Assembly: GCF_023055435.1 (NCBI RefSeq)
Contig: NW_025963791.1
Location: 11,904,001-11,968,000, forward strand
DNA from: Haliotis rufescens
Lineage: Eukaryota
Direction of reading: 5' to 3'
Length of the DNA: 64,000 bases
Shown here: positions 1 through 64,000 of the stretch, piece after piece
Numbering within the stretch: the stretch's first letter is position 1
Layout of the letters: every line of letters begins with the position of its first letter
The notes under the pieces: generated by a model
The model's input: only the letters and a program-made list of their open reading frames with translations
The model's database searches: none
Told to the model about the DNA's origin: nothing
Position numbers and translations under genes: made by a program

Positions 1-54
1 TGAATCATACAACGATTCGATCACATGCCCAATTGAATTAAATTTCATATAATT

Positions 55-324
55 GTTGGTTGGTTGGTTTGTTGTTTAACGCCGCACTCAGCAATATTCC
101 AGCTATATGACGGCGGTCTGTAAATAATGGCGTCTGGACCAGACAATCCAGTGATTGACAGCATGAGCATCGATCCACGCAATTGGGATCGATGACATGT
201 ATCAACCAAGTCAGCGAGCCTGACGACCCGATCCCGTTAGTCGCCTTTTACGACAAGCATAGTCGCCTTTTACGGCAAGTATGGGTTGCTGAAGACCTAA
301 TCTACCCCGGATTTTTCACGGGTC
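55..324 (-). mobile_element. SINE-like family A (no tRNA head; starts GACCCGTGAAGA.., ends ..GCGGCGTTAAAC(AAAC/AACC)n)
   Basis: More than 12 dispersed ~270-bp copies in the window. Confidence 0.85.
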
Positions 325-345
325 AAATTTTATATAAACAATTCT

Positions 346-630
346 CATGCCGAAATGAAGGATAAAAACAAAGCACATGCCGAAATGAATTAGTAACACA
401 AAGCACATGCCGAATGAATTAGTAATACAAAGCACATGCCGAATGAATTAGTAATACAAAGCACATGCCGAAATGAATTAGTAACGCAAAGCACATGCCG
501 AAATGAATTAGTAACACAAAGCACATGCCGAAATGAATTAGTGATACAAAGCACATGCCGAAATGAATTTAATAGTAATACAAAGCACATGCCGAAATGA
601 ATATTATAAAAATAATTCACATGTCGAAAT
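346..630. repeat. Minisatellite, ~30-bp unit AAAGCACATGCCGAAATGAATTAGTAA(C/T)AC, about 8-9 copies
   Basis: Direct reading. Confidence 0.92.
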
Positions 631-1568
631 GCACATAACAACACAGAAATGTGTTACTGAATAATACCGATACTAAAATAGAATACTCAGGGTGATGGTA
701 AATACGCTTGTTGTCAGTATAAAGAATGTTTGTGTGTTGGGTTAGATGGGTTAAGATGTATGTTTGTGTGGCTGCTTGTACTAGCCCACTGAGATACACC
801 ATGCCGCAGTTTAACATGAATACCCTACTCAGACCACGGATGCGGGCCACAGTAATGAGCCATATGTCGCGCTGTTTATATAACGTGACATGAGAAATGC
901 CCAAAAATTCCTGATCGAGTAAATATCAGTGCTTATAGTTAGATAAATATCAAAAGTATGTTATAAAACATATGCGCATTTCGGGGTACAATAAAACCGA
1001 GAAGATCCCGTAAAATGTTGATCGGGTGGACACAATGACTAACCTACTGATTTTACGTGATGTAGCTAAAAGTGGCGTAAAATTATATTCATTCTGAAAT
1101 TTTTTCTATAGGCATGGATCATGACAATTGAAACGCCCATTACCGATTGTGAGTGGTAAACGCCTAAGACCTGCATCCAACCGGTCTTTCCTCCCACACA
1201 AAGATGACACGCCATCCTATAATTGAAAGACTGTTCGGAGCGGCGTTAAACCAACCTTACTCACTCACTCACATTCATCTCTTTCCCCATTGATCAACTA
1301 TACGGCCTCATCATCTGCGTCAATAACAATGACTCACCATTCTGCCACTACCAGAAGCTGATTTGCATATGACGTGCCCGGACTTGTCTTTTGTTTGTAA
1401 AGAAACGCGCTTATTCTGCAATCAGAGCAGCCTTGCCTCATGCAAGCGATTTACATATTGTTAGGTATCATTATGTCGGTGTGCTACTACAACTGTGACA
1501 GTGATGAACATGACGTTATGTCTTTATTCATCAAAGTGACCGTATCGCTAGGTTTACATAGGGCTTCG

Positions 1569-1735
1569 GGGCGGTGGGGTAGCCTAGTGGTTAAAGCGTT
1601 CGTTTGTCACGACGAAGACCCGGGTTCGATCCTCCACATGGGTACAATATGTGAAACCCATTTCTGGTGTCCCCCTCCGTGATATTGCTGGAATATTGCT
1701 AAAAGCGGCGTAAAGCAAAACTCACTCACTTACTC
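1569..1735 (+). mobile_element. Short tRNA-derived SINE family C (~165 bp, tRNA-Asp-like head), 12-bp TSD CATAGGGCTTCG
   Basis: TAGCCTAGTGGTTAAAGCG..GTCACG..GGTTCGATCC; same 3' tail as families A and B. Confidence 0.87.
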
Positions 1736-2300
1736 CATAGGGCTTCGACAGCACAACCAATGTAAACAAGGGCTAAATACGCAAATACGATACATTTTCA
1801 CGTGTTGGTCAATTTCCTTAAATCACTTTACCCAAATCAGCCGTCCTATTCTATAATTTGCCGCTTTCGAATTGTCACATGAATGAGTCGTGACATATTT
1901 ACTAAAGTTATGTGAAAAACGCAGATGTTCTTCAACTTGTTTTAAGCAGTATACATTACAAACTCACATGTGATTCCTCTTCATTAACATGTGGCATTCA
2001 AATGGAAGATGAGAGTTTGCTTTAGAATTCCCATTACCACGAACTTTTATTAGCTAATTATGAATATGGTCACAGAACATTTGCCATTGCAACAGCCTGT
2101 TTCTACCAAACAGTCTCCAATGAAGCCCTGAAAACCAGTCTCCTGAAACTTCAATACTCATTATTGTCTATTTTTGCTTTTGTAACGCGTTTGAGAGCAC
2201 CAAACCTTGTGTTCTCAGCATGCATTCATGGGTGGATATGGCGCAAATGTCCATCAGTACTACCCTTACAACTACTGCTGCTGCTACTACAACTACAGAC

Positions 2301-2541
2301 AGGTGAAGATCCGGGTTAGAATAGGTCTTCAGCAACCCATGCTTGCCGTAAATGGCGACTATGCTTGTTGTAAGAGGCGACTAATGGGATCGGGTGGTCA
2401 GGCTCGTTGACTTGGTTGATGCATGTCATCATATCCAATTTGCGCGGATCGATGCTCATGAAGTCAATAACGATTATTTACAGACCGCCGTCACATAGCT
2501 GGAGTATTGCTGTGTGCGGCGTTAAACAACAAACAAACAAA
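2301..2541 (+). mobile_element. SINE-like family A
   Basis: Matches the family consensus, with an internal deletion; flanked by degenerate CTA repeats. Confidence 0.8.
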
Positions 2542-3856
2542 ACTATAACTACAAAATAATAAAATATATTATTAATAGGAAAACTGTATCCACTGGATTC
2601 ATTAATTTCCTCGCTTCGATTTCGTTTTCCTGTTGTTTACGACCAGAGCAACAGGTGCAGTGATATTCTCGTAGATAAAATATAATGCCGACTGCTCAGT
2701 GGAAAACTGTATTGCCAATTATTCACATCTGGGTATTCGATTACAACCTTGGAAGTGTGACACATGTTTTGACATTCCAACCAGTAGACTTTCAACCTTG
2801 ATTTTCTGCCTGAATTCCATGAACAAATTCGAAAGGTTAAACTTCAGGAAGAAAAGAAACTTCAATATTTGTTTACGGAGATAACATTTTTACGAAATGT
2901 CTGATGTTACGATGTAACAGGTTAAGTTATCAATATAACCCGGCTTCGTGTTTATGATTTCTAGGTATAGTCAGTGTATCGCAAAGTGGAAACGTTTATT
3001 TCAACGATTGGCTTCATGCATTCAGGTTCAGCTTGTTTTGGTATGAAGGTCGTACGTCTCCCTCTTATATGCATGTGAAAAGCAGTTTCAAGTTTGCCAA
3101 ACGTGATTATATTTCCCATTCAAATGAAGTAGGCTTCATCATGCTCACCCATGCATGTAAGTCTCCTGGGCAGCTTACATACAAGATCAGTTGACAATAG
3201 CTTCGTAATGACCATAAGTACGCCTTAATTCCTTTAGCTGAGATCGCAGTCTGTAAAACGAAACCGCCTTACTATCGCAGGATGATTACTGAGTTCAAAT
3301 GATATTCCGCTTCAAGTGAAGCTTTCAAAACGTTTTGTAGAGTTCTTTTGGAGGACATTTCCAAATTTGACGCATCAGTGACAAAACTGATGTCCGATGT
3401 CATTGTTCATTGAGCATTTGTAATGTTTTGCATTTTTCAAGAAATTTCCAAAGACGCCGGATGTTGGTCAGATCATTTTTTCTGAAGATTTCCCGTTATA
3501 CCCAATTCTCGAGAAATTGGCAGGAGGGTCGTACAAGATACACTGTGAAAGCTGATTTCGGTTGCTGTAAACATGCAAGTCACGATGGGGAAAATGTAAT
3601 TAAATACAAGGAAACTTGAAATAATAACAACAAGCCCAAATTGTCAGTTTCGTTTCCTTATGAAATCTGATCGGGTTTACGAAACTTGAAAATGTCATCT
3701 ATATTAAACGATTCTATAATTAGCTCAGACCGTGCGTCACAACGGCGATACTGTACTTAAATACGAGGAAGATCCTATTAAGTATCAGCCTCGCGTCCTT
3801 ATGTATATGGTATCGTCGTCCTACCACACGACTAGGGACACAGACAAGGAGACAAG

Positions 3857-4952
3857 GTATGTTGTTGGCGCTGGCTTTTGCATTGTGCATGCATTATGTA
3901 TGTTTGGCAATGTTGATGCCACATATAGTTTAAATGATCAAATGCATGATAATAAAAAATACAAAACCATAATTATAATAAAAGTAAATAGAAACACCAT
4001 AGCCATTTTTATAACCATTAGACATATCCGTTGTACGATTCCGACTATATCCTCAGCATGTGTTTATGAATCACTATCAATTTGTGTTGATCCTATGACA
4101 AACACATGCAGCGGCAAGTCAAGTGTTTACATGACCGGACTGTGGTTTGAATTTTTAACCACATAACCCCAAAATACTTGTCTCGCGTGTTTTACTGCAA
4201 TCCTCATCCAGATTCCAAAAGACACCAAAAGAAAAAAATCCCCCTTATGGGTTAAAACAGCTTTCCGATGTTTGACACAATTTCAACGAACAGAGCGGCG
4301 CCCAGTCTGCCTGCTTCCACCTCAGATTTCTTGATCGAACTAGAGGGCTTTTTCTGTTGTTTTTTCAGCCGTTTGACTACCATATCCACAACGCATGCCT
4401 TATCAGTTACTTGAACATATAATTAAAGATACATTTGAAGGGTATTTTTTAACAGGTGAAGAATTGACTTGGCGTTGCATGTGTTTGTAACGGGTGCAAC
4501 TGGTGGGGTAGGATACGCTCACCTTTTCGCGAACACCTGGTATCATCCCTATTTGATAGTGATTCATAGCTCATAGTATAGTCGGAATCGTACAATCGTC
4601 TCTGTTTTCTGAGATTTTTAATGAATATGGAAAGGGTTTTGTCGTTTTTATTTAATTGCTCACTCAGGGGACGGATCCCTGACAGGCATTCATTGTGTGG
4701 AATAGGACCGACGGCAGATAATAGCTTTTAATACCGAAACAGGAATATATATTCTGCCATATTGTTATATATTTCCTTTGTGGGATGAATAAGGCTGCAT
4801 ACAAAAATCGAATGTTAAACAGGCATCAGTTTTTCAAAAGTGAGGAGGGAGGTTAAAGTGAAGATATGTGCCAACCAAGACTGAAAATTTGAAGAAAAAT
4901 TGTAATTATGAAGTGTTTTCTTCGTACTTTTAGCCTTTAGCCTTAAACCACC

Positions 4953-5044
<92 letters not shown>

Positions 5045-5634
5045 TGTATCGTTGCTAGTGGTACCAGGTACCAGTTTGGGCTAGACGAAGCATTGACGAA
5101 GCAAAGAGTTTAATCAGACGTCTCCTTGGGATCACACCTGTGATCCCTGGCGATAAGAAATTTGGCATTGCATGCCAGGCCAGCAGTTAGACGTATCAAT
5201 GCACAATCGTAAATTCTCCTCAGCGTAATATGCATCTTGAACGTGTGTGGTAACAGGGTGTGTTTGGTAACTTGAGTAGGAAGCACAAGTGCACGAGGGG
5301 ATGTTATTTCAGATGACAAATGAAAGAAGACAGAATGATTGTGACGCAAATTTAGTGACTGGTGGCCGTGANNNNNNNNNNNNNNNNNNNNNNNNNNNNN
5401 NNNNNNNNNNNNNNNNNNNNNNNNNNNNNNNNNNNNNNNNNNNNNNNNNNNNNNNNNNNNNNNNNNNNNNNNNNNNNNNNNNNNNNNNNNNNNNNNNNNN
5501 NNNNNNNNNNNNNNNNNNNNNNNNNNNNNNNNNNNNNNNNNNNNNNNNNNNNNNNNNNNNNNNNGTTTATACTACTGCTAGTCAATACGAATGCTTGCGC
5601 ACTGGTTATTTAAAGTAATATCATTTGATTGCAG
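3857..5634 (+). other. Putative 5'UTR intron of the + strand TLR
   Basis: Donor acaag|GTATGT at 3857 is conserved in the paralogous region (14464); acceptor ttgattgcag at 5634 is also conserved (15808). Confidence 0.5.
4961..5043. repeat. (CA)n microsatellite
   Basis: Direct reading. Confidence 0.97.
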
Positions 5635-5645
5635 ATAGTGCTGCT

Positions 5646-8252
5646 ATGAATACAATCTTGCTCTTGGTTTTCACACTGGCCCTGAAAGCCACATCGACCA
5701 TGACCAGCAACGAAGTTGATGAGAATGAAAGTTGTGACCGTCGCTGTCACTGTTGGCATGACAACAGAAGCTATGGTGGGGACATGAACATAGCCAACTG
5801 TTCAGGCCGGAACATATCTTCACTGCAGGATCTCATCCTTCCTACAAACACCAATGTGATCCTTCTGGAACGTAACAACATAAGAAAATTGGGAAATGAC
5901 GACTTTAGACCATATCATAATCTGACCCATTTAGATTTGGGCACTAACGAGATATCGATTGTGGAAGAGAGAGTGTTTGGACAACTGTACCAACTGGTTT
6001 TCCTTAACTTAGAAACAAATCATATTGCTTTACATGTTTTGGGCCAAAATCCACAATTATTCAAAGACCTTGTTAGCTTGAAGGTTTTGAAATTGAACGA
6101 CAATGGAAATGGGCGTAAAAGTGTGTGTTCTGTTGACACGAAAACCTTAAACACCTACCCTGATGTTTTTCACTGGCTTGTTTCGCTGGAGACCTTATTC
6201 ATTGACGGAATCACCAACGCAACTTTTGGTTTAGGATTCTCTAACCTCACCAAGTTTACCAGCCTTACAATGTCTGGAGATAATGGACAATGTACCATAG
6301 GGAACCTTCATAATACATCCTTTGAACATGTACAATACCTAACATACTTGGATATATCAAACTGTTCTATAACTGACATTGAGGCTGACACGTTTTCACA
6401 TATGCCAAACATTCAAACCCTGAACATATCCTCCAACATGCATCTTGGATTCACGAAATTAGGTCAAGCTTTATACGGCCTTCAGTCATCTAACATTAGA
6501 ATCCTGGTAGCGAACAGAATCGTCCTAATGCATCCGAAATGTGTCGTGATCAAACAAGAGGATGTGCAATATCTGAACAACACGTCCCTAACACGACTCT
6601 ATGTGGATGACAACAGTATCATGAACATCGAGCGAGGCGTGCTGCGTCTCTTGCCAAACACTCTGAGCTTCATCTCTGCACAACGGCATAAACTTGATTA
6701 TGGAGCTTACTTCCAGGAACTGAAATATCTCACAGGCTTAAAGTATTTGCACCTCAGTGGAGTGTCTTACCATATAGATGTGCCCATTCGAGATATGTTG
6801 GAGGTACAGTTTTCTGATGAAGTAAACGGTATCCATCCAATGTCTTGGGTTTATGAAATACAGCCTTATACATATCCGTATAACACAACGCCTGATTTAG
6901 GGGTAGCAAATTTAACACTACCCCCAAACCTGACGAAGGTTCATTCGAACTTTACACAACTGACTAATACGCTTGCATCTGTAAGGATTCAAGCTGAGAG
7001 TTTACAACAAGTGGATCTATCCAGCAATCTCCTTCAGTTTCGTGAAGGGACTTTGTTAGGATATGACAATGTAACCTTTTTAGACTTATCCAACAACCTT
7101 GCTCGGTGGCTGTCTCCAGATCTGTTTCAACACTGTGTTTCCTTAGAAGTGCTAAATTTATCGTACAACTTCTTCAAATGGAACCTATACAATGATACGG
7201 AGGGAAAGATTTTCAGAAATCTGTTTCGCTTGAAGCAACTTCACCTCGCATCAAACGGTCTGGAGCAGGTAAGTGGGATGATATTTCGTAATCTGACATC
7301 GCTTGAAATTCTTAACTTGTCTAATAACTCGCTGTACAACTTTTCCCCTGAACTGGGACATCTAAAGAAGTTGAAACAGATAGATTGTTCAAACAATCAG
7401 ATTCACTGGCTTATGTCAGATGTTCGAAGACAAATAAGTGCTTTGAAACTAGTCTCCCCGAACCTGACGTTGAACCTGCGTGGGAACCCATTGGGGTGTA
7501 CATGTTGGAATTTAGAGACTTTAAGCTGGCTGCTTGATTCGGGAGTGACCCAAGATGATATGTATGGCTATTTTTGTTTGCAAAACCATCACAGAAGATA
7601 CATTAAAAATAAAGACGAGTTTCAAGATCTGATAAGCGAAATGAAGACCAAATGCTTTGCTTCCGTAAGTATTTCCCTTGGCACATCTGCTGGAATCCTT
7701 TTCTTCTTCTGTGTCGTGATTGTTGGGTTGGTTCGAAGATACAGGTGGAAGTTACGCTATCTCTTCTACTCTGCCAGACTTAAGTATAAAAGTGACCACA
7801 ATACTCCAGATGATGGGTACTTCATGCATGATGCTTTTGTCTCCTACGCTGATGAAGACCGTGCATTTGTCGTCAATGACATGCAACACCACATGGAAAT
7901 TTATGATGGAATAAACCTCAACATCCACCACCGTGACTTTATGCCAGGAGATCCTATAGCTTCAAACATCATTGGCGCCATCAAGAATAGCAGGAAGACT
8001 GTGGTGGTTCTGTCCCAGAACTTCCTCAACAGTTACTGGTGCACGTACGAACTGCGCATGGCCCAGATGGAGAGCATCAGTAGTGGGAGGGACATTCTCA
8101 TCATCATCATGTTCGAACCCGTGCCTGCCAAGAACATCCCGCCAGAAATTTTGAAACTGTTGCACACAGATTCTTACATAGCCTACCCAAGCGATGAGGA
8201 AGACAGGGAGGAGTTCTGGAGATGCTTGTGTCAGAGTGTCCGACCACAGTGA
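5646..8252 (+). CDS. Toll-like receptor, subtype 1 (signal peptide, LRRNT, LRRs, LRRCT, TM, TIR), about 868 aa, single coding exon
   Basis: Signal-like MNTILLLVFTLALKATS; LRRNT CDRRCHC..ANCS; many LxxLxLxxN repeats; LRRCT NPLGCTC..C..C; TM SISLGTSAGILFFFCVVIVGLV followed by RRYRWKLRY; TIR box1 HDAFVSYA, BB loop HHRDFMPG, box3 FW. The ORF-track start at 5625 is a TTG upstream of an acceptor (tttgattgcag, AG 5633-5634). The first ATG is at 5646. Confidence 0.95.
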   Translation: MNTILLLVFTLALKATSTMTSNEVDENESCDRRCHCWHDNRSYGGDMNIANCSGRNISSLQDLILPTNTNVILLERNNIRKLGNDDFRPYHNLTHLDLGTNEISIVEERVFGQLYQLVFLNLETNHIALHVLGQNPQLFKDLVSLKVLKLNDNGNGRKSVCSVDTKTLNTYPDVFHWLVSLETLFIDGITNATFGLGFSNLTKFTSLTMSGDNGQCTIGNLHNTSFEHVQYLTYLDISNCSITDIEADTFSHMPNIQTLNISSNMHLGFTKLGQALYGLQSSNIRILVANRIVLMHPKCVVIKQEDVQYLNNTSLTRLYVDDNSIMNIERGVLRLLPNTLSFISAQRHKLDYGAYFQELKYLTGLKYLHLSGVSYHIDVPIRDMLEVQFSDEVNGIHPMSWVYEIQPYTYPYNTTPDLGVANLTLPPNLTKVHSNFTQLTNTLASVRIQAESLQQVDLSSNLLQFREGTLLGYDNVTFLDLSNNLARWLSPDLFQHCVSLEVLNLSYNFFKWNLYNDTEGKIFRNLFRLKQLHLASNGLEQVSGMIFRNLTSLEILNLSNNSLYNFSPELGHLKKLKQIDCSNNQIHWLMSDVRRQISALKLVSPNLTLNLRGNPLGCTCWNLETLSWLLDSGVTQDDMYGYFCLQNHHRRYIKNKDEFQDLISEMKTKCFASVSISLGTSAGILFFFCVVIVGLVRRYRWKLRYLFYSARLKYKSDHNTPDDGYFMHDAFVSYADEDRAFVVNDMQHHMEIYDGINLNIHHRDFMPGDPIASNIIGAIKNSRKTVVVLSQNFLNSYWCTYELRMAQMESISSGRDILIIIMFEPVPAKNIPPEILKLLHTDSYIAYPSDEEDREEFWRCLCQSVRPQ

Positions 8253-9516
8253 CCGGGACCATCTTACCGCGGATGTAGCGAGATCGTATTCGTAAAATTT
8301 GTGTTAGAGTCAGTTCCTGTAATTAACGTCGGGTATTGGGACGGATATATTAAAAAATATTTTTTGTATCGAAACCATTTGGCCACTTCAACCAACTTCG
8401 GATATATCTAAGGCAAATGCATGAACATATTGTTCTTGACGAACCATTTGTTCTTTATAACTAACTTCGGATATATCAAAGATTGAAGTGAGACCGTCAT
8501 ATCTTTTAAATCTATGTGTAACAATTCGAATTAAGAATTCCTTTTTACTTTCATTGCCGGGGAGACTATTTTAGCATAACACTGCCAGCGAAACGGCAAA
8601 GGGTTACTCATTTTGGATTATGACATGACTGGGGAAATGGTCTACAATTCTATTTTCAGGCTACGGGGACGTTTTAGAGTAATATGACTCGACAAGTTTC
8701 CGGAATCAAATCTTCCTATACTTTTTAATTCCGGTTCGTGCTTTGTACATGCGTCAACACAGTGAAACCTGTTTTGTCCGTACCCTGTGCTTTCCGGATG
8801 GGTACCGTTAGGGATGTCTACACATGAACACACGACATTATTCCGTGACAATGACTTTTTTAAGGTACTTGTAACGGTACTTGATTAACGGGGCTGCACT
8901 GCACTTTGCTATTTGTAGATTTGTCAAATGTCGTCTCAACGGATTTATTTTTAATTTAGAGCTATTTCTCACAAATGGTTTCAATAGCTAGTCCTTATGA
9001 CAAAGCGCTATTCTATAAACATGACACAAGATACTATGTCCTGCATATTCTCACAATCATCACGTTGATTACCCGTACCATTTCTCACATTGGATTGTCA
9101 TTTTGGACACTCACTAGACACTCTCCTCTCAAAATTAACGTCGTCCAATATACGACGTCATCAAGGTACGAGGTCCAGAAATGACCTCATGATAGATCTA
9201 TTTTATATCGGGAAATAACACACTCTTCGTTCTTAATTGTTCTTTGTGATTTATCAAGTAGCTATCTTATATAATATGATACAATATAAATGAATTCCAC
9301 CTCACACTTGAGGCAGCCCCTTGAAGTTAGCATTAAAGTCAGACAAGGAGGCACTTCTCGAATGATTGGAACCATTGTAATGGATATTGCCATGGCTATG
9401 TTTGCCATATCAATTCGCTGTGAACCATTCATGTCTGGCAGAAATTATTCCTTCTCAGTTTTAATTGATAACCTTGATGTAAATGAATACTTGAATATAT
9501 ACATATTTATATATGC

Positions 9517-9784
9517 TTGTTTGTTAGTTTGTTGTTTAACGTCGCACTCAATAATATTCCAACTATATGACGGCGGTCTGTAAATAATCGAGTCTGGACC
9601 AGACAATCCAGTAATTGACATCATGAGCATCGATCCACGCAACCGAGATACGGTGACATGTATCAACTATGTCAGCAAGCCTGACCACCCGATCCCGTTA
9701 GTTGCCTCTTACGACAAGCATAGTCGCCTTTTACGGCAAGCATGGGTTGCTGAAGACCTATTCTACTCCGGATCTTCACTGGGT
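9517..9784 (-). mobile_element. SINE-like family A
   Basis: Full-length match. Confidence 0.85.
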
Positions 9785-11118
9785 ATATGTATGCTTGATA
9801 TGTTTTCACTGTTTCTTGGAGCAGATGTTCATGACATAACTGACGAGACTGATTGTGATACTTGAGAATATATTTTATTGTCACTTTGCTATTTTGTATT
9901 GAATATTAAGAAATATCTTATGTATATCTACTTGACACATACACACTACTGCTCACAAATTGTACATTATAAATTGTGTATTCATTCGCACTGCATCCCA
10001 TGCTTTCATTGTATTACACTCAAGTAATGTAAATAAAATATTGTAAATAATATATTTGCCATTTTGTGATCTTCGGATTCAACTGAACTTGAGAAAATAA
10101 ATACATTCATTTATCCATTCATCCACACACCCAACAAAATAAAGATGGATTTGTCTTTTAGAAATAAAGTTTTACAAATTGATTCGATAAACATTCCTCA
10201 TGACAAAGAGCTATTCTATCAATATAACATAGTCACATAGTAATGTGACATATATCTGTCTGTCGTTATATCATGACATGAGTACATGACCAGAAATTGC
10301 TGATCGAGTTAATACTAATGCTTATATTCAGAAAACATCAAATATAAGTAATAGAACATAAAACCGTACGCATTTCTCTCTGTAAATTAAACACACCTTG
10401 GAGATTTCGGTGCAGAATAATTCTCTAGAAATTCACGTAAAATGGAGGCGAGGTGGACACAATGTCTAATCTACCGATGGTGCGGTGTCGAACCCCAACG
10501 GCGTGGACCTTTGCATTACCACTAGGATGGCCAACAGACTGGACATTTTACTACAATATCACTACCTGCAGCGTAAAACAACATTCACTCTGCAACGTTA
10601 TGCTATCAGCATGGGCCATGATGACTAACACGTCCATTGCCCCTTGTAAGAAGTAAAGGTCTAAACCATTCATTCCTCCCACTTTAAGATGACACGCCGT
10701 CTCAAGACTGAAATACCGTTTAAAGCGTCGTTAAAACAATCTCACTCACTGACATTTGTCTGATGTTTTGCCGCATTGATCGAATGTCCCGCCTCACTTA
10801 CGTCAATAACACAGGGAACGTAATTAGATAAGAGATCCAAGTCAAGTACATCCTGTTCGACACTGTTCCGCTTTCGAATTGTCCCATGAAAACATCAACG
10901 TGTACTACTCAAAAGTAGTTAAGGGACACCAGATTTTTTTCATATGACTGTAGTTAACCTGCCATAACATATTAAATAACGAATGTGAAAAAAATAGCGT
11001 GCACCCTAGCATGGGAGTTCTCTACATTGATATGCAACATTCAAAGGGAAGATTAGACTTTACTGTGGAATGGGCTTTAACAAGTACTTCTATCAGCTTC
11101 TAATCATTAGGGCCACAG

Positions 11119-11196
<78 letters not shown>

Positions 11197-11925
11197 GACC
11201 CGTGAAGATCTGGGGTAAAATAGGTCTTCAGCAACCCATGCTTGCCGTAAATGCTTATCATAAAGAGGCGATTAACTGGACCGGGNNNNNNNNNNNNNNN
11301 NNNNNNNNNNNNNNNNNNNNNNNNNNNNNNNNNNNNNNNNNNNNNNNNNNNNNNNNNNNNNNNNNNNNNNNNNNNNNNNNNNNNNNNNNNNNNNNNNNNN
11401 NNNNNNNNNNNNNNNNNNNNNNNNNNNNNNNNNNNNNNNNNNNNNNNNNNNNNNNNNNNNNNNNNNNNNNNNNNNNNNNNNNNNNNNNNNNNNNNNNNNN
11501 NACTANNNNNNNNNNNNNNNNNNNNNNNNNNNNNNNNNNNNNNNNNNNNNNNNNNNNNNNNNNNNNNNNNNNNNNNNNNNNNNNNNNNNNNNNNNNNNNN
11601 NNNNNNNNNNNNNNNNNNNNNNNNNNNNNNNNNNNNNNNNNNNNNNNNNNNNNNNNNNNNNNNNNNNNNNNNNNNNNNNNNNNNNNNNNNNNNNNNNNNN
11701 NNNNNNNNNNNNNNNNNNNNNNNNNNNNNNNNNNNNNNNNNNNNNNNNNNNNNNNNNNNNNNNNNNNNNNNNNNNNNNNNNNNNNNNNNNNNNNNNNNNN
11801 NNNNNNNNNNNNNNNNNNNNNNNNNNNNNNNNNNNNNACCACTACTACTTCTACTACTACTGCTTCTACTACTACTACTACTACTACTACTAGCACCATC
11901 ACCACTACTACTTCTACTACTACTG

Positions 11926-11968
<43 letters not shown>

Positions 11969-12395
11969 TACTACTACTACTACCAAAACCACCATCACCA
12001 CTACTACTTCTACTACTACTGCTACTACTACCACCACCACCACTACTACTTCTACTACTACTGCTACTACTACTACCACCATCACCACCACCACTGCTAC
12101 NNNNNNNNNNNNNNNNNNNNNNNNNNNNNNNNNNNNNNNNNNNNNNNNNNNNNNNNNNNNNNNNNNNNNNNNNNNNNNNNNNNNNNNNNNNNNNNNNNNN
12201 NNNNNNNNNNNNNNNNNNNNNNNNNNNNNNNNNNNNNNNNNNNNNNNNNNNNNNNNNNNNNNNNNNNNNNNNNNNNNNNNNNNNNNNNNNNNNNNNNNNN
12301 NNNNNNNNNNNNNNNNNNNNNNNNNNNNNNNNNNNNNNNNNNNNNNNNNNNNNNNNNNNNNNNNNNNNNNNNNNGCTACTACTACCATCACCACC

Positions 12396-12446
<51 letters not shown>

Positions 12447-12447
12447 G
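11119..12447. repeat. (CTA)n/(CCA)n compound microsatellite region, largely gapped
   Basis: Pure CTA 11119-11196; mixed CTA/CCA/CTT 11838-12100 and 12375-12447. Confidence 0.9.
11197..11285 (+). mobile_element. SINE-like family A, 5' part (runs into a gap)
   Basis: GACCCGTGAAGATCTGGGG.. directly after (CTA)n. Confidence 0.8.
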
Positions 12448-12861
12448 TGACGATGTGGTAGCCTAGTAGTTAAAACGTTAGTACTACATACCAGCTCATT
12501 TGTGCAGGTGTTGAAATATACATTTGATTGAGGCACTCGGGATGTTTGATAAAACATAAGCCTCATTAGAAGGTAAACTGTGTCAAATTAATCAATACTT
12601 TCCTCGTTTTTCTTTCCTCTTCCTGTTAATGTTTACGATCAGGTCAACATCTGCCTTGATATAGCTGCAATATTCCCATGGAAATCTTTATTATCCATTA
12701 TTCACATTTGATCTGGGTAATTCATTTTTTTTTGCATGACTCATGTTTTACCATTCCGACCAGACTTTTGACTAAATTTCATAAAGCAAGATCGAATTAT
12801 TAAACTTCTGGAGGAAAATATCTTTCATACCTGTTACTCGATGTACATGTTCCAAATGTGT

Positions 12862-13136
12862 GGGCAAGGGTGGCCCAGTCGTCTAAGGCGCCGCGATTCG
12901 CTGTGTAGAGTTGCGTCCCTTGGGGAACCTATGATTGTGGGTTCGAATCCCGGTTCGCCCCGATTATGTATCAAGGCTTCTCAGCACTTTACCCGTGCTC
13001 GTGGATTTCGCCGAAGTGGTAAACGTCTGAGACCTGCATCACTTCGGACTTTCCTACCATTTTACGCTGACACGCCGTGATATAACTGGAATACTGTTAA
13101 AAGCGGCGTTAAACCCAACTCACTCACTCACTCACT
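12862..13136 (+). mobile_element. tRNA-derived SINE family B (~280 bp, V-domain-like body, (CTCA)n tail), TSD TTCCAAATGT
   Basis: A box TGGCCCAGTCGTCTAAGGCG, B box GGTTCGAATCCC; GTGG(G/A)TTTC..CTTTCCT(C/A)CCA body; TSD. Confidence 0.85.
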
Positions 13137-13415
13137 TTTCCAAATGTCTCCACCTGTACAAGCTCCTAGAGTCCCGTCATATACACAAGTAATGCTGTAA
13201 ATTAATCCAACATTAACAAGAAAAGAGAAAATAAGTCATGGTATTCTTGAAGGGTTATAATTTTCAAAATCATTCTATTTTCAATGATTTGGAATACTTG
13301 GGGAATATCTTCAAATTGTCAGCTTTTCTGGTTATCATCAGTATGACAACAACCTCAACATGGAAAGGTTCATTTCAACGATATTTTGGAACTATTATTC
13401 TACGTCTTCCTCACA

Positions 13416-13577
13416 GTGAGTGAGTGAGTGAGTATGGTTTTACGCCACTTTTAGCAATATTTTAGCAATATCACGGCGGGGAACAGCAGACATGGGCTTT
13501 ACACATTGTACCCATGTGGGGAATCGAACCCGGGTCTTCGTCGTGACGAGCGAACGCTTAAACCACTAGGCCATCCT
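13416..13577 (-). mobile_element. SINE family C, TSD TCTTCCTCACA
   Basis: Reverse-complement match to 1569-1735. Confidence 0.85.
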
Positions 13578-13957
13578 CTTCCTCACACGTGCCGTTGAAA
13601 AGCAGTGTTCGAAAATTCGAACCAACACTATTTCAGGAAACAAACATTACGGAGTTACGGAGCACGCGTTACGGAGCACGGTGTTATACTATTACCCGGA
13701 TTGTTTTTCATCAATGATGAAGAAACAAAACTATGGTTGGTTGTCTGAATGGCAATGGTAAATCTGGCATACCCCCCTTGCACGTCATACCGCCCGATGT
13801 CACGTGCTACATGGTGGTCACAGTGTTGTGTTTGAGACCTGGGTGGCACTGATGAAGCCAGCTTAGTCTGCTCTTTGTAGTTACAGGATGACAGTAAAAT
13901 CACACTTTTACCATATATGACAAATTTCATGCAACTGTGCATTGTGTTTATTCAGCC

Positions 13958-14351
13958 AGAGGTGAGGTGAGGTGAGGTGAGGTGAGGTGAGGTGAGGTGA
14001 GGTGAGGTGAAATGGGGTTTAACGTCGCGTCCAAGATCATTGCACTTATATAGCGACGTGCATGCACGTGTATGTGTGTGTGTGGCTGCTTGTACTAGTC
14101 CGGACTGATGCCGATTTATAGTGCTAGCTCACTGAGATACCATGCCGCAGTTTAACATGAATACCCCACTCAGACACAGTATACTGACTCCGAGCCGACC
14201 AGTCCTTGTTTTAGCCCCTTAATGCCGAGCGCCAGACAGGGTAACAACAAGTACAATCTTTTAACGTCTTTTTGTATGACGCGGCCCGGGATCGAACCCT
14301 GGACCTTCCGCTCTCCGGGCGGACGCTCTACCACAAGACCACGGAGGCGGT
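13958..14351 (-). mobile_element. tRNA-derived SINE family D (~340 bp, Meta/MESC-like body) with expanded (CACCT)n tail
   Basis: Reverse-complement match to 59049-59393; (GAGGT)n at 13958-14010. The body cgtcatac.aaagac.ttaaaa.atggtac resembles the Meta domain as I recall it. Confidence 0.82.
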
Positions 14352-15431
14352 CAAGGAAGTTTGAAGCCAATGACTCGTCTCATAATTTAGCACGGGATTC
14401 GTTCCGATGTGAAACCTTATGGGCGTTCTACCACACGACCTGGATCATAGTCCCGGATACAAGGTATGTTTAAGGCAATAGTTTGTGTATGGTGCATGCT
14501 TTATGTATTGTTGTCAGTGTTGGTCCCACATGTTTAAATGATAAAATGCATGATAATAAAAGCAAACAATCCAGTTTCATAATCATAAAAAATATTTTCT
14601 AACATATGAGTCCGTTGTTCGATTCCGACAATATCTAAACGTGTTTATGAATCACTATCAATTTGTGATGATGCCATGTGTTCGCGAAAAGACGAGAGTG
14701 TCCTGCCTCACTGGTGGCACACAGAAAGTCAAGTGTTCACATCACATAACTATGGTTAGAATATACTGTAAATCGTGAAATTAATGCGTCTCCAAAAGAA
14801 TACGACCGCTGGACCCAAGCCAAAAATGCGACTCAATAAGAATGCGACACTCCCCTCCTCTCAAGCATCAGTGGATTTATATCTAAAGAAAATGTCCTCT
14901 GTCAGGTTTACAGAATAATCTTCACCTTAATCCAATATATAATCAAATATTCCCAATATGCTTGTCTCACGTGTTTTACCATAATCCTCACCGAAAAATA
15001 TTCGGATATGAATCGAGTCACAATCGAGCCCGATTCATAGGTAATAATAACTTACTGCTTTTTGACTGTGTTTACTTGACCAATTGAATGTCGACAAGAG
15101 GATGGGAATGCAGATGATCTCGTCACGATCTACCAGTTTACCTATCGGAAAAACCGCCCAGCCACACGTCTTTATTACCACGACAGAGGCCAATTGCAAG
15201 ACTGAAGATTCCCCTGTTGGGTGTTTTTGTAATAGGGCTACATGATATGATACAGAGATTATGAGCCGAGTGTGTTTCCGTATACTAAACATTATTATGC
15301 CAGGAACAGACTATAGTTTTATTCCTAAAATGTGATATTTATCATACGGAAACACACGAGGGTAATAATCTCTTTACCATATACTACCATTCTTAAAATA
15401 ATCGATGTTTAAGATGATATATTTACTAAAT

Positions 15432-15595
15432 GAGTGAGTGAGTGAGGTTTTACGCCGCTTTTAGCACTATTCCAGCAATATCACGGCGGGGGACACCAGA
15501 AATGGGCTTGACACATTGTACCTATGTCGGGAATCGAACCCGGGTCTTCGGCGTGACGAGCGAACGCTTTAACCACGATGCTACCCGACCGCCCC
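15432..15595 (-). mobile_element. SINE family C, TSD TTTACTAAATGA
   Basis: Reverse-complement match to 1569-1735. Confidence 0.85.
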
Positions 15596-15819
15596 ATTTT
15601 TACTAAATGAAATAACTTTAGAAACTGAGCATAAATGCACTGTTTGAGTGAACCGCCCCATCTATCATAAAGCAGGAAATATTTCAGGGTATATACCCGA
15701 CCGCCCCTCGATGTGTGGAGGATTACGTTATAAATACTGCTCCTTGTCAGTACAAATGCATGCGCACTGATTAATTGTATACGTCTTTTATATGTCTTTT
15801 GATTGCAGATAGTGCTGCT

Positions 15820-16327
15820 ATGAATACAATCTTGCTCTTGGTTTTCACACTGGCTCTGAAAGCCACATCGACTATGACCAACAACGAAGGTGATGAGAAT
15901 GAAAGTTGTGACCGTCGCTGTCACTGTTGGCATGACAACAGAAGCTATGGTGGGGACATGAACATAGCCAACTGTTCAGGCCGGGGAATATCTTCACTAC
16001 AGGATCTCATCCTTCCTACAAACACCAATGTGATCCTTCTGGAAAGTAACAACATCAGTAAATTGGGAAATGACGACTTTACACCATATCATAATCTGAC
16101 CCATTTAGATTTTGGCACTAACGATATATCGATTGTGGAAGAGAGAGTGTTTGGACAACTGTACCAACTGATTTTGCCTTAACTTAGAAACAAATCATAT
16201 TGCTTTACATGTTTTGTGCCAAACAGCACAATTATTCCAAGACCTTGTTAGCTTGAAGGTTTTGAAATTGAACGACAGTGGAAATGGGAGTAACAGTGTG
16301 CGTTTTGTTGACACGAAAACCCCAAAT
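15820..16327 (+). pseudogene. Truncated, frameshifted paralog of the 5646-8252 TLR (5' ~500 nt only)
   Basis: Highly similar to 5646-6150, with the same upstream acceptor (AG 15807-15808). A 1-nt insertion near 16176 (attttgcctt vs gttttcctt) gives TAA at 16180-16182. Homology stops near 16327 at SINE sequence. No TM or TIR. Confidence 0.9.
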
Positions 16328-16329
16328 AT

Positions 16330-16722
16330 ATGCAGGTCTCAGACGTTTACCATTTCGGTGAAACCCACGAGCACGGGTATGGTGCTGACATACATAGAAA
16401 CATAATCGGGGCGAGCCGGGATTCGAACCCACATTCATTGTCACGGGTGGCCCAGTCGTCTAAGGCGCCACGATTCGCTGTGCAGAGTTGCGTCCCTTGG
16501 GCACGCCAGAAACCTATGATTGTGGGTTCGAATCCCGGTTCGCCCCGATTATGTTTCTAGGTTTGTCAGAATCATACCCGTGCTCGTGGGTTTCACCGAA
16601 ATGGTAAACATCTGAGACCTGCATCACTTCGGGCTTTCTTCCCACATTAAGCTGACACACCGCGATATAACTGGAATACTGTTAAAAGCGGCGTTAAACC
16701 CAACTCACTTACTCACTCACTC
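16330..16722 (+). mobile_element. SINE family B: inverted internal fragment (16330-16440, minus) joined to a near full-length + copy (16442-16722)
   Basis: 16330-16437 is close to the reverse complement of about 16518-16625. Confidence 0.85.
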
Positions 16723-16959
16723 AGGCTACGAGGATGTTTTAGAACAATATGATACAAATCTCCCTATATTTTTCATTTCCAGTTCGTGCAAAGTAAATCG
16801 GCATTATATGTGACTCAGGCCGGCTATGAGTGACACGGTGACACCTCGTTAGTCCGTACCCTGTGCTTTCGGGATGATTACCGTTAGGGATGTCTACATA
16901 TGTACACAAGGCATATATCCGTGCCAATGATTCGTTAGTGCGAAACGTTGTTAATCCGG

Positions 16960-17007
<48 letters not shown>

Positions 17008-17266
17008 GACCCGTGAAGATCCGGGGTAGAATAGGTCTTCAGCAACCCATGCTTGCCGTAAAAGGCTACTATGCTTGTCGTAAAGGGCGACTAACGGGAT
17101 CGGGTTGTCAGGCTCGCTGACTTGACTGAAGCATGTCATCGATCCCAATTGCGTAGATCGATGCACATGCCATCAATCACTTGATTGCCTGGTCCAGACT
17201 CGATTATTTACAGACCGCCGTCATATAGCTGGAATATTGCTGAGTGCGGCGTTAAACAGCAAACAA

Positions 17267-17268
<2 letters not shown>
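17008..17268 (+). mobile_element. SINE-like family A inside a (CTA)n array; paralogous copies at 28462-28713 and 38176-38428
   Basis: Full-length; (CTA)n on both sides. Confidence 0.87.
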
Positions 17269-17317
<49 letters not shown>

Positions 17318-18294
17318 GCTACTCCTACTATTAATACTGTTTATGCGCGTCATTCTGAATGTTTACTGAAACGTTACCCTTATCAATAAGAAAACTGCAT
17401 CGAATAAGTTCATTAATTTCCTCGTTTAACTATTATTTTCCTGTAAATATTAAATGAAGGTGAAGCATCGGCTTTGCCCTCAGGAATTTGCTAGTTCTTG
17501 CATGCTAGAATTATTTTCCATTCCACTGTCACATTTGGATCTGCGCACTCCCTCCTTCTTTGTATCATTGTTTCCATTTGGTTCAATTGTAAATTTTAGT
17601 TCTGATTTCATTAATAAAAGTGATGTAAACGAGATGTTTCTTGTGGCCTCACTGCGTATAAAATTTACAGCTAATATCTCATATCTGTACATACTGAGTG
17701 AGCGAGTGAGTGAGTCTGGTTTAACGCCGCTTTGAACAGTAACTCTTGTCTCGAACTAGGAAGTGATGGACTCCCAGTCCAGTCCCGGCACTCTCTTATT
17801 TGATTTATAACTATTTAATCCGGATGTGTCGAATTGCCTGTGGTTTCAAACTCACATGATAGTCACAAGAGTTAAAAATAAACTAAAACTCAGCTTAGCA
17901 CTGTAAGTTAGAATTTGTATTCCACGACCATAGACAGAAAACGAGTGGAACCTTGGCTGGGTATTCTCGTAAAGGACATGGTTCAGCCGAACCAGCGTAT
18001 GGATAAGGTGTTTCTCCTCCTCATACGGTAATAAGGTCGATTCGGATATGTCGAGCCCCGGATACGTTGAACCATATCCCTAGTCCCAATGAGTTCTAGA
18101 CATCGGTATTCCATTGTATATCATCTTTTTGTATGAATAGTGACATCGTGGCATGTCGGCTCATACAGATGTTTTCGGAGGATTCTGACATCATCATCAT
18201 CATCATCATCACCTGTGATAACTTTTATTGACGGGCTCACTATGCTCAATGACGGAATGAAGTCCATGTTACCTCTGCTTGGGTTTTACAAACT

Positions 18295-18945
18295 TTATAA
18301 CCTGTACCTACGCTGAAGTATTTTTGTATAGACTTCATAATAACCTGAACCTCCGCTGAAGTTGGTTTTGATAAATTCGTTATAATTTGTTCCTCTGCTG
18401 GAGATTTTTTTAATAACCTATACTTCCGTTGAAGTAGATTTCTACTGAATGTTTAACCTGTACCTCTGCTGAAGTAGAATTGTGCTAAATGTTAAACCTG
18501 TACCTCTGCTGAAGTAGATTTTTCTAAATGTTTAACCTGTACCTCTGCTGAAGTAGATTTCTACTGAATGTTTAACCTGTACCTCTGCTGAAGTAGAATT
18601 GTGCTAAATGTTAAACCTGTACCTCTGCTGAAGTAGATTTCTACTAAATGTTTAACCTGTACCTCTGCTGAAGTAGATTTGTGCTAAATGTTTAACCTGT
18701 ACCTCTGCTGAAGTAGATTTGTGCTAAATGTTTAACCTGTACCTCTGCTGAAGTAGATTTGTGCTAAATGTTTAACCTGTACCTCTGCTGAAGTAGATTT
18801 GTGCTAAATGTTTAACCTGTACCGCTGCTGAAGTGGATTTGTGCTAAATGTTTAACCTGTACCTCTGCTGAAGTAGATTTGTACTTAATGTTTAACCTGT
18901 ACCTCTGCTGAAGTGGATTTGTACTTAATTTTAACCTGTACCTGT
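18295..18945. repeat. Minisatellite, ~40-bp unit TTTAACCTGTACCTCTGCTGAAGTAGATTTGTGCTAAATG
   Basis: About 15 copies, degenerate at the left edge. Confidence 0.92.
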
Positions 18946-20825
18946 AAAGAAGGTTTTCATAAATCTTCAGCGGAAGATGGGTGGTTTATCCGTCGGCCGC
19001 GTCACACCAAGTGACGTCAAAAAAATGTTATGTATACTTATATAGGTAGGTGAGAGGTTATGGGTAAATATGCATGCTGATAAATGTCTCGCCNNNNNNN
19101 NNNNNNNNNNNNNNNNNNNNNNNNNNNNNNNNNNNNNNNNNNNNNNNNNNNNNNNNNNNNNNNNNNNNNNNNNNNNNNNNNNNNNNNNNNNNNNNNNNNN
19201 NNNNNNNNNNNNNNNNNNNNNNNNNNNNNNNNNNNNNNNATTCTATTGAAATGTATGTCATGGTGAAAAATCAAACAATGTTATATTCCTGATATCTATC
19301 TTTAATAACAATTGTGCCTACTCATATAACATGGCTTATATTCGACTGATATAAAATGATCATGCATACATGTTTCTTTGTACTAGCAAATATATGTTGA
19401 CGGACTAGACTATCAATCAACATGAACTCCTACAATACAGCAGGTTATGTATACTATATATACATCAGTTTGAAGCAAAACATTGTTTATCTCTTTCATG
19501 GTCCCATGCACTTATAAAATCAATAATAATTGCTATTACTGACAAAAACATTATATACATTGCATTTCAACGTTTCATTTTCCTGTATCTACACAATATA
19601 CACATATATACACATGTATGTAATAATAAATGCTGTTACTAACAAAACACTTAGATTCATAATATGCACTGTATTTCAACGTTTCATTACTATGTATGTA
19701 CACAATAGGTACACAATATCTTTACTTAATAAACACATTTGACAATATACTGACCTGACAATTATTGGAGACCCGACATCCTCTATATTGACGGACCCGA
19801 CAGTTCAGTTCGCTGTTGGCTGATTACTGATACATTATGTTATTTTCAGAAATGCAGCCTCTATTGTTTTCTCTCCAGCGTCTGTCAGAGGAAATACGGT
19901 ACAGGGAACTGGTGACACAGCACCGATGTAGTGGTAGAAGATTAAACAGATGGAGTACATATGTAATAATTTGTAGGCTTATCATCTCGGGAATACGGTT
20001 GAAGTACCCTCTATGCGGTCGTGTACTCCGATCCTATTGGGCACATTAGCCTTATTCCTCTAGGGATAAGCCTACAACTAAATATCTTAAGTTTATCATT
20101 ATCGTGTTTATCATTACCAAAATTTGAAAACCATTTGTGATTTATATTCAAAGAATTATGTCGCCAAATTGACAGGTCAGATCAAGCTCGGTTCTAGGCT
20201 CTGTGCAACACGCACATAAAAATNNNNNNNNNNNNNNNNNNNNNNNNNNNNNNNNNNNNNNNNNNNNNNNNNNNNNNNNNNNNNNNNNNNNNNNNNNNNN
20301 NNNNNNNNNNNNNNNNNNNNNNNNNNNNNNNNNNNNNNNNNNNNNNNNNNNNNNNNNNNNNTGCCATTCCCAAGATTACAATGAAAATATATTCAATTAC
20401 ACGCAGTTAACACAATAAAAAAAGGCATAACATATTTACAATTACACACAGTTTATCATATTCAGATACCTAAATGATGACAGATATATATCAAAAGATC
20501 CCTTAGTTTGTACAGATACGAGGAGAATTGAAGTATAATAGTTTCCCAGGTGTGTTGATCCAGATTGTGAGTAAATTTTGTTTCAGCCCCAAATAAGACT
20601 GATAACATATCTGTTTCATTTTGCATTTCAAAATCAACATATTTTTGAACGTCAAGTACGTCAATGGGAGAAGAGAAAAACGCATTTCTTTCTGATATCA
20701 GCGCTTCACAATGTAAAATAACGTGGCTGTCATAGTCAAAAGCATGCCTATTACAGAGCATGGACTCTTTCGAAAGTTTACTACGTGATGCGACTCCGTT
20801 TTGCTGTAAGGAGCTTGAGTTGCAG

Positions 20826-21110
20826 AGTGAGTGAGTGAGTGAGTTTGGTTTAACGCCGCTTTTAACAGTATTCCAGTTATATCGCGGCGTGTCAGCTTAA
20901 TGTGGGAGGAAAGCCCGAAGTGATGCAGGTCACAGACGTTTACCACTTCGGTGAAACCCACGAGCACGGGTATGGTGCTGACAAACCTAGAAACAAAATC
21001 GGGGCGAACCGGGATTCGAACCCACAATCACTGGTTTCTGGCGTGCCCAAGGGACGCAACTCTGCACAGCGAATCGCGGCGCCTTAGACGACTGGTCTTC
21101 CCGTACCCCC
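20826..21110 (-). mobile_element. SINE family B about 190 bp downstream of the TLR A stop; paralogous copies 30716-31002 and 41464-41749
   Basis: 14-bp TSD CTTGAGTTGCAGAG; A and B boxes; (CTCA)n tail. Confidence 0.9.
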
Positions 21111-21298
21111 CTTGAGTTGCAGAGATTACAAAGATCTGTTGTTGCCATGTTGGTAAAGTATAAGCTTTTCGCTGTTGATTTACACATCCGTCGGAATGGT
21201 TCCAATGGTTCTATAAACAATACAGTCACCGGAAGGCATCGGATGTCAAATAGATTTCAGTACAATAATGTATCAGATATATGTAATGTTCACTGGTA

Positions 21299-23931
21299 CT
21301 ATGGAATAGCCTGCGACGACGAACTGGTCGAATTCTGACGATGTGATCGATGTCGCAAGGCCCGTCCTATGTGTTTCCAGAAGATGTAACTGTCAGCTTC
21401 ACCGTGCGGGTACTCAATATAGGAATCAGACTGCAGCATATGAAGAAACTCCGGTGGGATATTCTTAGCGGGTACTGACTCATACATGATGATGATGATG
21501 ATGTCCCTCCCACTACTGATGCTCTCCATCTGGGCCATGCGCAGTTCGTACGTGCACCAGTAACTGTTGAGAAAGTTCTGGGACAGAACCACCACCGTCT
21601 TCCTGCTCTTCTTGATAGCGCCAACGATGTTTGAAGCAATAGGCTCTCCTGGCATGAAGTCACGGTGGTGGATGTTGAGAGTCATACTGGCATCGTGTTC
21701 CAAATGCGCTCTCATGTCATTAATGACAAACCCTCGGTCTTCATCAGCATAGGAGACAAAGGCGTCGAATGCGAACTGATCTTGCTCTTCTTCAGCGTCG
21801 TTGTCCGTCATGTAACGTAACCTTGCAGCGTAATACAGATACCTTAACTTCCATCTGTACCGATAGACGATTGCAGAAACCATCAGTGCAATAACTACGA
21901 CGAAGACGGATGCACATCCTAGAGCGAGTCCGAAGTTGTTTTGACACTCTGCGGTTTGCTCATCTATCAGTTTCGCAAAGTCCGCCTTGTTCAGGATTTT
22001 TCTTCTGCTCGTGTCGGCCAGAAGACAATAGTAGCCATTCATATTATCAGGTGTTATCCCCGAAGTTAGCAGCCATTTGAGAAACGGAAGCTGATTGCAG
22101 AGACATGATAATGGATTACCTTGAAGATGTAATGTTAAGTTTGGAACCTTCGATTTAATTTCCTTGATATCATCCATGACTTTTGGTGACAACAACGATA
22201 TTTGGTTGTGTGAACAGTCTATGACCTGTAGATGAATCAAGTGGTTGATTGTGGCGTTAAAGTTGTACATTCCGTTATTTGACACGTTTAAAATCTGTAA
22301 GGAATACAGATCGCGTAATACATCACCTTTCAGCCCTTTCAAATCATTATTGGAAATAACCAACTCTGTAAGTTGAGTCAGGTTTTTGAATATTTCACCC
22401 TTTTTATCTCTCTGTATCTGCCAACCAAAGAAATTATACGACATGTTCAAGGTGCGAAGGTTCAAGGAGTTTGCGAGTAATGTAGGAGACATTTTCCTGG
22501 CTAGATTATTGGATAGATCTATGTATGTAACATTATCCAGCCCTCTTATATATCCATTGTCAAAGATGACAAGATTACTGGACAGATCAAGATAGGATAG
22601 ATTTGATGCTTCAAAGCGTATTTTCCCGATCTGGAACGCCATTTGTGTGAAGTTCGACACTATCGTCTTCAGATTCGGCGGGAGTGATAAGTTGAAAAGA
22701 GACGAAAAACGATCACTAACTGTCTCTGATTCGTACCAGACACTGCGAGATTGAAGTTCACTTTCCAGAACATCACGTTCGTCTATCTCATCATGGAAAC
22801 AATACGGTGTCTCAGACTGGGCACACGTTTGGTCATCGACAGTGTCATCGTTTGGAACATTAATTGGGTATGGTTGTCCACTTAACCAAATTTCCTCGAG
22901 TCCCGTGAGAGAAGCTAAGTCATGTAGATATTGTCCGTAGCTAAATTTATTCCTCTGGGCCGATACGAATCGTAGAGTCTTGGGCAAGAGCTCCAGCGCC
23001 TTCATCTCAATATCTACAATTTCGTTGGAATCAATGTACAGATTTTCTAGGGAGGTGTTGAAGAGGTGAACAACATGTGCCTTGCGAATTACTACACAAC
23101 TAGTATGCCTTAACACGATGTGATTGGCTTTCAGGGTTGTGATGTTCGTGAACTGTAGTCCATACGTTCCGATGCCAAATGATTGAAATGTGAGTCTAAA
23201 ATTACCAGATATATCAAGCGTTCTCAGTTTCCTCAGTTGCGAAAAGGTCTCATTTTCAATGTGGAAAATTAAACATTTTGATACATCCAAATATTCCAAG
23301 AAAACAGTGTTATTAAATGTAAATGCTGACAGTGTTGTTTTGTTACAAAATCCGTGTTTCCCAGAAACGGTAAGATGAGTTAGTTTTGTAAGGTTCCTGA
23401 AGCCCGGTCCAAATTCCCCATCTGGAACGCCATTGATGAAGAGAGTTTCCAAGGATGTAAGCCGGCTCAGAGCTTCGTCGGGGTATTCAGTCATACTGTT
23501 GTTATTCAGCCAGAGCGTTTTAAGGTTGTGTAACCCTCTGAACGAATTTCTCGTTAATACAGATGGCTCGATAATACTGTGGGATAAATTAAGAACTCTC
23601 AAACTGCTCATGTTTTCAAAACCATCTTCCTCGATGGCGTTTACGACATTGAAGGACAGGTCAAGATGCGTCAAATTCGGAAACATTGCAAATTCAAAGT
23701 TGTTTATGCATGATAAATTGTTGTGGTCGAGGAGAAGAATGTTGACTCCATCTGGAATTGTAACGTTTGACAGAGACGTTAGATGTAGAGAGCTGCAGTT
23801 GACTAATTTGTTATCATGACTGACATTACATCTTTGCCGGTCAACATTGCTGCTGCCACTTCCCGTGGCCTTGACATTCTGGTTCTCTGAGAGAACGAAA
23901 ATTCCGCAGATAATGGCAGCATGGATGGTAT
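21299..23931 (-). CDS. Toll-like receptor subtype 2, copy A, exon 2 (LRRNT-LRRs-LRRCT-TM-TIR)
   Basis: The ORF stays open upstream of 23686 (TIHAAIICGIFVLS..RCNVSHDNKLVNCSS..) to an acceptor tttcag at 23937-23932. LRRCT NPLSCLC; TM FGLALGCASVFVVVIALMVSAIV; TIR FDAFVSYA / HHRDFMPG / FW. Confidence 0.95.
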
Positions 23932-24519
23932 CTGAAATTAAGGTTATTAAAGATGATCATTGACGTTACCAATTAATAATTCGCACGGAAAGCAGAAATT
24001 CAGGACTGACGTGGTCCGGAGTAATGAGTTTATATTGCTTATGGAATTAGTTACTATTATTATTTATTAAGTTATCTNNNNNNNNNNNNNNNNNNNNNNN
24101 NNNNNNNNNNNNNNNNNNNNNNNNNNNNNNNNNNNNNNNNNNNNNNNNNNNNNNNNNNNNNNNNNNNNNNNNNNNNNNNNNNNNNNNNNNNNNNNNNNNN
24201 NNNNNNNNNNNNNNNNNNNNNNNNNNNNNNNNNNNNNNNNNNNNNNNGGCATGTCATTACAGATTCCCTATAGAAGTAATGAAAGAATCTGATGGTCCTT
24301 AACTTCATTTGAGGAACACATATGGAAATATATTTTGGAAAACTGTAATGTTGGAATTAGGGTTCAATAGTAAAAGGTTTAGTTGCTTGCAGCTCGGTTG
24401 CGATATAAATAATGTGAGCTAAAGAAACTATTGTTTGACGAGCAATCATACTTATGAATGTTATGATGTAATATGCTTTTCCTGAATGGGGATGTACAAT
24501 GCTTAACACAACCACGTCT

Positions 24520-25225
24520 GCCCTGTTTCTAGTGCATTTATTTCCTCCTAGTACCCTGAAGTGATCGTGAACTGTATACGTAGATGTCGTACCCCTTGTT
24601 CTGGTGCATTTATTTCCTAATAAACTAGTACCTTGAAGTGATCATGAGCTGTATACGTAGATGTCATGCCCCCGGTTCTAGTGCATTTATTTCCTAATAA
24701 ACTAGTACCTTCAAGTGATCATGAGCTGTATACGTAGATGTCATGCCCCCGGTTCTAGTGCATTTATTTCCTAGTAAACTAGTACCTTGAAGTGATCATG
24801 AACTGTATACGTAGATGTCGTACCCCTTGTTCTCGTGCATTTATTTCCTATTAAACTAGTACCTTGAAGTAATCATGAACTGTATACGTAGATGTCGTAC
24901 CCCTGGTCCTAGTGCATTTATTTCCTAATAAACTAGTACATGTACCGTGAAGTGATCATGAGCGGTATACGTAGATGTCGTACCCCTGATTCTAGTGCAT
25001 TTATTTCCAAATAAACTAGTAGCTTGAAGTGATCATGAGCTGTAGATGGCATACCTTGTTTTTAGTGCATATATTAAAAAAAATATCTAGTACCTTGAAG
25101 TGATCATGAGCGGTATACGTAGATGTCGTACCCCTGTTTCTTGTGCATATATTTCCGAATTAACTACCTTGAAGTGATCACGAGCTGTAGATGGCGTGCT
25201 CCTGTTTCTAGTGAATTTATTTCCT
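24520..25225. repeat. Intronic ~77-bp minisatellite (about 10 units; 8 at 34380-34925; 7 at 45108-45572)
   Basis: CTAGTGCATTTATTTCCTAATAAACTAGTACCTTGAAGTGATCATGA.. unit starts counted by eye. Confidence 0.9.
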
Positions 25226-25280
25226 TAATATTTTTAGAGAGCTGATTGATACAGAGATAGCAGAGCTGTTGAAGGACAAT

Positions 25281-25385
25281 GTCCACTTGCACAGAGCGAT
25301 CTTAGCGCTACGACTATCGTAAGCCTATGTTATAGTATGGGAGTTACGATCATCTTAGCAATAAGATCGTTTTGTGCAAGTGGGC
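25281..25385. mobile_element. 105-bp fold-back/MITE-like palindrome in the TLR intron; copies 34983-35087 and 45630-45734
   Basis: CCACTTGCACA(G/A)AGCGATCTTA .. TAAGATCGTTTTGTGCAAGTGG, plus inner ATCGTAA/TTACGAT arms. Confidence 0.7.
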
Positions 25386-25976
25386 CGGTTGGAAAGCTAT
25401 CTTAAGTCTTTGAGGAATACGATAATTAATCAAACAGTTTTATCTGGAATCTACACAAAGGCCTTGGACTTTGACATTGTCATCGTAGAAATGTTTAGCT
25501 CACATCCGTCCAGTCAAGACTGTCGTTTGATTGATTGAGATCATGCTAAAAGTAGTGAGATTCCGTAAGTGGGTCGGGGCGCACAAAAATTAAATAAGTA
25601 AACAAAATTTAATTAAAAGCAATTTTTTTTATTCAAACAAGTTGACTTTGGTTTAACATGTTTAAAACTACGTAATTGGGGATAAAAACAGGGTACGTCG
25701 GAATAGTGGTTTACATACAAACACTGGCCGGCATATCAGAATAAACTTTGAATTTTGTAGGTTTTCTGCACATGGACTATTCGTATTGAAAATGGGTGCA
25801 TCTCAGTATTGGTTAAGCTGCCTTATCATGGGGTTATCATTATGCGAACCTGCACACACGTGAGAGCAGTCAAGTGTGACTTGTTTTATTATTCCTATAT
25901 TGAGATACCACAAAGCCATAATGAACGAAACTACACCCATATATAAATGAAGTTTGAAGTGTATTCCCATGTTCAA

Positions 25977-26252
25977 GACCCGTGAAGATCCGGGGTAGAA
26001 TAGGTCTTCAGCAACACATGCTTGCCGTAAGAGGTGACTATGCTTGTCGTAAGAGGCGTCTAACGGGATCGGGTGATGAGGCTCGCTTACTTTGTTGATG
26101 CATGTCATCGATCCGAATTGCGTTGATCGATGCTCATGATATTAATTACTAGATTGTCTGGTCCATACTCGATTATTTACAGACCGCCGTCATATAGCTG
26201 GAATATTGCTAAGTGCGGCGTTAAACAACCAACCAACAAACCAACCAACCAA
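25977..26252 (+). mobile_element. SINE-like family A with 11-bp TSD CCCATGTTCAA, in the TLR intron; copy at 35679-35954, 5' stub only at 46326-46361
   Basis: TSD at 25966-25976 and 26253-26263. Confidence 0.9.
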
Positions 26253-26680
26253 CCCATGTTCAAAGGTTCTTTGTCTTGTATGGAACATGATGGCACAAAT
26301 AGCGATATATCTGGCAAAATCTCCAACAAACAAAGCCCACCTGAGTAATATCAGAGATAACGATCCATTGGTATCAAAAGGTATATATATGCCAACCACA
26401 TACATGTATTCCTTGGTTTGGTTCATTATGGCATTCAAAACAAAAATGTGATTTATAATAAATTAAATCTGTTCATGTATATTTTTATGCCGTGATTTAG
26501 GTTATTAATTGTATTAATAAAAGGCTTTGATCAGATACGTTGGACAGTTATATATACTTCATTCAGGAATCAAACTTGAATATTTTAGATTGCTGATATC
26601 TCAAATAATGTCATTGTGGTTTGGATCTGTATGGCTTCATGGTATCCGCTTATCACCTGCATTCAGCACATGAACGTTTG

Positions 26681-26957
26681 GGGGGCACGGGTGGCCCAGT
26701 CGTCTAAGGCGCCGCGATTCGCTGTGCAGAGTTGCGTCCCTTGGGCACGCCAGAAACCTATGATTGTGAGTTCGAATCCCAGTTCGCCCTGATTTTGTTT
26801 CTAGGTTTGTCAGCACCATACATGTGCTCGTGGGTTTCACCGAAGTGGTAAACGTCTTAGACCTGCATCACTTTCCTCCCACATTAAGCTGACACGCCGT
26901 GATATAACTGAAATAATGTTAAAAGCGGCGTTAAACCCAACTCACTCACTCACTCAC
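26681..26957 (+). mobile_element. SINE family B in the TLR intron; paralogous copies 36382-36659 and 46540-46828
   Basis: A and B boxes, tail, flanking CACATGAAC direct repeat. Confidence 0.88.
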
Positions 26958-27486
26958 ATGAACTTGTTATTGGTCAGTTTGTGAAGTATACGATCCCGAT
27001 ACAGTGTAAGGAAAGAGATGTTTGTAATATTGTACTCGGGTCGTATATTCCTACAACTGACTAATAAAAAGTTCCTGTGCACTCAGCATACAATATTTCC
27101 TTGCGCTTTTATGAATGTCAGTGACAAGATGACAAGTGGGAACATAATATTATGCATCCCTCCTTCCTTCCCCCTCCTTGGAAACCTGTATCGGTTCCTA
27201 AAGCGTGAAAGCGGGGCGTGTCAATGCGAGATTGTCATGTTGAAGGAGCAAAGGCGTCGAAGGCGCGAACACAGATGTTTTATTTTTAAAAATTAAAAAT
27301 CTGCACCCACTGTTTTCAGAAAAGCTGTTTCCACCCCTGACATTGTTCGGTAAACTTCTGTTACATTATACATTTCTGTGTGACAGTTTGTAAAATAACG
27401 GATCACTCGTTATCAACGGTACATAATTAGTACACTGGATGCATCGAATCACATCGTATTATTATGAAAAGGAAGCGAGGACTTAC

Positions 27487-27514
27487 TGAAAGCCGCCATG
27501 ATGACACCAGACAT
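27487..27514 (-). CDS. TLR copy A coding exon 1 (MSGVIMAAF + 1 nt)
   Basis: Minus strand reads ATG TCT GGT GTC ATC ATG GCG GCT TTC A|GTAAGT. Phase 1 matches exon 2, which starts AT ACC.., giving the signal peptide MSGVIMAAFNTIHAAIICGIFVLS. Present in all three units. Confidence 0.8.
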
Positions 27515-28396
27515 CCACTCCAAGCACTGGCCAGCGTCGCAAAAGTGATCTCCTCAAACAGTCACTCTTTATGTGATTGTGAGCGCGGCAACCAGAAAGA
27601 GCTGTTATCGGGGGTTTCTGTTTTCTGGTAAACATTTGACATTGTTTATTTCCATAAAAAACACACTGACGGTGGTACAAGGACGTAGATACAAGAAAGT
27701 CATTTGAAGGACAGAGGCATTCGCATGAGTACGTGAGTACACATTAGAATCCTTTAAGTTTCGTGTTAGTTATAAGAATTCATAACACCTTGTATTTTCA
27801 CTGCTGGGGAAAGCTGTTGTCATATCACTGTAATACTGCCAGCGAAACTTTGAAAAGCTGGTCAGTTGGAATATATTATTTTCTTACACGAAAGGACATG
27901 ACTGGTCGAAATGTTTTAATAAGATATGATACGACAATTTCCCTTAGGATAATAAATTAATATTGGATATATCTGTGTATTAACAATTAAACTAATTCAT
28001 AATATCTTTTTACTTTCACTGACGGGGATAGTAGGAGCGTTAGTGTTAAGCGGCCGGCGAAACGGGGAAGAGTTGCTCAGTGGGAATTATTTCCTCAAAC
28101 GCAAGGTCATGGCTAGTCAAATGGTCTACTTTATTTTCAAGCTACAAGGATGTTGTGAAATATGACACGACAATTTTCCTGATTCTAATCTCCCTATATT
28201 TTTCATTTTCGGTTCGTGCAAGGTAAATCGACATTGTATGTGACTGAGACCGGCTATGAGGGACACGGTGACACCTCGTTAGTCCGTACCCTGTGCTTTC
28301 GGGATGATTACCGTTAGGAATGTCTACATTTGTACACAAGGCATATATCCGTGCCAATGATTCGTTTGTGCGAAACGTTGTTAATCCGGACTACTG

Positions 28397-28461
<65 letters not shown>

Positions 28462-28712
28462 GACCCGTGAAGATCTGGGGTAAAATTGGTCTTCAGCAAC
28501 CCATGCTTGCCGTAAATGCTTATCATAAAGAGGCGATTAACTTGGCCGGGTGGTCAGGCTCGCTGACTTGACTGAAGCATGTCATCGATCCCAATTGCGT
28601 AGATCGATGCACATGCCATCATTTACTGGATTGCCTGGTCCAGATTCGATTTTTTACAGACCGCCGTCATATAGCTGGAATATTGCTAAGTGCGGCGTTA
28701 AACAGCAAACAA

Positions 28713-28760
<48 letters not shown>

Positions 28761-31190
28761 GCTACTACTACTATTAATACTATTTATGCGCGTCATTCTG
28801 AATGTTTACTGAAACGTTACCCTTATCAATAAGAAAACTGCATCGAATAAGTTCATTAATTTCCTCGTTTAACTATTATTTTCCTGTAAATATTAAATGA
28901 AGGTGAAGCATCGGCTTTGCCCTCAGGAATTTGCTAGTTCTTGCATGCTAGAATTATTTTCCATTCCACTGTCACATTTGGATCTGCGCACTCTCTCGAA
29001 CTAGGAAGTGATGGACTCCCAGTCCAGTCCCGGCACTCTCTTATTTGATTTATAACTATTTAATCCGGATGTGTCGAATTGCCTGTGGTTTCAAACTCAC
29101 ATGATAGTCACAAGAGTTAAAAATAAACTAAAACTCAGCTTAGCACTGTAAGTTAGAATTTGTATTCCACGACCATAGACAGAAAACGAGTGGANNNNNN
29201 NNNNNNNNNNNNNNNNNNNNNNNNNNNNNNNNNNNNNNNNNNNNNNNNNNNNNNNNNNNNNNNNNNNNNNNNNNNNNNNNNNNNNNNNNNNNNNNNNNNN
29301 NNNNNNNNNNNNNNNNNNNNNNNNNNNNNNNNNNNNNNNNNNNNNNNNNNNNNNNNNNNNNNNNNNNNNNNNNNNNNNNNNNNNNNNNNNNNNNNNNNNN
29401 NNNNNNNNNNNNNNNNNNNNNNNNNNNNNNNNNNNNNNNNNNNNNNNNNNNNNNNNNNNNNNNNNNNNNNNNNNNNNNNNNNNNNNNNNNNNNNNGGTTC
29501 TTGGCCAGGCCAAATGATTGGTACACAATCAACAAGGTCTCTTGGAGTCTGAGCCAGACAGTCTGGTTATTGGCATCATGGACCCATGGATCATGGACCC
29601 GACCACGCGATCCATTTGGTCGCCTCTTACGACAAGCATACGTTCTGCCGGGGTAATGCCACGTATGAGAGAAAATCATTTTCGATTCTATTGAAATGTA
29701 TGTCATGGTGAAAAATCAAACAATGTTTTATTCCTGATATCTATCTTTAATAACAATTGTGCCTACTCATATAACATGGTTTATATTCGACTGATATAAA
29801 ATGATCATGCATACATGTTTCTTTGTACTAGCAAATATATGTTGACGGACTAGACTATCAATCAACATGAACTCCTACATTACAGCAGGTTATGTATACT
29901 ATATATACATCAGTTTGAAGCGAAACATTGTTTATCTCTTTTATGGTCCCATGCACTTATAAAATCAATAATAATTGCTATTACTGACAAAAACATTATA
30001 TACATTGCATTTCAACGTTTCATTTTCCTGTATCTACACAATATACACATATATACACATGTATGTAATAATAAATGCTGTTACTAACAAAACACTTAGA
30101 TTCATAATATGCACTGTATTTCAACGTTTCATTACTATGTATGTACACAATAGGTACACAATATCTTTACTTAATAAACACATTTGACAATATACTGACC
30201 TGACAATTATTGGAGACCCGACTTCTTCTATATTGACGGACCCGACAGTTCAGTTCGCTGTTGGCTGATTACTGATACATTATGTAACTTTCAGAAATGC
30301 AGCCTCTATAATTTTGCTTTTTCTCCAGCGTCTGTCAGAGGAAATACGGTACAGGGAACTGGTGACACAGCACCGATGAAGTGGTAGAAGATTAAACAGA
30401 TGGAGTACATATGTTATAATTTGTAGGCTTATCATCTCGGGAATACGGTTGAAGTGCCCTCTATGCGGTCGTGAACTCCGATCCTATTGGGCACATAAGC
30501 CTTATTCCTCTAGGGATAAGCCTACAACTAAATATCTTAAGTTTATCATTATCGTGTTTCTCATTACCAAAATTTGAAAACCATTTGTGATTTATATTCA
30601 AAGAATTATGTCGCCAAATTGACAGGTCAGATCAAGCTCGGTTTTCGGCTCTGTAAAAATATCAGTGCTAAGATACATTATGCGACTCCGTTTTGCTGTA
30701 AGGAGCTTGAGTTGCAGAGTGAGTGAGTGAGTGAGTTCAGTTTAACGCCACTTTTAACAGTATCTCAGTTATATCGCGGTGTGTCAGCTTAATGTGGGAG
30801 GAAAGCCCGAAGTGATGCAGGTCTAAGACGTTTACCACTTCGGTGAAACCCACGAGCACGGGTATGGTGCTGACAAACCTAGAAACATAATCGGGGCGAA
30901 CCGGGACTCGAACCCACAATCATTGGTTTCTTGCGTGCCCAAGGGACGCAACTCTGCACAGCGAATCGCGGCGCCTTAGACGACTGGGCCACCCGTGCCC
31001 CCCTTGAGTTGCGGAGATTACAAAGATCAGTTGTTGCCATGTTGGTAAAGTATAAGCTTTTTGCTGTTGATTTACGCATCCGTCGGAATGGTTCCAATGG
31101 TTCTATAAACAATACAGTCACCGGAAGGCATCGGATGTCAAATAGATTTCAGTACAATAATGTATCAGATATATGTAATGTTCACTGGTA

Positions 31191-33823
31191 CTATGGAACA
31201 GCCTGCGACGACGAACTGATCGAATTCTGACGATGTGATCGATGTCGCAAGGCCCGCCCTATGTGTTTCCAGAAGATGTGACTGTCAGCTTCACCGTGCG
31301 GGTACTCAATATAGGAATCAGACTGCAGCATATGAAGAAACTCCGGTGGGATATTCTTAGCGGGTACTGACTCATACATGATGATGATGATGATGTCCCT
31401 CCCACTACTGATGCTCTCCATCTGGGCCATGCGCAGTTCGTACGTGCACCAGTAACTGTTGAGAAAGTTCTGGGACAGAACCACCACCGTCTTCCTGCTC
31501 TTCTTGATGGCGCCAACGATGTTTGAAGCAATAGGCTCTCCTGGCATGAAGTCACGGTGGTGGATGTTGAGAGTCATACTGGCATCGTGTTCCAAATGCG
31601 CTCTCATGTCATTAATGACAAACCCTCGGTCTTCATCAGCATAGGAGACAAAGGCGTCGAATGCGAACTGATCTTGCTCTTCTTCAGCGTCGTTGTCCGT
31701 CATGTAACGTAACCTTGCAGCGTAATACAGATACCTTAACTTCCATCTGTACCGATAGACGATTGCAGAAACCATCAGTGCAATAACTGCGACGAAGACG
31801 GATACACATCCTAGAGCGAGTCCGAAGTTGTTTTGACACTCTGCGGTTTGCTCATCTATCAGTTTCGCAAAGTCCGCCTTGTTCAGGATGTTTCTTCTGC
31901 TCGTGTTGGCCAGTAGACAATAGTAGCCATTCATATTATCAGGTGTTATCCCCGAAGTTAGCAGCCATTTGAGAAACGGAAGCTGATTGCAGGAACATGA
32001 TAATGGATTACCTTGAAGATGTAATGTTAAGTTTGGAACCTTCGATTTAATTTCCTTGATATCATCCATGACCTTTCGTGACAACCACGATATTTGGTTG
32101 TGTGAACAGTCTATGACCTGTAGATGAATCAAGTGGTTGATTTTGGCGTTAAAGTTGTACATTCCGTTATTTGACACGTTTAAAATCTGTAAGGAATACA
32201 GATCGCGTAATACATCACCTCTCAGCCCTTTCAAATCATTATTGGAAATAACCAACTCTGTAAGTTGAGTCAGGTTTTTGAATATTTCACCCTTGGTATC
32301 TCTCTGTATCTGCCAACCAAAGAAATTATACGACATGTTCAACGTGCGAAGATTCAAGGAGTTTGCGAGTAATGTAGGAGACATTTTCCTGGCTAGATTA
32401 TTGGATAGATCTATGTATGTAACATTATCTAGCCCTCTTATATATCCATTGTCAAAGATGACAAGATTACTGGACAGATCAAGATAGGATAGATTTGATG
32501 CTTCAAAGCGTATTTTCCCGATCTGGAACGCCATTTGTGTGAAGTTCGACACTATCGTCTTCAGATTCGGCGGGAGTGATAAGTTGAAAAGAGGTGAAAA
32601 ACGATCACTAACTGTCTCTGATTCGTACCAGACACTGCGAGATTGAAGTTCACTTTCAAGAACATCACGTTCGTCTATCTCATCATGGAAACAATACGGT
32701 GTCTCAGACTGGGCACACGTTTGGTCATCGACAGTGTCATCGTTTGGAACATTAATTGGGTATGGTTGTCCACTTAACCAAATTTCCTCGAGTCCCGTGA
32801 GAGAAGCTAAGTCACGTAGATATTGTCCGTAGCTGAATTTATTCCTCTGGGCCGATACGAATCGTAGAGTCTTGGGCAAGAGCTCCAGCGCCTTCATCTC
32901 AATATCTACAATTTCGTTGGAATCAATGTACAGATTTTCTAGGGAGGTGTTGAAGAGGTGAACAACATGTGCCTTGCGAATTACTACACAACTAGTATGC
33001 CTTAACACGATGTGATTGGCTTTCAGGGTTGTGATGTTCGTGAACTGTAGTCCATACGTTCCGATGCCAAATGATTGAAATGTGAGTCTAGAATTACCAG
33101 ATATATCAAGCGTTCTTAGTTTCCTCAGTTGCGAAAAGGTCTCATTTTCAATGTGGATAATAAAACATTTTGATACATCCAAATATTCCAAGAAAACAGT
33201 GTTATTAAATGTAGATGCTGACAGTGTTGTTTGGTTACAAAATCCGTTTTTCCCAGAGGCGGTAAGATGAGTTAGTTTTGTAAGGTTCCTGAAGCCCGGT
33301 CCAAATTCCCCATCTGGAACGCCATTGATGAAGAGAGTTTCCAATGATGTAAGCCGGCTCAGAGCTTCGTCGGGGTATTCAGTCATATTGTAGTTATTCA
33401 GCCAGAGCGTTTTAAGGTTGTGTAACCCTCTGAACGAATTTATCGTTAATACAGATGGCTCGATAATACTGTGGGATAAATTAAGGACTCTCAAACTGCT
33501 CATGTTTTCAAAACCATCTTCCTCGATGGCGTTTACGACATTGTAGGACAGGTCAAGATGCGTCAAATTCCGAAATCTTGCAAATTCAAAGTTGTTTATG
33601 CATGATAAATTGTTGTGGTCGAGGAGAAGAATGTTGACTCCATCTGGAATTGTAACGTTTGACAGAGACGTTAGATGTAGAGAGCTGCAGTTGACTAATT
33701 TGTTGTCATGACTGACATTACATCTTGGCCGGTCAACATTGCTGCTGCCACTTCCCGTGGCCTTGACATTCTGGTTCTCTGAGAGAACGAAAATTCCGCA
33801 GATAATGGCAGCATGGATGGTAT
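31191..33823 (-). CDS. Toll-like receptor subtype 2, copy B, exon 2
   Basis: Same length (2633 nt) and acceptor as copy A; open frame; about 97% aa identical to A; 1 aa different from C in the ORF-track translation. Confidence 0.93.
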
Positions 33824-36800
33824 CTGAAATTAGGGTTATAAAAGATGATTATTGACGTTACCAATTAATAATTCGCACGGAAAGCAGAAATTCAGGACTG
33901 ACGTGGTCCTGAGTAATGAGTTTATATTGCTTATGGAATTACTTACTATAATTATTTATTAAGTTATCNNNNNNNNNNNNNNNNNNNNNNNNNNNNNNNN
34001 NNNNNNNNNNNNNNNNNNNNNNNNNNNNNNNNNNNNNNNNNNNNNNNNNNNNNNNNNNNNNNNNNNNNNNNNNNNNNNNNNNNNNNNNNNNNNNNNNNNN
34101 NNNNNGGCATGTCATTACAGATTCCCTATAGAAGTAATGAAAGAATCTGATGGTCCTTAACTTCATTTGAGGAGCACATATGGAAATATATTTTGGAAAA
34201 CTGTAATGTTGGAATTAGGGTTCAATAGTAAAAGGTTTAGTTGCTTGCAGCTCGTTTGCGATATAAATAATGTGAGCTAAAGAAACTATTGTTTGACGAG
34301 CAATCATACTTATGAATGTTATGATGTAATATGCTTTTCCTGAATGGGGATGTACAATGCTTAACACAACCACGTCTGCCCTGTTTCTAGTGCATTTATT
34401 TCCTCCTAGTACCCTGAAGTGATCGTGAACTGTATACGTAGATGTCGTACCCCTGTTTCCAGTGCATTTATTTCCTAATAAACTAGTACCTTGAAGTGAT
34501 CATGAACTGTACACGTAGATGTCATACCCCTGGTTCCAGTGCATTTATTTCCTAATAAACTAGTACCTTGAAGTGATCATGAACTGTATACGTAGATGAC
34601 GTATCCCTGGTTCTAGTGCATTTATTTCCTAATAAACTAGTACATGTACCGTGAAGTGATCATGAGCTGTATACGTAGATGACGTACCCCTGATTCTAGT
34701 GCATTTATTCCCAAATAAACTAGTACCTTGAAGTGATCATGAGCTGTAGATGGCATACCCTGTTTTTAGTGCATATATTTAAAAAATATCTAGTACCTTG
34801 AAGTGATCATGAGCGGTATACGTAGATGTCGTACCCCTGTTTCTTGTGCATATATTTCCGAATTAACTACCTTGAAGTGATCACGAGCTGTAGATGGCGT
34901 GCTCCTGTTTCTAGTGTATTTATCCCTTAATAGTTTTAGAGAGCTGATTGATGCAGAGATAGCAGAGCTGTTGAAGGACAATGTCCACTTGCACAAAGCG
35001 ATCTTAGCGCTACGACTATCGTAAGCCTATGTTATAGTATGGGAGTTACGATCATCTTAGCAATAAGATCGTTTTGTGCAAGTGGGCCGGTTGGAAAGCT
35101 ATCTTAAGTGTTTGAGGAATACGATAATTAATCAAACAGTTTTATCTGGAATCTACACAAAGGCCTTGGACTTTGTCATTGTCATCGTAGAAATGTTAAG
35201 CTCACATCCGTCCAGTCAAGACTGTCGTTTGATTGATTGAGATCATGCTAAAAGTAGTGAGATTCCGTAAGTGGGTCGGGGCGCACAAAAATTAAATAAG
35301 TAAACAAAATTTAATTAAAAGCAATTTTTTTTATTCAAACAAGTTGACTTTGGTTTAACATGTTTAAAACTACGTAATTGGGGATAAAAACAGGGTACGT
35401 CGGAATAGTGGTTTACATACAAACACTGGCCGGCATATCAGAATAAACTTTGAATTTTGTAGGTTTTCTGCACATGGACTATTCGTATTGAAAATGGGTG
35501 CATCTCAGTATTGGTTAAGCTGCGTTATCATGGGGTTATCATTATGCGAACCTGCACACACGTGAGAGCAGTCAAGTGTGACTTGTTTTATTATTCCTAT
35601 ATTGAGATACCACAAAGCCATAATGAACGAAACTACACCCATATATAAATGAAGTTTGAAGTGTATTCCCATGTTCAAGACCCGTGAAGATCCGGGGTAG
35701 AATAGGTCTTCAGCAACACATGCTTGCCGTAAGAGGTGACTATGCTTGTCGTAAGAGGCGTCTAACGGGATCGGGTGATGAGGCTCGCTTACTTTGTTGA
35801 TGCATGTCATCGATCCGAATTGCGTGGATCGATGCTCATGATATTAATCACTAGATTGTCTGGTCCATACTCGATTATTTACAGACCGCCGTCATATAGC
35901 TGGAATATTGCTAGGTGCGGCGTTAAACAACCAACCAACAAACCAACCAACCAACCCATGTTCAAAGGTTCTTTGTCTTGTATGGAACATGATGGCACAA
36001 ATAGCGATATATCTGGCAAAATCTCCAACAAACAAAGCCCACCTGAGTAATATCAGAGATAACGATCCATTGGTATCAAAAGGTATATATATGCCAACCA
36101 CATACATGTATTCCTTGGTTTGGTTCATTATGGCATTCAAAACAAAAATGTCATTTATAATAAATTAAATCTGTTCATGTATATTTTTATGCCGTGATTT
36201 AGGTTATTAATTGTATTAATAAAAGGCTTTGATCAGATACGTTGGACAGTTATATATACTTCATTCAGGAATCAAACTTGAATATTTGAGATTGCTGATA
36301 TCTCAAATAATGTCATTGTGGTTTGGATCTGTATGGCTTCATGGTATCCGCTTATCACCTGCATTCAGCACATGAACGTTTGGGGGGCACGGGTGGCCCA
36401 GTCGTCTAAGGCGCCGCGATTCGCTGTGCAGAGTTGCGTCCCTTGGGCACGCCAGAAACCTATGATTGTGAGTTCGAATCCCAGTTCGCCCCGATTTTGT
36501 TTCTAGGTTTGTCAGCACCATACATGTGCTCGTGGGTTTCACCGAAGTGGTAAACGTCTTAGACCTGCATCACTTTCCTCCCACATTAAGCTGACACGCC
36601 GTGATATAACTGAAATAATGTTAAAAGCGGCGTTAAACCCAACTCACTCACTCACTCACATGAACTTGTTATTGGTCAGTTTGTGAAGTATACGATCCCG
36701 ATACAGTGTAAGGAAAGAGATGTTTGTAATATTGTACTCGGGTCGTATATTCCTACAACTGACTAATAAAAAGTTCCTGTGCACTCAGCATACAATATTT

Positions 36801-37188
36801 CCTTGCGCTTTTATGAATGTCAGTGACAAGATGACAAGTGGGAACATAATATTATGCATCCCTCCTTCCTTCCCCCTCCTTGGAAACCTGTATCGGTTCC
36901 TAAAGCGTGAAAGCGGGGCGTGTCAATGCGAGATTGTCATGTTGAAGGAGCAAAGGCGTCGAAGGCGCGAACACAGATGTTTTATTTTTAAAAATTAAAA
37001 ATCTGCACCCACTGTTTTCAGAAAAGCTGTTTCCACCCCTGACATTGTTCGGTAAACTTCTGTTACATTATACATTTCTGTGTGACAGTTTGTAAAATAA
37101 CGGATCACTCGTTATCAACGGTACATAATTAGTACACAGGATGCATCGAATCACATCGTATTATTATGAAAAGGAAGCGAGGACTTAC

Positions 37189-37216
37189 TGAAAGCCGCCA
37201 TGATGACACCAGACAT
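37189..37216 (-). CDS. TLR copy B coding exon 1
   Basis: Identical ATG..TTC A|GTAAGT micro-exon. Confidence 0.8.
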
Positions 37217-38098
37217 CCACTCCAAGCACTGGCCAGCGTCGCAAAAGTGATCTCCTCAAACAGTCACTCTTTATGTGATCGTGAGCGCGGCAACCAGAAA
37301 GAGCTGTTATCGGGGGTTTCTGTTTTCTGGTAAACATTTGACATTGTTTATTTCCATAAAAAACACACTGACGGTGGTACAAGGACGTAGATACAAGAAA
37401 GTCATTTGAAGGACAGAGGCATTCGCATGAGTACGTGAGTACACATTAGAATCCTTTAAGTTTCGTGTTAGTTATAAGAATTCATAACACCTTGTATTTT
37501 CACTGCTGGGGAAAGCTGTTGTCATATCACTGTAATACTGCCAGCGAAACTTTGAAAAGCTGGTCAGTTGGAATATATTATTTTCTTACACGAAAGGACA
37601 TGACTGGTCGAAATGTTTTAATAAGATATGATACGACAATTTCCCTTAGGATAATAAATTAATATTGGATATATCTGTGTATTAACAATTAAACTAATTC
37701 ATAATATCTTTTTACTTTCACTGACGGGGATAGTAGGAGCGTTAGTGTTAAGCGGCCGGCGAAACGGGGAAGAGTTGCTCAGTGGGAATTATTTCCTCAA
37801 ACGCAAGGTCATGGCTAGTCAAATGGTCTACTTTATTTTCAAGCTACAAGGATAATGTGAAATATGACACGACAATTTTCCTGATTCTAATCTCCCTATA
37901 TTTTTCATTTTCGGTTCGTGCAAGGTAAATCGACATTGTATGTGACTGAGACCGGCTATGAGGGACACGGTGACACCTCGTTAGTCCGTACCCTGTGCTT
38001 TCGGGATGATTACCGTTAGGAATGTCTACATTTGTACACAAGGCATATATCCGTGCCAATGATTCGTTTGTGCGAAACGTTGTTAATCCGGACTACTG

Positions 38099-38175
<77 letters not shown>

Positions 38176-38426
38176 GACCCGTGAAGATCTGGGGTAAAAT
38201 TGGTCTTCAGCAACCCATGCTTGCCGTAAATGCTTATCATAAAGAGGCGATTAACTTGGCCGGGTGGTCAGGCTCGCTGACTTGACTGAAGCATGTCATC
38301 GATCCCAATTGCGTAGATCGATGCACATGCCATCATTTACTGGATTGCCTGGTCCAGATTCGATTTTTTACAGACCGCCGTCATATAGCTGGAATATTGC
38401 TAAGTGCGGCGTTAAACAGCAAACAA

Positions 38427-38474
<48 letters not shown>

Positions 38475-41400
38475 GCTACTACTACTATTAATACTATTTA
38501 TGCGCGTCATTCTGAATGTTTACTGAAACGTTACCCTTATCAATAAGAAAACTGCATCGAATAAGTTCATTAATTTCCTCGTTTAACTATTATTTTCCTG
38601 TAAATATTAAATGAAGGTGAAGCATCGGCTTTGCCCTCAGGAATTTGCTAGTTCTTGCATGCTAGAATTATTTTCCATTCCACTGTCACATTTGGATCTG
38701 CGCACTCCCTCCTTCTTTGTATCATTGTTTCCATTTGGTTCAATTGTAAATTTTAGTTCTGATTTCATTAATAAAAGTGATGTAAACGAGATGTTTCTTG
38801 TGGCCTCACTGCGTATACATTTTACAGCTAATATCTCATATCTGTACATACTGAGTGAGCGAGTGAGTGAGTCTTGTTTAACGCCGCTTTGAACAGTAAC
38901 TTTTGTCTCGAACTAGGAAGTGATGGATCACAGTCCAGTCCCGACACTCTCTTATTTGATTTATAACTATTTAATCCGGATGTGTCGAATTGGCTTTGGT
39001 TTCAAACATAACATGTACCCCTTCTGAAGTGCCCTCTTGTTATTTGGCGACCGACTGCCTCTGTTGTCTAGTGGTAGAGCGCCTGCCCTGTCAGCNNNNN
39101 NNNNNNNNNNNNNNNNNNNNNNNNNNNNNNNNNNNNNNNNNNNNNNNNNNNNNNNNNNNNNNNNNNNNNNNNNNNNNNNNNNNNNNNNNNNNNNNNNNNN
39201 NNNNNNNNNNNNNNNNNNNNNNNNNNNNNNNNNNNNNNNNNNNNNNNNNNNNNNNNNNNNNNNNNNNNNNNNNNNNNNNNNNNNNNCAATCGCACACACG
39301 CGCCATAAACGAGACAAGGCGATGTTGAATCCTTGAGAGGCAACAGGTTGTAGGTTGTGCGGTCCCTGAATGATCCAAGCACTCTTTCGAGTCGGTCTCC
39401 AATAAGCCTTTTGCTCGAGTCCATCGCATGCGGTTCTTGAGCAAGTTTCCAGCACTCCGTCCTCGTCGACAAGGTCCGTCCTCTGTGGCTCCTGTCTCCA
39501 ATGCGCCTTGCTTGTTGACCGTGTCCCATGTGGTTCCTGGGAACATCCCCAGTACAGTGTCCTTCGCATGCGGTTCTTGAGCAAGTTTCCAGCACTCCGT
39601 CCTCGTCGACAAGGTCCGTCCTCTGTGGCTCCTGTCTCCAATGCGCCTTGCTTGTTGACCGTGTCCAATGCGGTTCTGGTCTTCTGTTGTCCTGGCGTTA
39701 CTCGTCGAGAGAGACCACAAAATGAGAATCGGATGGACAGGCAGGATAAGCTTACCCTTTTAGCGAACACCTGGTGTCATCACTGATTTTCAAGGATCAA
39801 CACATATAATTTTCATCACTGGTTTGCCTTCTACACCAAATGAAGTAGATAATCGAAAATGATTTTCTCTCATACGTGGCATTACCCCGGCAGAACGTAT
39901 GCTTGTCGTAAGAGGCGACCAAATGGATCGCGTGGTCGGGTCCATGATCCATGGGTCCATGATGCCAATAACCAGACTGTCTGGCTCAGACTCCAAGAGA
40001 CCTTGTTGATTGTGTACCAATCATTTGGCCTGGCCAAGAACCTGNNNNNNNNNNNNNNNNNNNNNNNNNNNNNNNNNNNNNNNNNNNNNNNNNNNNNNNN
40101 NNNNNNNNNNNNNNNNNNNNNNNNNNNNNNNNNNNNNNNNNNNNNNNNNNNNNNNNNNNNNNNNNNNNNNNNNNNNNNNNNNNNNNNNNNNNNNNNNNNN
40201 NNNNNNNNNNNNNNNNNNNNNNNNNNNNNNNNNNNNNNNGCAGGTTCTTGGCCAGGCCAAATGATTGGTACACAATCAACAAGGTCTCTTGGAGTCTGAG
40301 CCAGACAGTCTGGTTATTGGCATCATGGACCCATGGATCATGGACCCGACCACGCGATCCATTTGGTCGCCTCTTACGACAAGCATACGTTCTGCCGGGG
40401 TAATGCCACGTATGAGAGAAAATCATTTTCGATTCTATTGAAATGTATGTCATGGTGAAAAATCAAACAATGTTTTATTCCTGATATCTATCTTTAATAA
40501 CAATTGTGCCTACTCATATAACATGGTTTATATTCGACTGATATAAAATGATCATGCATACATGTTTCTTTGTACTAGCAAATATATGTTGACAGACTAG
40601 ACTATCAATCAACATGAACTCCTACATTACAGCAGGTTATGTATACTATATATACATCAGTTTGAAGCGAAACATTGTTTATCTCTTTTATGGTCCCATG
40701 CACTTATAAAATCAATAATAATTGCTATTACTGACAAAAACATTATATACATTGCATTTCAACGTTTCATTTTCCTGTATCTACACAATATACACATATA
40801 TACACATGTATGTAATAATAAATGCTGTTACTAACAAAACACTTAGATTCATAATATGCACTGTATTTCAACGTTTCATTACTATGTATGTACACAATAG
40901 GTACACAATATCTTTACTTAATAAACACATTTGACAATATACTGACCTGACAATTATTGGAGACCCGACTTCTTCTATATTGACGGACCCGACAGTTCAG
41001 TTCGCTGTTGGCTGATTACTGACACATTATGTAACTTTCAGAAATGCAGCCTCTATAATTTTGCTTTTTCTCCAGCGTCTGTCAGAGGAAATACGGTACA
41101 GGGAACTGGTGACACAGCACCGATGAAGTGGTAGAAGATTAAACAGATGGAGTACATATGTTATAATTTGTAGGCTTATCATCTCGGGAATACGGTTGAA
41201 GTGCCCTCTATGCGGTCGTGAACTCCGATCCTATTGGGCACATAAACCTTATTCCTCTAGGGATAAGCCTACAACTAAATATCTTAAGTTTATCATTATC
41301 GTGTTTCTCATTACCAAAATTTGAAAACCATTTGTGATTTATATTCAAAGAATTATGTCGCCAAATTGACAGGTCAGATCAAGCTCGGTTTTCGGCTCTG

Positions 41401-41937
41401 TAAAAATATCAGTGCTAAGATACATTATGCGACTCCGTTTTGCTGTAAGGAGCTTGAGTTGCAGAGTGAGTGAGTGAGTGAGTTCAGTTTAACGCCACTT
41501 TTAACAGTATCTCAGTTATATCGCGGTGTGTCAGCTTAATGTGGGAGGAAAGCCCGAAGTGATGCAGGTCTCAGACGTTTACCACTTCGGTGAAACCCAC
41601 GAGCACGGGTATGGTGCTGACAAACCTAGAAACATAATCGGGGCGAACCGGGACTCGAACCCACAATCATTGGTTTCTTGCGTGCCCAAGGGACGCAACT
41701 CTGCACAGCGAATCGCGGCGCCTTAGACGACTGGGCCACCCGTGCCCCCCTTGAGTTGCGGAGATTACAAAGATCAGTTGTTGCCATGTTGGTAAAGTAT
41801 AAGCTTTTCGCTGTTGATTTACGCATCCGTCGGAATGGTTCCAATGGTTCTATAAACAATACAGTCACCGGAAGGCATCGGATGTCAAATAGATTTCAGA
41901 ACAATAATGTATCAGATATATGTAATGTTCACTGGTA

Positions 41938-44570
41938 CTATGGAACAGCCTGCGACGACGAACTGATCGAATTCTGACGATGTGATCGATGTCGCAAGGC
42001 CCGCCCTATGTGTTTCCAGAAGATGTGACTGTCAGCTTCACCGTGCGGGTACTCAATATAGGAATCAGACTGCAGCATATGAAGAAACTCCGGTGGGATA
42101 TTCTTAGCGGGTACTGACTCATACATGATGATGATGATGATGTCCCTCCCACTACTGATGCTCTCCATCTGGGCCATGCGCAGTTCGTACGTGCACCAGT
42201 AACTGTTGAGAAAGTTCTGGGACAGAACCACCACCGTCTTCCTGCTCTTCTTGATGGCGCCAACGATGTTTGAAGCAATAGGCTCTCCTGGCATGAAGTC
42301 ACGGTGGTGGATGTTGAGAGTCATACTGGCATCGTGTTCCAAATGCGCTCTCATGTCATTAATGACAAACCCTCGGTCTTCATCAGCATAGGAGACAAAG
42401 GCGTCGAATGCGAACTGATCTTGCTCTTCTTCAGCGTCGTTGTCCGTCATGTAACGTAACCTTGCAGCGTAATACAGATACCTTAACTTCCATCTGTACC
42501 GATAGACGATTGCAGAAACCATCAGTGCAATAACTACGACGAAGACGGATACACATCCTAGAGCGAGTCCGAAGTTGTTTTGACACTCTGCGGTTTGCTC
42601 ATCTATCAGTTTCGCAAAGTCCGCCTTGTTCAGGATGTTTCTTCTGCTCGTGTTGGCCAGTAGACAATAGTAGCCATTCATATTATCAGGTGTTATCCCC
42701 GAAGTTAGCAGCCATTTGAGAAACGGAAGCTGATTGCAGGAACATGATAATGGATTACCTTGAAGATGTAATGTTAAGTTTGGAACCTTCGATTTAATTT
42801 CCTTGATATCATCCATGACCTTTCGTGACAACCACGATATTTGGTTGTGTGAACAGTCTATGACCTGTAGATGAATCAAGTGGTTGATTTTGGCGTTAAA
42901 GTTGTACATTCCGTTATTTGACACGTTTAAAATCTGTAAGGAATACAGATCGCGTAATACATCACCTCTCAGCCCTTTCAAATCATTATTGGAAATAACC
43001 AACTCTGTAAGTTGAGTCAGGTTTTTGAATATTTCACCCTTGGTATCTCTCTGTATCTGCCAACCAAAGAAATTATACGACATGTTCAAGGTGCGAAGAT
43101 TCAAGGAGTTTGCGAGTAATGTAGGAGACATTTTCCTGGCTAGATTATTGGATAGATCTATGTATGTAACATTATCTAGCCCTCTTATATATCCATTGTC
43201 AAAGATGACAAGATTACTGGACAGATCAAGATAGGATAGATTTGATGCTTCAAAGCGTATTTTCCCGATCTGGAACGCCATTTGTGTGAAGTTCGACACT
43301 ATCGTCTTCAGATTCGGCGGGAGTGATAAGTTGAAAAGAGGTGAAAAACGATCACTAACTGTCTCTGATTCGTACCAGACACTGCGAGATTGAAGTTCAC
43401 TTTCAAGAACATCACGTTCGTCTATCTCATCATGGAAACAATACGGTGTCTCAGACTGGGCACACGTTTGGTCATCGACAGTGTCATCGTTTGGAACATT
43501 AATTGGGTATGGTTGTCCACTTAACCAAATTTCCTCGAGTCCCGTGAGAGAAGCTAAGTCACGTAGATATTGTCCGTAGCTGAATTTATTCCTCTGGGCC
43601 GATACGAATCGTAGAGTCTTGGGCAAGAGCTCCAGCGCCTTCATCTCAATATCTACAATTTCGTTGGAATCAATGTACAGATTTTCTAGGGAGGTGTTGA
43701 AGAGGTGAACAACATGTGCCTTGCGAATTACTACACAACTAGTATGCCTTAACACGATGTGATTGGCTTTCAGGGTTGTGATGTTCGTGAACTGTAGTCC
43801 ATACGTTCCGATGCCAAATGATTGAAATGTGAGTCTAGAATTACCAGATATATCAAGCGTTCTTAGTTTCCTCAGTTGCGAAAAGGTCTCATTTTCAATG
43901 TGGATAATAAAACATTTTGATACATCCAAATATTCCAAGAAAACAGTGTTATTAAATGTAGATGCTGACAGTGTTGTTTGGTTACAAAATCCGTTTTTCC
44001 CAGAGGCGGTAAGATGAGTTAGTTTTGTAAGGTTCCTGAAGCCCGGTCCAAATTCCCCATCTGGAACGCCATTGATGAAGAGAGTTTCCAAGGATGTAAG
44101 CCGGCTCAGAGCTTCGTCGGGGTATTCAGTCATATTGTAGTTATTCAGCCAGAGCGTTTTAAGGTTGTGTAACCCTCTGAACGAATTTATCGTTAATACA
44201 GATGGCTCGATAATACTGTGGGATAAATTAAGGACTCTCAAACTGCTCATGTTTTCAAAACCATCTTCCTCGATGGCGTTTACGACATTGTAGGACAGGT
44301 CAAGATGCGTCAAATTCCGAAATCTTGCAAATTCAAAGTTGTTTATGCATGATAAATTGTTGTGGTCGAGGAGAAGAATGTTGACTCCATCTGGAATTGT
44401 AACGTTTGACAGAGACGTTAGATGTAGAGAGCTGCAGTTGACTAATTTGTTGTCATGACTGACATTACATCTTGGCCGGTCAACATTGCTGCTGCCACTT
44501 CCCGTGGCCTTGACATTCTGGTTCTCTGAGAGAACGAAAATTCCGCAGATAATGGCAGCATGGATGGTAT
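41938..44570 (-). CDS. Toll-like receptor subtype 2, copy C, exon 2
   Basis: Same length and acceptor (ct at 44571-44572 on + strand); intact LRR-TM-TIR. Confidence 0.95.
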
Positions 44571-44731
44571 CTGAAATTAGGGTTATAAAAGATGATTATT
44601 GACGTTACCAATTAATAATTCGCACGGAAAGCAGAAATTCAGGACTGACGTGGTCCTGAGTAATGAGTTTATATTGCTTATGGAATTACTTACTATAATT
44701 ATTTATTAAGTTATCTGTCCCCTATGAACGA

Positions 44732-44734
<3 letters not shown>

Positions 44735-44769
<35 letters not shown>

Positions 44770-44810
44770 CGTGCGTGTGTGTGTGTGCGTGTGTGTGTGT
44801 GTGTGTGTGT
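44735..44810. repeat. (GT)n microsatellite in the copy C intron (gapped at the same position in A and B)
   Basis: Flanks match the gap edges at 24077/24248 and 33968/34106. Confidence 0.92.
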
Positions 44811-47349
44811 TGTAAAATGGGTTCACTAGCACAAGGCATGTCATTACAGATTCCCTATAGAAGTAATGAAAGAATCTGATGGTCCTTAACTTCATTTGAG
44901 GAGCACATATGGAAATATATTTTGGAAAACTGTAATGTTGGAATTAGGGTTCAATAGTAAAAGGTTTAGTTGCTTGCAGCTCGTTTGCGATATAAATAAT
45001 GTGAGCTAAAGAAACTATTGTTTGACGAGCAATCATACTTATGAATGTTATGATGTAATATGCTTTTCCTGAATGGGGATGTACAATGCTTAACACAACC
45101 ACGTCTGCCCTGTTTCTAGTGCATTTATTTCCTCCTAGTACCCTGAAGTGATCGTGAACTGTATACGTAGATGTCGTACCCCTGTTTCCAGTGCATTTAT
45201 TTCCTAATAAACTAGTACCTTGAAGTGATCATGAACTGTACACGTAGATGTCATACCCCTGGTTCCAGTGCATTTATTTCCTAATAAACTAGTACTTTGA
45301 AGTGATCATGAACTGTATACGTAGATGACGTATCCCTGGTTCTAGTGCATTTATTCCCAAATAAACTAGTACCTTGAAGTGATCATGAGCTGTAGATGGC
45401 ATACCCTGTTTTTAGTGCATATATTTAAAAAATATCTAGTACCTTGAAGTGATCATGAGCGGTATACGTAGATGTCGTACCCCTGTTTCTTGTGCATATA
45501 TTTCCGAATTAACTACCTTGAAGTGATCACGAGCTGTAGATGGCGTGCTCCTGTTTCTAGTGTATTTATTTCCTTAATATTTTTAGAGAGCTGATTGATA
45601 CAGAGATAGCAGAGCTGTTGAAGGACAATGTCCACTTGCACAAAGCGATCTTTGCGCTACGACTATCGTAAGCCTATGTTATAGTATGGGAGTTACGATC
45701 ATCTTAGCAATAAGATCGTTTTGTGCAAGTGGGCCGGTTGGAAAGCTATCTTAAGTCTTTGAGGAATACGATAATTAATCAAACAGTTTTATCTGGAATC
45801 TACACAAAGGCCTTGGACTTTGTCATTGTCATCGTAGAAATGTTAAGCTCACATCCGTCCAGTCAAGACTGTCGTTTGATTGATTGAGATCATGCTAAAA
45901 GTAGTGAGATTCCGTAAGTGGGTCGGGGCGCACAAAAATTAAATAAGTATACAAAATTTAATTAAAAGCAATTTTTTTTATTCAAACAAGTTGACTTTGG
46001 TTTAACATGTTTAAAACTACGTAATTGGGGATAAAAACAGGGTACGTCGGAATAGTGGTTTACATACAAACACTGGCCGTCATATCAGAATAAACTTTGA
46101 ATTTTGTAGGTTTTCTGCACATGGACTATTCGTATTGAAAATGGGTGCATCTCAGTATTGGTTAAGCTGCCTTATCATGGGGTTATCATTATGCGAACCT
46201 GCACATTCGTGAGAGCAGCCAAGTGTGGCTTGTTTTATTATTCCTATATTGAGATACCACAAAGCCATAATGAACGAAACTACACCCATATATAAATGAA
46301 GTTTGAAGTGTATTCCCATGTTCAAGACCCGTGAGGATCCGGGGTAGAATAGGTCTTCAGGGTATTAATTGTATTAATAAAAGGCTTTGATCAGATACGT
46401 TGGACAGTTATATATACTTCATTCAGGAATCAAACTTGAATATTTTAGATTGCTGATATCTCAAATAATGTCATTATGGTTTGGATCTGTATGGCTTCAT
46501 GGTATCCGCTTACCACCTGCATTCAGCACATGAATGTGTGGGGGGCACGGATGGCCCAGTCGTCTAAGGCGCCGCGATTCGCTGTGCAGAGTTGCGTCCC
46601 TTGGGCACGCCAGAAACCTATGATTGTGGGTTCGAATCCCGGTTCGCCCCGATTTTGTTTCTAGGTTTGTCAGCACCATACATGTGCTCGTGGGTTTCAC
46701 CGAAGTGGTAAACGTCTTAGACCTGCATCACTTCGGGCTTTCCTCCCACATTAAGCTGACACGCCGTGATATAACTGAAATAATGTTAAAAGCGGCGTTA
46801 AACCAAACTCACTCACTCACTCACTCACATGAACTTGTTATTGGTCAGTTTGTGAAGTATACGATCCCGGTACAGTGTAAGGAAAGAGATGTTTGTAAAT
46901 TGTACTCGGGTCGTATATTGCTACAACTGACTAATAAAAAGTTCCTGTGCACTCATCATACAATATTTCCTTGCGCTTTCATGAATGTCAGTGACAAGAT
47001 GACAAGTGGGAACATATGCATCCCTCCTTCCTTCCCCCTCCTTGGAAACCTGTATCGGTTCCTAAAGCGTTAAAGCGGGGCGTGTCAATGCGAGATTGTC
47101 ATGTTGAAGGAGCAAAGGCGTCGAAGGCGCGAACAAAGATTTTTTATTTTTTTAAATAAAAATCTGCACCCACTGTTTTCAGAAAAGCTGTCTCCGCCCC
47201 TGAGATTGTTCGGTAAACTTCTGTTACATTATACATTTCTGTGTGACAATTTGTAAAATAACGGATCACTCGTTATCAACGGTACATAATTAGTACACAG
47301 GATGCATCGAATCACATCGTATTATTATGAAAAGGAAGCGAGGACTTAC

Positions 47350-47377
47350 TGAAAGCCGCCATGATGACACCAGACAT
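47350..47377 (-). CDS. TLR copy C coding exon 1
   Basis: Identical ATG..TTC A|GTAAGT micro-exon. Confidence 0.8.
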
Positions 47378-47472
47378 CCACTCCAAGCACTGGCCAGCGT
47401 CGCAAAAGTGATCTCCTCAAACAGTCACTCTTTATGTGATTGTGAGCGCGGCAACCAGGAAGAGCTATTATT

Positions 47473-47632
47473 GGGGGTTTCTGGTTTTAACTTCCTCGTG
47501 TGTGTGTACAATGGACAAACTAGCACAACCTACTTACAGCATGACGTGATTTTCTATTTCTGTGCTAGTATTCATTCGATGGGAATTTTGGAGCACATCA
47601 TCCCTGCATGAAAGAAGAGGGGGAATGTTTCC
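47473..47632 (-). promoter_or_regulatory. Putative proximal promoter of TLR copy C with NF-kB-like, ETS-like and CRE-like motifs
   Basis: GGGGGTTTCT 47473-47482, ACTTCCT 47490-47496, TGACGTGA 47542-47549, GGGAATTTTG 47581-47590, GGGAATGTTTCC 47621-47632. All lie 100-260 bp upstream of the exon 1 ATG. The motifs are degenerate. Confidence 0.35.
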
Positions 47633-47970
47633 AATTGCTAATGTGTGATTAAGGAACTTATTGGTCTACGGCTCCGCTATTTGCTCTTCAGAGTTGCCTC
47701 CCTTAGGCGTGCGAGGATTCAAAGATCGCGGATCTGAATTCCTTATTCGTCCTGACTGTGAGCCTTGGTTTGTAGGCATTGGACTCGCGCTCGTGGGTTT
47801 CATCAGAATGGTAAACATTTGACATTGTTTATTTCCATAAAAAACACACTGACGGTGGTACACATTACGAGAGTACACATTAGAATCCTTTAAGTATACA
47901 AGAGACAAATCTGCTGAGGTTTCGCAGTCCTGAGACTTTAGGGGTACAAAATAGTTGTTGTAGTTTATGG

Positions 47971-47973
<3 letters not shown>

Positions 47974-48044
<71 letters not shown>

Positions 48045-48408
48045 ATAAGTGGAGTAATTTTGAACGCAGTCTCAGTATTGGCTAGATCAACTCGTACCAC
48101 GTTACCACGGACCGTTATTCGGAATATATAAAAAAGTGTAATGAAAACTTTAACTTATAGTGTAGTCCTAGCCGACGCATAACAATAGTATTTGTGGCGT
48201 CATAATGCCTAATATGATGTAACAGTGACAATAGAGGGAGAAGTAAAACGTAGTCCTACGCGACAGCAAACGTTATGCTTTTGACGTCATAAAGCATATG
48301 ACATCATAGCTAGCTATAGTGATAATAGTGGGAAGTCCATTCGTAAGTATACACACACACACACACACACAAACACACAAACACACACACACACACACAC
48401 ACACACTG
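47974..48408. repeat. (GA)n 47974-48039 and (CA)n 48351-48407 microsatellites
   Basis: Direct reading. Confidence 0.93.
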
Positions 48409-49820
48409 AGTTAGAAGACAAAGGTATACATAAGAACGACACGTGAGAGTCTGACTACAGACAAAGGTACATATGCGAAAGACACTTGAATGTCCAACTG
48501 TGTAGACAAGGGTAAACCTGGATGACACCCAGGTGTCTGACTGTATAGGCAAAGGTACATGAGTCCTTGTTGTTAATATGTGGAGAAAAAGGTATATCGG
48601 AATGAACCCTACATGCGGGTGTTGACTATTCCAGAAAACAATGTACCACCAGTTTGTTTTAATGATGTTTTACGACATACATAGGAACCTGATGATTTCA
48701 CAGTGAAATCCACATGTAAACGGAGACAAATACAACTAAATCCTGCAAAACCAAAAACTATTATACTGAGATATTCTCCTAAAAAATGATATTTTGTAAC
48801 ATTAGTGGAAGTAAAAATAGAATGCGATCGTGTTATCAGATGTTAATTTTTCCTCGTGTCGATTTTTGTGACGGGTACCCTGTTTTATTGTTCATAACAT
48901 GTAGCGTAATGGCGTGACTTCATGATGTAAAGGCGGCAATTTGATTGGATAGCCTGCTCCGGGGGTCACAGGGAAGTAATACATCCCATTTGGTTCATTG
49001 GACGGGGAGAGGCGTGAGTGGGACACGGGGAAGTACCGTTAAATGAGTTTCGACAGAGCAGAGAGTAAAAGTGTGCAACATAATGCGGTTATCGATACTG
49101 AATATGAGTTTTTTGTGCTTTCGGATCAAACAAATGTGAAGATATTGTTTCTCTAGTCCATGTCCGTACTTTGTATAACAGAAAATTAAATCACAGGAAT
49201 TCGTGTACCAAACGAATTTATAATTTATTATACGTGAAAGTGTACATAGGTGTTCGGTATTATAAAGGCCTGACATTTGGCAAATACGATTACGTGTTAT
49301 AACTATCTGTGTACCAGGGTGTTACATGGGTACGAGTGGGACTATAACTGATACATGAGTATAGCGCGACCGTAGGTCCATATCCCCGAGGAATACACAA
49401 TACACAAGCAAACACAGATACGCACATTCACGCACGCACGCGCTCACACGTGTAAACGCAATCTCACTCACATGAGCACCCATCGTGTAATCGTCTGATC
49501 ATAGGTTTTCGGACATCATACGTTTTCCGACGATTACTTGCTCTAAACCAAGGGGTGTGACGTAACACAGACATAGTAAATATTCCGATGATAACCTGTT
49601 TATAAGATAAAGTCGTCTTTGATTAAATGAGTTAGATGTTTTACAGTTGTTCTTCTGATTAAATTACAAATATTTGTCAAGCATCCGAAAACGTTATATA
49701 AAGTTATATATAATATTTGTAACAAACTCAAATTCGGTTATTATGACGATGACTTGATGAATACAATAGCCCAGTGCCTCAACTGAAAATCTTGCAAAGT
49801 CATCTATTCAGGAAATATTA

Positions 49821-50151
49821 CCGTATTCGACGTTATAAGCGCCACGCTCTAATAAGCGCCCACGGCGATATTTGCTAATATATTGGCTAGTGAACAATTC
49901 CAATTGGCACCCCTTCCGATTGATCAATGTACACAAGACTTATTTATTCATGTATAATACGCACTCGTGTGTTATATGCACCCTTTATTATGGGCAAATA
50001 AATTCTGGAAAAATATATCTGTCGTATATAAACATTTCAGGCTGTCAGCATAAACCACGAAATTTATCTTTTAACTCAAAATAATATTCTAATAAGAGCC
50101 CCCTATTTGTAATTTTGAGGGCGTCCTGGGCGCTTATTACGTCGAATACGG
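49821..50151. mobile_element. Tc1/mariner-pogo-type MITE (331 bp)
   Basis: 23-bp TIRs CCGTATTCGACGT(T/A)ATAAGCGCC with 1 mismatch, TA on both sides, no coding capacity. Confidence 0.85.
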
Positions 50152-51356
50152 TATCCTCGAGTTGTGATGCGTGTAGACATGTGGTGAATCAAACCCGGGT
50201 CTTCGGTGTGACAAGCTAACACGTGGTCCACTGGGCTCCTCTAACGCGACATTTCTGGGTATAAACTGCCGCCAATACAAGCAAATTTAAATTGTTATCG
50301 TCAAACTTGACTTTCACTGCTTGAACCAAATGGGGTAAAAATCCGTCAATAGGTCGAAATAGGTCGCGAAAATAAAAGTGTTAGTAAGAAAGCATGAGAG
50401 AATGGCGCGACGAATAAAGAATGAAAGAAATGTGTTATATGAGTTGTTTCTACTTTCTAATTGTTTAAAAATATATATTAAATTTTATTTTATGTTTGTG
50501 AAATCTTGGCTCGATGGCTCTGTGAAACAAGTACTCAGTCCTACTACGTACCTCAGTTGCCAGTCAATTATCTTAAAGTTGTCGTGTCGCTGTCATTCCA
50601 CTTGTCAACTTGATTTTTTCCCCCTTATGGTTGCCAAGGACAAGATCTTTGTAAGTGAAACGCCGTTAATAATGACCGAAGCATGGCATAACATAGTGAA
50701 ATATCCAGGTCACCTTACCATCGTTTGCGTCAAATTTAAACATATGCCCATTTGTCTACGCGAAAATGTACTCGGTCATGAGCAATCACACTTTGTAAAA
50801 CTCTCTCGATCCTGCATATATTTGATCCAGGATTTGACAAATGGTTCGCATGACAAATATACTTCAGTACATTTACGCACGTGTCCAAAGATATGCGACC
50901 GCCTCCGTGGTTTTGTGGATAAAGCGTCTGCCAGGAGAGCGAAAGAAGGTTGGTTCGATTCCCCACCGCGTCATACCAAAAGACGTGAAAAGATGGTATC
51001 CTGTCTGGAGCTTGGCATTAAGGGGGCTATCACAAGGACTGGTCGGCTCGGAGTCAGTATACTGATCCTTAGTGGGGTATCCATGTATGTATCAAAATAA
51101 TTGAAATAACGCGGAAATAACGAAGTAAAGAGAACGGGCTCGAAATGTCGAGAAAATAACTGAAATAACGAGAAATTTCGATTAAAAAAAGGTAATGCTA
51201 CCAAAGTGGCGCCATCACCTGCAACCTATGCTTGTTTGTTGTTTAAGGCAGTCCTCGGCAATATGTCAGATGTATGACTTCCGTCTGTAAATAATCGAGT
51301 CTGGACCAGGCAATCCACGGAACAAACATGCCCAAAAATTTATTTACTCATGAAAC

Positions 51357-51615
51357 ACCGTGAAGATCCGGGGTAGTATAGGTCTCCAGCAACCAATGCT
51401 TGCCTTAAAAGGCTACTACGCGACTAACAGGATCGGGTGGTCAGGTTCGCTGACTTGGTTGATGCATGTCATCGTATCCCAATTGCGTAGATCGATGGTC
51501 ATGATGTAAATCACTAGAATGTCTGGTCCAGACTCGACTATTTACAGACCGCCGTCATATAGCTGGAATATTGCTGAGTGCGGCGTTAAGTCAAAAACAA
51601 ACAAAACAAACAAAC
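51357..51615 (+). mobile_element. SINE-like family A (with an inverted 3' fragment at 51232-51318)
   Basis: Matches consensus; only one copy of the internal 22-bp repeat. Confidence 0.8.
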
Positions 51616-52743
51616 ATAACGTCAGTGGAGGAAATGAATATACATCAACCAATAAGTCTTTCGGCGGGCCCATTAGGAAGCTCATAGCATCTTACGTGTA
51701 AACATTCCCCCGTACCAGGGACCAGGAACACAATCTTGTTGGCACTGTAGGGCTGTGTCTCAAGTACCAGCAAACCGTGCCCAACGGTGCCCTTATATCC
51801 CTACACGAAACAGGCTGCACGTGGATTTCCGAGCGGGAGAATCATTCCCTTATACCCCGCTTCGAAGCAAAAGGCCGCACGCTTTTTCCGTGTTAATGAA
51901 AGTCATGTGACAAAGCACAAGTTCATTTAAGCTTCAACGAACAGCTGAAATCTATCAATTTTCAATTTGTTTTGATTCTTTTACAATGGCAGATTAAAAC
52001 CTGTCGTTAAGATAAATTCGTTGCAGCAGTATAACTCGCGGTACATGCGCGGTACATGCGCGGTACATGCGCGTTACATGCGCGGTACATGCGCGGTACA
52101 AGCGTCCCTCGTTAGGTTTTATACCACTCGCATCCGGCTCGCGGTATAAAACCTAACACGGGAGGCATAGAACCCAATGTGCCCCTCGTTGTACTGCTAC
52201 AACGTATACTATTACATAGTAGATGCACTTTATTGACAGGTGAGAATCCTCATCCTTTGTGATGGAAGAATTACAGTCAAACATGTCTTGCTTGACAGCA
52301 TAAATTTTTCCTAACAAGGGATAACTACTTCAAAGTTTCATCTATAAAAGATCTTTTAAAGATAAGTTCTCTAATATAAGTTACTTTTTGTTTTTTAAGT
52401 AATTATATTAACTGATAGTTTTTGATGAACAAAGAGGGTCATTCAAAGTATTTTTATGCATGCCAGATGTTTAAACGTAACGACTGAAGTCATAGGTACC
52501 ATGCAGGTAGCAGAGGTATTATAAATACACACGACTCCCAGTATGGTGGCCTTACTTCGGTAATATACCATTAATAATTTGGGGTTAACAAGTGTTTTAT
52601 ATTGCCGGAAAAAAAACGGACAATCTACCTTTTCCATACAACGTGTGTCCACAAGAAGGTTAAGATAGAGATACGAAATCAATATCAATATTTATTTATT
52701 CCAGATAATTTATCTCATTAATCGAAGATTAAATATCCGGGAG

Positions 52744-52747
<4 letters not shown>

Positions 52748-52804
<57 letters not shown>
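52748..52804. repeat. (TA)n microsatellite
   Basis: Direct reading. Confidence 0.96.
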
Positions 52805-52808
<4 letters not shown>

Positions 52809-52839
52809 ATCAATGAAGAGAGTTGTATAACAACATATC

Positions 52840-55230
52840 ACTGCATGGATCTGTATATATCAGAATAACCCTGCATGGATCTGTATATCGGAAAATCCCT
52901 GCATGGAGTTGTATATCAGAATATCCCTGTGATAGTTGTATGTCAGAATATCCCTGCATGGAGCTGTATATCAGAATATCCCTGTGATAGTTGTATATCA
53001 GAATATTCCTGCAGGGAGTTGTATATCAGAATATCCCTGTGATGTTGTATGTCAGAATATCCCTGCATGGAGCTGTATATCAGAATATCCCTGTGATAGT
53101 TGTATGTCATAATATTCCTGCAGGGAGTTGTATATCAGAATATCCCTGTGATAGTTGTATATCAGAATATCCCTGCAGGGAGATGTATATCAGAATATCC
53201 CTGTGATAGTTGTATGTCAGAATATTCCTGCAGGGAGTTGTATATCAGAATATCCCTGTGATGTTGTATGTCAGAATATCCCTGCATGGAGCTGTATATC
53301 AGAATATCCCTGTGATAGTTGTATGTCATAATATTCCTGCAGGGAGTTGTATATCAGAATATCCCTGTGATAGTTGTATATCAGAATATCCCTGCAGGGA
53401 GCTGTATATCAGAATATCCATGTGACAGTTGTATATCCGAACATCCCTGCAGGGAGATGTATATCAGAATATCCCTGTGATAGTTGTATGTCAGCCTATC
53501 CCTGCAGGGAGCTGTATATCAGAATATCCATGTGACAGTTGTATGTCAGAATATCCCTGTAGGGAGCTGTAGATCAGAATATCCCTGTATGGAGCTGTGT
53601 ATGAGGATATCCCTGTGACAGTTGTATGTGAGAATATCTCTGTAGGGAGCTGTATATAAGACTATCTCTGTAGGGAGCTGTATATAAGACTATCCCTGCA
53701 TGGAGCTGTATATCAGATTATCCCTGTGATAGTTGTATGTCAGAATATTCCTGCAGGGAGTTGTATATCAGACTATCCCTGCAGGGAGTTGTATATCAGA
53801 ATATCCTTGTGATGTTGTATGTCAGAATATCCCTGCAGGGAGCTGTATATCAAAATATCCCTGTGATGTTGTATGTCAGAATATCCCAGCAGGGAGTTGT
53901 ATATCAGAATATCCCTGTGATGTTGTATGTCAGAATATCGCTGCAGGGAGTTGTATATCAGATTATCCCTGTGATGTTGTATGTCAGAATATCCCTGCAG
54001 GGAGCTGTATATCAGAATATCCCTGTGATGTTGTATGTCAGAATATCCCAGCAGGGAGTTGTATATCAGAATATCCCTGTGATAGTTGTATGTCAGATTA
54101 TCCTTGTGATGTTGTATGTCAGAATATCCCTGTGATAGTTGTATGTCAGATTATCCTTGTGATGTTGTATGTCAGAATATCCCTGCAGGGAGCTGTATAT
54201 CAAAATATCCCTGTGATGTTGTATGTCAGAATATCCCAGCAGGGAGTTGTATATCAGAATATCCCTGTGATGTTGTATGTCAGAATATCGCTGCAGGGAG
54301 TTGTATATCAGATTATCCCTGTGATGTTGTATGTCAGAATATCCCTGCAGGGAGCTGTATATCAGAATATCCCTGTGATGTTGTATGTCAGAATATCCCA
54401 GCAGGGAGTTGTATATCAGAATATCCCTGTGATAGTTGTATGTCAGATTATCCTTGTGATGTTGTATGTCAGAATATCCCTGCAGGGAGTTGTATATCAG
54501 AATATCCCTGCAGGGAGCTGTATATCAGAATATCCTTGTGATGTTGTATGTCAGAATATCCCTGCAGGGAGCTGTATATCAGAATATCCCTGTGATGTTG
54601 TTTGTCAGAATATCCCAGCAGGGAGTTGTATATCAGAATATCCCTGTGATGTTGTATGTCAGAATATCCCTGCAGGGAGTTGTATGTCAGATTATCCCTG
54701 CAGGGAGTTGTATATCAGATTATCCCTGTGATAGTTGTATGTCAGAATGTCCTTGTGATGTTGTTTGTCAGAATATCCCTGCAGGGAGCTGTATATCAGA
54801 ATATCCATGTGACAGTTGTATATCCGAACATCCCTGCAGGGAGATGTATATCAGAATATCCCTGTGATAGTTGTATGTCAGCCTATCCCTGCAGGGAGCT
54901 GTATATCAGAATATCCATGTGACAGTTGTATGTCAGAATATCCCTGTAGGGAGCTGTAGATCAGAATATCCCTGTATGGAGCTGTGTATGAGAATATCCC
55001 TGTGACAGTTGTATGTGAGAATATCTCTGTAGGGAGCTGTATATCAGACTATCCCTGTAGGGAGCTGTATATCAGACTATCCCTGTAGGGAGCTGTATAT
55101 AAGAATATCCCTGTGATAGTTGTATATCAGAATATCCCTGTGATAGTTGTATATCAGAATATCCCTGGAGAGAACTGTATATCAGAATATCCATGTTACA
55201 AGCTCTTTTTCAGAATATTCCAGTAAGGAG
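52840..55230. repeat. 2.4-kb minisatellite of 26-28-bp units (GTTGTAT(A/G)TCAGAATATCCCTG + TGAT(A) or CAGGGA)
   Basis: Direct reading; two alternating unit types. Confidence 0.95.
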
Positions 55231-56349
55231 CTGCATTTAAGAAACATTCGACGAGTGTGACTTATCGTAAAATAATACACTGACGGGGGAATGAACCACG
55301 AGGGGCGCATATTTCAATATTATGTACAGCCTCTTAAGGATGCTGACTCCCGAAATACAATCCGACCTCGACATGGTATGGGAACTTACTGATTTTACGA
55401 AACTTGTGTCAGAAGCCATAACACCCACATTGATATCATGAATGTTCCAGATGGGTGTGGTAAAATGGGGTTTAAGATTGTGTCTCTGTGTATGTGGATG
55501 TGTGTGTTTGTGTGTGTTTGTGTGTGGATGTGCGTGTGTGTGTGTGTGCATGTGCGTGTGCGTGCGTGTGCGTGTGCGTGTCATAGTTGTATGTCATAAT
55601 ATCACTGCAGGGACTTGTTTATCAGAATANNNNNNNNNNNNNNNNNNNNNNNNNNNNNNNNNNNNNNNNNNNNNNNNNNNNNNNNNNNNNNNNNNNNNNN
55701 NNNNNNNNNNNNNNNNNNNNNNNNNNNNNNNNNNNNNNNNNNNNNNNNNNNNNNNNNNNNNNNNNNNNNNNNNNNNNNNNNNNNNNNCAGTTCAACACGG
55801 ATACCCCACGTAGACACAATATACGACCAGTATATGTTTTATGCCTTTGGGGTAGAGTAACAACGAGTAACATATTTTGATTTGGTTTGACGCGGCCTGG
55901 GATCTGGGATCAAACCCCCGACCTTCCACTCTCCGGACAGACACTCTATCCACTAGACCATAGATGCGGCCTTGTATTAGAAAGATTATATGGAGTGTGA
56001 TAAAGCATGCACATTAGTAATATGTTTAGCACAGGATATCGAGCGGATACAGCATATTAATTTCCAGCCTTTTAAATAATTAATACTGCTTGGATAGTGA
56101 AGCCAACATATGACGTCAATGGTTGATCGACGATGCATATTTAAAGGTGCAGTGACGAATAAGTATTTGCTTGATGTTCGACGTCGCACACATCAATCTT
56201 CAGCTATAACAATCAGAGAGGAATGAAGGATATTAAACGAGGGTTTGACAAATACGCTGTATATCTCATCGAGTGGAGTGATGATATTTGATATTTTCAA
56301 AAGTGGCATATAGTTTTCCTCTGTTGCAGCAAAAGATGTCTCAACTCGG

Positions 56350-56612
56350 TGAATTTCCACCCTTAGAAGGCGCGGAGTTGTGTCCCTTAGGACAGAAACG
56401 TATGGTCGTGGTCTCCAATCGGAGATTCGCCCTGCTGACGTTTCGAAGATTGTATCAGTATGATAACAGTGCTCTGGGGTTCTCCGAAGTGGTAATTTTC
56501 ATGAAAGACCTGCATCACTTTGGGCTTTCCTCCCCATATAGCTTATATCACAGAAATACACGTACCGTTCAAAGAGGCTTGAAACCAAACTTATCTTGCT
56601 GATTCACTCATT
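56350..56612 (+). mobile_element. SINE family B, old diverged copy (other decayed pieces at 1120-1272, 10660-10750, 47670-47815)
   Basis: gagttgtgtccctt..ccgaagtggtaa..gacctgcatcactttgggctttcctcccc. Confidence 0.65.
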
Positions 56613-56699
56613 CAAATAATTAAATCAATTCCCCTGAGGCTATAACTAAACATGTATCTATATGGAACATACTGTGATCACCACAAATACCCTCTCAAG

Positions 56700-56966
56700 A
56701 ACCCGTGAAGATCCGGGGTAGAACAGGTCTTCAGCAACCCATCCTTGCAGTAAAAGGCGACTATGCTTGTCGTAAGAGGCGATAACGGGATCGGGTGGTC
56801 TGGCTCGCTGACTTGGTGGATGCATGTCATGATATCCCAATTGCGTGGACCGATGCTCATTATATTGATCACTATATTGTCTTGTCCAGACCTGATTATT
56901 TACAGACCGCCGTCATATAGCTGGAATAATGCGGCGTTAAAGAACCAACCAACAAACCAACCAACC
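56700..56966 (+). mobile_element. SINE-like family A with approximate TSD (ccctctcaaga/ccctctaaaga)
   Basis: Full-length match. Confidence 0.85.
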
Positions 56967-57159
56967 ACCCCTCTAAAGATACATTGTACCGGAATATTTT
57001 CACAACTTGTTCAAAAAGATCTTGAGATCACGTGATATGCAGATTCATCACAGTATTGCTCACATTAACTTACCTCTTTTCTGAAGAGTTTCCACGCATG
57101 TTTCGCCAGAATCAAATCGGTGCGATGCGATGAATCCACAAACATACCGCTGTGATTCA

Positions 57160-57560
57160 ATACTGTACTGCGGTAATACGGCAATCGTACCGCGGTAATA
57201 CGACAATCGTACCGTGGTAATACGACAATCGTACCGTGGTAATACGACAATCGTACCGCGGTAATTCAAAATCGCACTGCGGTAAAACGACAATCGTACT
57301 TCTGTGATTCAATAGTGTACTGCGAGAAAACGTCTATAGTACTTCGGTAATTTAATATTGTACTGCGGTAATAAGGCATTCGTACATCGGAAATTAAATA
57401 TTGTTCTGCGGTAATTCTTGATATTGGATTGTGGTAATTCCGTTATCGTACCGCCGAATTCCGCAGTCTTACCGCAGTAATTCATCAATCGACTGTATAG
57501 CGGTTACTCTGCAATATTAACACAGTAATTCCTACAGCATACTGTGGTAGTTCCGCAAAT
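57160..57560. repeat. 22-bp minisatellite ACCGCGGTAATACGACAATCGT, decaying rightwards
   Basis: Direct reading. Confidence 0.85.
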
Positions 57561-57662
57561 CGTGCCGCGAAAGCTTTGCCAATCGGTTAGTAGTTGTGAG
57601 AAGTATACTCATTTACCACATATATATGTATATAAAAAATGCAATACGTCCCTAGGATTATT

Positions 57663-57945
57663 GGGGCCAAGAGTAGCCCTTTCGTCCTAGGCGCCGCAAT
57701 TCGCTGTTGAGAGTTGCATCCCTTGGACACTCCAGAAAACTATGATCGCAGGTTCGAATCCCGGTTCACCCCGAGTGTGTTTTCTATATTTCAGCATCAT
57801 ACCCGTGCTCTTGGGTTTGGCCCAAATGGTAAACGTCTGACCTGCACCACTTCGGGCTTTCCTCCCACAGTAAGCAAACACGCCGTGATATAACTGGAAT
57901 TCTGTTGAAAGCGGCATTAAACCCAATTCACTAACTCACTGACTC
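57663..57945 (+). mobile_element. SINE family B
   Basis: Full-length, moderately diverged. Confidence 0.82.
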
Positions 57946-58599
57946 AATTATCCTAAATCTTTCCACATATAAATACTGATTTTCTTCCAAAAGTACTAAT
58001 AAACAATGGCTACACTCCGAGAGCAGCCTGGCGAATTTTCCTGCTTTGATTTACAAGGCGTCAGTAAAGAATTATCAAATATTTATGAGGCAAAGGTCAA
58101 GTCTTATGTCTTGAACGGATTTAACACTTTAGCAATAGTACTTAGCTACAAGGAAGTATTTCCAAATCCTTAGAAGATGTTACATATGACTGGCCCAACC
58201 TGTCTGTTCCTAAGACACTGTGTAAACACAAACCGGGATATCAGAGGAGGTAAATTATGTGTAATCATTCAAGATTGTAAAGAATATAACATGCAGTAGT
58301 GGTATTGTTTACTTTGTTCTTCTCTAACCTAATGTTTTCTTGAGCTATTCAACCAGACATCGTGTACACAAATTAGATATACAAACATGTGCTGCATGTC
58401 ATGCCAATATTCAATAACATATTATACTATTCTTGAAATGGAATTTCCTTTTTCGTCCTTACGTATTGTTAAGTCCTTAAATTTAGTTAATGATGGACTA
58501 TATATCTCCCCATCAACCAACTGTCAGACACAGTAACCATGGTAACCACAGTTTATAAGACTGTTATTTGCATTTTTTTTTTATTATGGTGTTTATTTT

Positions 58600-58862
58600 G
58601 TTTGTGTGTTTGTTGTTTGACGCCGCACTCAGAAATATATCAGCCATATGACAGCGGTCTGTACATAATCGGATCTGGACCAGATAATCCAGTGATTGAC
58701 TTCATGAACATCGATGAATCGACGCCATTGGGATACGATGACAAGCATCAACCAAGTCAGCGAGCCTGACCACCCGATCCCGTTCGTCGCCTCAAACGAC
58801 CAGCATAGTCGCTCCTCACGACAAGCAATGGTCGCTGAAGACCAAATTCTAACTCGGATACT
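58600..58862 (-). mobile_element. SINE-like family A, diverged
   Basis: Recognisable tail and body. Confidence 0.75.
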
Positions 58863-59048
58863 TTCAAAATTCTATTCATCACGTGCTAATACCGTAACCC
58901 GTGTAATAAAATATATTAATCTTTCCCTTGCAGCGATTCGTTCATGATCAAGCTGCAGTACCCCGTTTAGAGACAATGCGTCAGTTACTGAATCCTAGCT
59001 AAAACCAAAGATTTGAACGAAAAATAAGAAGTGACTCCACATTCATCC

Positions 59049-59393
59049 ACCGCCTCCGTGGTCTAATTGTAGAGCGTCCGCCCGGGGAGCGGAAGGTCCG
59101 GGGTTCGATCCCCAGCCGCGTCATACAAAAAGACGTTAAAAGATGGTACTTGTTGTTACCCTGTCTGGCGCTCGGCATTAAGGGGCTAAAACAAGGACTG
59201 GTCGGCTCGGAGTCAGTATACTGTGTCTGAGTGGGATATTCATGTTAAACTGCGGCATGGTATCTCAGTGAGCTAGCACTATAAATCGGCTTCAGTCGGA
59301 CTAGTACAAGCAGCCAGACACACACGTACATGCACGTCGCTATATAAGTGCAATAATCTTGGACGCGACGTTAAACCCCATTTCACCTCACCA
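59049..59393 (+). mobile_element. SINE family D, 12-bp TSD CCACATTCATCC; fragments at 50897-51085 (+), 765-832 (-), 55890-55970 (-)
   Basis: A and B boxes (GTGGTCTAATTGTAGAGC, GGTTCGATCCC), TSD. Confidence 0.88.
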
Positions 59394-59939
59394 CCACATT
59401 CATCCGACATAATATTTGGTGTCATAACGAGACACTGTACGAATGGAAGATGCAGTGGGAATAAATGTGCCCTGATTCACTTTAATTAGTGGTTAGCCGA
59501 GCGAACATTTTAAACCCGTGAATACAATGGCGAGACAGGCAACTAATATATCACGGCAGCTGCTCAGGATGAATAGGAAGCACACTGCTCAAAACCTGGC
59601 GTGTTTTATCTTATAAATAGATCATTAAATTAATTATCACATAATAAAAAAGTAGTTTCCAACTGATGCACAACCAATGACAATATAAATGAACGAGCAC
59701 ATGGCACATTGTTTTGTGGGATGCGTTAAGCTTAATAGGGAACTCACCCAAAGTAATGTCTCATATGCACGTGGACATTGCTGTTTACAAGACGTGTGAA
59801 AAGAGATATATATGACATTTCTAAGTCTGAAGATACAGTAAGTCACATTATTTCGAATTCTCTTTATATTACTTTCTCTCAATTTAAGATTTTGTCGACC
59901 ACAGTGAAATACTAAATACTTATGGAGAGAATCGTCAAT

Positions 59940-60222
59940 GAGTGAGTGGGTGAGTGAATGAGTGAGTTGTGTTTAACATTATTCCAGTCATATCACGTCG
60001 TGACAGCTTAATGTGGGAGGAAAGCCAGAAGTGATTCAGGTCTCAGACGTTTACCACTTCGGTGAAACCCACGAGCACGGGTATGGTGCTGACAAACCTA
60101 GAAACATAATCGGGGCGAACCGGGATTTGAACCCACAATCATAGGTTTCTGGCGTTCTTAATGGACGCAACTCTGCACAGCGAATTGCGGCGCCTTTGAC
60201 GAGTGGGCCTCCCGTGCCCCCA
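59940..60222 (-). mobile_element. SINE family B
   Basis: Full-length; flanking CAATGAGT direct repeat. Confidence 0.85.
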
Positions 60223-61144
60223 ATGAGTAACACAAGTACACAGTGCGTATGCATTAGATAGATGCATTGGGGTATGCATACATATATTTACATAGATTTG
60301 ATAGACTGGTTACAAGGAGATTTGTTTCAGAATTTAAATCAATTTGACGTGTCTTTCTTGGAATTGATGAATACATTAAAATCTGGTATGAACTACTATT
60401 TGTGCGTCGCCGTAACTGTACTAAGATGGTGGCTTCAGTAGATTGTATTTGAAAGATATAAAATAACGTTAACTTAGTTAAAGTTTATACTGATTTTCCA
60501 CCTACCATATATACTTGGAACACATATGTGTGCATACTGTGTGACGTTATGCATCGACCCTTTCGACTTGGACCTTTCATAGTTTCATGAATGACTTTCT
60601 GCACTTGTCTAACGTTTTTCGTAGAGTTTGTAAAATGCAAAAAAACTAGTTTCAGACATGTACATGGCATGTGTTTTATGTTAAATATAAGCAGCGTTTC
60701 ATTAAATATATGACATCAACGCCAGAGAATACCCAGTCTCGACTATCCGCCGAAACAAAATTCTTTATATGAATGGATAACTGAAAGTGAGTGAGGACAC
60801 CAGGTGTTGGCTGAAAGGGTAAGCCTGTCCTGCCCTACCGGTAGCATCTTCCCCTCACACAATTTGCATTAAAAAGGTAGTGTTCATACTTATTTCACAC
60901 CTACCCCGTATGTCATACCCCCAAGTTTTACATAAAGGTTATCTATGAGGAAGTGAATATTTCACATGCTGTGTTCTCAGTGAACTTCAGTTGGCATTTG
61001 CTTTCCTTGTTGTCAAAGTGTCCTGAACCCCTGAAGATAGATGTGTAACTGTAACTATTGTCGCCACAAATCCCTATGAATCAAGGAATGAAGTAGTTCC
61101 TGACGTTTGTCGTGTGGGACAAAGTTGATAAATCAAATAAAATG

Positions 61145-63445
61145 TCAGTGCACGTGTCTTCCTCCCTACATGTGTCTACCTCCCTCTGTTCACACATGTG
61201 TCTTCCTCCCTGTGCCCATGCATGTCTACCTCCTTGTGTCCATGCATGTGTCTACCTCCCTGTGTCCATGCATGTGTCTACCTCCCTGTGTCCATGCATG
61301 TGTCTACCTCCTTGTGTCCATGCATGTGTCTTCCTCCCTGTGTCCATGCATGTCTACCTCCTTGTGTCCATGCATGTGTCTACCTCCTTGTGTCCATGCA
61401 TGTGTATACCTCCCTGTGTCCATGCATGTGTCTTCCCCCTGTGTCCATGCATGTTTCTATCTCCATGTGTCCATGCATGTGTCTTCCCCATGTGTCCATG
61501 CATGTCTCTATCTCCATGTGTCCATGCATGTGTTTATCTTTGTGTGTTCATGCATGTGTCTTCCCCCTGTGTCAACGCATGTGTCTACCTCCCTGTGTCC
61601 ATACATGTGTCTCCCTCCCTATGTCCATGCATGTGTCTTCCTCCTTGTGTCAATGCATGTGTCTACCTCCCTGTGTCCATGCATGCGTTTACCTCCCTGT
61701 GTCCATGCATGTGTCTTCCTCCTTGTGTCAATGCATGTGTCTACCTCCCTGTGTCCATGCATGTGTCTACCTACCTGTGTCCATGCATGTGTCTTCCTCC
61801 TTGTGTCAATGCATGTGTCTACCTCCCTGTGTCCATGCATGTGTCTACCTACCTGTGTCTATGCATGCGTTTACCTCTGTGTGTCCATGCATGTGTCTAC
61901 CTCCCTGTGTCAATGCATGTGTCTGCCTCCTTGTGTCCATCCATTTGTCGACCCCTACCCCCCGTGTCCATGTATGTGTTTACCCCTGTGTGTTCATGCA
62001 TGTGTCTACCTCCCTGTGTCTATACATGCGTCTACCTTCCTGTGTCCATACATGCGTCTACCTTCCTGTGTCTATACATGCGTCTACCTTCCTGTGTCCA
62101 TACATGCGTCTACCTTCCTGTGCCCCTGCAAGTGTCTCTCAGTGTCCATGAGTATGCCTGTGTATCTGTGTCGATACATGTGTCCATCTCTCTGTGTCCA
62201 TGCATGTGTCCATCTCTCTGTGTCCATGCATGTGTCCATCTCTCAGTGTCCACGCATTTGTTTATCTCTCAGTGTCCATGAGTATGCCTATGTATCTGTG
62301 TCGATACATGTGTCCATCTCTCTGTGTCCATGCATGTGTCCATCTCTCTGTGTCCATGCATGTGTCCATCTCTCTGTGTCCATGCATTTGTTTATCTCTC
62401 AGTGTCCATGCATGTGTCCATCTCTCTGTGTCCATGCATGTGTCCATCTCTCTGCGTCCATGCATGTGTCCATCTCTCTGCGTCCATGCATGTGTCCATC
62501 TCTCTGCGTCCATGCATGTGTCCATCTCTCTGTGTCCATGCATGTGTCCATCTCTCTGTGTCCATGCATGTGTCTATCTCTCTGTGTCCATTAACGTATC
62601 CATCTCTGTGTGTCCATGCGTGTGTTTATATCTCAGTGTCCATGAATATGCCTGTGTATCTGTGTCCATGCACGTGTCCATCCCTCTGTGTACATGTATG
62701 TGTCTATCTCTCTGTGTCAATGAATATGCCTGCGTTTCTATGTCCATGCATGTGTCTAACTCTCTCTGTCCATGCATGTGTCTATCTCTCTGTATCGATA
62801 CATGTGTCTATCTATCTGTATCCATGAATATGCCTGTATATCTGTGTCCATGCATGTGTCTATCTCTCTGTGTCCATGAATATGCCTGCGTTTCTATGTC
62901 CATGCATGTGTCTATCTCTCTGTGTCGATACATGTGTTTATCTCTCTGTATCCATGAATATGCCTGTGTTTCTGTGTCCATGCATGTGTCTTACTCTCTC
63001 TGTCCATGCATGTGTCTATCTCTCTGTGTCGATACATGTGTCTATCTATCTGTATCCATGAATATGCCTGTTTATCTGTGTCCATGCATGTGTCTATCTC
63101 TCTGTGTCCATGAATATGCCTGTGTTTCTGTGTCCATGCATGTGTCTAACTCTCTCTGTCCCTGCATGTGTCTAATTCTCTGTGTCGATACATGTGTCTA
63201 TCTCTCTGTGTATATGAATATGCCTGTATATCTGTGTCCATGCATGTGTCTATCTCTCTGTGTATATGAATATGACTGTATTTATGTGTCCATGCATGTG
63301 TCTATCTCTCTCTCTCCATGCATGTGTCTATCTCTCTGTGTCCATGAATATGCCTGAGTGTGTTTCTTTGTCCATGCATGTGTCTTTCTCTCTGTATCCA
63401 TGAATATGCCTGTGTATCTGTGTCCATGCATGTGTCTATCTCTAT
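61145..63445. repeat. 2.3-kb minisatellite, ~26-bp unit TGTCCATGCATGTGTCTA(CCTCC/TCTCT)CTG
   Basis: Direct reading; it produces the Cys-rich ORFs in all + frames. Confidence 0.95.
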
Positions 63446-64000
63446 CTGATTCGTTATAATAGTAGGCCCACTTCATGCCCAATATGACTGAGCACAATGT
63501 AATTATTAATTATACATGATCCTATGTCCCCTATGCGAATGGGAGTGTATGTTTCCTCTGTCGTCCTAGCATGTGACAAGATAGGTTACTAGAGCTGTCT
63601 TATATCTATTTATTTACTAACAACTTTCTCACTTGCGTTGTTTTGTTGTTCATTTAAACAACTCAATGTATGAGGCACACCAGTTCATGAAAATAGACAA
63701 ATAGCAACAGATAAAAGAGTTTTATGTTTAGTACGTTACACTCTTATACGTTACCTCTATCATACGAATTAGAATATTCCCGCCATAAAGGTTTAAATCA
63801 CTTGGCTAGGTATGAGAAGCAATGAGATTTTGACCATGTGCTACACTTCGGGCCGAATTTGACGTTGTCAAAGAGACGTTACATACCAGTTTCATGACAT
63901 TGTTTCCAAACAAATTTGTGAGTATACACATCAAAGTCTATATCTCCTGATAGAACCACTGATGGTTGTATTTATGACAGGGTGTGAAGATTGTTTGAGG

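What the first reader, a model, noticed from the sequence alone, without database searches (positions are those of the whole stretch)
7917..8111. TIR core ~95% identical at the nucleotide level between two otherwise divergent TLR subtypes
Seen: 7917-8111 (195 nt, LNIHHRDF..IIIM) differs from the reverse complement of the minus-strand genes (e.g. about 31377-31571) at only about 9 positions. It includes a perfect run of about 70 nt (ctcaacagttactggtgcacg..gggagggacat) that covers silent sites. The ectodomains align only patchily even as protein, and identity falls off on either side of the tract. The tract is also more GC-rich than the rest of the CDS. Inference: gene conversion keeps the adaptor-docking surface (BB loop with the conserved Pro, through to the TIR betaD region) uniform while the sensor domains diverge. 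That would give many sensors sharing one signalling module.
Basis: partly seen in the sequence, partly recalled or inferred. Interest (0 to 1): 0.72.

Follow-up and report, generated by a model that had tools for sequence, protein, structure and literature searches.

The report
Abalone immune receptors share copied core
Two long-diverged neighbouring Toll-like receptor genes of an abalone share a nearly identical 195-base stretch of their signalling domain, most likely copied between them by gene conversion as in mammalian TLR1 and TLR6, and several other receptor clusters in the same genome show the same pattern.

Summary
Observation confirmed. Window 7917-8111, in TLR gene A1, differs from the three opposite-strand B genes at 9-10 of 195 bases, with a perfect 71-nt run. 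Silent sites: 51 of 56 shared codons are identical in the tract, against 34 of 106 in equally conserved protein blocks outside it. The right edge at 8112 is sharp. Protein conservation and GC bias do not explain it, so gene conversion is well supported. In two close species the tract still sorts by orthologue. Its silent divergence (0.08-0.14) matches the old A1/A2 duplication (0.11). The TIR C-terminal third stays about 42% identical. The wider result: 32 of 4546 TLR pairs, in 9 groups, show TIR-restricted silent homogenisation, and in a second cluster the TIR sorts by species lineage while the ectodomain sorts by orthologue. The mechanism is known from vertebrate TLR1/TLR6; my searches found no report of it in molluscan TLRs. 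New member of a known kind.

The parts
5646..8252 (+). TLR gene A1, one open frame of 868 aa (LRR ectodomain, TM, TIR)
   Evidence: ORF; Pfam LRR_8 and TIR; 94% identical to H. cracherodii P0001
7917..8111 (+). Homogenised TIR core tract (betaB, BB loop, alphaB, betaC, alphaC, CD loop, betaD); BB-loop Pro codon at 7944-7946
   Evidence: 9-10 mismatches to B genes; 51 of 56 silent-identical codons; aligned to the TLR2 TIR, with the Pro at the position mutated in 1fyx; element names recalled
8025..8095 (+). Perfect 71-nt A/B run; collapses into one 71-letter contig in runs X9, X19, X20
7833..7883 (+). Second, weaker homogenised segment (betaA to alphaA), probably an older exchange
   Evidence: 11 of 14 silent identity, P=0.002 against ectodomain, segment chosen after looking
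8112..8141 (+). Right flank: 8 of 10 residues equal to B but only 2 of 8 codons identical; marks the tract edge; its protein likeness to B is unexplained
21299..23956 (-). TLR gene B1, main coding exon (open frame); short first coding exon near 27514
   Evidence: matches RefSeq P0082
21485..21679 (-). B1 copy of the tract
   Evidence: 10 mismatches to A1
31191..33848 (-). TLR gene B2, main coding exon (open frame); short first coding exon near 37216
   Evidence: matches RefSeq P0007
31377..31571 (-). B2 copy of the tract
   Evidence: 9 mismatches to A1
41938..44595 (-). TLR gene B3, main coding exon (open frame); short first coding exon near 47377
   Evidence: matches RefSeq P0083
42124..42318 (-). 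B3 copy of the tract
   Evidence: 9 mismatches to A1
15734..16321 (+). Truncated, frameshifted copy of the 5' end of gene A; has no TIR
   Evidence: 92% to 5569-6146; tblastn shows a frame change near 16176

Best explanation
The 195-base tract is nearly identical between two otherwise silent-site-saturated, neighbouring Toll-like receptor subfamilies (A and B) of an abalone, most likely because non-allelic gene conversion copied the TIR core between them long after they diverged. Shown: the silent-site identity, its boundaries inside the coding sequence, its presence in other individuals and species, and similar bounded TIR tracts in other TLR groups of the genome. Inferred: purifying selection kept the TIR core as the only stretch alike enough for the two oppositely oriented genes to pair during break repair; copies landing there were tolerated because both receptors probably engage similar adaptors, while copies elsewhere could not start or were removed. 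The last tract-wide event is inferred to be about as old as the A1/A2 duplication: before the split of the close species sampled, and probably after the split from H. rubra and H. asinina. The direction was probably B to A, and there was probably more than one episode (the older 7833-7883 segment). It is episodic, not continuous, in this pair.
For: Silent identity 51 of 56 in the tract against 34 of 106 in runs of 4 or more identical residues elsewhere in the same pair. 0 of 20000 permutations reach the score. The tract is bounded on both sides by saturated coding sequence, and a stringent blastn HSP covers only those 196 nt. Negative control: L042/L069 and L043/L048 keep 89-91% residue identity in the same core with only 27 of 55 and 27 of 54 silent identity. 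A2, 2.1 Mb away, carries the same tract. A and B forms with the collapsed 71-nt core occur in runs of three other coded organisms; an independent DNA run holds both forms. Direction: at 3 of 75 columns in 7917-8141 against 1 of 760 outside, northern A equals all B while southern A equals the outgroup (P=0.003). The high-identity segment ends before the stop codon in 14 of 15 pairs examined. In the L038-L040 cluster the TIR rejects the orthologue clade (p-AU 0.009, or 0.034 without outgroup) while the ectodomain rejects the lineage clade (p-AU 0.0002). Precedent: PMC2077338, PMC3125219.
Against: Among close species the tract sorts by orthologue. The A/B tract protein tree across the deep split is unresolved. 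Three A/B differences (7971 I/V, 7986 N/K, 8097 L/I) are shared between northern A and H. rubra A, which fits one event before the deep split more simply than a later one. The later date rests on my own scaling of deep-split dS (0.2-0.37): P of seeing 4 or fewer silent differences is 0.15 at dS 0.21 and 0.011 at 0.37. The B-like residues at 8121 and 8127 that support the B-to-A direction lie outside the silent-identical tract (2 of 8 codons), which conflicts with a simple single tract. Four silent changes were seen in the tract among orthologues and recent paralogues where 8.6 are expected at the normal rate (P=0.07), so some slowing of silent change is possible. Pairs are not independent, and the 103 genes were a chosen subset.
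Confidence: 0.82

Rival explanations
1. Ongoing, selected homogenisation: conversion recurs in each species and is favoured because it keeps one adaptor-docking surface for many sensors.
For: The tract covers the BB loop and alphaB/alphaC, the BB and BC surfaces of TIR assemblies (PMC8110528 passages). Three late changes each make A and B alike within a lineage: 7940 T in B of organisms C and D (deduced from contig difference counts), 8001 V in this genome's B against L in H. cracherodii B, and 7986 K in H. asinina A. The L038-L040 cluster sorts by lineage; L037/L046 have 60 of 60 silent identity in the core.
Against: For A/B the tract sorts by orthologue among close species, and its dS (0.08-0.14) is about three times the roughly 0.03 between this genome and organism C. 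The three like-making changes are single substitutions at variable sites and, by my rough count, no more than chance. In 3 of 17 pairs the best segment starts after the BB-loop proline, and the part common to all 17 is A1 residues 793-806, the conserved alphaC region. alphaD, betaE and alphaE stay different. No test of selection or adaptor binding was made.
Confidence: 0.25
2. Nucleotide-level constraint (an RNA element or regulatory site) froze silent sites in this stretch since the A/B duplication; no copying.
For: Only 4 silent tract changes among four comparisons against 8.6 expected at flank rates (P=0.07).
Against: It needs a 9- to 18-fold slowdown, under which 0.5-1.0 changes are expected and 4 are seen (P=0.016 to 0.0014). 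Other TLR subfamilies do not share these codons (73-77% at best), and each homogenised group has its own boundaries. No RNA-structure test was run.
Confidence: 0.05
3. Strong protein conservation plus GC-biased codon choice in the TIR core gives the identity.
For: The core is GC-rich at silent sites in 95 of 98 other TLRs, and background core silent identity (0.42) exceeds ectodomain (0.35) in 4409 saturated pairs.
Against: Pairs with 89-91% core residue identity show only about 0.50 silent identity; A/B shows 0.89-0.95. Identity drops to 2 of 8 at 8112 while residues stay 8 of 10 identical.
Confidence: 0.02
4. A chimeric gene made by a single unequal crossover or inversion (ectodomain swap), or an assembly chimera.
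For: Single-exon tandem TLRs can swap domains; L078/L079 do show identity running on into the 3' flank.
Against: The A/B tract has two edges inside the TIR; A's own C-terminus is 33-34 of 36 identical to A of H. rubra and H. asinina. A1 differs from B at 9 sites, A2 and H. cracherodii A1/A2 carry the tract, and independent runs hold both forms. A double crossover cannot be told from conversion by sequence.
Confidence: 0.05

Closest known systems
Mammalian TLR1/TLR6 gene conversion (Kruithof et al. 2007, PMC2077338; abstract and first part of Discussion read)
   Same: Neighbouring TLR paralogues within 55 kb; C-terminal region including most of the TIR homogenised; N-terminal sensor region and extreme C-terminus divergent; paralogue-specific residues kept inside the converted region.
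   Different: TLR1/6 tract is about 300 aa (LRR16-19, cap, TM, three quarters of TIR) and recurs independently in most species; here it is 65 aa inside the TIR only, the paralogues are far more diverged (45% ectodomain identity, saturated silent sites), oppositely oriented, and the A/B event predates the close species sampled.
Avian TLR1A/1B and TLR2A/2B conversion (Huang et al. 2011, PMC3125219; abstract and section 17 read)
   Same: Same diagnostic: identical codons at conserved residues, 96-99% inside against 56-66% outside; in primates TLR1/6 orthologues cluster because the last event is old, as for A/B here.
   Different: Vertebrate two-gene families with tracts of about 650-1250 nt; here an expanded invertebrate repertoire with at least 6-9 groups affected.
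Expanded invertebrate sccTLR repertoires (mussels PMC10279657; sea urchins PMC3367398; passages read)
   Same: Tandem, largely single-exon TLRs with diverse ectodomains and conserved TIRs; classified on TIR-domain trees.
   Different: Those papers ascribe TIR conservation to negative selection; the word searches found 0 occurrences of 'recombination' or 'concerted' in either main text, and 0 of 'conversion'.
Drosophila Toll-3/4 paralogues (PMC5850136; passages read)
   Same: Recombination breakpoints detected by GARD among invertebrate Toll paralogues.
   Different: Used only to split alignments; no TIR-restricted homogenisation is described in the passages seen.

Membership tests
Toll-like receptor (LRR-TM-TIR) | LRR ectodomain and C-terminal TIR domain in one protein | tested here: met
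   Pfam LRR_8, TIR, TIR_2 above cut-offs for A1 and B2; best PDB hits are TLR2, TLR6, TLR1 TIRs
Toll-like receptor (LRR-TM-TIR) | BB-loop proline | tested here: met
   RDFMPG aligns with TLR2 RDFIPG; the 1fyx chain has H at that position
Toll-like receptor (LRR-TM-TIR) | Expression and adaptor-dependent signalling | not testable with these tools
   No holder was on record as RNA; no functional data
Non-allelic gene conversion tract between paralogues (TLR1/TLR6 type) | Silent-site identity inside the tract far above the rest of the gene | tested here: met
   51 of 56 against 34 of 106; pS 0.13 against 0.83
Non-allelic gene conversion tract between paralogues (TLR1/TLR6 type) | Significant contiguous fragment with boundaries (GENECONV-like test) | tested here: met
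   0 of 20000 permutations; my own permutation test, not GENECONV; HSP limited to 196 nt
Non-allelic gene conversion tract between paralogues (TLR1/TLR6 type) | Paralogues physically close | tested here: met
   A1 and B1 13 kb apart, tail to tail; A and B proteins of H. rubra, H. asinina and H. cracherodii are listed with equal longest-contig lengths within each species, which suggests old linkage
Concerted evolution (recurrent, species-wise conversion) | Tract sequences cluster by species, not orthologue: A/B pair, close species | tested here: not met
   Organisms C and D: A-type 0 differences from A1 over 7922-8054, B-type 1 from B2
Concerted evolution (recurrent, species-wise conversion) | Tract sequences cluster by lineage: A/B pair, deep split | tested here: inconclusive
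   Protein only; p-AU 0.18 and 0.25; site pattern favours B to A in the northern lineage
Concerted evolution (recurrent, species-wise conversion) | TIR clusters by lineage while ectodomain clusters by orthologue: L038-L040 cluster | tested here: met
   TIR rejects orthologue clade p-AU 0.009/0.034; ectodomain rejects lineage clade p-AU 0.0002; protein level; clear for the northern lineage (2-3 of 124 differences), weaker for H. rubra (8-9) and H. asinina (18)
Concerted evolution (recurrent, species-wise conversion) | Selective advantage of homogenisation | not testable with these tools
   Needs population data and binding assays

The most novel reading that the evidence does not exclude
Across the expanded abalone TLR repertoire, recurrent TIR-restricted gene conversion is a selected mechanism that keeps groups of divergent sensors wired to the same adaptor while sparing a few subfamily-specific alphaB/betaD residues; TIR-based trees of invertebrate TLRs then misdate and misgroup these genes.
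Probability: 0.3. Interest if true: 0.68.

Novelty: new member of a known kind. Interest (0 to 1): 0.47.

Why it matters
The mechanism is known from vertebrate TLR1/TLR6, so one more pair is not surprising. What adds value is the scale: about a third of the TLRs sampled (34 of 103, a chosen subset) sit in a pair whose TIR was homogenised long after the sensors diverged. Large invertebrate TLR repertoires are often classified on TIR-only trees and their TIR conservation is put down to purifying selection; conversion would shorten TIR branches, hide orthology and bias dN/dS by domain. It also makes a standing question testable: how do many sensors share few adaptors? The groups found predict which receptors share an adaptor, and the spared residues (7971, 7986, 8097) are candidates for subfamily-specific contacts.

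Tried and rejected
Single-sequence AlphaFold of the A1 TIR gave mean pLDDT 44: not used; structure elements were mapped from the TLR2 alignment with recalled element names. Protein tree of the 65-residue tract: unresolved, neither grouping rejected. TIR tree for the L024-L046 group: no clear sorting by species; H. rubra and H. asinina orthologues of both L037 and L046 were not found, so that pair could not be tested. No RNA holder listed: no evidence on expression either way. No DNA of H. rubra or H. asinina was reachable; the sequencing-run search only finds near-identical sequence. Searches of earlier scan findings returned nothing. No published silent divergence between the deep Haliotis lineages was found. 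A1/A2 permutation test found no clear internal tract (best P 488 of 20000 for a whole-gene segment). tblastn found no further TLR in the 20 kb on each side of the window, and no B gene within the 50 kb around A2. GC richness as a special mark of this tract was rejected as mostly family-wide; genes in significant pairs do have a larger GC3s excess (0.21 against 0.16 without A/B, P=0.02, genes not independent), which fits GC-biased conversion but does not show it. No complex prediction was run. Literature: ten searches found no report of TIR conversion in molluscan TLRs. The abalone TLR survey cited in PMC12521104 (Zou et al. 2023) was seen only as a reference, subscription journals are not searched, and no supplements were read, so prior mention cannot be excluded.

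Full report
Setting. The window holds four intact Toll-like receptor genes: A1 (5646-8252, +) and three near-identical B genes on the minus strand (B1, B2, B3), plus a broken 5' piece of A at 15734-16321. Pfam gives LRR and TIR domains. The closest named proteins are from abalones: the B proteins match RefSeq entries labelled Haliotis rufescens, with A and B orthologues in H. cracherodii, H. rubra and H. asinina. A second A gene, A2, lies 2.1 Mb away on the same contig. A and B are each other's nearest subfamilies among the 103 TLRs compared (ectodomain 45%, next best 35%).

The observation. The tract 7917-8111 differs from B2 and B3 at 9 of 195 bases and from B1 at 10, with a perfect run at 8025-8095. 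Silent divergence is pS 0.127 inside and 0.83 in the ectodomain. Among codons for identical residues, 51 of 56 are identical in the tract against 34 of 106 in runs of four or more identical residues elsewhere. None of 20000 permutations reached the segment score. The right edge is abrupt (2 of 8 codons at 8112-8141 despite 8 of 10 identical residues). On the left a weaker segment, 7833-7883, has 11 of 14. The ectodomains are colinear, not patchy. GC3s is high in the tract (0.70-0.77) but the TIR core is GC-richer than the ectodomain in 95 of 98 other TLRs.

It is real. A2 carries the tract, as do both H. cracherodii A proteins. In contigs of three other coded organisms the 71-nt core collapses into one contig flanked by separate A and B forms, and an independent DNA run holds both forms. 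These are contigs: they show presence, not expression or copy number.

It is copying, not conservation. Control pairs with 89-91% residue identity in the same core show about 0.50 silent identity. A frozen silent rate would predict 0.5-1.0 changes across four comparisons where 4 are seen, although 4 is also somewhat below the 8.6 expected at flank rates (P=0.07). Two edges inside the coding sequence exclude a single crossover.

When and in which direction. Tract dS is 0.08 (A2-B2) to 0.14 (A1-B2); A1-A2 outside the tract is 0.11. Organism C differs from this genome by about 0.03 at silent sites (9 changes in about 279 sites, from the rows shown), and its tract forms sort by orthologue. So the last tract-wide event is older than those species. 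Whether it is younger than the split from H. rubra and H. asinina is favoured but open. My scaling of that split (dS 0.2-0.37, from branch lengths and the ratios) gives P from 0.15 to 0.011 for the few differences seen. The protein tract tree is unresolved. For a later, B-to-A event: at 8043, 8121 and 8127 northern A equals all B while southern A equals the outgroup, 3 of 75 columns against 1 of 760 elsewhere. Against it: residues at 7971, 7986 and 8097 separate A from B in both this genome and H. rubra, and two of the three supporting sites lie where codons are not shared. If the event is late, those three residues were spared, as described for TLR1/TLR6. Three late changes make A and B alike within a lineage (7940, 8001, 7986); they may be micro-conversions or parallel substitutions.

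What the tract covers. By alignment to the TLR2 TIR (element names recalled) it runs from betaB through the BB loop, alphaB, betaC and alphaC to betaD. In MyD88 assemblies the BB loop forms the BB surface and alphaB/alphaC the BC surface, while betaD, betaE and alphaE form the EE surface and the CD loop with alphaD the CD surface. The tract therefore equalises the BB and BC faces and leaves most of EE and alphaD different (15 of 36 identical beyond 8141). That is a shared face, not a shared module; the functional reading is inference from vertebrate structures.

The wider pattern. A search with the A1 TIR scored 150 of 241 candidates. I fetched 100 loci, chosen for score and long open frames and thinning some near-identical arrays; 2 loci and one extra short frame were dropped as under 600 residues, leaving 98, plus the five A/B genes. 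Of 5253 pairs, 4546 had enough informative codons; 32 pass Bonferroni for core silent identity above ectodomain and 1 for the reverse. In 14 of 15 pairs examined the high-identity segment ends before the stop codon (two of these pairs were picked by eye and are not among the 32). Tract starts vary: in 3 of 17 pairs the best segment begins after the BB-loop proline, and all 17 include A1 residues 793-806. That fits initiation where sequences are most alike as well as it fits selection on the BB loop.

Known cases. Conversion of the TIR-containing C-terminal region is established for mammalian TLR1/TLR6 and avian TLR1A/B and TLR2A/B. Ten searches found no report for molluscan TLRs; the mussel and sea urchin repertoire papers use TIR trees and do not mention conversion in their main text; a coral genome paper calls conversion rare among tandem genes; Drosophila Toll-3/4 paralogues show recombination breakpoints. 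Subscription journals and supplements were not seen.

Verdict. A real conversion tract (confidence about 0.82 for the account above), a new member of a known kind. The repeated occurrence across an expanded invertebrate TLR family is the part worth following up. Interest 0.47.

Noticed in passing
G000:C13:14003462-14006134 (L015): Second A-type TLR (A2), 2.1 Mb from the cluster, 89% identical to A1; A1/A2 divergence is patchy along the gene (0 to 19 differences per 90 nt), and organisms C and D have an A gene mixing A1-like and A2-like states at 7884-7958, which hints at A1/A2 exchange.
   Followed up: partly
window 29496-33968 and 40243-44715: B2 and B3 units are 99.8% identical over 4.5 kb including flanks. 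In DNA run X12 the B contigs have depth about 30-33 against 23-26 for A1, less than three copies would suggest; depth is a poor measure, but B copy number may vary or the assembly may over-count.
   Followed up: no
window 31572-32294 (B2 distal ectodomain and TM) and 31210-31376: Between B2 and organism C, 22 of 26 listed differences change the residue and 4 are silent, suggesting dN/dS near or above 1 in the distal ectodomain.
   Followed up: partly
window 8112-8141: Northern A has V-P-A-K-N like all B, while H. rubra and H. asinina A have outgroup-like residues, yet only 2 of 8 codons match B and all 6 differences are transitions. Older conversion, parallel change next to the imported core, or change in southern A: unexplained.
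   Followed up: partly
window 15734-16321: Frameshifted 5' fragment of an A gene between A1 and B1, 92% to A1 and 89% to A2.
   Followed up: partly
L037 and L046 (G000:C112:61.05-61.07 Mb): Head-to-head TLR pair with 47% ectodomain identity and 60 of 60 silent identity in the TIR core, 413 nt at 97.8%: a very recent event; L046 has a shortened, altered C-terminus.
   Followed up: partly
L038-L040 (G000:C13:32.37-32.46 Mb): TIR sorts by species lineage, ectodomain and last 15 residues by orthologue: the clearest concerted-evolution case found.
   Followed up: yes
L085-L093 (G000:C124:11.87-12.08 Mb): Cluster of TLRs in both orientations sharing a segment of about 500 nt from the TM through the TIR at about 90%; L086/L090 show the reverse pattern, ectodomain more alike than core.
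   Followed up: partly
genome-wide: The TIR search returned 150 scored matches of 241 candidates, at least 103 in open frames of 600 residues or more, against 33 TLRs cited for H. rufescens in a review (PMC12521104): the repertoire looks under-counted.
   Followed up: no
TIR core of 98 TLRs: Silent-site GC is raised in the TIR core family-wide (GC4 0.55 against 0.38 in ectodomains), possibly a footprint of GC-biased conversion.
   Followed up: partly
window 52796-55243 and 61142-63448: Long tandem minisatellite arrays; many dispersed 260-290 nt repeats also lie between the TLR genes.
   Followed up: no
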